Below, piece after piece: positions 1 through 64,000 of a DNA stretch of 64,000 bases. Positions within the stretch are counted from its first letter, which is position 1; every line of letters begins with the position of its first letter. The stretch is taken from IMG/VR virus record IMGVR_UViG_3300025751_000013, positions 1 to 64,000 of that record. One strand, given 5' to 3'. This stretch comes from a virus. Lineage: Duplodnaviria > Caudoviricetes. The position numbers and the translations under genes are program-made. The notes under the pieces were generated by a model that was not told the DNA's origin, ran no database searches, and worked only from the letters and a program-made list of their open reading frames with translations.

Positions 1-2355
1 ATCTTTAGGTGCTTCGCCTATTACTGCACCTGTTGTTGCATCGATAATTTGTCCGTCACTTTCTACTGTTTCGTAAGATGCTAAAGCTTCGAGGAATTCG
101 TCGTCGTTTGCTGGAGGCAAATAACCTGATGACTGTTTCTTAGACACTATATCACGTTTCCATTCTGTAATTGAAGTGGAAGATCTACTAATAGTTTTTG
201 TTGTTGGTAAAGGCTTTTCAGACAACCCTACGGTACCGGCTGGCCTGTTATTAAATGTTTCGCTATAATAAGAAACTGGATTAGACAAGTTTGTCTCAAT
301 AGTATTCTGTCTATCGGGTGAATAAAATTCGTCTTTAAATTTATCAGATCGTTTTTTTAAATTGTTAATATTCTCTATTTCCCTAGGATCATTTAGGTCA
401 ATTCCTTTTGTTGCAACATAAGTGTTTCTCATACTTGTAAGATCATATACACTAGATGCTTCTTTATAATAACTAGCAGTAATTTTAGCACCTATCGTAG
501 GGTCATATACAAGGTCAGGCGTTGATACTAAATCTACGCCGATTTTGTCTGACATTTTTCTATAATTATCTTCTCCGGCTAACCCAATAAATCCTCTAGG
601 TTTAAATGCAGAGCCGCCAGCGTATGCATAAATTTCATCAAAGAATAAATCAGGATCTCCTTTTATAGCATCTAAAGTTGAATCAGTAATATTTTCTGCT
701 AATGGTCCGTATTCGTATCTTATTTGTTCATTTGAGAAACCTGCAACACTTTTAGTTGCGTTAGGGTTCAATGCACTTTGCTGTTCTACCATTGCTATAA
801 TATTAGATTTTACAGTATTATCTGTAATTCCTATATTTTCTAATTCTGAATTTATACTATTTGCCGAGCTCAATGCTTGCCCTGTTGTTGTTACTGCAGG
901 AAGTTGAGTTGTAGAGTCTATTACACCTCGGCCTCTTTCTTCAAAGCTAGGGTATCCTTTGTATATACTAGTAAAATCGTCTTCAACTTTATCTGCTTTG
1001 CCTATCGATTCGTTCTTTGACATATGGTTTGAATCAATTGTTCCGTTGTTTACTCTAAGATCTCTAACCATTCTTCCTAATCTAAAATCGTAGCGAGTGT
1101 AATGAGGTTCCATAGTCTTATATTCGTAAACATTACTATTAGCAGATGGTAACTCGAGCGATTTATTTGGATGAGCAGTTGTGCTGCGCCCTGCTGTCAT
1201 AATATTATTATTACCAGTAGCAAAATCTGTAGTACGTTTTAGACTAGCGCCACTTTCAGGATCAGCAACACTTGTTCCATCTGTGTTTATAACTGATTTA
1301 GTAATTTTTCCTGTGCCGCCGGTTCTAATATCTTTAAGAGCTTGTGTAAAATTAGAGCCTTTGTGTCCTACACCATTTATTCCGTCACCGTCGTAGAAAC
1401 CCTGTCCTTTGGAAAGATTAGTATTCGGGATAGGAACTCCTTTATACTCTCCTATTGCTCCTTTTGATACATCAAACGGCACTGGTACACTTGCAAACTC
1501 CATAGCTAATTGTAGTTGAAAATCTTGATCTGATAATTTTCCAGCCTTCCATTTTTTTAGTTTTCGAAATCCTTCTAGTCTTATAATTATAAGAGCATCT
1601 TGCACTTCAGGAGTAAATCTAATAATATCTTTTTTATCGTTTAGTCCTGCATTCTTAATACAGTAATCTAGTGTTACTTTGATAAATTGATATCTGCCAA
1701 CTGCTGACGATTTACCTGGTTTACCTTCTCTACTGACTAATTCATTTTGTTTTTCTTTCACATCATCTAAGGTCATACTGCATAGTCGATTATCAGTTTC
1801 TCCCATCCAATGTGCATTATAACCTAGAGGACCTGATTCGTATTTTGCAATTAAATCAAGTAACTTTTTATCTTGCTCAGTAATAGTAATGTACTCTTTG
1901 CCGTCTTCGTCTGCACTTTCAGATATGTCTGAAATTTTGTCTCTATTATTATATGTTTCCCCACTAGTAGATTGACTAGAAATCACACTTGTGCCATTGT
2001 TTAAGTTTATCTTTTTTGCGTTAAAGTCACCTATAATAGTTGCTTCGGGATATTGGTTCTTTATCTCTAGTGCCTTTTCTGTTGTAAGTTTAAGAGAGGC
2101 TCCTGCTTCCATAAAATCAGTAGCAGAAACAAGAGGTATAATTGTTGCTCCTTCTGCACTAGCTGCACTTTCAATTGCACTCTTATAAGAAGGTAACCCA
2201 TTTTCAGGATCATCATTGGGCGGAACCACAACTATAGTTTCGTATCCTTTTAACTTTAAATCTTTAATAATTTTAGTAAGATTTTCGCCTGTGGTTGCAG
2301 CAGGTAAATTTTGATCATTATTGCCAATAGATATTATTGCAGTTTTTTTACTCAT
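1..2355 (-). CDS. Tail/baseplate-associated murein hydrolase, truncated by the window edge: SGNH-like N-terminal segment, lambda-lysozyme/GH104-like domain, degenerate GH19-like domain
   Basis: Absent from the ORF track because it runs off the window. ATG at 2355 overlaps the upstream TGA (ATGA). Manual translation gives LLDLIAKYES..YNA..SSAVGRYQFI..FTPEVQDAL..EFASVP (GH104-like) and PRGFIGLAGEDNY..GVDLVSTPDL (GH19-like). Confidence 0.8.
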   Translation of the reverse strand, partial: MSKKTAIISIGNNDQNLPAATTGENLTKIIKDLKLKGYETIVVVPPNDDPENGLPSYKSAIESAASAEGATIIPLVSATDFMEAGASLKLTTEKALEIKNQYPEATIIGDFNAKKINLNNGTSVISSQSTSGETYNNRDKISDISESADEDGKEYITITEQDKKLLDLIAKYESGPLGYNAHWMGETDNRLCSMTLDDVKEKQNELVSREGKPGKSSAVGRYQFIKVTLDYCIKNAGLNDKKDIIRFTPEVQDALIIIRLEGFRKLKKWKAGKLSDQDFQLQLAMEFASVPVPFDVSKGAIGEYKGVPIPNTNLSKGQGFYDGDGINGVGHKGSNFTQALKDIRTGGTGKITKSVINTDGTSVADPESGASLKRTTDFATGNNNIMTAGRSTTAHPNKSLELPSANSNVYEYKTMEPHYTRYDFRLGRMVRDLRVNNGTIDSNHMSKNESIGKADKVEDDFTSIYKGYPSFEERGRGVIDSTTQLPAVTTTGQALSSANSINSELENIGITDNTVKSNIIAMVEQQSALNPNATKSVAGFSNEQIRYEYGPLAENITDSTLDAIKGDPDLFFDEIYAYAGGSAFKPRGFIGLAGEDNYRKMSDKIGVDLVSTPDLVYDPTIGAKITASYYKEASSVYDLTSMRNTYVATKGIDLNDPREIENINNLKKRSDKFKDEFYSPDRQNTIETNLSNPVSYYSETFNNRPAGTVGLSEKPLPTTKTISRSSTSITEWKRDIVSKKQSSGYLPPANDDEFLEALASYETVESDGQIIDATTGAVIGEAPKD

Positions 2356-5300
2356 GGCTCGTCTGGCCTTCTCAATATAGTTCTACCACTTACGTCATTA
2401 CCATCAGTTCGATTTTCTCGATAAAGGTTACCATAATAGTGTCCCGATGATCCTTCGCCTTCAGTAGTTTGATTAGCTCGTCTAATTAATTTTAAATTTT
2501 GTTTAAACTCGCCGCCACTAAAACTATTTGACACCCCAAGTATTTGAAATAGTCCACTAAACGGTCTTACAAGCTCAGGCATATTCATTACAAAATTTCC
2601 CATTTCTTTAGGATAATCAATCGGTGTTTTAAAATTGATAATACATAGTACTTCGTTATTTAAATATTCAACAGTGCCATCCTTAGACACATTTGGTGAT
2701 AAAAATCCTGACTTATAATTTCCTTGATCTGTAGGTAGATAGAACGGATCTCCCCAAATTTCCATTGTAGCAGATATCATTTCTATTTCACTGTTAATAA
2801 TTCTATTATGAAAAGTTTCAGCAATACGTCTAGCAGTAGTTTTTGAATAACTGCCATTTAAAAATTGATGATCATTCCTTGCTATTAGAGATATAGCTCT
2901 TGAGTCATAATCATCGTTATTTTCGGTTCCTGAATCATTTTCCGCTATCCGAGGATTGCTAACTATACCAGGTGCTATTGCTAATTTATTTGTGTTGTCA
3001 TAACCAGATCCTACGTCACTAAGAACATTACTAACAAATGCATTATTAAAATTAATATTAAAATCTATAATATCTTCATTTTTTCCTGTATATATGTAAT
3101 CATATTCTTTTACAGCAGAATCCTTTAACTTTTTTGTATTCATTGGAGATTCACCAGGTGCTAATGTCTTTGCTTCGTCTGGTAAATACGGATGTACACA
3201 ATAAACATACGTCATTCTATGCCTACCAATAGATTTTTCGATATCTGTGTCATATTCAATAAAAACCATAGGCTCAATTATAAACCATTTCTTTTTACCG
3301 TTATTTGTTTTTTGTGGGGCTTTTTGACAATAGTCTGTATCTAACATTACATCTTCAATTATTTGTGTAATTTTTGATTGCTGAGGATACGTAAAAAGGT
3401 TAGAAGTTACGGCAGTTTCTAATTCTGCAGAATTCTGAAACATAATAGACTTTTCTTTTGCGGCGTTAGGATCGTTTGGTCCAACAGACACTGCTGCCGG
3501 TGAAGCATTAGACGAATCATTAGATTTAGTAGGGTCTCCTAAAATTTTTGATCTACCTAGTTCGTTTACATTGTCTTCGTTCAGTCCCCATGCTCTTAAA
3601 GAACTATATATCGGAGGAGCATTAAAAAATTTAACATCCGATTTTACTGTTGCAACTTTTTCTGGTGCATTAGGATTGTTATCTTGTCCGCCTCTTTCTG
3701 TTTGATATTGGGTTTCTGCATCTATCATTAGTGCATTAAGGTTTGTTTTAAAACTGTTATAATTATTATACGCCTGTATTACACTATCTTTCTCTTTAGG
3801 AAATAAAATTAAATATCTATCATATCCTTTTACTTTTTTAGATTCTTCTAGTTTTTCTATATGTTCATTAATATTTCTTGTTATACTTTTATTTGATGTT
3901 TCTAATACTTCTGCAGCAGTTCTTCCTGAAGCATTTACATCAGTTTTTATAGTATTAATAGAATCTTCAAAAGCTATTTCAGAGTATGCTACTGCTTTAA
4001 CACCGTAAACGCTTCCTGATTCTGTAACGTCAAAATCTGTGTTTATTATCATAATAGGGATATATTTGTCAATTACGCCAGGAGCTTTTATTTTTTCGCC
4101 TGTCGGTCCGTATCCTTCAAATGATATTTTTAAACAAAAAGGTATTTTGTTAAAACTTGAATATTGCTTTTCTTCAGCAGTAATTTTTAATGCTTCTAAA
4201 AATTTACCCATACTATAAGGTTCAGTTACTGTAAAATTTATAGTAGTTCCTAAAGATACTCCGGTTTTTGAATTTGGGGCTATTACACTGTCAATTTCCA
4301 AATCATCTATAAAATACTCTGCGTGGCCTTTTAATTGTTCAACCTCAGCAGTAGTAAGTACTCGTCTATCTGTGCCGCCGCCTGATCTAATTATTACACT
4401 TTCAAATCCGTCAGTTTTATATTTTGATGCATTGTTATATTCTTCAGGAGATAAAACTCCTAAAGTAATTCTATAATTATATATACTATGTACTCTTAAC
4501 GGATTTTTAAGTTTATTACCTTGCATAGGTATTCCGAGATTTGCAAGATCGTCAGTTATAGACATAGGGTCATTAAATAACTCTATAAACGAATCTGCAC
4601 CTTCTATAATATCAGTAAGTCCTGTAAAAAATTTATTACTTCTATCAATTTGTAAAAGGTCTGATAATGGCTGTTGTAAATTTCCTGTTAGATTAGATAA
4701 TTGTCCTGCAAAATTTGAAATTTGACCGATTGTATTTGTAAGATTTGTTAGTTTTGCATTTTTTGAGCCAAAAACACCAGCAATATTATTAGCCGATATT
4801 AGTGCATTATTAACATTAGAAAGATTAGATATGCTGCTGCCTGGTTTTAGATTTCCGAGGCTAGAATTAATACGATTTAAATTGCCTACGATAGAACTCG
4901 AACCTCCTAGAAGATTACCTGTTACACTATTAACTTGTTTTGAAAGATCATTGTTTAAGTTTACTCCTAGTATTCTAGCAGTATCAGAAAGTGGATTTTT
5001 TATTGCTCCAATGTTTCCTGCAAAATTTCCAGATAGTCCAGTTATCGAACTTATTTTACCAGCTGTTTCTAAAACACTAAGTCCAGATAACGACGTAGAT
5101 AGTATACTATCAAGAGCAGGTATTTTTCCTGCTATACTTCCAAGCCCACCACCGGTTGCTTGACTTAAAGAATTAAGACTTGCAATTGTACCACGCAATG
5201 CAGGATTAATTGTACTAAGTGAATTAGAAATATTTGCAGCAACTTTATTTCGTTGAGGATCTAATGCTACAGTTGTTGCATCTGCAAAAGTAGTAATCGA

Positions 5301-5441
5301 ATCTGTTAATTCACCAGGGAGTAAACTAGGGTTACTTAACGGTGACGAAGTTATATTTTTTGGTGCAACATTACTATCAACGTTTGCTGACGAACTTCTC
5401 GGCGTTTGTGTTACTGGTTGATAATAAGACTTCGGTGCCAT
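2352..5441 (-). CDS. Baseplate hub protein (gp27/late-control-D-like) with a low-complexity S/N/G/L-rich N-terminus of about 300 aa
   Basis: 1029 aa. C-terminal EIWGDPFYL..SGLFQILGVSNSFSGGEFKQNLKLIR is typical of hub proteins; lies between the wedge gene and the lysozyme gene. Confidence 0.6.
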   Translation of the reverse strand: MAPKSYYQPVTQTPRSSSANVDSNVAPKNITSSPLSNPSLLPGELTDSITTFADATTVALDPQRNKVAANISNSLSTINPALRGTIASLNSLSQATGGGLGSIAGKIPALDSILSTSLSGLSVLETAGKISSITGLSGNFAGNIGAIKNPLSDTARILGVNLNNDLSKQVNSVTGNLLGGSSSIVGNLNRINSSLGNLKPGSSISNLSNVNNALISANNIAGVFGSKNAKLTNLTNTIGQISNFAGQLSNLTGNLQQPLSDLLQIDRSNKFFTGLTDIIEGADSFIELFNDPMSITDDLANLGIPMQGNKLKNPLRVHSIYNYRITLGVLSPEEYNNASKYKTDGFESVIIRSGGGTDRRVLTTAEVEQLKGHAEYFIDDLEIDSVIAPNSKTGVSLGTTINFTVTEPYSMGKFLEALKITAEEKQYSSFNKIPFCLKISFEGYGPTGEKIKAPGVIDKYIPIMIINTDFDVTESGSVYGVKAVAYSEIAFEDSINTIKTDVNASGRTAAEVLETSNKSITRNINEHIEKLEESKKVKGYDRYLILFPKEKDSVIQAYNNYNSFKTNLNALMIDAETQYQTERGGQDNNPNAPEKVATVKSDVKFFNAPPIYSSLRAWGLNEDNVNELGRSKILGDPTKSNDSSNASPAAVSVGPNDPNAAKEKSIMFQNSAELETAVTSNLFTYPQQSKITQIIEDVMLDTDYCQKAPQKTNNGKKKWFIIEPMVFIEYDTDIEKSIGRHRMTYVYCVHPYLPDEAKTLAPGESPMNTKKLKDSAVKEYDYIYTGKNEDIIDFNINFNNAFVSNVLSDVGSGYDNTNKLAIAPGIVSNPRIAENDSGTENNDDYDSRAISLIARNDHQFLNGSYSKTTARRIAETFHNRIINSEIEMISATMEIWGDPFYLPTDQGNYKSGFLSPNVSKDGTVEYLNNEVLCIINFKTPIDYPKEMGNFVMNMPELVRPFSGLFQILGVSNSFSGGEFKQNLKLIRRANQTTEGEGSSGHYYGNLYRENRTDGNDVSGRTILRRPDEP

Positions 5442-5444
5442 ATA

Positions 5445-5726
5445 TTATCCTATGCTCTTTGTTAAATATTGCTCTTGCGGTAGATAAATTTTTGTACCTG
5501 CAATAAAATCAAAAATAGGATCTTTTAATATATCAGTATTTCTCTGAGCAAATACCCACCATAAATCTTTTGATCCATATAATGCCATTGCAAGTAAGTC
5601 AGGTCTATATGTATACGCTGCTGGAATTTCAAACAATATATCGTCAGACGCTCTTGGAACTGGTCTAGGAACAAATAAGTCTAAATATCCTTGATTATTA
5701 ATTGGTGTATTTTCGTATAACTTCAT
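5445..5726 (-). CDS. Baseplate wedge protein, gp53/LysM-like
   Basis: YRPDLLAMALYGSKDLWWVFAQRN motif and operon context. Confidence 0.7.
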   Translation of the reverse strand: MKLYENTPINNQGYLDLFVPRPVPRASDDILFEIPAAYTYRPDLLAMALYGSKDLWWVFAQRNTDILKDPIFDFIAGTKIYLPQEQYLTKSIG

Positions 5727-6409
5727 TAGATAAATCCTTTATCACTAAGTTTACCTTCAGCAAAATCTTTAAGTGTAAATTGCGATACTAACGCTCTTGC
5801 GTATGTTGGTGATGCTGTAACTGTAATAGTCGATGATACAGGAACATAATTATCCTTGCCATCTACTTCGCATTTTATATAATCATTATCACCTAACAAA
5901 TCAGTAGTAAAGTTTGTTATTACAACTGGTACTCTGTCAAATACATGTCTGCCATAACCACTTAATCTAGATATCGGAGGCGGGGCACCTGTATCGCCGT
6001 AAAACATTTTTGTCATTGTTCTTAAAAAATGTACTGCTGCTAACCAATATTTTGCATCTTCTGCATTTTCGCTTATAAATTCACCAGTAATAGTAATTTG
6101 TTGAATTTCACTATTTCTATAGGACTGGAATGGATAGTTAGAATGTGTTGGTGCTATTTGTGTATAATTTGCACTATGTCCTAAAATAATTGTAGGAGTA
6201 AAAGGAAAAATCATATGACTGCCTAATGGTTTTAATATTTCACTATCTTTAAATTGGCTAGGTACTGCAAGTCTAACCCTCCAGTCATTTATAACTTCTC
6301 CATTATTTGTGGATGCTTGTGCAATTGTCTGTTTTTGTGCATTTGATTCGAATCCATTCAGCGCTTTCATCCATGACGGTGAAAGATTATACTCATAAAA
6401 TTTATCCAT
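5726..6409 (-). CDS. Tail tube initiator / baseplate protein (gp48/gp54-like)
   Basis: FPFTPTI..HSNY..ITITGEF..GAPPPI.RLSGYG..VPVVITNF pattern of tube-like baseplate proteins; GGAG RBS; upstream late promoter. Confidence 0.6.
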   Translation of the reverse strand: MDKFYEYNLSPSWMKALNGFESNAQKQTIAQASTNNGEVINDWRVRLAVPSQFKDSEILKPLGSHMIFPFTPTIILGHSANYTQIAPTHSNYPFQSYRNSEIQQITITGEFISENAEDAKYWLAAVHFLRTMTKMFYGDTGAPPPISRLSGYGRHVFDRVPVVITNFTTDLLGDNDYIKCEVDGKDNYVPVSSTITVTASPTYARALVSQFTLKDFAEGKLSDKGFI

Positions 6410-6426
6410 TAGTTATTCTCCTATAG

Positions 6427-6433
6427 TATTTAG
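6427..6433 (-). promoter_or_regulatory. T4-type late promoter (CTAAATA) for the baseplate operon
   Basis: TAAATA core 17 nt upstream of the 6409 start; the same core precedes most structural genes in the window. Confidence 0.6.
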
Positions 6434-6462
6434 TTGACAAATTTAACTACATAGTTTATAAT
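6434..6462 (+). promoter_or_regulatory. Consensus sigma70 promoter for the late sigma factor gene
   Basis: TTGACA (6434-6439), 17 nt spacer, TATAAT (6457-6462). Confidence 0.85.
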
Positions 6463-6487
6463 AGTAATAAAGTTTCTAGGAGAAATT

Positions 6488-7336
6488 ATGCGCAAAAAGA
6501 ATTATCTTAACAATAGAGATCTATTGTTAGAAATACACAAATCTAAAAATACATTTAATAGTTACATTGAACCGATATATTCTGAGTTTGATATAATACT
6601 GACTGATATCGACCGTATTAACATTCGTACAATAGCAGAAGCAAAGCGCAATAAAGCAAAACGCTTATCTACTAAAGATTACGAAACTCGGAAAATGGCA
6701 GGTGAGAAAGTAAAACAAGCAGATTGTGAAGTTGATTATAAATCTATTACAAAAGAAGAATTAGTTTTTCGAGTAATGACATTTGACCACATTCCAGACG
6801 AGCCTGGTCGCAAAAAGAATCCAAAGACTACAGCTGACACAAAAACTAAACTTAACTTTCCTCCGTTTCAACATTATAAATTTGACGATGAAGGTAATTT
6901 ATTTTGCATTGGTAAAAGTCATTGGATAGGCGGTATGGAAAACGGTACTTTTTCAAAAACACACGGCAAAGCAACAAACAAACTTGCTATGATGTGGCTA
7001 AAACTTGTAGATAGATATGCTACAAGAGGTAATGTTCGTGGCTATACTTACAATGACGAAATGAAAGGTCAAGCAATCTTACAACTTTCACAAATTGGAT
7101 TACAGTTTGACGAATCTAAGTCAAACAATCCGTTTGCATATTATACAGCAGCCGTTACTAACTCATTTGTGCGTGTAATTAACTTAGAAAAACGTAATCA
7201 AAACATCCGAGACGACATCTTAGAAATGAATAACTTAAACCCAAGTCATACAAGACAACACGCAGGTGAATGGGAGGCAGCAATAAAACGTAATGAAGAA
7301 GCAAGTGCCACTATTTTTACTAATAAGAAAAGTTGA
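6488..7336 (+). CDS. gp55: Late-transcription sigma factor, T4 gp55-like
   Basis: N-terminal NYLNN..LL.EI; N.RGYTYNDEM and FD..KSNNPFAYYT....NSF.R motifs; directly upstream of gp47 and gp46 as in T4-like phages. Confidence 0.85.
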   Translation: MRKKNYLNNRDLLLEIHKSKNTFNSYIEPIYSEFDIILTDIDRINIRTIAEAKRNKAKRLSTKDYETRKMAGEKVKQADCEVDYKSITKEELVFRVMTFDHIPDEPGRKKNPKTTADTKTKLNFPPFQHYKFDDEGNLFCIGKSHWIGGMENGTFSKTHGKATNKLAMMWLKLVDRYATRGNVRGYTYNDEMKGQAILQLSQIGLQFDESKSNNPFAYYTAAVTNSFVRVINLEKRNQNIRDDILEMNNLNPSHTRQHAGEWEAAIKRNEEASATIFTNKKS

Positions 7337-7365
7337 TTGACATCTCAATACTTTCCTGTTATAAT
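7337..7365 (+). promoter_or_regulatory. Consensus sigma70 promoter with extended -10 for the gp47-gp46-hemC unit
   Basis: TTGACA (7337-7342), 17 nt spacer, TG-n-TATAAT (7360-7365). Confidence 0.85.
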
Positions 7366-7388
7366 TAAAAGAAAAGCGGAGTCTATAG

Positions 7389-8402
7389 TTGTTTAAAAAA
7401 GCGGCAGTATTTACTGACATACATTTTGGCCTAAAAAGTAACAGTAAAATGCATAATCAAGACTGTGAAGATTACATCGATTGGTATATAAAAACTGCAA
7501 AAGAGCATGGTTGTGAAACTGCTCTTTTTTGTGGTGATTGGAATCACAATCGAAACAGCCTAAACTTAACTACTATGGATGCAGGCATCCGCAGTTTAGA
7601 AAAAATCGGTGCAGCGTTTGACAACTTTTACATGTTTGCTGGTAATCACGACTTGTATTACAAAGATAAACGTGATGTAAAGTCTACTGAATTTGCAAAA
7701 CACATACCGGGTGTTACTGTTATTGACGAAATATGGGAGCAAGACGATGTTGCGTTAGTTCCTTGGTTAGTCGGTGACGAGTGGAAGAAAATGTCTAAGA
7801 TTAAAAGCAAATATTTGTTCGGACATTTTGAACTACCCAGTTTCTATATGAATGCTATGGTGCAAATGCCCGATCACGGTGAACTAAAGTCGGAACACTT
7901 TGTAAACCAAGAATATGTGTTTTCAGGACACTTTCATAAAAGACAGAAACAAGGACATATACACTATATAGGAAACGCATTTCCACACAATTATGCAGAT
8001 GCTAGTGACGATGCACGTGGCATGATGATTCTTGACAAAGAAAACAACGCCGAGCCTTTGTACATCGATTGGGAAGATTGTCCAAAATATAGAAATACAA
8101 CACTTAGTAAACTACTCGATCCTAAGAGCAGTCTTATTAAACCTAAAATGCATCTACGTGTTACACTAGATATTCCTATTAGTTTTGAAGAAGCAGGGTT
8201 CTTAAAAGAAACGTATATTAAACAATATAACTGTAGAGAGATTACACTTATTAGCCAACGTCAAACTGAAGAAATTAATACAGATTTAGACATCAGCCAA
8301 TTTGCAAGTGTTGATCAAATTGTGTCAAACGAAATTTCACAACTAGATACTGAAAACTATAGCAAGAAAACGCTATTAGATATTTACAACGGGTTACAAT
8401 GA
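7389..8402 (+). CDS. gp47: Recombination nuclease, Mre11/SbcD-like (T4 gp47)
   Basis: Metallophosphoesterase motifs DIHFG, GDW, GNHD, GHF and SGHFH; TTG start. Confidence 0.92.
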   Translation: MFKKAAVFTDIHFGLKSNSKMHNQDCEDYIDWYIKTAKEHGCETALFCGDWNHNRNSLNLTTMDAGIRSLEKIGAAFDNFYMFAGNHDLYYKDKRDVKSTEFAKHIPGVTVIDEIWEQDDVALVPWLVGDEWKKMSKIKSKYLFGHFELPSFYMNAMVQMPDHGELKSEHFVNQEYVFSGHFHKRQKQGHIHYIGNAFPHNYADASDDARGMMILDKENNAEPLYIDWEDCPKYRNTTLSKLLDPKSSLIKPKMHLRVTLDIPISFEEAGFLKETYIKQYNCREITLISQRQTEEINTDLDISQFASVDQIVSNEISQLDTENYSKKTLLDIYNGLQ

Positions 8403-10171
8403 TAAAGATTAAGGATTTAACAGTAAAAAACTTTATGAGTGTAGGTAATGTAAGTCAAGGTGTTGACTTTGATCAACAAAGCCTTACACTCGTGCTCGGC
8501 GAAAACTTAGATCAAGGAGGTGACGATTCGGGTTCCCGTAACGGTACAGGTAAAACAACAATCATTAATGCATTGTCATACGCTTTATATGGCCAGGCTC
8601 TGACCAACATTAAGAGAAACAACCTTATTAATAAAACTAATTCAAAAGGTATGCTAGTTACACTTAGTTTTGAAAAGAATAATATAAATTATAGAATTGA
8701 ACGTGGACGTTCTCCTAATATTCTTAAGTTTTATGTAGATAATACCGAACAAGTTGAAGAAGACGAGTCACAAGGCGATAGTCGCAAAACACAAGAAAGT
8801 ATACAAGAACTATTGGGCATGAGTCATGATATGTTTAAACATATTTTAGCACTTAATACATATTCTGAACCATTTTTAAGTATGCGAGCTAATGATCAAC
8901 GTGCTATTATCGAACAGTTATTAGGTATTACATTACTAAGTGAAAAAGCCGATTCGTTAAAAGACGAAATTAAGCGTACTAAAGAGGCTATTACAGAAGA
9001 AACATTTAAATTAAACGCAATCGAAAGTGCTAATCAAAAAATACAAACTACAATTGACAGTTTAGGTAAAAATCAACGTGCATGGGTTGCAAAACGCAGT
9101 TCTGACGAAGAAAAACTAGTAACTGCTATCGAAGAATTAGAAAAACTAGACATTGATGCTGAATTAGATGCACACGAAAAATTAGCAAACTGGACAGAAC
9201 ATAATAATTCTATTTTGGCTCTTAGAAAAGAATTAAGCACACTAGAACCTGCACTAATACGTGCTGACAAAAGTGTAACCAAAGCAGAAAAAGATATTGC
9301 AGAACTAGAAGATGCTACTTGTTATACTTGTGGACAAGAACTTCATGCAGACAAAAAAGCAGAGATTGCAGAACGCAAAGGAAAAGAACTAGAAGATGCT
9401 ATTGCTTATCAAACAGAAATTACTGGAAAAGTAAAAGATGTTGCACTTGCTCTTAAAGAAATTGGTGATATTAATGGTCGTCCTACTACATTCTACGAAA
9501 CTGCAAAAGAAGCATACGAACATAGAAACAATGTTAAAAACTTGCAAAATGCATTAGTAAACAAACAAGCAGAAGTTGATCCGTATGAAGTACAAATTAA
9601 CGAACTAACAAGTACTGCACTACAAGATCTTGACTGGAGTATCATAAACAATCTTACAGAGTTTAAAGAGCATCAAGAGTTTCTATTAAAATTATTAACT
9701 AACAAAGATTCGTTTATACGTAAGAAAATTATTGATCAGAATTTAGCATATCTCAACAATAGGCTAACTTATTACTTAGATGTATTAGGATTACCACATC
9801 AAGTACAATTTTTAAACGACTTAAATGTTGAAATTACACAACTAGGACAAGATCTAGACTTTGATAATTTGTCAAGAGGTGAACGCAATAGACTTATACT
9901 CGGACTATCGTTTGCATTCCGTGATGTTTGGGAAAGTTTATACCAAGGAATTAATTTATTGTTCATTGACGAACTTATCGATTCAGGAATGGATAGTGCA
10001 GGTGTTGAAAACTCAATCAGTGTACTTAAAAAAATGACTAGAGAACGCAAGAAAAACATTTTCCTCATATCTCACAAAGATGAACTAGTTGGAAGGGTAA
10101 ACAATGTATTAAAGGTTGTAAAAGAAAACGGATTTACTTCTTATGCAAACGATTTGGAGATTGTAGAATGA
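8399..10171 (+). CDS. gp46: Recombination ATPase, Rad50/SbcC-like (T4 gp46)
   Basis: Walker A NGTGKTT, coiled coil with CYTCGQ zinc hook, LSRGE signature, LFIDE Walker B and ISH. Confidence 0.93.
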   Translation: MIKIKDLTVKNFMSVGNVSQGVDFDQQSLTLVLGENLDQGGDDSGSRNGTGKTTIINALSYALYGQALTNIKRNNLINKTNSKGMLVTLSFEKNNINYRIERGRSPNILKFYVDNTEQVEEDESQGDSRKTQESIQELLGMSHDMFKHILALNTYSEPFLSMRANDQRAIIEQLLGITLLSEKADSLKDEIKRTKEAITEETFKLNAIESANQKIQTTIDSLGKNQRAWVAKRSSDEEKLVTAIEELEKLDIDAELDAHEKLANWTEHNNSILALRKELSTLEPALIRADKSVTKAEKDIAELEDATCYTCGQELHADKKAEIAERKGKELEDAIAYQTEITGKVKDVALALKEIGDINGRPTTFYETAKEAYEHRNNVKNLQNALVNKQAEVDPYEVQINELTSTALQDLDWSIINNLTEFKEHQEFLLKLLTNKDSFIRKKIIDQNLAYLNNRLTYYLDVLGLPHQVQFLNDLNVEITQLGQDLDFDNLSRGERNRLILGLSFAFRDVWESLYQGINLLFIDELIDSGMDSAGVENSISVLKKMTRERKKNIFLISHKDELVGRVNNVLKVVKENGFTSYANDLEIVE

Positions 10172-11007
10172 TTAAAATTGGTGTAAGAGGTAGTAAATTA
10201 GCACTTGCATATGCCGATATTGTTGTTAACAGAATAAAAACAAACTTTAAACCAATTGTAGATATACAAATTGTTCCTATTAAAACAGATGGCGACATTT
10301 ATGCTAAAAAAAATATAGCAGAAATAGGCGGAAAGGGTGTTTTTGTCACAAAAATCGAACAAGAGTTGTTAGCAGGCAATATTGATTTAGCAGTTCATAG
10401 TTTTAAAGATCTTCCTAAGGACTTAGACGATAGAACAGAAATTCGTGCAGTAATGCCAAGGCATGATCCGCGTGATGCTGTTATCGGAAATCTAGTCGAC
10501 GGTTGTAAAATAGGCACAAGTAGTCCTAGACGTAAATTACAACTTGCAAAAATGTTTCCTAACAGTGAAATACTTCCAATAAGAGGTAATATTGACACAA
10601 GAATACAAAAAGTTCGTGACAACGAGTACGATGCTACAATTTTAGCAATGGCAGGACTTGATACAATGAACTTAGGTCACGAAATAAACAAGATACTAGC
10701 ATTAGAAGAATTAGTACCAGCTGTAGGACAAGGAGTTATTGCTGTACAGTCATTAAAAAATCAAAATACAGTATTATTAGAGAAAATTAATCACTTAGAA
10801 ACATATCAGTGTGCAATGGCAGAACGTAACATGCTTCAAATGGTTGACGGTGATTGTGATACCGCTATTGGATCAATTACAAGTATCATTGGCGATATAA
10901 TTTCGCTCGAAGCATACAATTACGAAAATAATAAATCTGTAAAAATGCAATCTAAAGCAATTGATTATCTTAATCTAGGCGAATTAGCTGGTAATAGAAT
11001 AAAATGA
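10168..11007 (+). CDS. hemC: Porphobilinogen deaminase (hydroxymethylbilane synthase), auxiliary metabolic gene
   Basis: RGSKLAL, GGKGVF, DLAVHSFKD (catalytic Asp), GTSSPRR, RGNIDTR, ILAMAGL, PAVGQG, AER..GDC (cofactor Cys). ATGA overlaps on both sides. Confidence 0.93.
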   Translation: MIKIGVRGSKLALAYADIVVNRIKTNFKPIVDIQIVPIKTDGDIYAKKNIAEIGGKGVFVTKIEQELLAGNIDLAVHSFKDLPKDLDDRTEIRAVMPRHDPRDAVIGNLVDGCKIGTSSPRRKLQLAKMFPNSEILPIRGNIDTRIQKVRDNEYDATILAMAGLDTMNLGHEINKILALEELVPAVGQGVIAVQSLKNQNTVLLEKINHLETYQCAMAERNMLQMVDGDCDTAIGSITSIIGDIISLEAYNYENNKSVKMQSKAIDYLNLGELAGNRIK

Positions 11008-11225
11008 ACAACGAAGACGACTTACATACACAATTAGTTCAAGCATACTTAGAATATTTTAAGGCAAATGAATGGTGGGAAAGGAAAAACTCAGTTAGAG
11101 CATATTCCGCAGTTCAAAAGGCAACAAGAGAAATACGTAGAATAGCAAGAGAACGAAATACTGAAATAAAAGAGATACAAAAAGACTATAAAATCAAGTT
11201 TAAAGGCAAACAATACAAGGATTGA
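11004..11225 (+). CDS. Small basic helical hypothetical protein
   Basis: 73 aa, translationally coupled to hemC. Confidence 0.6.
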   Translation: MNNEDDLHTQLVQAYLEYFKANEWWERKNSVRAYSAVQKATREIRRIARERNTEIKEIQKDYKIKFKGKQYKD

Positions 11226-11235
11226 TAAACATTGT

Positions 11236-11670
11236 ATGAATTGGACATATAATGGCGACGAAGTTACAGAAATACCAGATGAGTATGAAGGTTTTGTTTA
11301 CATTATTACTAATTTAACAGATGATCGCAAATACATAGGCAAAAAACTAGCAAAATTTAAAACTACTAAGCCACCCTTAAAAGGCAAAAAAAATAAAAGA
11401 CGCGGATACAAAGAATCAGACTGGAAAGACTATTGGGGGTCTTCAGATAAACTATTAGCAGACGTAGAAAAATTAGGCAAAGACAAGTTCACAAGAGAAA
11501 TACTATATTTTTGTAAAAGCAGAGGCGAAATGTCTTACTTAGAGGCAAGAGAACAGTTTAGTAGGCGAGTATTAGAGACGGACGAGTATTATAACGGTAT
11601 AATAAACGTGCGTGTAGGCGGATCAAACATACTTAGAGAAAATTTAAAGGCACATCAGGACACTATTTAA
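11236..11670 (+). CDS. Small GIY-YIG endonuclease (Seg-like)
   Basis: GFVYIITNLTDDRKYIGKK, ESDWKDYWGSS, YLEAREQ, YYNGII; preceded by a late-promoter-like ATAAACA at 11225-11231. Confidence 0.85.
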   Translation: MNWTYNGDEVTEIPDEYEGFVYIITNLTDDRKYIGKKLAKFKTTKPPLKGKKNKRRGYKESDWKDYWGSSDKLLADVEKLGKDKFTREILYFCKSRGEMSYLEAREQFSRRVLETDEYYNGIINVRVGGSNILRENLKAHQDTI

Positions 11671-12018
11671 AAGCCAAAATCCAGCCGAGGTAATGCTCGT
11701 CGCCGGTGGAGTGGTAAAGTCCAACAGGCTGTATGCTACGAAAACCCCTTAGCACTAGGAACGAAGCGGGGGATAGCGCATTTTGCGTGATGTCGACGTA
11801 GGTTGGGAAAGGTCAGAGCCCAGTAGCAAAGTCAAATACCTACTTCCAATGTCTCGACTATGATACTCACATGAAGATATCTTCGAGGACGACGGGACCC
11901 TGCAAGGTTCCGTCTGACTAATTAATCTACATGAAACTATTACTTCACATTCGTTCAGTTAAAAAGAAGAAATATAGTTTGAGCGATAGCGAAAACTTAT
12001 ATCTACGAAGTAGATATA
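11671..12018 (+). ncRNA. Unidentified structured non-coding element (RNA or ssDNA) directly downstream of the GIY-YIG gene
   Basis: No ORF, more GC-rich than its flanks, several helices and a probable pseudoknot (see findings). Strand inferred from context. Confidence 0.6.
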
Positions 12019-12025
12019 CTAAATA
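12019..12025 (+). promoter_or_regulatory. Late promoter (CTAAATA), nearly leaderless
   Basis: TAAATA core 5 nt before the ATG at 12031. Confidence 0.55.
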
Positions 12026-12030
12026 TATAC

Positions 12031-12591
12031 ATGAAGCTTAATGATATATTAACAGAATCACAATTAGATGAATTTATTCCTTTAACTAAACAAGGAAGAA
12101 TGATTCGACGTGCTGAAAAAGCAGGAGCAGCTGATCTACAAGCTACTGCAAATAAATTATTACAGCAATATGCAGCACATCTTGGAACACAAGAAAAAAA
12201 AGTTAAGACATCTGACTATAATGATTTGTTTGATTTCTTAAAAAGAAAAAATGTTGATACATCTGATATAGATACAACACCTCCGATTAATGCAAAACGG
12301 TTAAAAACTATATTTTTAGCAAAATCTAAACAAGCTATGACTCCTACTCAGTCATCTGGACAAAAAACGCCTAGCAAAGAACCTAAACAACCTGCAACAA
12401 AAGTAAGTAGTGCATATATGTCAACAAAAAATGCTGCGCTAAAGTTAAATTCAAAAGAAAAACGTAGATTAATAGCACAATTACAAAAATCTGTTGATAA
12501 TACTGCAAGACCTAAAAAACAACCTACTATAGTTGATAAGAACTTTGATAAAAGTCAACGTTTAAGCCAATATGGTAAAGTTGGCAAGTGA
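12031..12591 (+). CDS. Basic protein, possible internal head protein
   Basis: 186 aa, Lys-rich; N-terminus MKLNDILTESQLDE carries L-x-E sites of the T4 prohead-protease type. Confidence 0.5.
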   Translation: MKLNDILTESQLDEFIPLTKQGRMIRRAEKAGAADLQATANKLLQQYAAHLGTQEKKVKTSDYNDLFDFLKRKNVDTSDIDTTPPINAKRLKTIFLAKSKQAMTPTQSSGQKTPSKEPKQPATKVSSAYMSTKNAALKLNSKEKRRLIAQLQKSVDNTARPKKQPTIVDKNFDKSQRLSQYGKVGK

Positions 12592-12804
12592 TTAGAAGAA
12601 TGGCAGTCCGCTTTTCTTAGTAGTTTCCATATTATTTTTAACAATACCGCTAATTATTTCTCTATCTTCAGGTGATAATGAAAATGCTTCTTCAAGATTA
12701 CAACCTCCTCGCATAAACCATGCTAATTGTATGACTTCATGCTTTAGTTGTTTTTGTTCTTCTTTTAATTTCTTATCTTCTGCTAGAATTTCAGTCAGAT
12801 TCAT
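12592..12804 (-). CDS. gp51-like short ORF, probably the -1 frameshift extension of the upstream gene
   Basis: LAWFMRGG..EEAF.LSPEDRE motif; no clear RBS; its frame is open back to a T-TTT-TTC heptamer at 12822-12828. Confidence 0.6.
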   Translation of the reverse strand: MNLTEILAEDKKLKEEQKQLKHEVIQLAWFMRGGCNLEEAFSLSPEDREIISGIVKNNMETTKKSGLPFF

Positions 12805-12815
12805 TGAAAGAAGTT

Positions 12816-13706
12816 TTATCCGAAAAAATTTGATTGGTCAAATGTAATAGGAATTTGAAAAGTTTTTGGAGCACCAGCGTTTTGTTCATCTTCTGTAGTG
12901 TTTACTGTCATAGGCTCTAATTCAAACTGTGATCTTTGAATTTCTAAATGTTCTTTAACTCCAGTATAGAAGGTTTTATCTGAATTTTTAATAAATTCTT
13001 CTATATGACCTCTATTTGTTACAGTTTGATCTTCAACTCGTATGCTTACTACACTTTTGCACAACATATCGATGGTTAGTGCAGTTAATTTTGAGAAACT
13101 TTCATTAAACTTTGACATTTTTTCACTATCAGGAACAGTATCGTCGTTAACTAGATTAAAGATACGCTGTTCTTCAAACGTTTTTAAACTACTTTCAGTA
13201 AACTCTCTATAAGTTAATGGTCGAATTGTTACTCCTAGTCCATTAATTGTACTTTCAGAGTGAAACTCATTAGATAAAAGTTTATTAAGTAACTGTCTAA
13301 GGTCAACAGTATAGTCTTTCTCTATACCTGCACCTGGAATTTTAGTAGTTAGTGTTAGTTCTTCGCCATATGTTGCAACTCGAATGCCTACAAGTACTGC
13401 ATCAAGATCGATACTTGGCATATGCCATGGATCAATTATAGCAGGAATACAACTCTTAATTACATCAACAGTTGCTTGTCCGTTTAACAACGCATCTGGT
13501 GTTTTAATAGTAATTTCGTCTTTAGCAGTCATTGGAAATACCGGAAGTTCACCGTTATCGGGTAATTCGAGTGTGCCTTCTGGGTAAAAATTACCTTTAC
13601 TAGGCAATGTTATGTATACTTTAGGTTGTCTAAAGTATTTTTGCAGCGGGTTAGGCTGAAAATCTTGATTATTTCCCTGAAATGCATTAGGGTCGAACTC
13701 TGGCAT
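12816..13706 (-). CDS. Baseplate hub assembly / tail assembly chaperone, T4 gp26-like
   Basis: YITLPSKG.FY..PMTAKDE..DLDAVLVGIRVATYGE..FDQSNFF. Start placed at 13706 because GGAG lies 6 nt upstream (the track uses 13718). Confidence 0.75.
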   Translation of the reverse strand: MPEFDPNAFQGNNQDFQPNPLQKYFRQPKVYITLPSKGNFYPEGTLELPDNGELPVFPMTAKDEITIKTPDALLNGQATVDVIKSCIPAIIDPWHMPSIDLDAVLVGIRVATYGEELTLTTKIPGAGIEKDYTVDLRQLLNKLLSNEFHSESTINGLGVTIRPLTYREFTESSLKTFEEQRIFNLVNDDTVPDSEKMSKFNESFSKLTALTIDMLCKSVVSIRVEDQTVTNRGHIEEFIKNSDKTFYTGVKEHLEIQRSQFELEPMTVNTTEDEQNAGAPKTFQIPITFDQSNFFG

Positions 13707-13717
13707 GGTAATCTCCA

Positions 13718-13752
13718 TATAAATACAATGTAAAGTATATATCTATATTTAT
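13718..13752. promoter_or_regulatory. Face-to-face late promoters: TATAAATA (+, 13718-13725) and ATAAATA (-, 13746-13752)
   Basis: The T4 late consensus occurs on both strands in the short divergent intergenic region. Confidence 0.6.
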
Positions 13753-13779
13753 TAAGTGCGCAGTTTATAGGAATTAGGG

Positions 13780-16700
13780 TTGGCTGAAGAAATTGAAATT
13801 GGTAATTTTGGTAAAGGCGGTGTTGCTAGTGAAGAAACCTTAAAAGATCTTCTCAAAGCAATTGAACACCTTGCTAAAAAAGAAGGATTTGATCCTAAAA
13901 AGTCAGCTGACAAAGCAAAAAAACTTGCAGATGCTTTTGATAAAGGCATTGATGTTGTAACTGACCATAGAGATGCACTAAATGAAAATACAAAGTCTGT
14001 AAAGCGTAATACAAATGTATTAAGCAAGAGTTTAGGCGTACTTGGAGTTGGTATTGTTGCTATAGGTACAAGTTTAAGTAATTTTACTAAAGAACTTATC
14101 GACGGCGGCAGTAGTTTAACTGATTTTACAAAGCATATACCGATATTTGGTAGTACTATTGCAGGTTTAACTGGATATTTTGATGACACGCTAGAAAGTT
14201 TTAGAGAAATATCTCGTGTAGGCGGTTCAATGGGCAACAGTTTAGAAGAAGTAAGGCGTAGTTCGGCTCAATTGTTTATGACTTTAGACGAGTTTACAGG
14301 ATTTGTTAAAGGAAATTCTAAAGAATTATCAACATTTGGCGGAACTGTTACACAAGGTGTTCGTAGAGTTGCTGATTTACAAAAAGCACTAGATAAAACT
14401 ACACGTAATCAACTTTTAAATATGGGTTTGACATTTGAAGACATTAACGAGTCACTTATGAGATATGCTGTACTTGACAGAGCAGGATCAAGGACAAGAC
14501 AAATAAATGATGCCCAGCTTGCTTTAAATGCAGCAAGTTACGCTAAAAGTTTAAGTACACTGTCAAAATTAACAGGTGAAGAAATAGATTCACTTGAAGC
14601 AAAGGCTGCTGCTAATCAAAATGATATTGCTTACCAAATGGCAATGTCTAAAATGGATGAAACTGAAAGAGAAAAAGTTCGTTCTGGTATGGCTGAAGTT
14701 ACTGCACTATACGGCGAAACTGGAGCAGAGTTTTATAAACAACAAATATTAGGTATAGGTCCTGTAACTGATGCAACTGCTATGTTAGCAGCAGGGCTTC
14801 CGGGAATTGCAGAACAAATAAAACTTACAGCCGCACTAACAAAAGATGCAAATACTGACCTGAAAGCGTTTGAAGGAGGATCTATTGATAGATTTGTAGA
14901 AGGCGTTAAAGCAGCAGCAGCATCGTCAGATGATTTAGAAGGTTTATTAACAGTTGCAGCCGCAGGCATGGACGGGCCTGGTAAAGAATTAGCATTAATT
15001 TTACAATCTATGGGCAAGAACTTTACTGATTATATGGATAACGGTATTTTTGACGAAAAAAGATTAAGAGATGATCTCGAAAAAGCTAAAAAAGAATCTG
15101 ATTCTAGAGACAGTACAACAAATGCATTAGTTACTTTTAATCAGGCTATCAAGAATGCAAGAAAAGAAATTACAGATAACTTTATTGACAGCGGAGTGTT
15201 CAGAGTAATATCACAATCAGTAGAAAGTATTGCAAATATGTTAGGTTCGGAAGGATTTATTACTCTTCTAAAAGATGCAATAGTAACTATTACCGATTGG
15301 ACTGAAAGTTTTATTACTACTTTAAGTGTTGACGGATTTAAATCAGCAATGAATATGTTGTGGACAGACATTACACAAGTAATCAAAGATTTCTTTATGG
15401 GTGTTACTGCTGAAGAACAAAAACAAAGGGCATTAGATGACAAAGCCACAGTTGAATCTCAACTTTCAAAAGTTTTAGCCAAACAATTTGAACAAGAGAT
15501 GTTAGCCGCTTCTAGTCCAGATGAGGAAACAAGATCGAAAGCTGTAAAAGAACTTGCAAGATTAGAAGAACAATACAAAATACTTGAAGAAAAGAAAGCA
15601 TCTCTAGATAAAGAACTTCAAAAAAATGACTATGTAGACAAGACTGGTACTTTGTCTACAGTTGGTAGTGCAATTACTAAAGCAATTACTGATAAAATAG
15701 ATGGAAGTTTACTCGATCTTAAACCATTTAAACCAAATGAAGCCGGTCAACTAGAAGATGGGTTATTTCTTAGTGCTGAGACTAAGAAAGCTATTAATGA
15801 CCTGTTTGGTGAAAACGGTACACTAATGGATGAAATTGGAACAGTTATTGTAGCTGGGTTTACTGGTTTATTTTTACTTCCTGCTGTAACCGCAGGTGTA
15901 GCAACAGCAATTGCAACAGGAATTGGAACAGCATTAACAACTGCATTCTCAGGAAGCGGAGGACTACCTTCCGATTTAGAAGAATTTACAGGCAAGGATG
16001 GAAAAACAAGAGTAAGAAATAAAACATCTAAAAAAATAGCAGCAGATCCAAGAAAACTTAAAGCACCAGCAGGCACTAAATTTGTAGAAGGACTTGGCAA
16101 AGGCGGCAAAGGAGAAGGCGGCTTATTAGGAGGCGCAGCTAGAGGACTAGCAGTTTGGGGAAGTCCTGTTGGAGCTAAGGCAGTATTAGGCGCTGCTGCT
16201 CTTGGAACAGCAATAGGTGCAATTGCAACGGGAATAGGCGTCGGTGTATGGGTACTAGGAGAAAGTTTTGGTACTTTTTCTGAAAATATGAAAGAGTTTG
16301 AAAACTTAGACGGAGAAAAATTAAAATCAGTAGGTCAAGGTATGAGAGCTGTAGGTTTAGGTATAGGCACACTCGGAGTAGGTAAAGTAGCAGACGGTTT
16401 AGGAAACTTTATACAGGGCATCGGTGGCTTTTTAGGAAATCTATTTTCGATTGCTAGTGGCAAAGGCAAACAAAAATCAACTTATGAATTACTAGAAGAA
16501 TTCCAAGGTATGGAAATCGATACTGCTACTATTAAACTAAAAGCAGAAGCTTTACAAGCATTTGCAACAGGTATGAATACGTTAGGAGCAGGTTTAAAAT
16601 ACGAAGGTTTAGCAAACTTTTGGAACGGGGTAGCAGATTTCTTTTTTGGAGAAGATACAGATCCATTTAAAGAAATTAAAGAATTTGGATCTACAAAATT

Positions 16701-17256
16701 TGAAAGCGAATTTCTTGAAAACAATTTAAAAGTACTAGAAGCATTTGCAACAGGCATGAGCACATTGGCTCAAGTTAACAACGGCGAAACAGTAAGTTAT
16801 GGTAGCATCTCTTCATTAAAAATAAATCTACAGAAGTTAGGCCAAGTAAAAGGATTAAAAGGAACAGCAGAAGGAATTGCTGAACTTGCTAATATTACTA
16901 ATGTAAAAACTAAATTAAATGATTTAGCATCTGCAGATATTGAAGGAATAACAAATACAGCTGAAGCAATTAAAAAATTAGCTGATTCATTTATTGAATT
17001 AAACAAAGCACTTGCAGATAAAAACAGCGGCATCCGCGAAAGCGGAGTTAGCACTGCATCACTTCTTAATGAAGGTAAATTTAATTTAGGCAGCGGATCA
17101 GGTCTAACTGAGGAAACAGTAAAAGAGTTAAATAGTATATTAGCGAAAATAGAAGAACATACTATGTGGTCTAGCAGATATAATAAGACAATGTCTAAGA
17201 ACATAGCAGGTATAGCCAATAATAATCTTGCTGACGGAAATATAACGAGCCCGTAA
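13780..17256 (+). CDS. Tape-measure-like tail protein
   Basis: 1158 aa, helical, A/G/L/K-rich, with hydrophobic Gly-rich stretches; adjacent to the chaperone pair; TTG start. Confidence 0.65.
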   Translation: MAEEIEIGNFGKGGVASEETLKDLLKAIEHLAKKEGFDPKKSADKAKKLADAFDKGIDVVTDHRDALNENTKSVKRNTNVLSKSLGVLGVGIVAIGTSLSNFTKELIDGGSSLTDFTKHIPIFGSTIAGLTGYFDDTLESFREISRVGGSMGNSLEEVRRSSAQLFMTLDEFTGFVKGNSKELSTFGGTVTQGVRRVADLQKALDKTTRNQLLNMGLTFEDINESLMRYAVLDRAGSRTRQINDAQLALNAASYAKSLSTLSKLTGEEIDSLEAKAAANQNDIAYQMAMSKMDETEREKVRSGMAEVTALYGETGAEFYKQQILGIGPVTDATAMLAAGLPGIAEQIKLTAALTKDANTDLKAFEGGSIDRFVEGVKAAAASSDDLEGLLTVAAAGMDGPGKELALILQSMGKNFTDYMDNGIFDEKRLRDDLEKAKKESDSRDSTTNALVTFNQAIKNARKEITDNFIDSGVFRVISQSVESIANMLGSEGFITLLKDAIVTITDWTESFITTLSVDGFKSAMNMLWTDITQVIKDFFMGVTAEEQKQRALDDKATVESQLSKVLAKQFEQEMLAASSPDEETRSKAVKELARLEEQYKILEEKKASLDKELQKNDYVDKTGTLSTVGSAITKAITDKIDGSLLDLKPFKPNEAGQLEDGLFLSAETKKAINDLFGENGTLMDEIGTVIVAGFTGLFLLPAVTAGVATAIATGIGTALTTAFSGSGGLPSDLEEFTGKDGKTRVRNKTSKKIAADPRKLKAPAGTKFVEGLGKGGKGEGGLLGGAARGLAVWGSPVGAKAVLGAAALGTAIGAIATGIGVGVWVLGESFGTFSENMKEFENLDGEKLKSVGQGMRAVGLGIGTLGVGKVADGLGNFIQGIGGFLGNLFSIASGKGKQKSTYELLEEFQGMEIDTATIKLKAEALQAFATGMNTLGAGLKYEGLANFWNGVADFFFGEDTDPFKEIKEFGSTKFESEFLENNLKVLEAFATGMSTLAQVNNGETVSYGSISSLKINLQKLGQVKGLKGTAEGIAELANITNVKTKLNDLASADIEGITNTAEAIKKLADSFIELNKALADKNSGIRESGVSTASLLNEGKFNLGSGSGLTEETVKELNSILAKIEEHTMWSSRYNKTMSKNIAGIANNNLADGNITSP

Positions 17257-17268
17257 GGAAAACAAAAA

Positions 17269-19014
17269 ATGTCTTGGAAAAAATATTTTACACCAGTACC
17301 AACTGTAAATAACCCTAGTGGAAGCTATAGTCCATTTAGTAATCGCAACTCTGGTAGTATGCCTGGTCCTGCTAGATCAAACTATTCGAGTTATTTGCCT
17401 GATGTATATGTTGGTACACCTAATCGTGTTGAACGTTATGGCCAGTACAACACAATGGATCTTGATTCAGAGGTTAATGCTGCTTTAGATATCCTTGCAG
17501 AGTTTTGTTCTCAACTTAATGATCAAAACGGTACACATTTTATAACTGAATTTAATAAAAAGGCAACAAATACTGAAGTTACAATACTTGCCCAGTATCT
17601 AAAGCAATGGTGTAAGATACAAAAATTTGATACACGTATGTTTAGAATACTAAGAAATGTATTCAAGTACGGTGACCAAATTTTTATTAGAGATCCAGAA
17701 ACTAGAAAATGGTTTCATACTGATCCATCTAATGTAACAAAAATTATTGTTAACGAATCAGAAGGCAAAGTGCCTGAACAGTATGTTGTAAAAAACTTTA
17801 ATGTAAATTTTGTAGATATGGTTGCAACAACTCCGTTTGATACTAACGGTAATGTAACAGGCGGCGGCAGTGGATATTTAACTGGCGGTGTTAGAGGAAT
17901 GGTTGGTAATAACCCAATTAACAACGGCAACCGTTGGCAAAATGAAGAAAATGAAATTACAGTTGATGCAAAACATGTAGTGCATTTAAGTTTATCAGAA
18001 GGCTTAGATAAAAATTATCCGTTTGGTAATTCACTATTAGAAACTGTATTTAAAGTATACAAACAAAAAGAATTACTTGAAGATGCGATTATTATCTATC
18101 GTGTTCAACGTGCTCCTGAGCGCAGAGTATTCTACGTTGATGTGGGTAACATGCCATCACACCTTGCTATGCAGTTTGTGGAGCGTGTAAAGACCGAAAT
18201 TCACCAAAGAAGAATCCCATCGGCGACTGGAGGAGGGCAAAATGTCATAGACAGTTCTTATAATCCTCTGTCAATTAACGAAGACTACTTCTTTCCACAA
18301 ACGGCTGAGGGCCGTGGATCTAAAGTTGAGACATTGCCAGGTGGAACTAATCTAGGAGAAATTGATGACCTTAGATATTTTACTAACAAGTTAGTTCGCG
18401 GCTTGCGTATTCCGTCAAGTTATCTACCTACTGGTGCAGATGATGCAAGTAGCCAATATAATGACGGTAGAGTAGGAACAGCATACATTCAAGAATTAAG
18501 ATTTAATACATATTGTGAACGTTTACAAGGATTAGTTGCTGAGCAGTTTGATACTGAGTTTAAACGTTATGTATTAGAAAAAGGTGTAAACATAGATACA
18601 AATATGTTTCAACTTAAATTCCAACCACCGCAGAACTTTGCAAGTTATAGACAGAGTGAAATTGATAATGCACGAGTGCCTACGTATACACAAATGGCAG
18701 CACTGCCTTACATTTCAAATAGATTTGCTCTTGATAGATTCTTAGGTTTATCAGCTGAAGAGATTGCAGAAAATGAACGCTTATGGCGTGAAGAAAATGA
18801 AGAAACACTTGAGCCAACAGCAACTGACGCAGGCGGCGAAATGCGTAGTGCTGGTATAAGTAGTGCTGGTATAGAAAGTGACTTAGGCGGGATTGAAGAT
18901 GTAGATGATACAGGTGAAGCACCAATACAAGGCTCGGAAGGCGATTCACCCGAAACTGCAACAGGCGATTCGCCTATGCCAGGCGGCGGAGCAAATGCTG
19001 AGCAAACGATATAA
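17269..19014 (+). CDS. gp20: Portal protein, T4 gp20-like
   Basis: LEDAIIIYRVQRAPERRVFYVDVGNMP, EDYFFP, GRGSKVETLPGG.NLGEIDD..YF, LRIPSSYL. Confidence 0.95.
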   Translation: MSWKKYFTPVPTVNNPSGSYSPFSNRNSGSMPGPARSNYSSYLPDVYVGTPNRVERYGQYNTMDLDSEVNAALDILAEFCSQLNDQNGTHFITEFNKKATNTEVTILAQYLKQWCKIQKFDTRMFRILRNVFKYGDQIFIRDPETRKWFHTDPSNVTKIIVNESEGKVPEQYVVKNFNVNFVDMVATTPFDTNGNVTGGGSGYLTGGVRGMVGNNPINNGNRWQNEENEITVDAKHVVHLSLSEGLDKNYPFGNSLLETVFKVYKQKELLEDAIIIYRVQRAPERRVFYVDVGNMPSHLAMQFVERVKTEIHQRRIPSATGGGQNVIDSSYNPLSINEDYFFPQTAEGRGSKVETLPGGTNLGEIDDLRYFTNKLVRGLRIPSSYLPTGADDASSQYNDGRVGTAYIQELRFNTYCERLQGLVAEQFDTEFKRYVLEKGVNIDTNMFQLKFQPPQNFASYRQSEIDNARVPTYTQMAALPYISNRFALDRFLGLSAEEIAENERLWREENEETLEPTATDAGGEMRSAGISSAGIESDLGGIEDVDDTGEAPIQGSEGDSPETATGDSPMPGGGANAEQTI

Positions 19015-19022
19015 ATAATACT

Positions 19023-19271
19023 ATGATACTGAGAGAAATATTTTATTTTGATAAAGAAACTGTAGAGCCTGTAGAAGATGATCGCTACGAGCCTGAAAAC
19101 GATGTGTCACCTATTGACTATGACGACACAAGAAAAACTAGACTAACTCTTAAACAAATTAATAGAATTAGAAAAGCATCTGATTTACACGCAGAAGAAA
19201 AGAAAAAAGATCTTCAATTTGTAAGACAAATGTACGGAATGGCAGCAAACGCAGCAGCTGAAGGTGTCTAA
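19023..19271 (+). CDS. Conserved head-module hypothetical protein
   Basis: 82 aa following TATAAATA (19010-19017); RKTRLTLKQINRIRK. Confidence 0.65.
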   Translation: MILREIFYFDKETVEPVEDDRYEPENDVSPIDYDDTRKTRLTLKQINRIRKASDLHAEEKKKDLQFVRQMYGMAANAAAEGV

Positions 19272-20050
19272 TGGCCAAGATAGACAAGTCAAAGTATTCT
19301 AAAGAAGAATACAGACGTCTCAAAGAACAACGTAAAATTGATAAAGCTAGAGAGCGTATTGCAAAGCAAAGTGCAATAGAACGTAGTAAGCCACAACCTA
19401 ACCCTACGTTAATAAAAATACAAGAACATGCACAAGAACTTGTTGAAGAAAATGTTTCAGGAATGCGGAAAGCATTTATAATAGGCAATGGCATGAGTCG
19501 AAAGGGCATTCCTTTAGAACCTTTGAGAGCCTTTGGTAAAATGTACGGATGTAATGCAATTTATAGAACATTCGATCCTGATTATTTAATTGCAGTAGAT
19601 ACTAGAATGGTTTTTGAAATTACAAAAACAGGATGGCATTTAACACGACCTTTATGGACAAACCCTAATCGTAGTTATCGCAACATAACACATCTTAATT
19701 TGTTTGATCCAAGCAAAGGCTGGAGCAGCGGTCCGACGGCATTATGGTTAGCTAGTCAGCATAAGCATAAAATAATTTATATATTAGGTTTTGATTATAA
19801 AGGTTTAGATGACGGTAGATTTGTAAATAATATTTTTTCGAGTACACCGAATTATAAAAAATCTGGTGACAGGGCAACATTTTATGGCAATTGGCTTAAA
19901 CAAACAGTGATTACTGTAAAAGAAAACCCTAATATTCAATATATAAGAGTAATTGACAAAGAAGGCTTTATTCCTCCTGATTTGGTAAATATTGATAACA
20001 TAAAACACATTACCGTTGAAGATTTTAAAAATCGACACGGATTAATGTAG
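19271..20050 (+). CDS. Maf/DUF115/CstII-sialyltransferase-like nucleotide-sugar transferase fold protein
   Basis: AFIIGNGMSR..YGCNAIY..PDYLIAVD..SSGPTAL..IYILGFDY motif set, with a charged N-terminal extension. Confidence 0.6.
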   Translation: MAKIDKSKYSKEEYRRLKEQRKIDKARERIAKQSAIERSKPQPNPTLIKIQEHAQELVEENVSGMRKAFIIGNGMSRKGIPLEPLRAFGKMYGCNAIYRTFDPDYLIAVDTRMVFEITKTGWHLTRPLWTNPNRSYRNITHLNLFDPSKGWSSGPTALWLASQHKHKIIYILGFDYKGLDDGRFVNNIFSSTPNYKKSGDRATFYGNWLKQTVITVKENPNIQYIRVIDKEGFIPPDLVNIDNIKHITVEDFKNRHGLM

Positions 20051-20170
20051 TCAGATAACTGAAAATCTTGCAAATAATAGCCGTTTCAGGACTATTTCGT
20101 GTAAATAAAGTAAATAATATTGACAGCCCATACCGAGTAAACGGTATTTATTTTATTGCAGGAGAAAACA

Positions 20171-21199
20171 ATGGCAGATCGTAGTAAATTTGAAGAAATG
20201 CTCGAGCTACTTGTCAACGAAGACAAAGAGCGAGCACAAGAACTATTCCACGAGATTGTGGTAGAAAAATCAAGAGATATTTATGAGTCACTACTAGAAG
20301 ACGAAGAAGTTGATGAAGCATCTGATGAAGAAGTAGATGAGTCAGAAGAAGTAGATGAGTCAGAAGAAGATCTAGACGAAGCAGACGAAGAAGTAGATGA
20401 GTCTGATGATGAACTAGAAGAAGGTTTTGATCTAGACGAGTTTGAAGTAGAAGCAGACCCAATGATGATGGGTGGCGATGCTGGCGACGACATGGAGATG
20501 GATATGGATCCAGACATGGACGACGAAGACGGCGACGACATGGACATGGACGACGAAGGTGACATGGCCGATCGTGTTGAAGATCTAGAAGATGAATTAG
20601 AAAAACTAAAAGCAGAATTTGATTCAATGATGAACGATGATGACGCAGGCGACGAAGAAGAAGCAGGCGACGACATGGACATGGACATGGATGACAAAGA
20701 GCCAGAAGAAGGTTATGCATTTGAAGCAGCAGACGAAGAAGTTGAAGAAGCAGCAGACGAAGAAGTTGAAGAGTCAGACGAAGATCTAGACGAAGCAGCA
20801 GACGAAGAAGTTGAAGAAGGCGATAAGTCAGCAGCGGAACAAATGCGTGAGTATGTAGAAAAAGTTGCTCCGGCTAAAATGGGCGACAATGGCGCAAACA
20901 CAAAATCATCTGTAGCAGGTCCAAATAATATGGGCGGAACAAGCGCAAACATTTTACGTAGCGATACTGAAAACAGTGGAGAAGCTGGCGCAGGATCAAA
21001 AATAAAAGGTTCAGCACTTAATGACCAAAACCCAAAAGACATGAACACTAAGAACATTAACGTTCCTGGTGGTAAAGCTGGCAAAACAGGATTTAAAAAA
21101 TCTGAGCCAGGACACGGCGCTGAGAAAAAAGGTAAGCCGGAAACTGCTGACAAAGCCGCAGGTCCAACACTTAACAAGTTGAGCAAGCGAGCAAAGTAA
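20171..21199 (+). CDS. Highly acidic prohead core/internal scaffolding protein with a basic C-terminal tail
   Basis: D/E-rich repeats, immediately upstream of the prohead protease. ATG at 20171 follows GGAG (the track uses TTG at 20156). GTAAATA twice upstream. Confidence 0.7.
   Translation: MADRSKFEEMLELLVNEDKERAQELFHEIVVEKSRDIYESLLEDEEVDEASDEEVDESEEVDESEEDLDEADEEVDESDDELEEGFDLDEFEVEADPMMMGGDAGDDMEMDMDPDMDDEDGDDMDMDDEGDMADRVEDLEDELEKLKAEFDSMMNDDDAGDEEEAGDDMDMDMDDKEPEEGYAFEAADEEVEEAADEEVEESDEDLDEAADEEVEEGDKSAAEQMREYVEKVAPAKMGDNGANTKSSVAGPNNMGGTSANILRSDTENSGEAGAGSKIKGSALNDQNPKDMNTKNINVPGGKAGKTGFKKSEPGHGAEKKGKPETADKAAGPTLNKLSKRAK
20296..20825 (+). repeat. Imperfect coding tandem repeats (DEEVEEA/DEEVDES and MDMDMDD units)
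   Basis: GCAGACGAAGAAGT(T/A)GA recurs several times; GGCGACGACATGGA recurs three times. Confidence 0.8.
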
Positions 21200-21216
21200 G
21201 CAAGACAGGGCATTAG

Positions 21217-21837
21217 ATGAACAACTACTTACGAGAGCATTTGACATTCGATCAAGCACAAATTGTGCTTGAGAATGCCAACGAAGGCAAAGATCTTTAT
21301 ATGAAAGGTATTTGCATTCAAGGTGACGTCCGTAACGCTAATCAGCGAGTATATCCTGTAAACGAAATTGGCAGGGCTGTCAAAACGCTCAACGATCAAA
21401 TCCAAAACGGATTTACCCCTCTCGGAGAGGTTGATCATCCAGATGGCTTAAATATTAACCTAGACCGTGTATGTCTCATGATTGAAAGCATGTGGATGGA
21501 CGGTGCAAATGGTTATGGAAAACTAAAAATATTACCAACTCCAATGGGACAATTAGTTAAAACTATGCTTGAAGCAGATGTTAAACTAGGCGTTTCTTCA
21601 AGAGGAGCAGGTGAAGTTGACAACAACGGTAATGTTGCTGACTTTGAAATTATCACTGTGGACGTTGTGGCTCAGCCCAGCGCCCCCGGTGCTTACCCAA
21701 CACCAATCTACGAACAATTATTAAATGCTCGTGGGGGTATGAAGGCATATGAACTAGCACAGGCAACAAAACACGATAACAAGGCACAAAAATATCTTAA
21801 GGAATCGCTGATTAACATAATCAGCAAACTCCAATAA
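21217..21837 (+). CDS. gp21: Prohead protease, T4 gp21-like
   Basis: N.NQRVYP, LGEVDHP, LGVSSRGAG, DVVAQPSAPGAY. Confidence 0.93.
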   Translation: MNNYLREHLTFDQAQIVLENANEGKDLYMKGICIQGDVRNANQRVYPVNEIGRAVKTLNDQIQNGFTPLGEVDHPDGLNINLDRVCLMIESMWMDGANGYGKLKILPTPMGQLVKTMLEADVKLGVSSRGAGEVDNNGNVADFEIITVDVVAQPSAPGAYPTPIYEQLLNARGGMKAYELAQATKHDNKAQKYLKESLINIISKLQ

Positions 21838-21851
21838 TAGGAGGACAATTA

Positions 21852-22949
21852 ATGTTGGACGCACTGAAAACACTTTTTGAAAACGATGTTGTTTCGGAAG
21901 AAATCAGAGCTGAAGTTGAGGAAGCTTGGAATGCGAAGATCGTCGAGAATCGCCAACAAGTAACCGCTGAACTACGTGAAGAGTTCGCACAGAAGTACGA
22001 GCACGATAAAAATACAATGGTGGAAGCTATTGATCAGATGTTATCAGAAGGATTAGCAAGTGAAATTGCTGAGTTTGCTGAAGATAGAAAGCAATTAGCA
22101 GAAGCTAAAGCAAAATATGCTGTAGCAATGCGTGAAAATGCTGATCTATTAAAAACATTTGTTGTAGATCAGTTACAAGGAGAAATTCAAGAACTTAGAG
22201 CAGACAAAGCAGCAATGGCTGAGTCTTATGCTAAACTTGAAGAGTTCGTTGTAGAACAGTTAGCTTCAGAGATAACAGAGTTTCATGAAGACAAAAAAGA
22301 TTTAGCAGAAACAAAAGTACGTTTAGTACGTGAGGCTAAATCACACTTGGCTAAAGTTAAAACTGACTTTATCCAAAGAAGTGCTACACTAGTATCTGAA
22401 ACAGTTGCAAAGACTCTTACTAAAGAGATTAGCGCACTAAAAGAAGATATCAATGTCGCACGTAGAAACGACTTTGGTCGTAAAATATTTGAAGCATATG
22501 CAGCTGAATACACTAATTCATATTTGAATGAAAAAACTGAAACTGCAAAGCTACTAAAAGTTCTTGATACTAAAAATCAACAACTAGCAGAAGCTAAAAA
22601 GTATGCTGCAAAAGCAATTGCTATTGCAGAATCTAAAGAAGCAGAAAAACAAAGACTTCAAGAATCAGCAATAAGAGCAGAAAAAATGAACAATCTTCTT
22701 GGACCTTTAAGTAAGGACCAAAGAGAAATTATGACAGACTTACTGGAATCAGTACAAACATCAAGACTAGAATCTTCGTTTGAAAAGTACCTACCATCAG
22801 TTATTGATAGTAATACTCCAGCAAAGCAAAAGGCACCACTAATAGAGGCAAAAGAAGTAACAGGCAACCGTGAGCAATCACAAACAAGTAGTAAACAAGC
22901 AGACGACGGAAATGTTATTGACATCAAGCGTCTTGCTGGATTAAATTAA
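21852..22949 (+). CDS. gp22: Prohead core scaffold, T4 gp22-like
   Basis: 365-aa coiled-coil protein between the protease and capsid genes. Confidence 0.8.
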   Translation: MLDALKTLFENDVVSEEIRAEVEEAWNAKIVENRQQVTAELREEFAQKYEHDKNTMVEAIDQMLSEGLASEIAEFAEDRKQLAEAKAKYAVAMRENADLLKTFVVDQLQGEIQELRADKAAMAESYAKLEEFVVEQLASEITEFHEDKKDLAETKVRLVREAKSHLAKVKTDFIQRSATLVSETVAKTLTKEISALKEDINVARRNDFGRKIFEAYAAEYTNSYLNEKTETAKLLKVLDTKNQQLAEAKKYAAKAIAIAESKEAEKQRLQESAIRAEKMNNLLGPLSKDQREIMTDLLESVQTSRLESSFEKYLPSVIDSNTPAKQKAPLIEAKEVTGNREQSQTSSKQADDGNVIDIKRLAGLN

Positions 22950-22959
22950 GGAGATTATT

Positions 22960-24141
22960 ATGTCGGAACTACTAGAAAGTCGCTGGCAGGATACGAAAAC
23001 AGCACTTCTTGAAGGCCTAAATGGCAACAAGAAAAGCGTAATGGCAGCAACATTAGAAAATACTCGCAAGTATCTTTCAGAAACTGCTACAGCTGGTGCT
23101 ACATCTGCCGGTAATGTCGCAACACTAAACCGTGTAATCCTTCCAGTGATTAGACGTGTTATGCCAACAGTTATAGCTAATGAGCTAGTTGGTGTTCAAC
23201 CTATGACTGGACCAGTTGGTCAAATCCACACACTAAGAGTACGTTATGCAGATAGCATTTCTACAAGTGGTGGCACAGACGTAACAGCTGGCGAAGAGGC
23301 TCTAAGCCCATTCAAAATTGCTGAAGCTTATTCAGGAAACGAAGGCAACCCAGGTACTGCTGATGTAACAGCAGCTATGGAAGGTGTTGCTGGTAACAGA
23401 ATGAGTATTCAGATCTTGAAACAAACTGTGGAAGCAAAGTCACGCAAGCTATCAGCTCGTTGGACTTTCGAAGCAGCTCAAGATGCTCAGTCACAGCATG
23501 GTATTGATGTTGAAGCAGAAATAATGGCTGCTCTAGCACAAGAAATTACTGCTGAGATTGACCAAGAAGTTTTAGCTTCTTTAACTTCGCTAGCCGGTAC
23601 TGCGGTTGAAACATACAACCAAGCAGCAGTATCAGGTACAGCTACATTTGTTGGTGACGAACATGCAGCACTTGCAGTTCAAATCAACCGCGCATCAAAC
23701 CTAATCGCTCAGCGTACACGTCGCGGCGCAGGTAACTGGGCAGTTGTTTCACCATTCACACTTACACTTCTACAGTCAGCAACTACTTCGGCATTTGCTC
23801 GTACTACAGAAGGTACTTTTGAAGCACCAACAAACACTAAAATGGTTGGTACACTAAACAACGCAATGAAAGTATATGTAAACACATATGCATCAGATGC
23901 ATCACCAGTACTTATTGGGTACAAAGGTACAAGCGAATCAGACGCAGCAGCGTTTTATTGCCCGTACATCCCACTAATGAGTTCAGGTGTTGTTCTAGAT
24001 CCAGGCACATTTGAGCCAACAGTATCATTCATGACTCGTTATGGATATGTTGAGCTAACAAATACTGCTTCGTCTCTAGGTAACGCAGCTGATTATCTAG
24101 CAAAAGTTGCAATTGATAATTCAAATGTAAGCTTTAGCTAA
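22960..24141 (+). CDS. gp23: Major capsid protein, T4 gp23-like
   Basis: RRVMP..IA.ELVGVQPMTGPVGQI, VEAKSRKL.ARWT.E.AQD, YCPYIPL, F.P..SFMTRYG. Confidence 0.96.
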   Translation: MSELLESRWQDTKTALLEGLNGNKKSVMAATLENTRKYLSETATAGATSAGNVATLNRVILPVIRRVMPTVIANELVGVQPMTGPVGQIHTLRVRYADSISTSGGTDVTAGEEALSPFKIAEAYSGNEGNPGTADVTAAMEGVAGNRMSIQILKQTVEAKSRKLSARWTFEAAQDAQSQHGIDVEAEIMAALAQEITAEIDQEVLASLTSLAGTAVETYNQAAVSGTATFVGDEHAALAVQINRASNLIAQRTRRGAGNWAVVSPFTLTLLQSATTSAFARTTEGTFEAPTNTKMVGTLNNAMKVYVNTYASDASPVLIGYKGTSESDAAAFYCPYIPLMSSGVVLDPGTFEPTVSFMTRYGYVELTNTASSLGNAADYLAKVAIDNSNVSFS

Positions 24142-24164
24142 GTTATAGTTAATACAGATAAAAG

Positions 24165-24190
24165 ATAGGCGCTACGGCGCCTATTTTTTT
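24165..24190 (+). terminator. Intrinsic terminator after the capsid gene
   Basis: ATAGGCGC-TACG-GCGCCTAT followed by a T-run. Confidence 0.9.
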
Positions 24191-24212
24191 GACTTTTTTT
24201 CTAATAAAATGG

Positions 24213-24240
24213 TTGACATTGTCTGTATAGATGTTATATT
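24213..24240 (+). promoter_or_regulatory. Sigma70-type promoter for the ncRNA
   Basis: TTGACA (24213-24218), 16 nt spacer, TG-n-TATATT (24235-24240), AT-rich upstream tract. Confidence 0.75.
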
Positions 24241-24246
24241 AGTTAC

Positions 24247-24499
24247 ATAACAAAGACGACGGTCTGAGTTAGATAGTGCAAGGAAGAGGAGTAGCAGGCT
24301 CCGAACTTGGCTCACACACTGTAGTGGTGCTAGTAGACTGTGGAGACACGGAGTGCTAGAAAAAGTAAACCTAACTAGTTTACTGTGAGGCGCCTAAGTT
24401 ATTTTCGAGCGACTGTACGCTTGGGTTGTTGGTATTCGCAAGTCCAACCTATCCATATTATAAAAAAGGCCTGTTATTAACTTAGCAGGTCTTTTTTTT
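24247..24499 (+). ncRNA. Unidentified stand-alone structured RNA of about 250 nt
   Basis: Own promoter and terminator, no ORF of 60 aa or more, about ten compatible helices including a GAGA tetraloop. Confidence 0.75.
24467..24499 (+). terminator. Intrinsic (possibly bidirectional) terminator
   Basis: AGGCCTGTTA/TAGCAGGTCT stem flanked by an A-run and a T-run. Confidence 0.85.
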
Positions 24500-24510
24500 A
24501 TAAATACATC

Positions 24511-24915
24511 ATGCAGGATGAATATGTATCTGCATTTTATGATGTAGTACAAGAAACTAGACAACATACTGGTATTGAATTACCAGAAACTATTGAGCAC
24601 TATGTTGTAGTCTTACTGGCATCTCATATTGATAAATCAAATTTTTTACCTTCTCATTCGTTTGCAAAATCGTTTTTACAATTAAAACAAGCAAGTGATG
24701 CAAAAACATTAGGCGATACATGTTTATTTGTAACGGGTATATTTCCAGATTACGGAATTGATATAGATTATTATTCAGATATAGGTAAAACTAGTTATAG
24801 TACCGTTGCTAATACACTAAATGGCGAATTATTTTCTACTTTAAGCGTACATTTTGACATTGTTAGAGATTTTATAAATTGTATTCCTAACAAACGAGAT
24901 AAATACTTAGTCTAA
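24511..24915 (+). CDS. Hypothetical helical protein
   Basis: 134 aa after TATAAATA (24499-24506); LGDTCLFVTGIFP..YY..IG..SY motif. Confidence 0.7.
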   Translation: MQDEYVSAFYDVVQETRQHTGIELPETIEHYVVVLLASHIDKSNFLPSHSFAKSFLQLKQASDAKTLGDTCLFVTGIFPDYGIDIDYYSDIGKTSYSTVANTLNGELFSTLSVHFDIVRDFINCIPNKRDKYLV

Positions 24916-24967
24916 AAGTGCTTCGTAAGAAGACTTATGCGGACCCACCGCGTAGACCTAGAACGTC
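24916..24967 (+). promoter_or_regulatory. Structured 5' leader with three tandem hairpins before the RBS
   Basis: CTTC-GTAA-GAAG, TATGCGG-ACCCA-CCGCGTA and GAC-CTAGAAC-GTC, then AAGGAG; late promoter ATAAATA at 24899-24905. Confidence 0.55.
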
Positions 24968-24979
24968 AAGGAGAAAACA

Positions 24980-25438
24980 ATGGGAAGACCATTAAACAAA
25001 CGATTATTTGCAGATGCTACTACAGGCCCAGGTGCAGGAGATGAAATTAAAGTAAACTTTCACGATGGCGCAGGCGTAAAAGAAGGTTTTATTGTAAAGC
25101 AAAAAGGATCTAAAAGATTTGTATGTTCAGAAGCAGGAGCATCTGATACTGTACATACATGTGTACTAACAACTGGAAAACTACCATCAGCATTAGCAGC
25201 AGGCGAAATGTCAATATCATTTAAGATGGATGATGAAGAAACTTACACAGTAAGTAAAATTTCTGGACGTAAAGCTACATTGTCAGCACCGAGTGCAACA
25301 GGATCAAACGCCTATGACGGCGCAAGTGTAGCATGGAACTTTGCAACATCACTAGTAGACGGCGCAGCACAGGTTGAAGAAGCTGGTGCAGATGACGTTG
25401 CTAACACAGATGACGATGATTTTACTGAAGACGCATAA
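24980..25438 (+). CDS. Putative virion structural protein
   Basis: 152 aa, strong RBS, late promoter. Confidence 0.6.
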   Translation: MGRPLNKRLFADATTGPGAGDEIKVNFHDGAGVKEGFIVKQKGSKRFVCSEAGASDTVHTCVLTTGKLPSALAAGEMSISFKMDDEETYTVSKISGRKATLSAPSATGSNAYDGASVAWNFATSLVDGAAQVEEAGADDVANTDDDDFTEDA

Positions 25439-25448
25439 GGATTGAGTA

Positions 25449-25817
25449 ATGACTAGACCTATTAATGTTTTTGGAACAGTAGTAAACTATCTAAAAGATT
25501 TAATAGTAACAGTCAAGATTGGTTGTGCTAAGGTTTCACCTTTTGGTGTTATCTTAGCACAAATAACAGATACAACATTCAAAGTCCAAGATGATCTTGG
25601 AAATGAAGGAATATGTACACTTGTTAATAAAAGAAACAGTAACGATTTAGAAGAAAATGAAATGACAATAAAAGGGTTAGTAACAGATAATGTTAGTTTT
25701 GTTTTAATATCAAAGGTAATAAAGGATATTATGTTTGATTTTAAAAATATAAGATATTATTTTACTATAGATCACGACTCAACGTCTAATATTCTTTTAT
25801 TGACAGAAAGAGGGTAA
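25449..25817 (+). CDS. Putative structural protein, diverged paralogue of 24980-25438
   Basis: Shares M.RP.N, G.I..Q....F, C.L and EM.I patterns with the preceding gene. Confidence 0.55.
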   Translation: MTRPINVFGTVVNYLKDLIVTVKIGCAKVSPFGVILAQITDTTFKVQDDLGNEGICTLVNKRNSNDLEENEMTIKGLVTDNVSFVLISKVIKDIMFDFKNIRYYFTIDHDSTSNILLLTERG

Positions 25818-25820
25818 TTT

Positions 25821-26837
25821 ATGTCAAAGTTTTTAAAAGTAATAGACGGAGATTACAAAATATCAGTTGAGCCTGGTAGAGAAATATCTCTTAATACAGG
25901 TTTAGAAACTGGTACAGTAAGGATTAGTGGTGACTTAATAGTCGAAGGTAATACGGTTACTGTTCAATCTGAAAATTTAACTGTTAAAGATAATGTTATT
26001 GTAGTTAACCAAGGCGAAACAGGATCTGGAGTTACAGGTAGTGCTACTGCTGGTGCTCCAAACTCAAGTGGTATAAGTATTGACCGCGGCGGATTTAGTG
26101 ATGCTTACATTTTATTTGATGAAAATGTAACTTGGTTAGATCCAGGTGATGATGAAAATCCTGATATTGATGTAACACCTAGAAGTGGTGCATTTATATT
26201 ACGTGACGATATTGGAAACTTAATAGGTTTAAAAACAAACAGTATTGTTACAGGTGGCGGAAATTTATTTTTAATCAGCCAAGGTTCAGGAGTACTAAGT
26301 GTTGAAGGTACTGTTAACTATGAAAGTAATGTTACACAAGACGATCACATACCAAATAAAAAATATGTCGACGATGCTGTTTTAGGTTTCGTTGGTATTA
26401 GACGTATTGCGTCAGGTGACGAGTTTATCGGAAGCGGTATTACATACGTTGAAGCACTATCAAAAGATGTTGCTATTGGTAATCTTGAAAGTTTTGTTGA
26501 ATTTAAGATTGATAATGTATCTTTAGCATATTTTTACGATGATAGAGCAGAGATTGATGATATAAAAATTCAAGATAATCAAATTACTACTGTATCATCA
26601 GGTATTGACTTAGTTCTTAAACATACAAGTAACCAAAGTGTATTAGTTGATAACAATCTTGCAATTAAAGAACTTCCAAATCCATTACTTGTTCCAGCAA
26701 CACCAACTGATGGCGTAAAGATTTATGCAAGTGATCAGTCAATTGGTGGTACAGGTATATACTTTGTTAACAAAGAACAAACAAGAGACGAGTTAGTGAG
26801 TAGAAGTAAATCTATTCTATACGGAATTATATTTTAA
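25821..26837 (+). CDS. Virion structural/fibre-type protein
   Basis: GDLIVEG.T..V....L.VKDN.I..N.GE...G and GI.IDRG motifs, PNKKYVD, hydrophobic C-terminus. Confidence 0.65.
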   Translation: MSKFLKVIDGDYKISVEPGREISLNTGLETGTVRISGDLIVEGNTVTVQSENLTVKDNVIVVNQGETGSGVTGSATAGAPNSSGISIDRGGFSDAYILFDENVTWLDPGDDENPDIDVTPRSGAFILRDDIGNLIGLKTNSIVTGGGNLFLISQGSGVLSVEGTVNYESNVTQDDHIPNKKYVDDAVLGFVGIRRIASGDEFIGSGITYVEALSKDVAIGNLESFVEFKIDNVSLAYFYDDRAEIDDIKIQDNQITTVSSGIDLVLKHTSNQSVLVDNNLAIKELPNPLLVPATPTDGVKIYASDQSIGGTGIYFVNKEQTRDELVSRSKSILYGIIF

Positions 26838-26851
26838 AAAGGTAAAAGACA

Positions 26852-27211
26852 ATGGCAATTAAAAGCGTTCAAATTGGAGTAGAAGATACAGAATTACTAG
26901 AAGTACCAGCAGGATTAAGATTTGCTGTTACTGTAATTATGATTTGTAATACATCCGAACCAGATCCAGCAGATCCAGATGCAAATGCAGCATCATTTAC
27001 AATGCATTTTGTAAAAACTGGTGACCCAATTAGTGATCTAAACACAGTAATTAAAAGTTTACCGTTACCAGCGGGTGAAACATTTACTTTTGATACAGAA
27101 AAAATAATTATGGAGCAATTTGATAAAATTGTTATCAATGGTGATTATCCAGCAGGCGGAGATTCTTCTTCTAATTATCTTTCAGCAACAACAAGCTTCT
27201 TGGAACTATAA
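26852..27211 (+). CDS. Small beta-sandwich structural/adaptor protein
   Basis: Similar pattern to 48842-49180 and 49831-50163. Confidence 0.6.
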   Translation: MAIKSVQIGVEDTELLEVPAGLRFAVTVIMICNTSEPDPADPDANAASFTMHFVKTGDPISDLNTVIKSLPLPAGETFTFDTEKIIMEQFDKIVINGDYPAGGDSSSNYLSATTSFLEL

Positions 27212-27732
27212 TGAAATATTTAAAACGACAATCTACAAGTAATAAAACACCATTAGGAAACGCAGTTGTGTTCGACGTTAACGAACAGGTTGTAATGGAC
27301 ACAAGACGAGTAATGCTTATACCAAAAGGTACAGAAGCAGAGAGACCTGTGACTCCTAATAATGGTCATATGAGATATAATACAACTTCGGAAGAATTTG
27401 AATCATATCAAGATAGTGCTTGGAGAAAAGTTCGTTTTAAAGAACCAAGAGAAATTGTTCAACAAACATTTAGTGGACACGATGGTACTGAAACAACCTT
27501 TGGTCCACTCGATAACCAAGATGCAGACTTTACTGCACCTGACAGTGCGCAAGCAATGCTAGTTCTAATTGAAAATGTATTTCAGTTAGCAACAACGAAT
27601 TATACACTTACACAGAGTGATGGTACATTAACAGGACCAAATGGCCCATATGCGGCAGGCTGGTATATTGTATTTTCATCACCTGTTCCAATTGGCAAAG
27701 ATGTAACTGTACTACATAACTTTAACAAGTAA
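27211..27732 (+). CDS. Virion structural protein with a fibre-type motif
   Basis: IPKGTEAERP..GHMRYNT...FESY...W. Confidence 0.6.
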   Translation: MKYLKRQSTSNKTPLGNAVVFDVNEQVVMDTRRVMLIPKGTEAERPVTPNNGHMRYNTTSEEFESYQDSAWRKVRFKEPREIVQQTFSGHDGTETTFGPLDNQDADFTAPDSAQAMLVLIENVFQLATTNYTLTQSDGTLTGPNGPYAAGWYIVFSSPVPIGKDVTVLHNFNK

Positions 27733-27753
27733 CTTATTTTTTTTAATAATACG

Positions 27754-27881
27754 ATAAATAATATTAATGAGGCGTAGCTATGAGGGCTAATCTTCAGGAC
27801 AAACTGTGGTCAACCCGCAAAGAACCGTAACCAAGCGGATGAGAAAGTGGTTGGTGGGACAGGATCCCCGGGGGAAGAGTA
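27754..27881 (+). promoter_or_regulatory. Late promoter plus GC-rich structured leader
   Basis: ATAAATA at 27754-27760; helices CTGT/ACAG, CAACC/GGTTG and CCG/CGG. Confidence 0.5.
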
Positions 27882-30800
27882 ATGGCTGTAGGTCGTATTT
27901 CAGGTCAGGTCTTGAAGAGTGAGTTATCACGAGACGGAGTTGACATATTTTTTAATAACGAGAACGGCGACCCCGCAATATTATATCTATCAGTAGACGA
28001 CAACAGAGTTGGAATTAACAACAGTTCCCCAACCTCTGATTTTGATATCACCGGAGAACTAAGAAGTACAACTGCAATATTTCAAACTAGTTTACAAGTA
28101 GCTGACATTTTTATGGATACTACAACTATTAGTACTACTAGCGGAAATTTAGTTCTTACTCCTGCAACTGCAACAGACGAAATACAACTTAATAGTGATG
28201 TAACTACATCAGCAAACTTAACAGTAGATAACAATATAACTTCTACTAACGGAACTATTACTGCACCTAATATTGACATTGGTCAAGTTAGTATAACCGA
28301 AGATGCCGGCGGCAATACAACCATTACGGCTGACGCTGGCGGTATTATTGTTACAGCCGGAGCCGGCGAAAGTATAGATTTAAATAACGATGTAAACATT
28401 GACGGAGATTTATCTGTAACAGGAAGCACACAAATTGATGTTAATCTAAACGTTGATGGCATAATAAGTACTCCACAAGTAGATACGGGCAGAGTTGAGA
28501 TTGACGAAAACATGTTGCTCAATCAAAACACTATACAGATACTTTCTAACGATACTGATTTAAGATTACAAGCAGGCCCAATAGGTACAGACCCATTTGG
28601 AAACCCGAATGCTGACACGCAAATTAGACTTTTAAGTAAAACAACAATTATTAAAGGACTAAACATTCTTGGTACTGATGCTTTTATTAATATTGATGAT
28701 AAACTTTTAATCGATGATAATACTATTTCCAGTGTTACTAACGACATTGATATATCCGCTGGCGCAGGTGATAGTACATCAGTTGCTAATTTAAATTTAA
28801 CATCAGCAATTGATACAAATATTACTGCTACTGACGGAGATGTTAATATTAGTACAGCAGGTGATGACAGTACTGTACACTCAATTAACTTTTTAGGAAC
28901 AACTATAACTTCAGAGACCGCTGTGTTTAGAGATTCAATTAAAGCTGAAGTTGAAGTTGATGTTCCTGATTTAAGAGTAGAACGAATTGGTAACAGACCT
29001 AATGATGGAGACATACAAGTAACATCTAGAGATAGACTTGGCGTTGAAACAACATTTATTGATTTAGTTGGTAGAACAGAACTTATAGGCGACTTTACTC
29101 AAGCCGATGGCTTTGATATGTTCTTAGACAGACTTGACGTAAACAATATAAGAATTGATGATAATAGTATTACTACTATAAACGGAAATCTGTTTATTAA
29201 TCCTACTGATGGAAGTATTGTTGACATAGGAAAAGATGTTAACATTGCTACACAAGTTACAGTACCAGATGTAATTTCAACAAACAGTATCCAAGGTGTA
29301 CTAATGGATATCGATAATATCCAAATAGACGGTAATGAAATTAAATCTACTAGTGGACACATAAATGTTTATACTCCAAATCCTGCTACTGACTTTGTAA
29401 ATATTTTTACTAATTTAGAAGTAGACGGTAACATTCACGCTACCGGATCGATTACTGCTGACGGTGATTTAGTTTTAGGTGACCAAAATACAGACAATAT
29501 TACTTTTAATGCAGATGTAAACAGTGATGTTCTTCCAAATATAAATGCAATTTCTTCTTCTCCTGATTCAACTGCTGTAATAGGTTTTGATTTAGGATCT
29601 GAAACAAAATACTGGGATACAATGTATCTTAGACACTTTGACTTAAATGGATATGAAGTAAGAGATATCAACAACGACCATTCTACATATTCTGCATCAG
29701 CAGCCAAGGATGTAAACTTAATCACCGAAGGCGGCATGATTAGATATTTTGAAGAAAATCTTGCTACTAACCGAGGCGATAACATTCCAATGGGCTTTCC
29801 GGAGGATAGTGTTTATAACGATGGTGCATTCTTTCTAAGCGCAAATACAGATCAAAACGGTGCACCTAAAGAAGATATTATCGACGACAAAACTTTTATT
29901 GCAGAAGCAATCGACTTATTAAATGAGTCTATGAATAATATTAGAAACAATACATTTATTAGAGATATTGATGCTGCTACACCGTCACCGGCAGCAGCAG
30001 GTAGTGGCCAAACATTTACACTTAATCTAAATGTAGACGGTGAATATAATAGAGTAGAAGTTGACTGGGATGTAAACAATAGATTTGAATATATTAAATC
30101 TCTTATAGAAGGCGCCGGCGGAACATATAATGTACCTTCAGGTGCACACGATAGTGTATATGTAGGAACTAATCCGTCTACTGTATCCTTTGTTTATGAT
30201 GCTCCGCTAGGAGGCTTGTTTACTGTAAAAGTTACAGTAAGAAATACAAATGCTCAAGTTCCTGGCAGTGCAGGAACCGATAGTGATTTATTACAAGAAA
30301 ATTTAATTCTAGTTTACACACAAGATCCAGTAATGGGATATAATTTATACAGAAGTACAAGTGGCGGCAGTATACTTTCAGGAAATGATTTATATGTTAT
30401 AGAAGGTAATTCTTTAGCATTAGAAAACATAACAACTAACACAGGTCCTGACTATGGTTTAGATAACACAGTTACATATACTATAAACTGGGGTGACGGA
30501 ATTACTGAAACGATTACACCAGACGATACCGAAGATGGTGGATCAGGAGGTCCTAGACTTGCACACACATGGCTAGACGGAACACAAACAGGAACTGGTA
30601 ATAGCACTGTAACATTAACTATGACAGATCACCAATCATGTGATCCAACTATTCTTCCTCTAAGTACATCTAAAACTTTAAAAGTATATGAAAATGACCC
30701 AGTTGACCCTGACGGCCTAAGTACTAAAACTATTTCATTCACTGGAGGCACTGGTAATGCTAGTCTTTGTGCAAACTTTACTAATAATGATGTAAATTTA

Positions 30801-32417
30801 GCAACTAGTTCTGTTGCAGGCACTATATTGCCAAGAACAGTATCAACGTCTGGTACAATTAAAACAACTACATTTACAAATTACGCTTATGCAGAAACAG
30901 GGCTAGAATCAGATTTTGGCGATGGATTAATTTCTGCTCCAGTATTAACTGCTGAAGTAAATGGGGTTACTGCTGGTACAAGGACTTTTACAAATCCGTT
31001 TAGCACAAATAGTGGAAGCAATAATGCTTTGAAGATTGATGCACAAAGCGACTATAATTTATTAAACTCATCAGGCGGCTCGTTGTCTTTCTCAAATAGT
31101 ATATTTTATCCAGATGCATTTTTTGGTTATAGAGCTCACGTAGAAGAAACGGCAAGTGTAGTTCCGTTTGGTTTATGCACATTCCAGTTGCGCCATGATG
31201 TAAATGGTGATACAAACTTAGTTGAATTTGTAAAGGATGATGTAAACTCAGTTCCGGTTATTACAGCAGGAACAGTTATCGAAAATAACGCTGGAACATA
31301 CAGATATATTTCTGGTATACCGTATTATAACTCAGGAAATCCAACACTAACATTAACAGGCGTAACAGTACAAAACTGGATAGGACAAGCATACTTAAAT
31401 AGTTCTCAAATTGTTCAAGCAAATTCAGATACATCTACTAGTCCAGAAGGCCAAACTGGACAGGCTATTACACAAACATATTACAACTATTCAACAATTG
31501 AAGGCACTGTACCTTTATTAGACGGCAGCGGAAATCCTTTTGCTGATAGTGGAAAAACAACAGGTTATGTATTAGATGATCTTACACTACCTATTGTTAC
31601 AAGCAGTAGAAGGACTATTGATTCAGTGCGTTATAGAATTCAAAATTTAAATGGTTATTCGTCGTATAGACAGGAAACTAGTATACCAATTGCATTACAT
31701 ACATCTAACCAGTTTGGTATTAGTGAAATTGCAATTGATGTTGCAAGTAGTTTAGGAAATGGCGTTTACACGGATGATGCAATTAGAATACATGATTTTG
31801 ATACTGACCCTGTAGACAATCCAGTATACACTAGTTCGACAAATTTTTATACAAATGATGTTTATACAGAAGGTACAGATTCAGGGATATCAGCAGCAGG
31901 CGGAATTGCAAATATTAGAGAAGCAATTATTAGACTAGGCGAAATCGAACACAATGTAGAAGACTATACAAATTATCTTCCATTAGGTCCTAATCTTAAT
32001 ACTGCAACAAGAGCAAATACACAATACTTTACAATGGCATTCCGTAGACGAGTTGTTGCTAACTTTGCAATTAATATTACAGCACCTAGTGGTGTTGCCG
32101 GCGTATGGATAGCAGCACCAGGTACAGCAATTGACAATGGTAGTAGTCTAAACGGCTGGCTAGATTGTTCTACACAATATGCTGGTGCAGGTGTTCCGGG
32201 TGCAATAGATGGAAATTCAGGCGGTACTGGTAACGGATCAGATGGTTGTGCAATCACAGGTGCTGATAGAATAATACCAAATCAATCATTATCAGGTGGT
32301 TATGATATGACACTAGGTAGCGAAAATATGAGTAACGCTCAAGACAATGTTGTTCTTGTAAGAATAGCATTATCAGCAGGGCAAAGCGTTACATCGTTAA
32401 ACATAGGGCAGACATAA
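27882..32417 (+). CDS. Large virion structural protein with a beta-repeat stalk and PKD/Ig-like domains
   Basis: 1511 aa; repeated I.ID.N.I units; YTINWGDG..HTW (PKD-like). Confidence 0.7.
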   Translation: MAVGRISGQVLKSELSRDGVDIFFNNENGDPAILYLSVDDNRVGINNSSPTSDFDITGELRSTTAIFQTSLQVADIFMDTTTISTTSGNLVLTPATATDEIQLNSDVTTSANLTVDNNITSTNGTITAPNIDIGQVSITEDAGGNTTITADAGGIIVTAGAGESIDLNNDVNIDGDLSVTGSTQIDVNLNVDGIISTPQVDTGRVEIDENMLLNQNTIQILSNDTDLRLQAGPIGTDPFGNPNADTQIRLLSKTTIIKGLNILGTDAFINIDDKLLIDDNTISSVTNDIDISAGAGDSTSVANLNLTSAIDTNITATDGDVNISTAGDDSTVHSINFLGTTITSETAVFRDSIKAEVEVDVPDLRVERIGNRPNDGDIQVTSRDRLGVETTFIDLVGRTELIGDFTQADGFDMFLDRLDVNNIRIDDNSITTINGNLFINPTDGSIVDIGKDVNIATQVTVPDVISTNSIQGVLMDIDNIQIDGNEIKSTSGHINVYTPNPATDFVNIFTNLEVDGNIHATGSITADGDLVLGDQNTDNITFNADVNSDVLPNINAISSSPDSTAVIGFDLGSETKYWDTMYLRHFDLNGYEVRDINNDHSTYSASAAKDVNLITEGGMIRYFEENLATNRGDNIPMGFPEDSVYNDGAFFLSANTDQNGAPKEDIIDDKTFIAEAIDLLNESMNNIRNNTFIRDIDAATPSPAAAGSGQTFTLNLNVDGEYNRVEVDWDVNNRFEYIKSLIEGAGGTYNVPSGAHDSVYVGTNPSTVSFVYDAPLGGLFTVKVTVRNTNAQVPGSAGTDSDLLQENLILVYTQDPVMGYNLYRSTSGGSILSGNDLYVIEGNSLALENITTNTGPDYGLDNTVTYTINWGDGITETITPDDTEDGGSGGPRLAHTWLDGTQTGTGNSTVTLTMTDHQSCDPTILPLSTSKTLKVYENDPVDPDGLSTKTISFTGGTGNASLCANFTNNDVNLATSSVAGTILPRTVSTSGTIKTTTFTNYAYAETGLESDFGDGLISAPVLTAEVNGVTAGTRTFTNPFSTNSGSNNALKIDAQSDYNLLNSSGGSLSFSNSIFYPDAFFGYRAHVEETASVVPFGLCTFQLRHDVNGDTNLVEFVKDDVNSVPVITAGTVIENNAGTYRYISGIPYYNSGNPTLTLTGVTVQNWIGQAYLNSSQIVQANSDTSTSPEGQTGQAITQTYYNYSTIEGTVPLLDGSGNPFADSGKTTGYVLDDLTLPIVTSSRRTIDSVRYRIQNLNGYSSYRQETSIPIALHTSNQFGISEIAIDVASSLGNGVYTDDAIRIHDFDTDPVDNPVYTSSTNFYTNDVYTEGTDSGISAAGGIANIREAIIRLGEIEHNVEDYTNYLPLGPNLNTATRANTQYFTMAFRRRVVANFAINITAPSGVAGVWIAAPGTAIDNGSSLNGWLDCSTQYAGAGVPGAIDGNSGGTGNGSDGCAITGADRIIPNQSLSGGYDMTLGSENMSNAQDNVVLVRIALSAGQSVTSLNIGQT

Positions 32418-32418
32418 G

Positions 32419-33783
32419 ATGGCAATTGCAGACGAACAGAAGTTAGACTTTCTTTGGAAAAAGATTGGTTATGGTTTTTCAAAGACTGACGTAAATGGTA
32501 TTAAAGCAGCGGTCAACGAAAGTATACCTAGTCCATTATTACTTAGAGGTGATACTATTTGGGTTGACTCAGATATTATCCCAAGTAGTATCCCAGTTGT
32601 TAATATTGAAAATCTTGTTGACGTTTATAGTGATGCAGGTGCTAACGTTGATGATACAGTTGAATGTGAAGAAGATATTACTGCATCACCGAGACGTACT
32701 TGGAGAACAGTTGAACCTGATAGCACTCCGATAATAAATTGGATACCTCCGGAGTTTGGATCTACATATCAAATCAAAGTTTATATCGATAACCCAGGAG
32801 CAGCAAATCCACAAACTACTGGTACACAAATATTTGCTGCTGGTAGTGGTAATAATGACGAATGGTTCTTTGACTATAAATCAGGAATCTTAAATTTTAT
32901 TGGAGATAATTTACCTAGTCAACTTACTAGTAGTAAAGTAGTTTATATATCTGGAGCAAATTATGTAGGAGAGTTTGGAGTCAAAGGTGACAGAGCTGTC
33001 CTTGGTAATATTGAAATAGAGAATAACGAAATATCTGCACTTAACCTAAACGGTGACATTAACTTAATTGCTAATGGACCTGAAGGTGCAGTACAAGTTC
33101 AACAAAGTAATTTAAATGTTGAAGAAAATTTTAATGTTGAAGGAATTGCAAACTTTAACAATACCACAGATTCTACTGGCGCAACTTCTGGATCGGTTGT
33201 AGTAGATGGAGGAGTAGGCATCGCAAAGAAATTATATGTAGGAGACGATGCCTACTTCTCTCGTAGATTAGAAGCAAAACATGTTATGCTTTACAGTTTA
33301 TCTGTTTATGATGAAAGTGTAGATAGAGATATTTTGTTTGGCATTGAACAACTACGTGATGCAATTAATAATAACGAAAATTTAGCACTTGGCGAGGGAT
33401 CACTTGTAAACTCTGCACTAGACGGAGAGTTGAATATTGCTATTGGTAACAATACCGGTAGTGGACTTACTGAAGGTTGGTTTAATGTAATCATTGGACA
33501 CAATTCTGGAAACAGTTTGACAGTAGGTAGTAACAACATAATAATTGGTAACTATACAAACCCTTCTTCAAAAAGTGCTAATAACGAAGTTACAATAGGT
33601 AATGAATTAATAAGCAAAGTAAGAATACCTGGAGTTGATTTTGAAATCGACGAAGGCAAGGTTGTTATCGGTAACGAGGGTACAGATTTTGAAGAAAATC
33701 TAGTTGTCAATGGCGATGCAACTGTAACTAACTTGTTTACAGCAAGAAGAATTGAGGGTGATATTGACGGAGGAAGTTTCTAA
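32419..33783 (+). CDS. Virion structural/fibre protein with YadA-head-like N-x-x-I-G repeats
   Basis: 454 aa; NIAIG/NVIIG/NIIIG repeats; ends DIDGGSF. Confidence 0.65.
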   Translation: MAIADEQKLDFLWKKIGYGFSKTDVNGIKAAVNESIPSPLLLRGDTIWVDSDIIPSSIPVVNIENLVDVYSDAGANVDDTVECEEDITASPRRTWRTVEPDSTPIINWIPPEFGSTYQIKVYIDNPGAANPQTTGTQIFAAGSGNNDEWFFDYKSGILNFIGDNLPSQLTSSKVVYISGANYVGEFGVKGDRAVLGNIEIENNEISALNLNGDINLIANGPEGAVQVQQSNLNVEENFNVEGIANFNNTTDSTGATSGSVVVDGGVGIAKKLYVGDDAYFSRRLEAKHVMLYSLSVYDESVDRDILFGIEQLRDAINNNENLALGEGSLVNSALDGELNIAIGNNTGSGLTEGWFNVIIGHNSGNSLTVGSNNIIIGNYTNPSSKSANNEVTIGNELISKVRIPGVDFEIDEGKVVIGNEGTDFEENLVVNGDATVTNLFTARRIEGDIDGGSF

Positions 33784-33951
33784 AAACCATTATTAGCCAC
33801 TATTATAGATCGAAATCTCTAAAAAACTATATATACATGTAATTGCTAGTTAAATTAGCATAAAACTAACCAAAAAATGTCGCATTTGATAAATAGAATT
33901 GTGTTTATAAACTACATACATAATACACAGTCTGCATAGGGGAACGATTAT

Positions 33952-36900
33952 ATGTCAACAATAAGACTCAAGAGAAGTGCTGAGCCGGGTAAAATCCCAT
34001 CGATTGAACAACTAGAACTAGGCGAAGTAGCTGTCAATACACATGACGGCAAAATGTTTATGAAAAGAGACCAAAGTGGTAACTTTGCTATAAAAGAATT
34101 TGGCGCAAGAGACGCCGCAAGTAATGTGTTTTACGTAACACAAGACGGATCTAATACTAACGATGGTAAAACAATAGGAGACGCATTTGCGACTATTGAT
34201 TACGCTTTAAAAAATATTCCAGAGGGATCAACACTATATGTAAAGGCTGGACAGCACACAGTTGACAATCCAGTTAAACTTCCGGCATTTGTTGCTATTG
34301 TTGGTGACTCACTTAGAACTACATTTGTACAACCAAAAAATCCAGCAGAAGATATATTTTGGGTTAACAACGGTTGTTTCCTTAAAGATATGCGCTTTAA
34401 TAACTACATTGCACCTAGTGCAGCAGTTTCGTTCCCCCCAGATGGAAGCGCCGGATCAATTATGTGTTCACCGTATGTACAAAACTGTACATCATATACT
34501 ACAACTGGTACAGGTATGCGAGTTGACGGATCAGTTGTTACTGGCCTACGCTCAATGGTTGTTGACGCCTATACACAGTATAACCAGGGTGGTATTGGTG
34601 TGCATCACCTTAACAGAGGTAACACACAGCTTGTTTCGATCTTTACAATTTCATGTGATATTTCGATTCTTTGCGAAAGCGGCGGCTTTTGCTCACTAAC
34701 TAACTCAAACACATCATTTGGTAACTACGGACTTATTTCCGATGGTTATAGTGAAGCACTATTTGGTGCGTCTGCTGGTGCTAACATTAGTAGAAACTCG
34801 ATGTTTATGAATGACCTAGTAACGGTTCCATTTATTCAAAACGCATCTGTGTTTAGTGGCACTGGTGAAGTTTATACAATTTCAGAAGCTACTCCGATTA
34901 AAGTCGGTCAAGGTGTTGTAACTGGACCAACACTAACCCAAGAAGACAGTGATTTATTATTTGCTAGAGAAAGAATTTTAGCCAATAGAGAAGTAATTCA
35001 AAGATCAACAGTTAACTTTGTGAAAGATAATTATCAAACAGGCGGCGAATTTGACGAAGCTAAATGTGCTAGAGATAGTCAACTTATACTTGATGGTGTA
35101 GGTTTTGATGTTGCACTAGATACAAACTTTAACAGTGTTTATAATGGTATTTCGTATCAAAGAGCAAATGCTAAATTTGTTATTAATACCCAGTTTGAAG
35201 CAACAAAAGGCGCAATTGATTTCTTAAAAGCCGAAACAGCAGCTTTACTAAGTGGTACTTCATTAACTAGAGCTAATGCAGGATTTGACGATGTAAAAGG
35301 AATTCTTGACGGTGGTGTAATAAGCACTACAGTTCCAGGAGATGGTGTAGCCGACGCACTTACATTTAGTTCAACACTAGGTGTAACAGATGGTATAAAT
35401 GCTAGAACAATTTTACAAGCGAATATTGCATTCTTACAAGCAGAAGTACTTGCATTTAACGATGATTATAATGCAACGGCGATTGCTGCTGACGCTACCG
35501 GTGCAACTACAGTAGTTTATGATAGAGAAAAGTGTCAAAGAGATGTACAATACATTGTAGACGCTCTTTCATATGACGCACAGTATGGTGGCAATAGCGC
35601 AACAGTATCGGCTATGAATTCTTATATTGTTGGTACAGGAATTGATCAACTTCCAGCAGATCAAAGAGATCTTACTGCTGATTCATATGCTCACTTAGCA
35701 GATATGGTTGCAGCAATTTTAACTGATCCGTCAGTTGATCCTGGTACAAAATTAAGTGCTGGTAGTCCAGACAATTCCGCAGCGGTTACTGCTGCATCTC
35801 TTTCAGGTACAATCGAAGCACTTGTAGATACATTTGCAGGAGTATTAATTGAAGATGCAACGCCGGCTGGCACACCAACTGCAACTATTCCAGCAGTAGT
35901 AACTCCAAATGTTACAACATTGGGTGTAGCAGCAGAGTTTACAACATCGCAAACTGCAATCACAAATGCGTCTGCACAAATTGTAGATGATGTAATTGCA
36001 TTTGTTAATCAAGAATATAATTTCTCTTTCAACCAAGAAAAATGTGCAAGAGATTTACAAGAAATAATTGATGCAGCTAAAATAGATGCTGTTACAAACT
36101 CTTTGTACAATCAAACTGTAGTTGGTTTAACATACACAATGGAAAGTAGTGCTTATCTACTTAACTTACAAAAAACACAAACCGCAGCAGGTATTCAATA
36201 TGCTAGAGATTTAGTTACAGCAGACGGTAATTTTACAGATACTACAGACAGAACTGAATTTATTAATGCTGTAAACGAAGTAATTAACATATTAAATACA
36301 GGAACTCCAACATCTGACTTAACAACTGGTACTTTTGCAACTAATTTTCCAACAAGCACTGATTATTCTAATGCAGCAAGTCGTGCAGCCGCAGCTGAAG
36401 CAATAATAAACGGTATTCCTTCTTTACAGACTGATGCTCTAACTTTCCTACAGAATGGGAACGCAGGTGGTGGTTTTGATTTTTCAGCCCAAGCCGGAGA
36501 ATTTTCAAGTTTAGCTAGTGGAGGTACTGTTTCATCAGATGAACTAAAATCAGTATACCAAGATATGGTAAGAGATGGAACATTTACCAAGTGTCAAAGA
36601 GACGTGGCTTACTTAGCACAAGCAGTAGCATTTGATACAATGTATGGTGGTAATAGTGCAACTTTGCGTGTAGCAAAATCATACTTTGTAGGTGCAATTG
36701 CAGGTGACGACGATACTGAAATATCACAACTAGGTGGCGGACAAAAGAATGCAACACTTGCACTATATGCCTTCTTGGCAGTACAAATTGCGGCAGCTGT
36801 TAGCGCTGCGTCAGCAAATGCAGGGTTAGGTTCGGGCTCTGGTGCATCAAAAACAATTAATCAATTAGTTGCAGTTGTTACTGATCATATTGACGCAGAC

Positions 36901-39900
36901 GGTGTAGCATTAGCTTCTTTAGATACAGTTATACTTGCCAGCCCTGCCGACGACGATGAAATTCTAACAGTATCTGAAATTGAAGCAGTTGACGACGAAG
37001 CAATTAATGATACAATATTCTATCTACAAGATGCATTTGTACTACTAGACTTTAACGAGTCTAAGTGCTACAGAGATACAGGTATTATTATTGATGCTGT
37101 TGTAGATGACATGGTACTAGGAACAAATTATAAATCAGTAGTTTCTGGTAGAACATATTCAATGGATTCAGCGGCACTTGTTATTGCGGATCAAAAAGTA
37201 GAAACATTAGCAGCAATAAATCATGCAAGAGACGAAGCACTAGGATTTATCAATGACTTTTCGTCTAATGCTTCAAAAGTTACAGCATATAATAGAGTAC
37301 AGTCAAACTTTAATTTGATTTCTGATTTAATTAGTAAGTCAGAGTATGCATTTAAATCATATACAGTAGTAGACGCAGATTACAATCCGACGGCTGCTGG
37401 TAACTATGGTAGTACTTCTACTCCTGCAAACAGAGTTATGACATTAACAATTGGCCAGCATAGTTTTACAACATCAGATACAGTTGTAATTGCTCCTAAT
37501 AGTTTAACATTCCAGTGTTATTCAAGTGGTGATAATGAGTTCCAAACTATTACACATCCAAGAGAAGTAGCAGGTCAAAGTGCAGATCCAAATGCAGTAT
37601 CTCCAGGTTCAGATCCAGCATTTGAAACTCCAGTAGATATTGTTGCAGTTACAGACACTACAATTACAGTAGACGTTGGTGTAAATACTGGTGCTGGTAA
37701 TGTTGAGCATACATTTATTAGTGCTACAGAAAATGGTATAACATATGGTAATTCGTTTATTAATTATCCAATGCCAACAAATGTTCTACCAGAAATAAAC
37801 AGAGCGTTTACAAACATCAAGAAAAACAAAGCATATTTGATTGAAGAAGCAGTTGCTCATATCGATCAAAACTATCCGTTACTAGGATACGACAGAGGAA
37901 CATGCGAAAGAGATATCGGACTTATAATTGATGCTGTGTCATACGATGCAATGTTTGACTCAAACTTCCGTTCAATTACAGCTGGTAAAGCATATCTAAG
38001 AGGTGTTATACAAGTTATAACAGGTGATGTACTTGTAGATGAAACAACTACTACAACAGGTATTACTGGTACACTATTAACAATGGATCCAACTAAAACA
38101 GTAGTAAATCCAGGTGACGAGTTAACAGTTCTACCAACTGAGCAAAAAATTGCAACACTAGAATCATTTAGAAAACTAAGAGATTTACTTGTTCAGATTA
38201 CATTTGATAATGATACAAAGGCACGTGTAGTAGACCGTATGGATCTTATTATAGATATTGTACAAGATGGCGAATCAGTAATTCCAGCAGTAAGTATTCC
38301 TACAGCAAACATTACAACTAACGACACAGTAAACTATACAGAAAACTTTAATGCAACTGGTGTTCCAGAAACAATTACAAACATTGAAAATTCGAGAGAA
38401 TTTATTATTGCAGAAACAAAGGCATTTATTGATACTAACTTCCCAGCATTATTATCAACTGATGCTAACGGTAATATTGTCCGAGACTATAATGCAAACG
38501 ACAAGTGTGAAAGAGACGTAGGTCTTATATTAGATGCACTAAAATATGACTTAACATATGGCGGTAATATGGAAACCTTAATAGCTGGTAAAGCATACTT
38601 CTCAGATGTTGTTGCATCAGCAGATGGACCAGTTGATTTATTAGGTTCACGTTCAGTAAACATAGATATTGTTAATGCTGGTGGTATTCAACTGATTAAT
38701 CCAATTACAATTACAACATCTATTAAACATGGCTTAGTTGATGGATCACAAGTAACACTACTAGATATTAGTGGCGTTGTTGAACTAACAGGTAAAACTT
38801 TCTTTGTTAAGAAAGTAAGCGACACAGTGTTTGAATTATATGATGATGCAGCCCTAACAATCCCATTAGACGGTACTACTGGATTTACAGCATATGCTAA
38901 CTTAGGTGGTACTGTAAGAGTTAATGCAGCAGAAGTAATTGCTACTGTAGAGTCTTATAACTTCCTAGCAGATCTAATATTGACACTAGGTAATGGTGTT
39001 GCTCCAGTTAATCCACAGCAAACAATTGTTACAGCAGGAGCACTGACAACAACTAACAGTCCAAATGGTACTAGAGCAAAATCACTTGTTGACGATATTA
39101 TTACTATAATTGAAAACGATAGCTCTGTTCCAGTTGAGTTGCTTGCAGATCCAAGTTGGGTCACTGGCTACAATGCAACCGAAACATATCCGTTAGAATT
39201 AAATGGCACCGATCTTTATTCAGACTTCTTGATTATGCAAGGTGAAAAAGATGATATACAATCAGAAATTACAAGATTTATTGAAGCAAACTTTGCTTAT
39301 GATAAAAAAGTATGCCGTAGAGATATGGGATACATTATTGATGCTACATTATTTGATGCACTATACAACGGTAACAGTGCAAGTTATGATGCAGCAAGAC
39401 AATACTATACACAAGGTAAACTAGTTATTCCAGCAATCCAGCGTAAAGCAACAGGTGACGCAATGGAACTTCTTAGAAAGCGTATAGGTGATGTACTACG
39501 TTCAAACAGAGTTGTTGCAGAACAACTTCCAACATCGCCGACATTAGTGCTACAAGATACAACTACTCCAGCAGCCACAATTACTGAAATTCTAAGAATT
39601 CAGAAAAACTTTGATGTACTTGAAAGTCAAATACGTAGAGATTATTTCATCAATGACTTTATTGATGTAATTGATCCTGACTTTAATCTTCAAACAGAAA
39701 CAGCAAACAAAATTAGAAATAAGATACTTGCTGAAAAAGAAAACCTACAGGTTAAAACAATTAAATTTATCGATACAACATTTAGAGAATTCCGTTTTGA
39801 TAGAGAAGTTTGCTCAAGAGACGTAGGACTTATTTTAGATGCAGTTGCAATGGATGTTGCACTAGGTACTAACTATAATTCAATTATTGCAGGTCTATCA

Positions 39901-42900
39901 TATCAAAGAGGTAGTTTGTCAATTGGTACTGTTAAAGATGAGCAGAAGCCACAAACAATAGCAGCTATTGAATTCCTAAAAACAGAAACACTAGCAATTT
40001 CAGGACTGTCAGCAACAGGTATTGCAAGAGCAACAGCAGCATTTGATGAAATTATAGACATCTTTACAAATGGTGAAACAAGTACTAGAACAGCAGCAGA
40101 TGCAATTACATATCCAGTTCCGACAGGTGTTGATACTAACAAACAAAACTCACATGACTTGTTACGTGCTAACAGAGACTTTATATCTGAAGAGATTATT
40201 GAATGGATTGAAGATAACTTTACAAACTTTGAATATGATGAGTTTAAGTGTGAAAGAGACACAAGAATTATACTAGATGCAATTGCACTAGACGCAGCTC
40301 TAAATACAAACTATAACACAATTACAGTAGCACTTGCATACAAGCGTGTAAATGCACAACTAGTAATTACAGATCAGTTGATACAAACTGTAGCAGCTAT
40401 GGATTATCTACGCAAATTAGTAGACGAAAACAAAGATCTAAGTGTTATTGGTCGTGCAAGAATGACACGTTTAATCGATGATATTATAGAAATTGTACAA
40501 TCAGATACAACTGACTTAGATGTATTTGACAGTACAAACTTTGATAGTACACTACTTAACGCATACGAAAACATTGAAATGAATGCACCTAAAAATGCAA
40601 CACAAGATGAAATCGATGCCAAAGAGCAGTTAAAACTTAACAAAGAATTCTTAGCAAGTGAAGTATTAGCGTTTATCAACTTAAACAATCCGACACTAGA
40701 CTATGTTGAAGCTAAGTGTAAAAGAGACGTTAAATTCTTACTTGATGCAGCAGCATTTGACTTACTATACGGTGGTAACTCAGCAACTGTACAAGCGGCT
40801 AATAGCTACTTTGTAGGAACAGCTAACCAGTTAGGTGATGACGAAGTACAAGCAACAATCGATGCTTATAACCATTTAAAAACTGTTATTGAACCAGTTG
40901 TACTTGCAACTAGTGAAGATAACAATCCAGTATATGTACCAACAGCTGGTAATAGTATGCGTCAAATTATCGAAAGTGATCCAGGAACAGCTACTGAAGT
41001 TGCAGCTATTCAAGCATCGCTTGATATTGTTATTGCTAGAATACAAGGCACACCGACACCAACACTAGTTAAGCCAAGTTTAACAGGTGCTGATGCTAAC
41101 TTAATTAAAGACTTTAATGAAATATCAGAGACTGCTTCAGTAGAAGCACAGAAAGTTGTAGATTATGTAAATGATCAATTTGCAAACTTTACATATGATA
41201 TTGACAAGTGTGCAAGAGATGTTAAACTAGTTGTACTAGGCGCAGCAATTGACTTAGAGTATTCAACTAACTATAACAGTGTAACTAATGGTCTTTCATA
41301 CCTAAGAGGAAATGCTAAGAAAGTTTCAAACGCATTCCAAAAAGCAATTACACTAGCCGCACTTGATAAACTAAAAACACTAGCAGCTACAACTATCGGA
41401 ACAGGTACAGGTTATGCAGCAGCAGTAACAGCAGTTAATGCAAGTATTGATACAGTAAAAACAATATTTGATGAAGGTTTAGTTGGCATAACACCAACAA
41501 ACGCTGTATATGATCCAACAACAGGTGTTATGGATCTTACAATTGGCGAGCATACATTCATACAAGGTGATACAATTACACTAGAGCCAGGCAGCTTGAA
41601 ATTTACTTGTGCAAGTGACGGAAACAACGTTGTACAAGCATACCCAAGAACAAGTGATCCGGCATTTAATTATACACTAAAAATTATTGACACTGGTAAA
41701 CTAACAATAAGTGTAAACGTTGGAGTATCATCAGAAACATCAGCGCACACATTTATTACAGCAGATGAAAAAGCAATTAAAACTGGTGCTCTTCCAAATG
41801 CAGTTCCGGCGCTAACATTTGCAGGTATAGATGCAACAAATGACTCGGCTTATGCAGCAAAAGCAATACTTGCTAACAAAGCGTTTATTGCAGCAGAGAT
41901 GTCAGCATATGTTGTAAATGATCCTAACTTTATACTAGTTGGTAACTACGATGAAACAAAATGTCGTAGAGATTCAAATAATATATTAGATGCAGTTGCA
42001 TTAGATTTGCGTACAGGTTCAAACTATAACTCACTATATGCAGGTATTGCATACACAAGAGCAAATAGTGATTATGTAATTAGTGCCCAAAAATCAGCAA
42101 CAATAGCAGCTATTGAATTCTTAAGAGATACTGTAAAAGCACTATCAAATGTTGATGCAGCAGCAGACACAAGAATTGATTCACTATTTGCAATTATTAT
42201 CGCAGCAATTAACAGTGGCGCTACAAGCACGTTGCTTCCAGGAGGCGCTACAGGCGTTCCACTATTAAGTCTTCCAACTCCGAATACTCCAATTGCAGGC
42301 GGCGCAGATGCAGCAGCACGTTTAACATATAACAGAGATGCGTTAGCAGAAGAAGTACTAGAACACATTAACCAAAATGCAAATGCTATATACCTATCTA
42401 TGGATCAAGCTAAATGTTCAAGAGATGTAAAATACATTGTTGAAGGACTAGCACATGATGCAGTATATGGTGGTAACATTGGTGCTAAACTAAATGGCGA
42501 AGCATACTTTGTAGGTAACGATACTGAACAGTTAGGCATTGGTCAAAGATCTGCAACAGTAGCAGCATATCAACATCTTGCACAAGTAATAGAGCAGTTA
42601 GTCGGCGCAGGTGTAGCTGATGCTGGATTCACTAGCGTAATATTAGTAGCTAACCCAACTCAAGCGTGGAGTGATAATTCAGTACCTAATGCAGCAACAA
42701 TAGCAACTTACTTAGCAGACAGTTCAACTGGGTTAATTGAAACTTGCATAGTTGCACCTATTAATGCAAACAAATTGGCTAACTTCTACACACCAACAGC
42801 GGCATCATATGTTCCAACTACAGGTGTACTAACACTTACTGTAACTGGTAATCCGTTCTCAAATGGTGATACAATTAGACTAGCAGAACGTAGCATTGGA

Positions 42901-45900
42901 TTTAAATGTCAAAGTGATGGATTTAGAAAAGTATTCTACTATCCAAGAACAACTGATCCAGCACTTAACTCAGACTTAACAATAAGTAACGTAGTAGGTG
43001 ATAGTTTTGACGTCCAGATTGGTGTATCATCAGAAGAAAGTACACATCAGTTCGTAGGACCAGCTACAAATGCAATCATTGATAGCACATTACCAGATGA
43101 TGTACAACCAGCAAGTGCTCAGTATGTAACAACTGTATCGTTCACAGATGCAGCAACAGCAATTGTTGCAGGATCAGGAACAGCAGTAGATTCAACAATA
43201 TCTTATATCAATTCAGATCTAAGCTTTAACCAAACTAAGTGTGAAAGAGACACAGGTTACATTGTTGAAGCATTAACACATGATACATTGTACGGCGGCA
43301 ATTATGCAACTACACAAGCAGCTCTAGCTTATAGAGTTGGTGTCGCAGGACAGTTAGGTAGTAATTCACCTGAAACTACAGCAACAGTAGCAGCATATGG
43401 TACACGTTTACCAGCAGTAGTACAAGCAATTGTTCAAGGCGATGCACTAACACCGTCAACAGGCAATTCAGTGACTCAAGTTGCAAATGCAAATACAGTA
43501 AGCCCGTGGACTAATGCTAATGCAACTATTGCAGCAGATATTCAAAATATTGTAGATGTTATTGAGCATGGCGGTGATCCACTATCAGTTGATGCTTCGA
43601 TGATAGCAGAAACTAACATAACTGAAGGTACAATATATGATGCAGAATCAGGTGTACTAACACTAACACTTAGCGGCACATCTACAGGACTAGTAGCAGG
43701 TACAAGCACAATTAGACTAGCACGTAATAGTTTAACATTTACTTGTGCAAGTGATTCACATGCTACTTCATTAACATATCCAGACAAAGATAGTTTTGGT
43801 TATGATAGAGAATTAAGAGTATTAAGTGTTGCAGAAGCAGGTAACACAACTATTACTGTTAACATAGGTAATGCACGTAAACTAGGTGCTACTTCAGCAG
43901 ATAGAATACACAGATTTGTAAGTGCAGCAGCTAATGCAGTTGTATTACCAATTTCACCAACAAGACCAACTATAGCAAACACATTTGCTACATCACTTGT
44001 AACAAAAGCCGATGCAGCAAGCGATAACTTTGGTGATTTGATAAATGCATATCTACTATCAGACTTCCCAACAAGCACATACGATAGAACACGTTGTAAG
44101 CGTGATGTAGGATTTATTGTAGACGCTCTATCATACGATGTACTATATGGCGGTAACAGCGCAATGCGTGAAGTTGCAAGAAGCTACTTTAGCTTTGGTC
44201 TAAACTTACTAGGTGATGATTCTAAAGAAACAGATGCAACAATATTTGCATATGAGCACCTAAGTAGTATTATTGGAGAGATTGTACAAGGTGTACAAGT
44301 AGGAAAAGCTACAGGTAACTTATTAGTACAAACATATGATACAGCAAGTACACTAGCAGAAGCAGCAGTTGCTCAAACACTACTAAAACTAGTTACAGAT
44401 ACAATTAGAGATAGAAGTGTTAATAAGCTAGATGAGCAAGAGCTACCAGATATTACTTGGGCAGCGTCAGAATTCCAAAATGACTTTGCAAGCATTACTT
44501 TTAACAAGTCAGTAGCACAAGCTGATACACTACAGTTTATTGACGATAGATACACAACATTTAGTTACGATCAGTTTAAGTGTTCAAGAGACGTTGGATT
44601 GATCTTAGATGCTGTTTTAGCTGATATGGTAATGGGTGGTAACTACCAGTCATTACTAGCAGGAAGCAGTTATTACAGAGCAAGTGCGTTTATTGTAAAA
44701 GGCGATCAGCTACCAGAAACAATTGAATCAATCAAATTCTTGAAGAAAGAAGTTGAGAAAATCTTAACAGATCCATTGTTTACAGCAACAGTTGTTCCAG
44801 GTACATATCCTAACCCAACTATAAGAGCTATTACTCCGTTAGAAGCTATTGAAAATGCTAAAACACTAACTGAAGTATTTGGTGATACGCAAGAGTATGC
44901 AGATCTTATTGCAAGATTTAATGATGTTCTTAGAGTTATGGAAAATGGACTAACTAACGCAGCTGAAGATCAAATACAATTTGTTGCTCCAACTGGAATT
45001 ACAGGAACAAGAACTAATGCTAAAGACATATTACTTGCAAACAAAGAATTCTTTGTTGAAGAGTCAGTGGCGTTTATCAAAGAAAACTTCCCACTAATTG
45101 GATATGACAGACAGACTTGTGAAAGAGATGTAGGACTAGTTCTTGATGCTCTAGGGTTTGACTTAATGTTTGGTTCAAATATGCGTAGTATTACAGCAGG
45201 TAGATCTTACTTTAGAGAAGGCGCTGCTGTTGTAAGTGCAGATCAAAAGAAAGCAACACTAGCAGCATTTGAATTCTTAAAAGTTAAAGCAGCAGAAGTT
45301 GTAAGCAGTGCAATACTATCAAATGGTTCTTACGTAGCACCAGGCGGAAATAAAGAATTTATCATAACAGTAGGTGCTGACTCATATGAACAAAAACCAA
45401 CTGGTGTATTCTACTTAGATGGTATAGAGCAGCCGATAATAGAACTAGATCCAGGTGCAGTATATACCTTTAATCAAGATGATCCAACTAACGCTTACTT
45501 TGGCGATAATCGTCATCCTCTAGTGTTTAGCACAACAAGAGATGGTGATAATGCAGGTGGTACAACTTATGACACTGGTATTGCTTACTACTTAGACGGT
45601 GTATCAGTTGACGAAGCACAGTACGAAAGAGGATTTGCTAGAGCAACACTACGTAGAGTAGAACTTGATCTTAGAGGCAAGTATACAACAGAACTATACT
45701 ATGCAGGCGGCGCCCGCAAAGGTATGGGTAACTTAATCTACGTAAAAGCAAAAACAACAGGTGAACCGATTAAAAAGTCTATACAAGATAATATGAATGT
45801 TATTCTTGCACTTCTTGATAGAGGTAATGTTACTTGGCAGCCATATGATGCAGAATATAAAACAGTAGGCACAGATACAAGTGGTAATCTAAAACTTTAC

Positions 45901-48828
45901 ATTAGAGAAAATCCATTTAAGGTCGGAGATAAAATTAAACTAAAACCAAATAGTTTGACATTTACATGTGCATATGATACTACTACTCCGTTATCATATC
46001 CAGATTATAACGGCGGAACTGGTGCAGCTCCAGCATGGCAAGCAGATTTAGAAATCACAGCAGCAGATGATGTTAGTATTACTGTTAACGTTGGAGATGC
46101 CGCAGGCGCAGCAGCAACTAGTGTTCATACATTTGTAAGTGCAGATATTGATACTATTAGTTTAGTTCCAGGATATGTAACACCAAGCCCAACTGGTTAT
46201 GATGCAGGAACTTACCTAAGTACATATAAACAAGCTAGAGATAATATCGAAGCTAACAGAGAGTTTATAATTGCAGACGTAATCGGATTCATTGAAACTG
46301 ATGATACATTACTAGGATTTGACAGAGATACTTGTGCAAGAGATACTGGACTAATAATTGATGCAATATCATGGGATTTAGTATTTGATTCAAACCAACA
46401 AAGTATTACAGCAGGTAGAGGATATCTAAGACAAGATGTAGGAGTTCTTCCAGCAACTCAAACAGCAGCTACAACAGCAGGATTTGATAGACTAAGAGAC
46501 TTACTTTTGGCTCTAGTAATTCAAACTGGTGCAGATGCAGAAAGAGCAAAAGAAAGTATTTCGGCTAACATTGGTCTAATAAATGATATCATTACTAATG
46601 GTGATAGTCAAACAATTCCATCTAGAAAACTTCCAGCACCAACAACAGGCGCAGCAATTGTTCCAACTGCTATTACATATACTCCAGCTGATGGTTTAAT
46701 GGTTATTACATCAGAAGCGCATGGTTTAAATGTAGGCGATTATGTAATGATTGCAGACGAGAGTTTAACATTTACTTGTGAAAGTTCTCTAGGAAGTGGT
46801 ATACTAGAAAAAATTAGTCATCCAAGATCAAACGAGTATGCAAGCCGTAGAGCAATTATTGTTTCAGCAGTAGCTGATGCCAATACATACACTATTAACA
46901 TTGATCCAAATCTTGAAAACAGTGGCGACGGTAATGTTGCTCATACATTTGTAAGTGCAAGCGCAAATGCAATTAAGAAAGCAGAAGATGCTAATGGTAA
47001 ATTAGATGTATTCTTTAACATTAGCGCACAGCGTACATGGATTATCGATGCAGTAGAAGACTATATTGAAGATGCTACCGGATTAAATCAACCAGCTGGT
47101 AGTTGGAATACCAAGTGTAAAGAAGACATAGGTCTAATAATTGACGCAGCATTGTATGACTTAATGTACGGTACCAATCTTGAAACACGCACAGCAGCAC
47201 AAGCATATACAACCGATGCAGGTGTATTACTACTAGGTGCAGACCCAACTGAAAGATCTAACACTATTGCAGCATATGTATATCTAGCAGACTTGCTTGA
47301 GCAAGTTGGTAATGATGTAGTTACAGAAACTTTATATGGCGATACAGCAACAGCTGGATTTACAGCAACTGGTACAGTACCAGGCGGCAACGGATCTCCT
47401 GCACTAGCAGCTCATGATAGTGTTGAAGTTGTTAGAGCTTACCTAGATGCATATGTTACAAGTGCAACTGATAATGCAACTGACAAAGCAGCAGCAGAAG
47501 CTACACTTCCTGCAGTTGCTTATGGTTCGAGAACTTGGTCTTCAACTACACAACAAGCTATATTCAACCAATTCCAAAGTGAACGTCAAGAATTGCAAGA
47601 TGCAGTTACAGCGTTTATTGAAGAGAACTTTGCTTATGTGCAAGAAAAATGTAAGAGAGATGTAGGCTATATTCTAGATGCAGTTTATTACGATATGACA
47701 TATGGTGGTAATAGCGAAACGTTTACAGTTGGTAAGAGTTACTTCTCCGACGAAGGTGTAAATCAATTAAGAACACTAAGAGAAGTAAATGCAACTCAAG
47801 CAGCATACGGACACTTAAGAGACTTAGTAGAAGCAGTTGCCATTGGTGATGACACCGTGGCGTTGATTGCAACTCCTAAACAGACAGATATTGCTTATAA
47901 TTCAACAGCAGTTGATCAGGGAGGCAGCAATGCTGGTAGTACCCAGGCTAAATTACTAATAAGCAATGTGTTAAGTTTCTTAGATGATACTATTAATAGA
48001 ACAAATGTAATACCAACTGTAGCTGAAACTACTCCATCTACATCATGGGTAGCAGCTGATCTAGTAACAGCCGCAACTGCACTAACTGATGCAAAGCGTA
48101 CAGTACAAGATGAAACAACTGTATTCATTGAAGAAAATTATGCTTACATTAAATCTAAGTGTGAAAGAGATATTAGATACATTGTAGATGCAGTTGCATA
48201 CGACATATTCTATGGTGGTAACTCACAAGCACATCTAGCAGCAGAGCAATATTTTGACGGAGGTAATTATCAAATACCAGTTCCAACAAAGAATGCTACA
48301 GTACAGACATTTAAATATCTACTAGAAATAATGTCAGATGCTGTACGTAACATTACTGTGTCTGCATTACAAAATAGAGTAATCCAAACTACAACTGGCG
48401 CATCTGCAACAACGTTTGAAGCAGATCGTATTAAGGACTTGTTAACAATTATTGTTAATCTAGTACAGCATGGTTACTCAAGTCAAGTTACATTTGATGT
48501 TAATATCACAACAATACCGAGAATTAACGAAAGTGTAACATTCCACCAAACAAGTTTGATTACAGCAAGTGGACAAACATTTGAGTGGGTTGGATCCGGA
48601 ACTAATATTCAATCAGCGGTTCCATACAAAGGCGGACAACCAGTTGAAGCACAACAGGTAGTGGAAAGTAACGAAGGTAAAGTTTACTTTACAAGTACTG
48701 ACCAAAAAGGTGACTTCAAAATTGGTAACAGCTTAACTATTGAACGTGCGTCTGGTACGATTACTGGACAGACTTTTGATAGATCACTATTCGCGGTGTT
48801 AACACCATACATCTTGTCACTACAGTAA
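33952..48828 (+). CDS. Giant fibre/tailspike-like protein: Mtd-N-like anchor, beta-helix, 22 phycobiliprotein-like Cys repeats and accessory beta domains
   Basis: 4958 aa; N-terminal TIRLKRS..P....L..GE.AVNT.DGK; FYV..DGS..NDG..AFATI beta-helix cap; 22 C-x-(R/E)-D repeats; late promoter ATAAATA at 33889-33895. Confidence 0.8.
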   Translation: MSTIRLKRSAEPGKIPSIEQLELGEVAVNTHDGKMFMKRDQSGNFAIKEFGARDAASNVFYVTQDGSNTNDGKTIGDAFATIDYALKNIPEGSTLYVKAGQHTVDNPVKLPAFVAIVGDSLRTTFVQPKNPAEDIFWVNNGCFLKDMRFNNYIAPSAAVSFPPDGSAGSIMCSPYVQNCTSYTTTGTGMRVDGSVVTGLRSMVVDAYTQYNQGGIGVHHLNRGNTQLVSIFTISCDISILCESGGFCSLTNSNTSFGNYGLISDGYSEALFGASAGANISRNSMFMNDLVTVPFIQNASVFSGTGEVYTISEATPIKVGQGVVTGPTLTQEDSDLLFARERILANREVIQRSTVNFVKDNYQTGGEFDEAKCARDSQLILDGVGFDVALDTNFNSVYNGISYQRANAKFVINTQFEATKGAIDFLKAETAALLSGTSLTRANAGFDDVKGILDGGVISTTVPGDGVADALTFSSTLGVTDGINARTILQANIAFLQAEVLAFNDDYNATAIAADATGATTVVYDREKCQRDVQYIVDALSYDAQYGGNSATVSAMNSYIVGTGIDQLPADQRDLTADSYAHLADMVAAILTDPSVDPGTKLSAGSPDNSAAVTAASLSGTIEALVDTFAGVLIEDATPAGTPTATIPAVVTPNVTTLGVAAEFTTSQTAITNASAQIVDDVIAFVNQEYNFSFNQEKCARDLQEIIDAAKIDAVTNSLYNQTVVGLTYTMESSAYLLNLQKTQTAAGIQYARDLVTADGNFTDTTDRTEFINAVNEVINILNTGTPTSDLTTGTFATNFPTSTDYSNAASRAAAAEAIINGIPSLQTDALTFLQNGNAGGGFDFSAQAGEFSSLASGGTVSSDELKSVYQDMVRDGTFTKCQRDVAYLAQAVAFDTMYGGNSATLRVAKSYFVGAIAGDDDTEISQLGGGQKNATLALYAFLAVQIAAAVSAASANAGLGSGSGASKTINQLVAVVTDHIDADGVALASLDTVILASPADDDEILTVSEIEAVDDEAINDTIFYLQDAFVLLDFNESKCYRDTGIIIDAVVDDMVLGTNYKSVVSGRTYSMDSAALVIADQKVETLAAINHARDEALGFINDFSSNASKVTAYNRVQSNFNLISDLISKSEYAFKSYTVVDADYNPTAAGNYGSTSTPANRVMTLTIGQHSFTTSDTVVIAPNSLTFQCYSSGDNEFQTITHPREVAGQSADPNAVSPGSDPAFETPVDIVAVTDTTITVDVGVNTGAGNVEHTFISATENGITYGNSFINYPMPTNVLPEINRAFTNIKKNKAYLIEEAVAHIDQNYPLLGYDRGTCERDIGLIIDAVSYDAMFDSNFRSITAGKAYLRGVIQVITGDVLVDETTTTTGITGTLLTMDPTKTVVNPGDELTVLPTEQKIATLESFRKLRDLLVQITFDNDTKARVVDRMDLIIDIVQDGESVIPAVSIPTANITTNDTVNYTENFNATGVPETITNIENSREFIIAETKAFIDTNFPALLSTDANGNIVRDYNANDKCERDVGLILDALKYDLTYGGNMETLIAGKAYFSDVVASADGPVDLLGSRSVNIDIVNAGGIQLINPITITTSIKHGLVDGSQVTLLDISGVVELTGKTFFVKKVSDTVFELYDDAALTIPLDGTTGFTAYANLGGTVRVNAAEVIATVESYNFLADLILTLGNGVAPVNPQQTIVTAGALTTTNSPNGTRAKSLVDDIITIIENDSSVPVELLADPSWVTGYNATETYPLELNGTDLYSDFLIMQGEKDDIQSEITRFIEANFAYDKKVCRRDMGYIIDATLFDALYNGNSASYDAARQYYTQGKLVIPAIQRKATGDAMELLRKRIGDVLRSNRVVAEQLPTSPTLVLQDTTTPAATITEILRIQKNFDVLESQIRRDYFINDFIDVIDPDFNLQTETANKIRNKILAEKENLQVKTIKFIDTTFREFRFDREVCSRDVGLILDAVAMDVALGTNYNSIIAGLSYQRGSLSIGTVKDEQKPQTIAAIEFLKTETLAISGLSATGIARATAAFDEIIDIFTNGETSTRTAADAITYPVPTGVDTNKQNSHDLLRANRDFISEEIIEWIEDNFTNFEYDEFKCERDTRIILDAIALDAALNTNYNTITVALAYKRVNAQLVITDQLIQTVAAMDYLRKLVDENKDLSVIGRARMTRLIDDIIEIVQSDTTDLDVFDSTNFDSTLLNAYENIEMNAPKNATQDEIDAKEQLKLNKEFLASEVLAFINLNNPTLDYVEAKCKRDVKFLLDAAAFDLLYGGNSATVQAANSYFVGTANQLGDDEVQATIDAYNHLKTVIEPVVLATSEDNNPVYVPTAGNSMRQIIESDPGTATEVAAIQASLDIVIARIQGTPTPTLVKPSLTGADANLIKDFNEISETASVEAQKVVDYVNDQFANFTYDIDKCARDVKLVVLGAAIDLEYSTNYNSVTNGLSYLRGNAKKVSNAFQKAITLAALDKLKTLAATTIGTGTGYAAAVTAVNASIDTVKTIFDEGLVGITPTNAVYDPTTGVMDLTIGEHTFIQGDTITLEPGSLKFTCASDGNNVVQAYPRTSDPAFNYTLKIIDTGKLTISVNVGVSSETSAHTFITADEKAIKTGALPNAVPALTFAGIDATNDSAYAAKAILANKAFIAAEMSAYVVNDPNFILVGNYDETKCRRDSNNILDAVALDLRTGSNYNSLYAGIAYTRANSDYVISAQKSATIAAIEFLRDTVKALSNVDAAADTRIDSLFAIIIAAINSGATSTLLPGGATGVPLLSLPTPNTPIAGGADAAARLTYNRDALAEEVLEHINQNANAIYLSMDQAKCSRDVKYIVEGLAHDAVYGGNIGAKLNGEAYFVGNDTEQLGIGQRSATVAAYQHLAQVIEQLVGAGVADAGFTSVILVANPTQAWSDNSVPNAATIATYLADSSTGLIETCIVAPINANKLANFYTPTAASYVPTTGVLTLTVTGNPFSNGDTIRLAERSIGFKCQSDGFRKVFYYPRTTDPALNSDLTISNVVGDSFDVQIGVSSEESTHQFVGPATNAIIDSTLPDDVQPASAQYVTTVSFTDAATAIVAGSGTAVDSTISYINSDLSFNQTKCERDTGYIVEALTHDTLYGGNYATTQAALAYRVGVAGQLGSNSPETTATVAAYGTRLPAVVQAIVQGDALTPSTGNSVTQVANANTVSPWTNANATIAADIQNIVDVIEHGGDPLSVDASMIAETNITEGTIYDAESGVLTLTLSGTSTGLVAGTSTIRLARNSLTFTCASDSHATSLTYPDKDSFGYDRELRVLSVAEAGNTTITVNIGNARKLGATSADRIHRFVSAAANAVVLPISPTRPTIANTFATSLVTKADAASDNFGDLINAYLLSDFPTSTYDRTRCKRDVGFIVDALSYDVLYGGNSAMREVARSYFSFGLNLLGDDSKETDATIFAYEHLSSIIGEIVQGVQVGKATGNLLVQTYDTASTLAEAAVAQTLLKLVTDTIRDRSVNKLDEQELPDITWAASEFQNDFASITFNKSVAQADTLQFIDDRYTTFSYDQFKCSRDVGLILDAVLADMVMGGNYQSLLAGSSYYRASAFIVKGDQLPETIESIKFLKKEVEKILTDPLFTATVVPGTYPNPTIRAITPLEAIENAKTLTEVFGDTQEYADLIARFNDVLRVMENGLTNAAEDQIQFVAPTGITGTRTNAKDILLANKEFFVEESVAFIKENFPLIGYDRQTCERDVGLVLDALGFDLMFGSNMRSITAGRSYFREGAAVVSADQKKATLAAFEFLKVKAAEVVSSAILSNGSYVAPGGNKEFIITVGADSYEQKPTGVFYLDGIEQPIIELDPGAVYTFNQDDPTNAYFGDNRHPLVFSTTRDGDNAGGTTYDTGIAYYLDGVSVDEAQYERGFARATLRRVELDLRGKYTTELYYAGGARKGMGNLIYVKAKTTGEPIKKSIQDNMNVILALLDRGNVTWQPYDAEYKTVGTDTSGNLKLYIRENPFKVGDKIKLKPNSLTFTCAYDTTTPLSYPDYNGGTGAAPAWQADLEITAADDVSITVNVGDAAGAAATSVHTFVSADIDTISLVPGYVTPSPTGYDAGTYLSTYKQARDNIEANREFIIADVIGFIETDDTLLGFDRDTCARDTGLIIDAISWDLVFDSNQQSITAGRGYLRQDVGVLPATQTAATTAGFDRLRDLLLALVIQTGADAERAKESISANIGLINDIITNGDSQTIPSRKLPAPTTGAAIVPTAITYTPADGLMVITSEAHGLNVGDYVMIADESLTFTCESSLGSGILEKISHPRSNEYASRRAIIVSAVADANTYTINIDPNLENSGDGNVAHTFVSASANAIKKAEDANGKLDVFFNISAQRTWIIDAVEDYIEDATGLNQPAGSWNTKCKEDIGLIIDAALYDLMYGTNLETRTAAQAYTTDAGVLLLGADPTERSNTIAAYVYLADLLEQVGNDVVTETLYGDTATAGFTATGTVPGGNGSPALAAHDSVEVVRAYLDAYVTSATDNATDKAAAEATLPAVAYGSRTWSSTTQQAIFNQFQSERQELQDAVTAFIEENFAYVQEKCKRDVGYILDAVYYDMTYGGNSETFTVGKSYFSDEGVNQLRTLREVNATQAAYGHLRDLVEAVAIGDDTVALIATPKQTDIAYNSTAVDQGGSNAGSTQAKLLISNVLSFLDDTINRTNVIPTVAETTPSTSWVAADLVTAATALTDAKRTVQDETTVFIEENYAYIKSKCERDIRYIVDAVAYDIFYGGNSQAHLAAEQYFDGGNYQIPVPTKNATVQTFKYLLEIMSDAVRNITVSALQNRVIQTTTGASATTFEADRIKDLLTIIVNLVQHGYSSQVTFDVNITTIPRINESVTFHQTSLITASGQTFEWVGSGTNIQSAVPYKGGQPVEAQQVVESNEGKVYFTSTDQKGDFKIGNSLTIERASGTITGQTFDRSLFAVLTPYILSLQ
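34960..48480 (+). repeat. Array of 22 helical C-x-R-D protein repeats (11 A-type, 11 B-type)
   Basis: Cys codons start at 35065, 35533, 36043, 36592, 37066, 37903, 38506, 39313, 39811, 40249, 40717, 41209, 41962, 42415, 43240, 44095, 44581, 45118, 46333, 47116, 47650 and 48160. Confidence 0.9.
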
Positions 48829-48841
48829 GAGGAAATAAATC

Positions 48842-49180
48842 ATGGCCGAACCATTAAACGTATTTAAGACAATAACAGCAGACTTAACAACTGGGAACGA
48901 AATTGTATATACTGCCCCAGACGGAAAAACTGCAATCATATTGATGGCACAAATATCAAATGTAACAACTACAGCAGCAGCTACTAGTTTTTTACACTTT
49001 GATGCTTTCACTGCTGATCAAACAGAACTACTATCTAATTTTGTAGTTCCAGGTAACGATGCTACAAGTCCTATCACAGGTAAACTTGTGGTAGAAGAAA
49101 ATAACTCGTTACGGGCACAAGCATCAGTAAACGATGCACTAGTGTTAACATTAAGCTTATTGGAGTCACTAAATGCATAA
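48842..49180 (+). CDS. Small beta-sandwich structural/adaptor protein
   Basis: N.FK....T..E.VYTAP.G..I....Q..N..GKLV..E; paralogue of 49831-50163. Confidence 0.65.
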   Translation: MAEPLNVFKTITADLTTGNEIVYTAPDGKTAIILMAQISNVTTTAAATSFLHFDAFTADQTELLSNFVVPGNDATSPITGKLVVEENNSLRAQASVNDALVLTLSLLESLNA

Positions 49181-49754
49181 TATAGGATTATTAAGTAACA
49201 GAGTCAAAAAGACTCCAGCGTTAAACGCTGAGAGTTACAGATATACATATCTTGACTTGGAAAATGCTGAACCGGATTGGGGTGTACCTGATACCGCTAA
49301 AGCAGATAACAAAGGTATTAACATTAATCGAGGCCTTGCTGCTTCGGATACACAAGGTACTAGAAACTGGGTTGTAATTGGTCCAGGTCTTAGAATTAAT
49401 GGTGATGATGTTTTACTCGTTGACGAGGAAGCATTTGTTAGTTTGACAGGGGACCAAGAATTTAGCGGTACAAAGACATTCCTTGATCAAATAGTTATTG
49501 GGTCAACTGACTCTACTGACTTAGGTGAAAGATTACGTGTAGACGGTACTATATCGGTCAATAATATCACTACACAGAATCCTGCTTTTAATTTAGTAGA
49601 TACAGTTGCTGAAATTATTAACTTTGGCGGACAGGGTACTGACATTAATATCGGTTCTAGCTTTGGTACAACTACAATTAATAATGATTTAATTATTAAA
49701 GGTAACGTAACAATCGAAGGTACCGAACAAAATATGGACGGTGGTTATTATTAA
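49173..49754 (+). CDS. Virion structural/fibre connector protein
   Basis: N-terminus shared with 50156-50803; ends MDGGYY. Confidence 0.6.
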   Translation: MHNIGLLSNRVKKTPALNAESYRYTYLDLENAEPDWGVPDTAKADNKGININRGLAASDTQGTRNWVVIGPGLRINGDDVLLVDEEAFVSLTGDQEFSGTKTFLDQIVIGSTDSTDLGERLRVDGTISVNNITTQNPAFNLVDTVAEIINFGGQGTDINIGSSFGTTTINNDLIIKGNVTIEGTEQNMDGGYY

Positions 49755-49758
49755 TAAT

Positions 49759-49794
49759 TTAGCAAGGTTCACATATAGAAACCTTGCTAATTTT
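49759..49794 (+). terminator. Probable intrinsic terminator, followed by late promoter CTAAATA (49800-49806)
   Basis: TTAGCAAGGTT/AACCTTGCTAA 11-bp inverted repeat followed by TTTT. Confidence 0.7.
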
Positions 49795-49830
49795 ATTAAC
49801 TAAATATCATAGTGATAAAAGGACGCACAG

Positions 49831-50163
49831 ATGCCAAATAATAGTTTTAAATCTGTTAACACAGTAATAACTACAGTTAATGAAGTAATCTATACAGCCC
49901 CTCCGGGATTTACAACAATTGTGATTAACGCACAATTAGCAAACACAGCAGAAACAGACGTCAATTGTACATTTAGTTATGTTGAAAGTTCTTCAGGAAG
50001 TGAAACAAATCTTATAAGAGATTTTCGTGTTAGAGGTAACCAATCGCAGTCTGCGATTATGGGACGTCTAGTTATTAACGAAAACGACTCAATTAAGTGT
50101 CGATCAAATATCGATGCACCAATAAGATTAAGTTTAAGCTTGCTGGAGACTGAGGATGTCTAG
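49831..50163 (+). CDS. Small beta-sandwich structural/adaptor protein
   Basis: Paralogue of 48842-49180. Confidence 0.65.
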   Translation: MPNNSFKSVNTVITTVNEVIYTAPPGFTTIVINAQLANTAETDVNCTFSYVESSSGSETNLIRDFRVRGNQSQSAIMGRLVINENDSIKCRSNIDAPIRLSLSLLETEDV

Positions 50164-50803
50164 AGGAATAGGGTTACTCAGTGGTAGAGTAACTAAGACA
50201 CCGCCAACAGAAGTTGAATCTGTTGCGCCGGATAGATTTACGTTTATTGATGTTTCAACTGCTGAGGCAGACCTAGGCGTACCTCCTGGCAACGACTACT
50301 TTCTTACCTCTGATACAGTCGGTAACAGATCATGGTTACCTCCGGGGTCACTAGGATTAAACGGTGAAGAAAACGAACTTGTTTTTATTAAAAACGGCGT
50401 AAGTGCATCAACTACTAATATAGAATACGACGAAGTTACTGATAGTATAAAATTTCATAATTCTTATCAGCAACGAGGTACTGCTAAAGTAATATCAGAT
50501 GACAGTTCTTTTACTGACGGAGTAATTGCAACGTTTGATAAAAACTCTTTTGGCAGTGCAAAATATATTGTGCAGGCTGACACACCTTCACGTAAAAGAC
50601 AAATAAGTGAACTACTTTTAGTTCATGACGGTACCAATGCTTCGGCAACAGAATTCGGTGTTATACACACTACAGACCTTCCTATTGCTGAATTTGATGT
50701 AGATATTGAAGGTGATTTAGTAAGATTATTAGCAACAAATGCTATAGATGATTCTACCGAAAATGTAAGTTTTCGTATAGTAGAAATGCTGATGCTAATC
50801 TAA
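50156..50803 (+). CDS. Virion structural protein
   Basis: IGLLSGRVTKTP..AEADLGVP N-terminus; C-terminal SAKYIVQA..QISELLLVHDG..TEFG domain. Confidence 0.65.
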   Translation: MSRGIGLLSGRVTKTPPTEVESVAPDRFTFIDVSTAEADLGVPPGNDYFLTSDTVGNRSWLPPGSLGLNGEENELVFIKNGVSASTTNIEYDEVTDSIKFHNSYQQRGTAKVISDDSSFTDGVIATFDKNSFGSAKYIVQADTPSRKRQISELLLVHDGTNASATEFGVIHTTDLPIAEFDVDIEGDLVRLLATNAIDDSTENVSFRIVEMLMLI

Positions 50804-50884
50804 TAAAACAGTACATTATTATCCGCTTAAGCTTCAATTGGCATAAATACCTTACAGCATGCCAATTAGGGGAGAGTGAACCGG

Positions 50885-51328
50885 ATGGCTAATAATAAAA
50901 AGTTCGTAGTCAAAAATGGACTACGCACCCATAACATTGACTTTACAACAACAGATTTGACAAAAACCATTCTTATGGATATTGACAATCTAGGTGATCT
51001 AAATGTTATCGGTGAGGGCAAAATCGTAGTAGGCGATTATGATGACAGTAGTAGTGTCATCGATCCTACAACTAAAATTGAGGTAATAGGTAATATTACA
51101 GCTTTTAAAGTAAAAGCTGATTTCCAGGGGGATGTGTTTGGGCAAGACTCTTCTCGACTTGTGGACTCTAATAACGGAGAGTTTAACGGATTTTTAAATG
51201 GGCAAGTAAGTAGTTTAGATAATCATACAACTGATGATCTAGATGAGGGCACACAAAATCTTTACTTTACGAAACAGAGAGCAAGACGTGAAGCAAGAAT
51301 AATGGCACTGATCTTTGGGAGTAACTAA
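50885..51328 (+). CDS. Short fibre-type structural protein
   Basis: KKFVVKNGL start; TTDDLDEGTQNLYFT..RAR motif; ends ARIMALIFGSN; late promoter at 50843-50849 (the track uses GTG at 50876). Confidence 0.65.
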   Translation: MANNKKFVVKNGLRTHNIDFTTTDLTKTILMDIDNLGDLNVIGEGKIVVGDYDDSSSVIDPTTKIEVIGNITAFKVKADFQGDVFGQDSSRLVDSNNGEFNGFLNGQVSSLDNHTTDDLDEGTQNLYFTKQRARREARIMALIFGSN

Positions 51329-51331
51329 TAT

Positions 51332-54300
51332 ATGTCTTTTATAAGCACGACAAGAGTAATAGAGAACAATCAAGAGGTTTTATTCGAAGGCCCATTAGAT
51401 AAAGAAAGTAATGTACACACAGTTGCCGTACTGAATGAAGGTGTTTCGCCTAATTCTACAACCGATCCAATTAAAGTTACATTAAGTCTTTATGATGCAT
51501 CTGAGCCCGCGACAAGACCTTTTGCGATACTAGAAGTTGCTCCAGGTACTGATGCACAGTATACTAAAGTTATAAACATACGTCCTGGAGATCAACTAAG
51601 AGCCGAAACTGATGGTGGTGAAGTCACTATTATGATCGGCGCTTTCGTTGATGAAGATACTCTAGTAACAAGTATTTTTAATATAACAGGGCAGTATGAT
51701 CATACAGTTACATATCAACCATATGATGTTGCATATTATCTTGGGTCAACATATGTTAATACAACAGTAGACCAAACTGCTGTATATCCTACACAAGTTA
51801 ATGGCGGTTGGACACCTTTAGGTTCTGGATTTAACGCATATGGTGAATTTGATCCACTTGTATTATATCCGCCGTTGTCTGTTGTTAAGTGGGCTAACAA
51901 TGTTTATGTTACAGTTACAGGATCTCCTGTTGGAGTTTATCCGAATGATTATAACAGTACGTGGATTTCTTTTACATCATTAACAAGTGACGAAATTCCA
52001 GATACGTCTGGTGTAAGTGCAAACGTTGCCGCAAGTATTACAATACTTAATAACAGATTAAACACACTTACTACAACTGAAGTCCCAGAAGCATCTGATG
52101 CCGATTTAGAAGCAGCATCAGGATTTGAAAATGCTTACTTTACTAGAGCTAGAGCTCGTGAATCTATTAGTGTAACAGGTGACTTAATTTATGATGTTAA
52201 CACTGGTGTATTATCGGCTCAAACATTAACACAAGATGATGTTAATATATTCATTGACAATAGAGTGTCAAAATCATTTGTTGATGCATTAGGAGTTGAT
52301 GCAGATACAGTTGATGGAATTGAAGGCACAGTATTAGCACGAACTGATATATCTCCAACATTTAGTCAAAACATTATAGTTTCAGGAGAAATGCGTGGCG
52401 ACCTACGTGGTAATGTATTAGCTGACGATAGTAGTATTATAATCAATCATGCTACAAAAGAAATTAACGGACGTTTCGAAGGTACACTAATTGCAGCAAA
52501 TAGTGATGTTATTTTAAATACAGGTATAGATGGTTTTGACGCTACGTTCACTGGTACTACATTTGGTGAACATAGAGGTGATGTTTTATCAGACGATTCG
52601 AATGTAATCATTGATGCTAGTTCAGGATTAATAAGCGGTGACTTAGAAGGTAACGTCACTGCAACCTTTGGTGTGTCACGATTTAATGATATTATTACTG
52701 ATAACATTATTGTTCAAGAAGAATTACAAGTTGCTAACATTTTAGGTAACATTACGTCAACAGGTGTTAGTACATTTAATAACGTTGATATTAATGGCGG
52801 TTATATTGATAACGCTGTTATAAACACAACTAATATTACAGGTACAACTATTGTAGGTACCTATATAGAAGCACAAACTGGTGGATTTAGAGGTGATATT
52901 CTATCCACAGGTACATCACGTTTCAACGACTTGATCGTTACAGGTGATCTAACATTTAACACATTAGAGGTACAAGCACTTGCTGACTTTAAATCTCTTG
53001 TAAATATCGACGGCGGACTTACAGTTGGCGGAACACTTAACGTTACTGGTGGAACTACATTTGGTAATATTAATGTTACTGGTGGACAAATTAGTGGCGT
53101 TACTTTGGGTAGTGGATCTTATCCAGTTGATATCGTTGCAGATGATGTAACAATTTTAAATTCATTTACTGCTACAGATGTTACTGCTGAATTTTCGACA
53201 TTAATAGTTACAGACGAAATGACAGGTGATGTCAGCGGTAACTTGAGAGGAAATGTATTATCACAAGATGGTACAACTGTTATAATAGATGCATTTGCTG
53301 GAATTATCAGAGGCGACTTAGTCGGCGACACAGTAGGACAACATACTGGTAATGTTGACGGTAATGTTGTAGGTAATGTAACAGGTAATGTTACTGCTGC
53401 TGCTGGACTATCGTCATTCTCTAGTATGAATGCACAAATTGGTGACATTGCTGCTCTTGAAGCAGGCTCATTAACAGTTACTGGTGCAGCAAGTTTTACA
53501 GGTGATCTAACATTTGACACACTACAAATTGCTTCATTAGCAGTTAATAACACATTGACAGTTTCTGGTATTTCAACCCTTGGATCAGTAGACATCGGCG
53601 GCGGCACAATGGATGCTGTAACAATCGGTGGCAATGTGCCTGCAAGTGTTACTGGTACAATTTTTACCGGTGACAAAATGTTTGCTGATTTATTTACAGG
53701 TAGCCTAAAGGGTGTCGTAGAAGGATCAGTTGAAGGTGACTTATACGGTAATGTCCTAGGATTAGATAGTTCAATCGTTCTAAATACAAGTACTGCAAGA
53801 GCTACATTAGATGCTGATGTTACTGGACAGATTGATGCAACAGCAAATGGTGGCGGCGAAAGTAGATTTGATGATATAACCATTACTGGTGTATTTTCGT
53901 TACAAGGCGGCGGCCAACTTACGGGTGATCTAACAGGTAATGTAGTAGGTGACGTTACAGGTGATGTATATGCAAGTAACGGAGATAAGATTTTAGAAAC
54001 AGGCAACGGAACAACTATTCCTGCAAAGTTAACAGGTAATGTAGAAGGCGAAGTATTAGGTACATTTACTGGTACAGCTTCTGGAGACTTCACAGGTGAT
54101 GTATTTGCTTACGATTCAACTAAAATGCTTGATGCGTTTTCTAATATATTGAGGGGTGATTTAGTTGGTAATGTAAGTGGTAATGTTTTAGGCGATTTAA
54201 CAGGTAATGTTAACACTACAGGAACTCAAAGCGATGGTTTCTTTAGAAACTTAACAGTTGAAGATACACTTACATTTCCATCATTGAATATTTCGACAAT

Positions 54301-57300
54301 TGATTCAGATAACATTGATGTTGATAATGCAATATTAGATGTTGTAACAATCGGCGCTGGTATAACTACTGGTACAATTGACAACACTACTATTGGTGCT
54401 ACAACCCCAAGAGGTGGTGTATTTACTACATTACAAGGTGCAATTATTGAAGCATCGAGTGAGTTTAGAGGTAACATTGTATCATCAGGATCTTCTAGAT
54501 TTAACGAGCTTATTGTTACTGGCGATTTTGTAGCAAACTTACGTGGTGATATTATTGCTGAAGATTCAAGTGTAATTGTTAACAATGCAACAAAAACATT
54601 TTATGGAACACTACAAGGTACAACAGTTGGAACACTACAAGGTAATGTTATAGCAACTTCAGGACTAAGCGAATTTAATAGTATAAACGTAGCACAAGAA
54701 ATATCAGGTACATTAAGAGGCGATGTAGTTGCACCTGATAGTACATTGTTAATTGATATATCTAGTCAAAATATAAACGGTAACGTAATAACAGCAACAG
54801 GTGGATTTAGTGGAGAGATTACTGGAACACTAGTAGGAGACATTAAGGCTACTGGTGGCCAGGTTGTTTTAGATTCAGGTACTGATGGCACAGATGCAAC
54901 ATTTGCAGGAAACGTAACAGGTAACGTTTTAAACACACTAGGTGAAACAGTACTAGATGCTAATGCTGAAAGACTTACAGGTACATTAGCAGGTAATGTA
55001 TACGCAATAGACGGAATATCACAAATACTAGACTCAGGCACAGATGGTACTGATGCTGTATTTACTGGACAAGTAATCGGAGATGTTACTGGGAATGTCA
55101 CAGCCTCGTCAGGTGTTTCTAACTTTAATAATATAGTTATTGCTAACGAAGCAGTAGGTAATTTTAAAGGTAATGTTCTTGCAGCAGATAGTTCTGTACT
55201 TGTTAATTATCTTGACTCGTCGATCACTGCTGCTACGATTACAGCAACAGGTAATTTTGTAGGTGACGTAATCGGTAATGTCGATACAAGAACAGTTGAT
55301 GTTAACACAAGAAGTTATTTCCAAAACATCACAGTGTTGGGCGAAATTGACCTTAGTGGCGCATCAGGTAATATTACTGCTGATATTGAAGGTACTTTAA
55401 AAGGTAATGTTGTTTCTACAACAGGTGACCCTAATGCTGCTGATGTATTATTATTAGATGCTGCTGGTAGATCGATTCTTAATATGGCATCAATTAGTTC
55501 TAATGAATTTACTGGTGACGAATTTATTGGTGATTTCCTTGGAGATTTATATTCTGCAGACGGATCATTTAGAGTATTAGATACAGGTGCAACAGGAAAT
55601 CAAGCATATTACATCGGTGATATGAGAGGTAATGTACAAGGTAACTTACTCGGTGATGATTCGTCGGTAATTGTAAATTATGTTTCGGGTGACATTAATG
55701 GTAGAGTAGTTAGTTCTTCTCAAGGATTTCAAGGTAAAATTGAAGATCCAAATAACAATATGTCCTCTTTGTATGACTTAACAATTCGTAATAATTTATT
55801 TGTTGAAGGCACAACTACTACCGTTAATACTGATAACTTAGATATTAAAGATAATACAATTGTTTTAAACAAAGGACAAAGCGACGGAGTTACTGGTGTT
55901 GTACTAGGTACAGCAGGTATCCAAATTGACAGAGGCAACGGCGTAGATGCAAACCTACTTTGGACGGAAGACGGCGGCGCTGGCTATTGGGACTTTACAA
56001 ATACTGCTCAAGTAAGAGGTGCATTTAGAGGTAATGTCACAGGTGATGTTTATAGTCCCTTTAATTCAGGAACTCCTATTCTAGACACAGGTACTGCAAC
56101 TTTACCTGCTACATACATAGGTAATGTTGTAGGTGATATAGAAGGTAACGTAACTGTTGGCGCTGGCTTGTCTAGTTTCTTTAGCGTAAATGTTGAAGAA
56201 GAAATTGCTGGTAATTTACGTGGTAACGTATTAGCAAACGACAGTACTAAGATTATTGATTTTATTAACAGTAATATCTATGGTGCTACAATTTCAGCAA
56301 CTGCTGGATTTAGTGGTGATGTATTTGGTAATATTGATGCTAGAGGAGAAAGTTCTGCAAGTTATAGTTATTTCCAAAACCTTAGTGTATCAGGTGACAT
56401 CCAATTTGATAGTTTAAACATTGCTACACTTGAAGTAGGTACTGATTTAAACGTAGGTAACAATGTAGATGTTACTGGTCAAATTACAGCAGGTAGTGTA
56501 GATATTGCTGGTGGTGAAATAGACGGCACAATTATAGGTTCAAATGTTGCTTCTGCTGCTAGTGTAACTACTCTTACAGTAACCACTGGTGATATTAATG
56601 TTACTCAAGGTACTATTAATATTACACAAGGTAACTTGAGTGCTGATACTATTTTTGCTGTTACTGATTTTAGAGGTAATTTAGTAGGTAATGTTACTGG
56701 TAGTTTATCAGGCGGCACTGTAACAGGTGACGTTTATGGTAACCTTTATCGCCCAGGAGGCACTACTCCTGTTCTTAATACTGGTACAGGCGGAGTTGAA
56801 CCTCGACTTTACGGTAATGTAACAGGTAATGTTACAGGTGACGTATTAGGTGATGTAACAGGTAACGTGCAAGGTGTATTATACGGTAGTGTTATAAGTG
56901 AAGATAGCACAACAACTATTGTTAATGCTTCGTCTGGTTTAATTACAGGTGACATTAATTCATCAGGTACATCTACTTTTAATAATATTGTTGTTGAAGG
57001 CGCATTAGACTTTACAACATTTGCTCTTAACGAAATTACAGTTAACACACTTCTACAGGTTGACGGCACTGCTAACTTAACAGTAGCAAATATATTTGCT
57101 GGTAATATTGATAACACTAGAATAGGCGTTACAACTCCTTCAACTATTAAGGGTACTGTTATTGAAGCAACTACTAAGTTTGTCGGTGACATTGCAGGTG
57201 AAGTAGATGGTAACGTTACTGGAGACTTAAGAGGTAATATAATAGGTGAAGATAGTTCAGTTATTGTAGATAATGATCTTAAAAGATTTACAGGTAATTT

Positions 57301-60300
57301 ACTAGGTGATGTATATACAACCGATGGTGTGACATTATTTAATATTTTAGATTCAGGAACAGACGGCACAGATGCATCTATAATTGCAGATGTTAAAACA
57401 CCTTTAGGTGCAACTATCGTTGATACAAGTGCTGCTACTGTCACAGCAACAGGCGGCTTTACAGGCCAAATAGATGCGTCAGCTCCGGGCACTTCTCAAT
57501 TCCATACAGTAACAGTTTCAAACAATTTAAGTGTTCCGGGAACTGTAAATGTTACTCAAACAGTTGAAGCATCAGGCGGTATCGAAAATACTTCAATAGG
57601 TGCAGGAAATACAGAATCAACTGGTGCGTTTACATCTATTACTACAACTGGAGCCGTTACTGTTGGCGGAGACTTAATAGTACAAGGTAATACAGTTACG
57701 TTAAATACTTCGACATTAGACGTTGAAGATTTAAACATTACTGTTGCAAAAGGTGCTGCAAACGCTGCTGCTGCTGATGGCGCAGGCCTAACAGTTGATA
57801 CAGCAGGAGCATGGATACAATATAAGAATCCAAGTGATCAATGGCGCTTTAATAAAGATATAGATTTAACAACAGAAAACGTAAGACTATTAGGTAACAT
57901 TACTTCAACTGGTGTTTCAAACTTTAGTGGTACAGCAAACTTTAGTGGCACAGTCGATATGGCGGGTGCAACGATCAATAACTCAACTTTCCAAAATATG
58001 GATGTTGCTGCAACATCAGAGTTTAGCGGAAATATGACATTAGATACTGCTGCAAACTTTACAATGATAAATGCCGCTGGTACTCCAGTAACAGTATTTT
58101 CAATCGACGGATCAAATGGTAATACTACGATTTCACAGGGCGGACAGTTTGAGATATTAGATACGTTATCTGCTTCGATGTTTAGTGTAGACGGCGGCAC
58201 AGGAAATACGTTAGTTACAGGTACACTTGGTGTAGACGGCATAGTTAGTATTAATAACACAACAGGATCTACTACTACAACAACGGGTGCGCTAATTGTA
58301 GACGGCGGTGTCGGCATAGCAGAAAACTTATTCATAGGCGGCAACTTAGATGTTGCTGGCAATGCAGTTATTTCAGGTAATTTAACTTTTGGTGATGCTG
58401 CAACTGATACAGTAGCATTTGGCGCTGATATTAATAGTAGTATCATTCCAGATATAAACAACACATACGATTTAGGTAGTTCGGCACAGGCTTGGAGAGA
58501 ACTTTATCTTACACAAAATATTAACTTTAAAGGTGCAACAGGTGATAATGAAATTATTGTTCCAACAAATTTATTTGATGCTCTAAGTATTAAAGATGAT
58601 GCTAATACAAGCATAATTGACGTTGAAACAACTACAGGTGCTCCGGTTGTAAAAATTAACCCGAATACAACCGTTGCTGGCACTCTTGATGTTACAGGTG
58701 AAACTACACTAGCAAGTGCAATTATCAGTGATGTAAATCCAAGTAGAGTTGTACTATCAGGCGGTAGTAAAGAAATAAGTTACAGTGATCAATTTACATA
58801 TTCAGCAGGCGCTGGAGTAATTGATGTAGACATTACTGGTAGTTTAGCAGTTGACAACTTAACATTTGATGGAAATACAATTTCAAGTACAGATTCGAAT
58901 GGCGCTATTATACTTGATCCGCAAGGTTCTGGTGTAGTTACAGTAAATGCTAACACAACAATAAGTGGCACATTTACAAGCACAGGGCTTGCAAGCTTAG
59001 ATAACGGTATTGATGTTAATGGTGCTGTGTTTACAGTTTCTAACACAGGTGCAGTTAATACTACATCAACATTAGATGTTACTGGTCTTGCATCCCTTGA
59101 TGGCGGAATTGACGTCGACGGTGCCTTTACTGTGGCAAATACAACAGGTAATATTACAACCTCAGGCACACTAGACATAACAGGCACAACTACTTTAAGA
59201 AATACGGTCGGCATACAAGGTATTACAACTATAAGTAACGCTAATGATGCGTCTAATGCAACTTCAGGAGCATTAATAGTTTCAGGCGGCGCAGGAATTG
59301 CTAAAAAATTATTTGTTGCCGGCGACTTTGAAGTCGGCACAAATAGATTTAATGTAGCAGCAACTACAGGTGATACAACTGTAGCAGGTGACTTTACTGT
59401 TACTAGCGGAACAGCATTCTTAGACGGTGGCATTAATGTTGATAGTGGTGCATTTATTGTGGCAAATACAACAGGTGATATTACAACCCTCGGTGATATT
59501 AGTATAGCAGATAGTAAGAAGTTACTAATTGGTACAGGAAACGATTTAGAAATCTTCCATGATGGTTCTAATTCTTTTATTAAAGATGTTGGTGCAGGTA
59601 ATTTAACAATAGCAACAGATGTACTAACACTTACAAAGGGTGACGGTACTAAAACAACAGCAGTATTAGATGCAGATGGTGCAACTGAACTTTATTACAA
59701 TAATACAAAAAGATTTGAAACTACACTTGTAGGAGCAGATGTTACCGGAACATTCAACACTTCAGGACTTGCAACTTTAGATTCGGCTGTAATATCAGAT
59801 TTACCTGCTAACAGAATTGTATATACAAGTGGTGCAAATGGTAGACTAATTAGCACAGCAGATTTTGTAATAGACGGCACATCATTAAATGTAGGCTCAA
59901 ATAATTTTGTTGTTACAGCAGCAACAGGTAACACTGCTATAGTTGGTACTTTAGACGTAACTGGCGAAACAACAGTAGGTAACTTAGTTGCTGACGATAT
60001 AAAGTTAGGCGATGGCGAAAAGATACAATTTGGTAATGCACAAGATTTAGAAATTTATCACGACGGATCTAATAGTTATATACATGAATCTGGTACAGGA
60101 GGTTTGATCCTAAGATCTGCCAACTCAATTCTTTTCCAAGACGCTACTAGTACAAAAACAGCCATGTCATTAACTGCTAACGGTAGCCAGATATTATACC
60201 ATAATGATGTTCAAAGATTTCAAACAACTGTCTCTGGCGCAGATATAACAGGTGATGTTGACATCTCTGGCACTTTAGATGTTGACGGCAACTTTCAAGT

Positions 60301-63300
60301 TGGCACAAGCAGATTTAATGTAGAAGCAACTACCGGTAACACACAAATTGATGGAACTCTTACAGCAGACGGATTAACTACACTTAATGGTGGTATTACA
60401 GCAGACGGTGGTGTGTTTACCGTAGCAGATGGTACTGGTAATATTGCTACAAGTGGCACGTTAAATGTAACAGGCGACACAACTTTAAGTACACTAACTG
60501 CAACAAGTGATGTAACAGTTCAAGGTGATTTAACAGTTGAAGGTAACTTAACTACTGTTAATGCTACAGAAATAAATGTATCTGATAAGAATATTACACT
60601 AGGCGGCACAACTACAACATTGAGTGCGCTAAACAATAGTGGAATTACTATAGGTGGAACATTAGGAGCAGGATCAAATCCTGCACTAACTTATACATAC
60701 ACTGGTGTTTCTCCAAATCAGGTAGAAAGATTTAATTTAAATAGAGAATTAATCGTTGATAAGGTACACGGTGATATAAAAGGTAATGTTTATGCATCAG
60801 ATGATACAAGTATTATTTTAAATGCAGGTACTAATGGCAACGATGCAATATTCAAAGGTGACGTTTATAGTACAACTGATACATTAATTATAGACAGTGG
60901 TGCAAGTATAGACGATGCAACATTCTATGGAAATATAGATCTTAGAACAGAAACAAATTACGGAAATACTCCAAGCACAGGTACTACTTCATACTTTAAC
61001 AATTTAGATGTTGCCGGTACACTATCGATGGCAAATGCTTCAATAGGCACACTGTCTGGTAACTTAGTTGGAGATATATATGCATCTAACGGAACAAGTT
61101 TAATATTAGACAATGGTACTAATGGAACAGACGCATCATTCCAGGGTAATATTAAAAATGACAACGGAACAGTAATTATTCAAAATGGTTCGACAGGAGT
61201 TGCAGCAACATTTACTGGTAAATTAGTAGGTGATGTAGATAGTAGCGGCATATCTTATTTTAACAATATGTATGCTAACGTTATTAATGCATTCTTAGAC
61301 GGTGACATTTCGGGTAGTGTACTAGGCGAAGATAGTGTAATGATGCTTGATGCTGGTGCTAGAACACTTAGCGTTACTGATGTACAAACAAGTACAATTA
61401 CTGCATCATCTTATCTATCAGGCGATGTTCGTGGCGATATTTACAACAATAACGGCACCCAAAAAATATTAGAAACAGGAGGCACAGCAACAGATGCTGC
61501 TATCTTTACTGGTAGAGTTGATGCGTCAAATGCAATTAACACAACATCTAATTTTAACAATGTTGACGCAACGGGTATATTTACCGGTGTACTAGGCGCA
61601 GTAGGTAATACGGCTAATGCATTTGTAAATGATTTAACCGTAGACAGCGTAGCAACATTTACTGGCGTTGTTAATGCTCTTACTTCAGCTGTTAATATTA
61701 ATTCTGTAAATATAGATGGCGGAACAATAGACGGAACAGTTATTGGCGCAGCGACTCCAGCAGCAATCACAGGTACAACCGTAACTGCAAACACAGGATT
61801 TGTTGGTAACATTACAGGTAACATCACTGGAGACTTAGACGCAAGAGGTCTAGGCGGTACAACGTTCATTGATGATTTAGTTATGGGTCCAGGCACAAAT
61901 GCTGCTATAGATACTGCAACAATTACTACACTTAATGCTTCTACTCTTGTTCTAACAAACTTAGCACTAAGTGGAGATTTAGACGTACTTACTGGTACAG
62001 GTACATTCCAAAACTTAGAAGTTACTGCTGGCGGTAACATTGTAGGACTTGCTACACTAGGTACAAGTGCATCACCAGTAGCAAGTTCAGTAATTACTAC
62101 AATTGATGTTAGTGCAGGTGATATAGTTGGCTTGTCTACTCTAGGTACAAGTGCATCACCGGTTATAGCAGCAGACATAGACACTGCGGTTATAGATGAT
62201 GTAACTAGTGTTACAGTAAGGGCTGATAACTTTACTATTACTAACACTGGCGATTCTGCTCATAAGTTTACTGGACCATTAGAAGGTAATATTACAAGTG
62301 CAGGAACAAGCACATTTACCGGCACAGTAAGTTTATCAGGTGCAACTGTTGTACTTGCTGATAATCAACTAAGCGGTGACAAAATAGACGGCGGCGTTAT
62401 AGGCAATGCTGATCTGTTAGGTAATGGAACAAGTAACACAATTAGTGGATACGATATTACAGTAACAGGAGCACTTGACTTAACTGGAGCAACTGTAACT
62501 TATGACAACGATTCGATATCAGGTGATAAAGTATCTGGCGGTACTATTGATGCTGCAAATATAACTGGCGGCGCAGGTAAAACACTTGACGGATATGATA
62601 TTACAGTAGGTGCCGGTAGAACATTAACTGTAAATGGATCAACAAGTGTTGCAACATTAGCAGCATCTGCACTTGTAGAATTAGACGGCGGTTTTAATGT
62701 TAATGACGACTTTGTTGTAGATGTAGACGGTAACACACGCCTTAATGCAGCAGCTAATTTTGAAATTTGGAATGCAGCAGGAACACCTGTTAAGGTATTT
62801 GACATTGTTGGTTCAACAGGTGCAACTACTATTGCAAATACCTTAGATGTTGTTGGTCCAGTATCTATAACAACAGGAACAGGAAGTACAAGCACATCTA
62901 CTGGTTCACTTACTGTTACTGGCGGAGTAGGTATAAGTGAAAATGCATTTGTAGGTGGTGATTTGGATGTTGCAGCAAATGCACAACTTAGCGGCACTTT
63001 AGATGTTGACGGCGTAACAAATATTAATAACACATTAACTGTAGATTCACTGGCAAGTTTAGACGGCGGCATTGCAGTATCAGATGGCGCAGCAGGCGAT
63101 GCATTTACAGTTGCAGTTACTACAGGTAATGTAGTAACAACAGGTACATTAGATGTAACAGGTTTGTCGTCATTAGATGGCGGAATCGATGTTAACGGAT
63201 CTAACTATACAGTATCAGCAGCAGGCGCAGTAACACAAGCAAGTACATTAGATGTAAGTGGAGATGTTACATTATTACAATCTGCAAACTTTGAAATCTT

Positions 63301-64000
63301 TGATGCAGGTGTCGGTAGTAATTCTACATTCGCTGTTAATGGTGCAGACGGTAACACACAAATAGCAGGTACATTAGGTGTAGACGGTCTAGCATCGTTA
63401 AATGCAAGTTTGACTGTTACTGGACTTACAACAACTGATACAGCAGTAGTTAACAATACACTCAATGTAACTGGTGCAACAACGCTAGACGGAACATTTG
63501 CTGTACAAAACGCAGGAGCAGACGTATTTACAGTCGCCGATGCAACAGGAAATACAGTAATTTCAGGAACACTTCAAGCAGGTAATACCACTGTAGCAGA
63601 CGTAACTGCAACCGGAACTGGAACTATAACTGGTAACTTTGATGTAAACACTACTGCATTTACTGTTGCAGCAGCAACAGGTAACACTGATATACTTGGC
63701 GATTTAGCAGTTAACACAACGGCTCTTACAGTAGCAGCAGCAACAGGTAATACTACAGTAGGTGGAACACTTGATGTAGCAGGTGATACAAACTTTAACA
63801 GTACTACAGGAAGCACATTAAGTACTAATGGTGCAGTAGTAATTGATGGCGGTCTAGGTGTTGCAGAAAATATTAATTTTGGTGGTGTGTTAAAGACAAC
63901 GACAGCAACAGCAAGTACAGATACAGTAACAGGATCAATTGTTACCGCAGGCGGCGTTGGTATAGCAGGCGCTTTAAATGTCGGTGGTGTAACACATATT
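51332..64000 (+). CDS. Giant (>4200 aa) beta-repeat fibre protein, 3' end outside the window
   Basis: ATG at 51332 (MSFISTTRV..); the same frame reads IAGALNVGGVTHI at the window end. The track lists no closed + ORF here, which implies no stop. Dense G(N/D)(V/L)xG and DGG repeats. Confidence 0.85.
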   Translation, partial: MSFISTTRVIENNQEVLFEGPLDKESNVHTVAVLNEGVSPNSTTDPIKVTLSLYDASEPATRPFAILEVAPGTDAQYTKVINIRPGDQLRAETDGGEVTIMIGAFVDEDTLVTSIFNITGQYDHTVTYQPYDVAYYLGSTYVNTTVDQTAVYPTQVNGGWTPLGSGFNAYGEFDPLVLYPPLSVVKWANNVYVTVTGSPVGVYPNDYNSTWISFTSLTSDEIPDTSGVSANVAASITILNNRLNTLTTTEVPEASDADLEAASGFENAYFTRARARESISVTGDLIYDVNTGVLSAQTLTQDDVNIFIDNRVSKSFVDALGVDADTVDGIEGTVLARTDISPTFSQNIIVSGEMRGDLRGNVLADDSSIIINHATKEINGRFEGTLIAANSDVILNTGIDGFDATFTGTTFGEHRGDVLSDDSNVIIDASSGLISGDLEGNVTATFGVSRFNDIITDNIIVQEELQVANILGNITSTGVSTFNNVDINGGYIDNAVINTTNITGTTIVGTYIEAQTGGFRGDILSTGTSRFNDLIVTGDLTFNTLEVQALADFKSLVNIDGGLTVGGTLNVTGGTTFGNINVTGGQISGVTLGSGSYPVDIVADDVTILNSFTATDVTAEFSTLIVTDEMTGDVSGNLRGNVLSQDGTTVIIDAFAGIIRGDLVGDTVGQHTGNVDGNVVGNVTGNVTAAAGLSSFSSMNAQIGDIAALEAGSLTVTGAASFTGDLTFDTLQIASLAVNNTLTVSGISTLGSVDIGGGTMDAVTIGGNVPASVTGTIFTGDKMFADLFTGSLKGVVEGSVEGDLYGNVLGLDSSIVLNTSTARATLDADVTGQIDATANGGGESRFDDITITGVFSLQGGGQLTGDLTGNVVGDVTGDVYASNGDKILETGNGTTIPAKLTGNVEGEVLGTFTGTASGDFTGDVFAYDSTKMLDAFSNILRGDLVGNVSGNVLGDLTGNVNTTGTQSDGFFRNLTVEDTLTFPSLNISTIDSDNIDVDNAILDVVTIGAGITTGTIDNTTIGATTPRGGVFTTLQGAIIEASSEFRGNIVSSGSSRFNELIVTGDFVANLRGDIIAEDSSVIVNNATKTFYGTLQGTTVGTLQGNVIATSGLSEFNSINVAQEISGTLRGDVVAPDSTLLIDISSQNINGNVITATGGFSGEITGTLVGDIKATGGQVVLDSGTDGTDATFAGNVTGNVLNTLGETVLDANAERLTGTLAGNVYAIDGISQILDSGTDGTDAVFTGQVIGDVTGNVTASSGVSNFNNIVIANEAVGNFKGNVLAADSSVLVNYLDSSITAATITATGNFVGDVIGNVDTRTVDVNTRSYFQNITVLGEIDLSGASGNITADIEGTLKGNVVSTTGDPNAADVLLLDAAGRSILNMASISSNEFTGDEFIGDFLGDLYSADGSFRVLDTGATGNQAYYIGDMRGNVQGNLLGDDSSVIVNYVSGDINGRVVSSSQGFQGKIEDPNNNMSSLYDLTIRNNLFVEGTTTTVNTDNLDIKDNTIVLNKGQSDGVTGVVLGTAGIQIDRGNGVDANLLWTEDGGAGYWDFTNTAQVRGAFRGNVTGDVYSPFNSGTPILDTGTATLPATYIGNVVGDIEGNVTVGAGLSSFFSVNVEEEIAGNLRGNVLANDSTKIIDFINSNIYGATISATAGFSGDVFGNIDARGESSASYSYFQNLSVSGDIQFDSLNIATLEVGTDLNVGNNVDVTGQITAGSVDIAGGEIDGTIIGSNVASAASVTTLTVTTGDINVTQGTINITQGNLSADTIFAVTDFRGNLVGNVTGSLSGGTVTGDVYGNLYRPGGTTPVLNTGTGGVEPRLYGNVTGNVTGDVLGDVTGNVQGVLYGSVISEDSTTTIVNASSGLITGDINSSGTSTFNNIVVEGALDFTTFALNEITVNTLLQVDGTANLTVANIFAGNIDNTRIGVTTPSTIKGTVIEATTKFVGDIAGEVDGNVTGDLRGNIIGEDSSVIVDNDLKRFTGNLLGDVYTTDGVTLFNILDSGTDGTDASIIADVKTPLGATIVDTSAATVTATGGFTGQIDASAPGTSQFHTVTVSNNLSVPGTVNVTQTVEASGGIENTSIGAGNTESTGAFTSITTTGAVTVGGDLIVQGNTVTLNTSTLDVEDLNITVAKGAANAAAADGAGLTVDTAGAWIQYKNPSDQWRFNKDIDLTTENVRLLGNITSTGVSNFSGTANFSGTVDMAGATINNSTFQNMDVAATSEFSGNMTLDTAANFTMINAAGTPVTVFSIDGSNGNTTISQGGQFEILDTLSASMFSVDGGTGNTLVTGTLGVDGIVSINNTTGSTTTTTGALIVDGGVGIAENLFIGGNLDVAGNAVISGNLTFGDAATDTVAFGADINSSIIPDINNTYDLGSSAQAWRELYLTQNINFKGATGDNEIIVPTNLFDALSIKDDANTSIIDVETTTGAPVVKINPNTTVAGTLDVTGETTLASAIISDVNPSRVVLSGGSKEISYSDQFTYSAGAGVIDVDITGSLAVDNLTFDGNTISSTDSNGAIILDPQGSGVVTVNANTTISGTFTSTGLASLDNGIDVNGAVFTVSNTGAVNTTSTLDVTGLASLDGGIDVDGAFTVANTTGNITTSGTLDITGTTTLRNTVGIQGITTISNANDASNATSGALIVSGGAGIAKKLFVAGDFEVGTNRFNVAATTGDTTVAGDFTVTSGTAFLDGGINVDSGAFIVANTTGDITTLGDISIADSKKLLIGTGNDLEIFHDGSNSFIKDVGAGNLTIATDVLTLTKGDGTKTTAVLDADGATELYYNNTKRFETTLVGADVTGTFNTSGLATLDSAVISDLPANRIVYTSGANGRLISTADFVIDGTSLNVGSNNFVVTAATGNTAIVGTLDVTGETTVGNLVADDIKLGDGEKIQFGNAQDLEIYHDGSNSYIHESGTGGLILRSANSILFQDATSTKTAMSLTANGSQILYHNDVQRFQTTVSGADITGDVDISGTLDVDGNFQVGTSRFNVEATTGNTQIDGTLTADGLTTLNGGITADGGVFTVADGTGNIATSGTLNVTGDTTLSTLTATSDVTVQGDLTVEGNLTTVNATEINVSDKNITLGGTTTTLSALNNSGITIGGTLGAGSNPALTYTYTGVSPNQVERFNLNRELIVDKVHGDIKGNVYASDDTSIILNAGTNGNDAIFKGDVYSTTDTLIIDSGASIDDATFYGNIDLRTETNYGNTPSTGTTSYFNNLDVAGTLSMANASIGTLSGNLVGDIYASNGTSLILDNGTNGTDASFQGNIKNDNGTVIIQNGSTGVAATFTGKLVGDVDSSGISYFNNMYANVINAFLDGDISGSVLGEDSVMMLDAGARTLSVTDVQTSTITASSYLSGDVRGDIYNNNGTQKILETGGTATDAAIFTGRVDASNAINTTSNFNNVDATGIFTGVLGAVGNTANAFVNDLTVDSVATFTGVVNALTSAVNINSVNIDGGTIDGTVIGAATPAAITGTTVTANTGFVGNITGNITGDLDARGLGGTTFIDDLVMGPGTNAAIDTATITTLNASTLVLTNLALSGDLDVLTGTGTFQNLEVTAGGNIVGLATLGTSASPVASSVITTIDVSAGDIVGLSTLGTSASPVIAADIDTAVIDDVTSVTVRADNFTITNTGDSAHKFTGPLEGNITSAGTSTFTGTVSLSGATVVLADNQLSGDKIDGGVIGNADLLGNGTSNTISGYDITVTGALDLTGATVTYDNDSISGDKVSGGTIDAANITGGAGKTLDGYDITVGAGRTLTVNGSTSVATLAASALVELDGGFNVNDDFVVDVDGNTRLNAAANFEIWNAAGTPVKVFDIVGSTGATTIANTLDVVGPVSITTGTGSTSTSTGSLTVTGGVGISENAFVGGDLDVAANAQLSGTLDVDGVTNINNTLTVDSLASLDGGIAVSDGAAGDAFTVAVTTGNVVTTGTLDVTGLSSLDGGIDVNGSNYTVSAAGAVTQASTLDVSGDVTLLQSANFEIFDAGVGSNSTFAVNGADGNTQIAGTLGVDGLASLNASLTVTGLTTTDTAVVNNTLNVTGATTLDGTFAVQNAGADVFTVADATGNTVISGTLQAGNTTVADVTATGTGTITGNFDVNTTAFTVAAATGNTDILGDLAVNTTALTVAAATGNTTVGGTLDVAGDTNFNSTTGSTLSTNGAVVIDGGLGVAENINFGGVLKTTTATASTDTVTGSIVTAGGVGIAGALNVGGVTHI

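Follow-up and report, generated by a model that had tools for sequence, protein, structure and literature searches.

Order of two phycobiliprotein-like domain classes in a giant phage fibre protein suggests nested pairing along a single chain

The window analysed here, 64,000 nucleotides of viral DNA (Caudoviricetes; IMG/VR record IMGVR_UViG_3300025751_000013), encodes a giant virion protein, P0001, with 22 repeated units of two classes, A and B. The order of the two classes, in P0001 and in its relatives, suggests that each A unit pairs with a B unit located later in the protein and that the chain thereby doubles back. We propose, with moderate confidence, that the shaft is one chain of 22 phycobiliprotein-fold domains in which each A docks on a later B in a nested manner. 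Such nested docking leads us to read the chain as five arms (units 1-2, 3-4, 5-8, 9-16 and 17-22) of one to three layers (Table 1).

The earlier note on this DNA had reported 22 units marked by a C-x-R-D-type motif, and all 22 C-x-[R/E]-D motifs were indeed found inside the giant open reading frame, 21 of them reading C-x-R-D and that of unit 20 reading C-K-E-D. The cysteine codons lie at 35065, 35533, 36043, 36592, 37066, 37903, 38506, 39313, 39811, 40249 and 40717 for units 1 to 11, and at 41209, 41962, 42415, 43240, 44095, 44581, 45118, 46333, 47116, 47650 and 48160 for units 12 to 22, with a motif-to-motif spacing of 146-405 aa. P0001 matches PHROG families 5342, 4527, 701 and 3442 (tail fiber or virion structural protein). 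Its N-terminal domain, which holds 6 of the 35 cysteines, falls within the region covered by phrog_17885 'tail fiber protein' (aa 3-439), and the C-terminal end of phrog_3442 aligns to aa 4848-4957. Upstream of the gene are the portal and major head genes, as well as genes for a 1511-aa protein and a 454-aa tailspike-like protein; neither gp6 nor gp8 was identified beside it in the window. A megablast search of the region against phage genomes gave zero matches.

Table 1. Position of the giant gene, its terminal domains, the five proposed arms and the two modelled di-units in the window
Feature	Position	Strand	Remarks
Giant ORF, P0001	33952-48828	+	4958 aa; virion fibre or baseplate-type protein
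N-terminal non-repeat domain, aa 1-326	33952-34929	+	fibre-attachment type
Proposed arm 1: units 1(A) 2(B), adjacent pair	34930-35907	+	Cys codons and HMM types
Proposed arm 2: units 3(A) 4(B), adjacent pair	35908-36930	+	Cys codons
Proposed arm 3: units 5(A) 6(A) 7(B) 8(B)	36931-39675	+	nested 5-8, 6-7
Proposed arm 4: units 9(A) 10(A) 11(B) 12(A) 13(A) 14(B) 15(B) 16(B)	39676-44445	+	pairs 9-16, 10-11, 12-15, 13-14
Modelled di-unit 9(A)+10(A)	39676-40566	+	AlphaFold2
Modelled di-unit 10(A)+11(B)	40114-41049	+	AlphaFold2
Proposed arm 5: units 17(A) 18(A) 19(A) 20(B) 21(B) 22(B)	44446-48498	+	pairs 17-22, 18-21, 19-20
C-terminal non-repeat domain, aa 4850-4958	48499-48828	+	phrog_3442 C-terminal end

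The phycobiliprotein-like character of the units is supported at the level of predicted fold. A Foldseek search with the modelled units returned exclusively phycobiliproteins among the top ~50 PDB matches. With VIA-align, unit A superposed best on allophycocyanin-type chains (Z 16.7, rmsd 2.0 A over 120 aa), its matches ranging over Z 14-16.7, rmsd 2.0-2.5 A and 120-125 aa, and unit B matched phycoerythrin and cryptophyte beta chains at Z ~15. A profile of the 22 units searched against the PDB sequences placed phycocyanin alpha on top at only E=0.17, the alignment bringing C-x-R-D into register with Cys84-x-Arg86-Asp87 of phycocyanin helix E; phmmer with units 9-11 found no match among the same sequences. 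The motif is kept in 2207 of the 2272 units of relatives. The PF00502 gathering cut-off of 22.2 bits is exceeded by P0014 (33.8 bits, E=4e-8) and by P0010 (33.3 bits), both closely homologous to P0001, which itself was not listed for that family at E<=1. Alignments of both A and B units begin at phycobiliprotein residues ~29-34, the cysteine being preceded by ~45 aa in P0001 units versus ~83 in phycobiliproteins, and the N-terminal X-Y helix hairpin, which makes the alpha-beta interface of phycobiliproteins, is absent from A and B units.

A and B are two real classes of unit. Hidden Markov models trained on the P0001 units gave an A-minus-B score difference that was continuous across the family, not bimodal, and for classifying the family we replaced them with models built from the clades of a family-wide tree, with which the difference was bimodal. 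That tree comprises 563 non-redundant units of relatives. The A units of the window, 11 in number, all fall into one clade of 187 (support 0.93; T/S at Cys+19), and the B units, with G at Cys+19 and 'YGGN', make up the rest. B is the ancestral remainder of the tree and not a clade, so the expectation of two clades of 11 repeats was only half right; when the 22 units are treed by themselves, the result agrees, weakly (77/0), with a single A/B split. Both classifications, the first from P0001 units and the second from tree clades, gave the same calls for P0001 with no ambiguous unit.

The calls reproduce the order and pairs originally read from the letters. The order of the 11 A and 11 B units is ABABAABBAABAABBBAAABBB, a balanced bracket (Dyck) word, in which A opens and B closes the pairs 1-2, 3-4, 5-8, 6-7, 9-16, 10-11, 12-15, 13-14, 17-22, 18-21 and 19-20. 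Because the chance of a balanced word given 11 A and 11 B is 1/12, the string of P0001 alone is unremarkable. We extended the analysis to its relatives, of which one protein search gave more than 400 at E<=1e-5; related loci were searched with an alignment of 5 B units. Twelve distinct balanced words, of 4-22 units, occur in the family, and no A is left unmatched in 29 of 33 mixed architectures, among which an excess of A over B was never seen. Runs of A followed by equal runs of B are common. Balanced words appear in five independent lineages (product of the 1/(n+1) chances ~4e-5), with seven different words within the window's own lineage, these probabilities being upper-bound impressions and not exact tests since the architectures share ancestry. 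It could be argued that the bracket order reflects chance and shared ancestry, A and B being mere sequence sub-families with no role in pairing, and the 1/12 for P0001, the common descent of many relatives and the non-monophyly of B all agree with this. We nevertheless consider it very improbable, as the rule is kept in five lineages and in seven rearranged variants of one of them, A never outnumbers B, and the models of AB neighbours differ from those of AA neighbours (see below).

The balance expected in homologues with other unit counts is recurrent but not universal. One or two surplus B units are present in many relatives, a lineage of 34-36 units ('BABB...') does not form a bracket word (one A and three B unmatched), and some sub-families of 13-23 units, odd counts included, consist of B alone. 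In L003, an orthologue with 62% identity, unit 19 is called B by the family model. Cultured T4-like cyanophages provide further all-B cases: PHM2_086 of P-HM2, whose gene is flanked by gp6 and gp8 in the baseplate module, and gp224 of S-WAM2 ('gp7' / 'short tail fiber') are likewise giant virion proteins with homologous units, but they have 2 and 7 units, all B and zero A, and therefore no bracket order. The all-B relatives and the surplus B units make the original notion of obligate heterodimers wrong, and the all-B proteins with odd counts demonstrate that a shaft is possible without A-B pairing. Unpaired domains being viable, only neighbouring A and B might form a module, the runs being beads on a string and the balance arising from recombination of AB- or AABB-sized pieces between similar linkers. 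We regard this as rather unlikely, if a serious possibility. Tandem duplication of AB should lead to ABAB and not to AABB or AAABBB, yet runs of A followed by equal runs of B are what the family commonly has, and the frequent surplus of B with never a surplus of A also speaks against it.

Orthology at the level of the unit, established by reciprocal best hits between the window units and those of P0014, P0018, P0039 and L071, points back to nested partners. In L071 (locus positions 6692-11713; 1,674 aa), which has 8 units in the order ABAABBAB, the counterparts of 17(A) and 22(B) sit next to each other as an AB pair, at a distance of 140 aa; the outermost partners of arm 5 are true neighbours there. 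A plain AABB arm in P0039 has units 9, 10, 11 and 16 as its reciprocal best hits, and an AABB arm in L071 has 9, 10 and 16; it follows that units 12-15 (AABB) form a balanced block missing from both relatives. Similarly, 5 and 8 correspond to the outer pair of AABB-type arms, and 17, 18, 21 and 22 to the two outer layers, in both P0039 and P0018, and the frames 5/8, 9/16, 17/22 and 18/21 are conserved in these two proteins with variable inner content. The AB block of arm 2 (units 3-4) is missing from the 20-unit P0014. We inferred at least 6 insertions or deletions, and every one is a balanced block. The pattern supports the proposed growth of the gene by whole AB cassettes inserted between existing partners, as the gain or loss of entire balanced blocks inside conserved outer partners is directly visible in it, and counts against beads on a string.

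Co-variation of subtypes between the proposed partners, which had been offered as independent support, holds in part. Units {6,18,19} form a solid sub-clade (92/86 and 97/89 in the 22-unit tree; a clade of 46 in the family tree), {8,22} group solidly (93/86), and {7,21} belong to the same family-wide clade, but unit 20 instead groups with 4, 15 and 16, and {5,17} is a weak grouping, the best match of unit 17 being unit 9. The distances between A units correlate with those between their B partners under the nested pairing of P0001 (r=0.36, P=0.017 versus random pairings), but not significantly once adjacent pairs are removed (r=0.17, P=0.35), and the mirrored A and B trees that had been expected are hence not seen for the non-adjacent pairs of P0001 alone. 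Co-variation within this single protein is weak, which suits unpaired beads. Across the family, the nested pairing gave a positive correlation in 10 of 10 proteins, pairing first with first gave no such correlation, and the non-adjacent pairs of eight proteins combined reached P=0.014, which does not suit them. Stacked layers do not have significantly matched linker lengths on their two strands (r=0.47, within-protein null 0.41, P=0.35), again as beads would have it; in P0001, three of the four layers are similar (279/269, 251/275, 179/170) and one is dissimilar (405/178).

Structure prediction agrees with the claim that an adjacent A and B form one body. The AlphaFold2 model of 10(A)+11(B) is a single compact two-domain body (pLDDT 92.8), both halves of which match phycobiliproteins; in that of 9(A)+10(A), each domain is folded (pLDDT 80.9) and their relative placement is undefined. 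The predicted pTM is 0.90 for the former versus 0.51 for the latter, a gap for which the different depth of the alignments (98 AB versus 32 AA di-units) may account in part. Structural support is confined to the adjacent AB pair, in keeping with a module of neighbours only. A complex prediction of 9(A) with 16(B) from separate alignments scored 0.00, with an uncertain fold of the partner itself in one or more runs, and speaks neither for nor against their contact. Most phage fibres are homotrimers, which counts against a single folded-back chain, and phycobiliproteins form (alpha-beta)3 rings. A and B might accordingly pair between the chains of an oligomeric, e.g. trimeric, fibre, for instance in rings similar to the (alpha-beta)3 discs found in phycobilisome rods, and both the fibre-type N-terminal domain and the equal numbers of A and B would suit such ring building. 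Parallel identical chains would, however, put A beside A and leave the bracket order needless, and pairing within one chain better explains why the order is non-crossing, why the outer frames are conserved and why an AB pair in a single chain is modelled as compact; we therefore judge pairing between chains improbable.

Under the intrachain pairing that we favour, B would be the ancestral class, able to stand alone, and A would be derived and dependent on a B. Each A would dock to a B further along the same chain in an antiparallel, non-crossing fashion, neighbouring A-B pairs forming compact hairpin modules. Extra balanced modules would have been inserted between older partners, which would stay paired around them, and evolution would gain or lose only balanced blocks (AB, AABB) or tolerate a surplus B. 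Partners distant in the sequence would then be in contact, a view drawn from comparison of the sequences.

The arrangement may resemble the alpha-beta protomer of phycobiliproteins, with which it shares the globin-like core fold, Cys-x-Arg-Asp in the same helix and two related subunit classes, their one-to-one pairing in P0001 being a proposal. Unlike phycobiliproteins, the domains are fused in one phage virion protein of 4958 aa with inserted beta domains, the units are without X-Y helices, the proposed pairing is intrachain and nested, and the pigment is only putative. A parallel in chain organisation is the bilin-binding domain of ApcE (PDB 4xxi), found among the structural matches (Z 14.8), a phycobiliprotein-fold domain with a loop insertion inside a long multi-domain chain; ApcE, however, contains a single domain of this kind, with linker repeats after it, and takes a separate ApcB as partner, whereas P0001 has 22 domains of two classes. 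Nested domain insertion, in which a module sits in the loop of another domain and the parent still folds, and polymeric globins, with many globin-fold domains in one chain, each recall one side of P0001, the module in another's loop and the strung globin-fold domains, respectively. To our knowledge, no case has been described of two domain classes under a balanced-bracket grammar, up to three levels deep and over 22 domains. A literature search (including PMC10151467) turned up neither phycobiliprotein-like domains in the virion proteins of phages nor the A/B order. If the pairing is physical, it would constitute a folding grammar at the level of domains, in which the order of classes predicts which domains touch, as brackets do for RNA base pairs, and would explain why the protein grows and shrinks solely by balanced blocks. 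It would also mean that a virus particle makes new use of the principle by which alpha pairs with beta in light-harvesting phycobiliproteins, and would give a concrete architecture to a large and unstudied family of giant phage fibres.

The bracket finding sharpens the separate question of bilins on these fibres. Attachment of bilin to ApcE is lyase-free. The conserved Cys-x-Arg-Asp of the P0001 units is a putative bilin site. The 110-kb record (~30% complete) contains a hemC gene, and no gene for a bilin reductase, heme oxygenase or CpeT was found in it; among 5 large contigs from relatives, 2 carry ho1 and bilin reductase genes side by side. One might speculate that the fibre is a single-chain counterpart of the phycobilisome rod, in which nested A-B pairs act as alpha-beta-like protomers with Cys-bound bilin and make the virion appendage pigmented and light-absorbing. 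We think this unlikely; if true, a light-absorbing appendage would lengthen by the insertion of balanced domain pairs, and phage genes of bilin synthesis (perhaps the hemC of this phage) would gain a structural target.

A second giant open reading frame, which starts at 51332, was considered as a carrier of the same units and rejected: its count of C-x-R-D motifs is 0, and it is therefore not a bearer of them. Arm 3 of P0001 carries a beta domain as an insertion, with a Cys codon at 37516, and, at 38704-38907, a barrel of the E1_FCCH-like type.

All 22 C-x-(R/E)-D motifs lie at the codons that the earlier note had claimed, 146-405 aa apart, and HMMs built from its A and B sets returned the order ABABAABBAABAABBBAAABBB with a margin of more than 8 bits for every unit. 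To avoid the circularity of such HMMs, we drew a family sample of some 2,900 units (120 giant homologues, 77 viral loci) and, after aligning the unit cores, inferred a tree of 563 non-redundant units. The 11 A units of the window all belong to a single clade (187 units, support 0.93) that is recognisable by T/S at Cys+19 and splits into A1 (units 1, 3, 5, 9, 10, 12, 13 and 17) and A2 (units 6, 18 and 19). The expectation of two clades was borne out for A only, the B units, which have G at Cys+19 and 'YGGN', being the remainder of the tree. HMMs from both sides of the tree gave a clearly bimodal score difference and left the window string unchanged. The A2 sub-class is close to the A/B border. 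In a 62% identical orthologue at locus L003, the family-level HMM classes the 19th unit as B (string ABABAABBAABAABBBAABBBB) and the window-trained HMM classes it as A.

Reading A as opening and B as closing, the window string is indeed a balanced bracket word, but 11 A and 11 B units would give one with a probability of 1/12. Complete proteins in which every unit was classified and two or more are A have 33 distinct architectures, 12 of which are exactly balanced bracket words, with 4 to 22 units (for example AAAABBBAABBB, AAAAABBBBAAABBBABB, AABBAABBAAABABBB, ABAABBAB and AABABBAAABBAABBBAAABBB); 29 of the 33 have no unmatched A, and A outnumbers B in none. Loose clustering yielded 13 lineages, with bracket words in five independent ones (product of the 1/(n+1) chances about 4e-5), and the window's own lineage holds seven different bracket words. 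Set against these counts, an order due to chance and ancestry, for which the 1/12 of the single string leaves room, is very improbable.

The prediction that homologues with other unit counts would also be balanced held only in part. The usual departure is one or two extra B units added to a bracket word, the rule is broken in a lineage of 34-36 units, and entire sub-families are all-B (13-23 units, some odd-numbered). Cultured cyanophages likewise have B units only (two in 'gp7' of P-HM2, seven in gp224 of S-WAM2). B is thus able to stand alone, and for the family as a whole the proposed 'obligate' heterodimer is wrong; a better rule is that every A is followed by some later B. B would be the ancestral and self-sufficient class and A a dependent derivative, and growth from ABB to AABB would account for a surplus of B being seen and a surplus of A not. 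The P-HM2 protein is encoded between gp6 and gp8, which places the domain family in the baseplate module of cultured cyanomyoviruses.

The most telling result for nested pairing, as far as sequence comparison can indicate it, is the orthology of single units. In a 16-unit homologue (P0039, AABB AABB AAABABBB), 5A, 6A, 7B and 8B are the reciprocal best hits of window 9A, 10A, 11B and 16B; window partners 9 and 16, 1,428 residues apart, match the two outermost units of a simple AABB arm, and what separates 11 from 16 in the window is a balanced block, units 12-15 (AABB). In the eight-unit protein of locus L071 (AB AABB AB), window 17A and 22B have as their reciprocal best hits the adjacent 7A and 8B, at a distance of 140 residues, so that window units 18-21 (AABB) lie inside a pair that is neighbouring elsewhere. 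With different inner content, P0039 and another giant homologue, P0018, also have the frames 5/8, 9/16, 17/22 and 18/21; a third, P0014, lacks units 3-4 (AB), and all of the gains or losses that we infer, at least six, are balanced. This is the orthology predicted for whole cassettes between existing partners, and it is equally that of insertion or of loss.

We also correlated A-A distances with the distances between their partner B units. Under nested pairing the correlation was positive for all 10 proteins (window r=0.36, P=0.017), and pairing by rank (i-th A, i-th B) gave no consistent correlation in the same test. Because innermost pairs are neighbours, for which context effects are possible, the test was repeated on non-adjacent pairs only, with P=0.014 for eight proteins combined and no significance in the window (r=0.17, P=0.35). 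The latter value and the balanced blocks would suit pairing of neighbours only, with blocks gained and lost as wholes, and the former would not; we consider this reading rather unlikely. The claimed co-variation of partner subtypes was solid for {6,18,19} and {8,22}, and 7 and 21 form a group, but unit 20 falls outside it and {5,17} is weak. Blocks 5-8 and 17-22 amount in effect to a single duplication event, in which A2 doubled together with its nested partner type and not with the other B type, roughly a one-in-two observation.

The A-B neighbours 10+11 are predicted to be a single rigid body (pTM 0.90), whereas the A-A neighbours 9+10 have well folded domains (pLDDT 80.9) and a pTM of 0.51, from a shallower alignment (32 rows versus 98). 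Subject to that difference in depth, the models fit heterotypic docking and argue against generic neighbour packing. Such docking could also join A and B units of separate chains of an oligomer, which seems improbable beside the nested frames found along single chains. On balance we lean towards A docking in-chain on a later B, non-crossing and antiparallel, the chain forming five arms of one to three layers.

Run against 177,635 PDB sequences, a profile made from all 22 units had phycocyanin alpha and CpcA as its two best matches (E = 0.17 and 0.61, sub-significant), in a register where C-x-R-D falls on the bilin-binding Cys84-x-Arg-Asp of phycocyanin. Two close homologues, P0014 and P0010, score above the curated cut-off of PF00502, which is not among the Pfam matches listed for the window protein itself. 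Units 10+11, modelled by AlphaFold2 on an alignment of 98 A-B di-units, reached pLDDT 92.8, and the best ~50 PDB matches of this model by Foldseek are all phycobiliproteins. By VIA-align, unit A matches allophycocyanin-type chains (Z 16.7, rmsd 2.0 A, 120 residues) and unit B phycoerythrin and cryptophyte beta chains (Z about 15). These alignments start at about residue 30 of the phycobiliproteins; the units thus lack the X-Y helices, which in phycobiliproteins make the classical alpha-beta interface. The unit Cys is nearly invariant family-wide (motif in 2207 of 2272 units, most others keeping C-x-x-D), and every shaft Cys except one is either a unit Cys or the lone Cys of an inserted beta domain. 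The six copies of this beta-rich domain, of ~100 aa, each have the motif (S/T)(L/I)xFxC, which contains their single conserved Cys. The proposed partners 6 and 7 carry insertions at an identical intradomain site, where the helix that follows YGGN/SN gives way to the one with 'T..A(Y/F)'.

Positions of features in the window and in related viral records
Feature	Position	Strand	Description
hemC	window 10168-11007	+	porphobilinogen deaminase (HemC); PF01379 E=6e-66, C-terminal domain match weak
Giant ORF	window 33952-48828	+	4958 aa; holds whole repeat array
Inserted beta domains	window, Cys codons 37516, 41608, 42907, 43744, 45967, 46777		in linkers 5>6, 12>13, 14>15, 15>16, 18>19, 19>20
Unit 6 insertion	window, about 37990-38100		~35-aa Thr-rich loop
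Unit 7 insertion	window 38704-38907	+	E1_FCCH-like barrel, E=2e-5, below Pfam cut-off
Second giant ORF	window 51332-64000	+	>4223 aa inside window, continues past its end
Orthologue	L003:4247-21094		62% identical
P-HM2 gp7	L082:3799-17163		Prochlorococcus phage; 4454 aa, two B-type units
CpeT-like bilin lyase gene	L083:7100-7624		Synechococcus phage S-WAM2
Heme oxygenase + ferredoxin-dependent bilin reductase, adjacent	G003:C1:339699-340905; G004:C1:16938-18132

The giant ORF matches PHROG profiles 5342, 4527, 701 and 3442 ('tail fiber' or 'virion structural protein' families), with a tail-fibre family over its N-terminal ~440 residues. Genes for the portal, the major head protein, Mre11/Rad50-like (gp46/47-type) proteins and a T4 baseplate protein are found upstream of it. 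Among isolates, relatives of the repeat region are confined to T4-like cyanophages that infect Synechococcus and Prochlorococcus (20 records). The second giant ORF has no C-x-R-D unit, and hence encodes another kind of giant fibre protein. Our literature search found no account of phycobiliprotein-like domains in virions, nor of the A/B order; the fold and the pairing principle are already known, and what is new is a fused, nested, two-class grammar in a virion protein.

The virus record containing the window (109.9 kb, estimated completeness 30%) lacks genes for bilin reductase, heme oxygenase and CpeT. The HemC gene, directly after the gp46/47-like genes, is to our knowledge an unusual tetrapyrrole-pathway gene for a phage; a link with the Cys-bearing fibre domains is speculative. 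The CpeT-like gene of S-WAM2, 1.3 kb upstream of the giant protein with seven B-type units, may be a coincidence. Heme oxygenase and bilin reductase genes are adjacent in two of five large contigs with relatives, the phage records G003 (complete, 400 kb) and G004 (251 kb), both of which encode A/B-type fibre proteins (L068 and L078).
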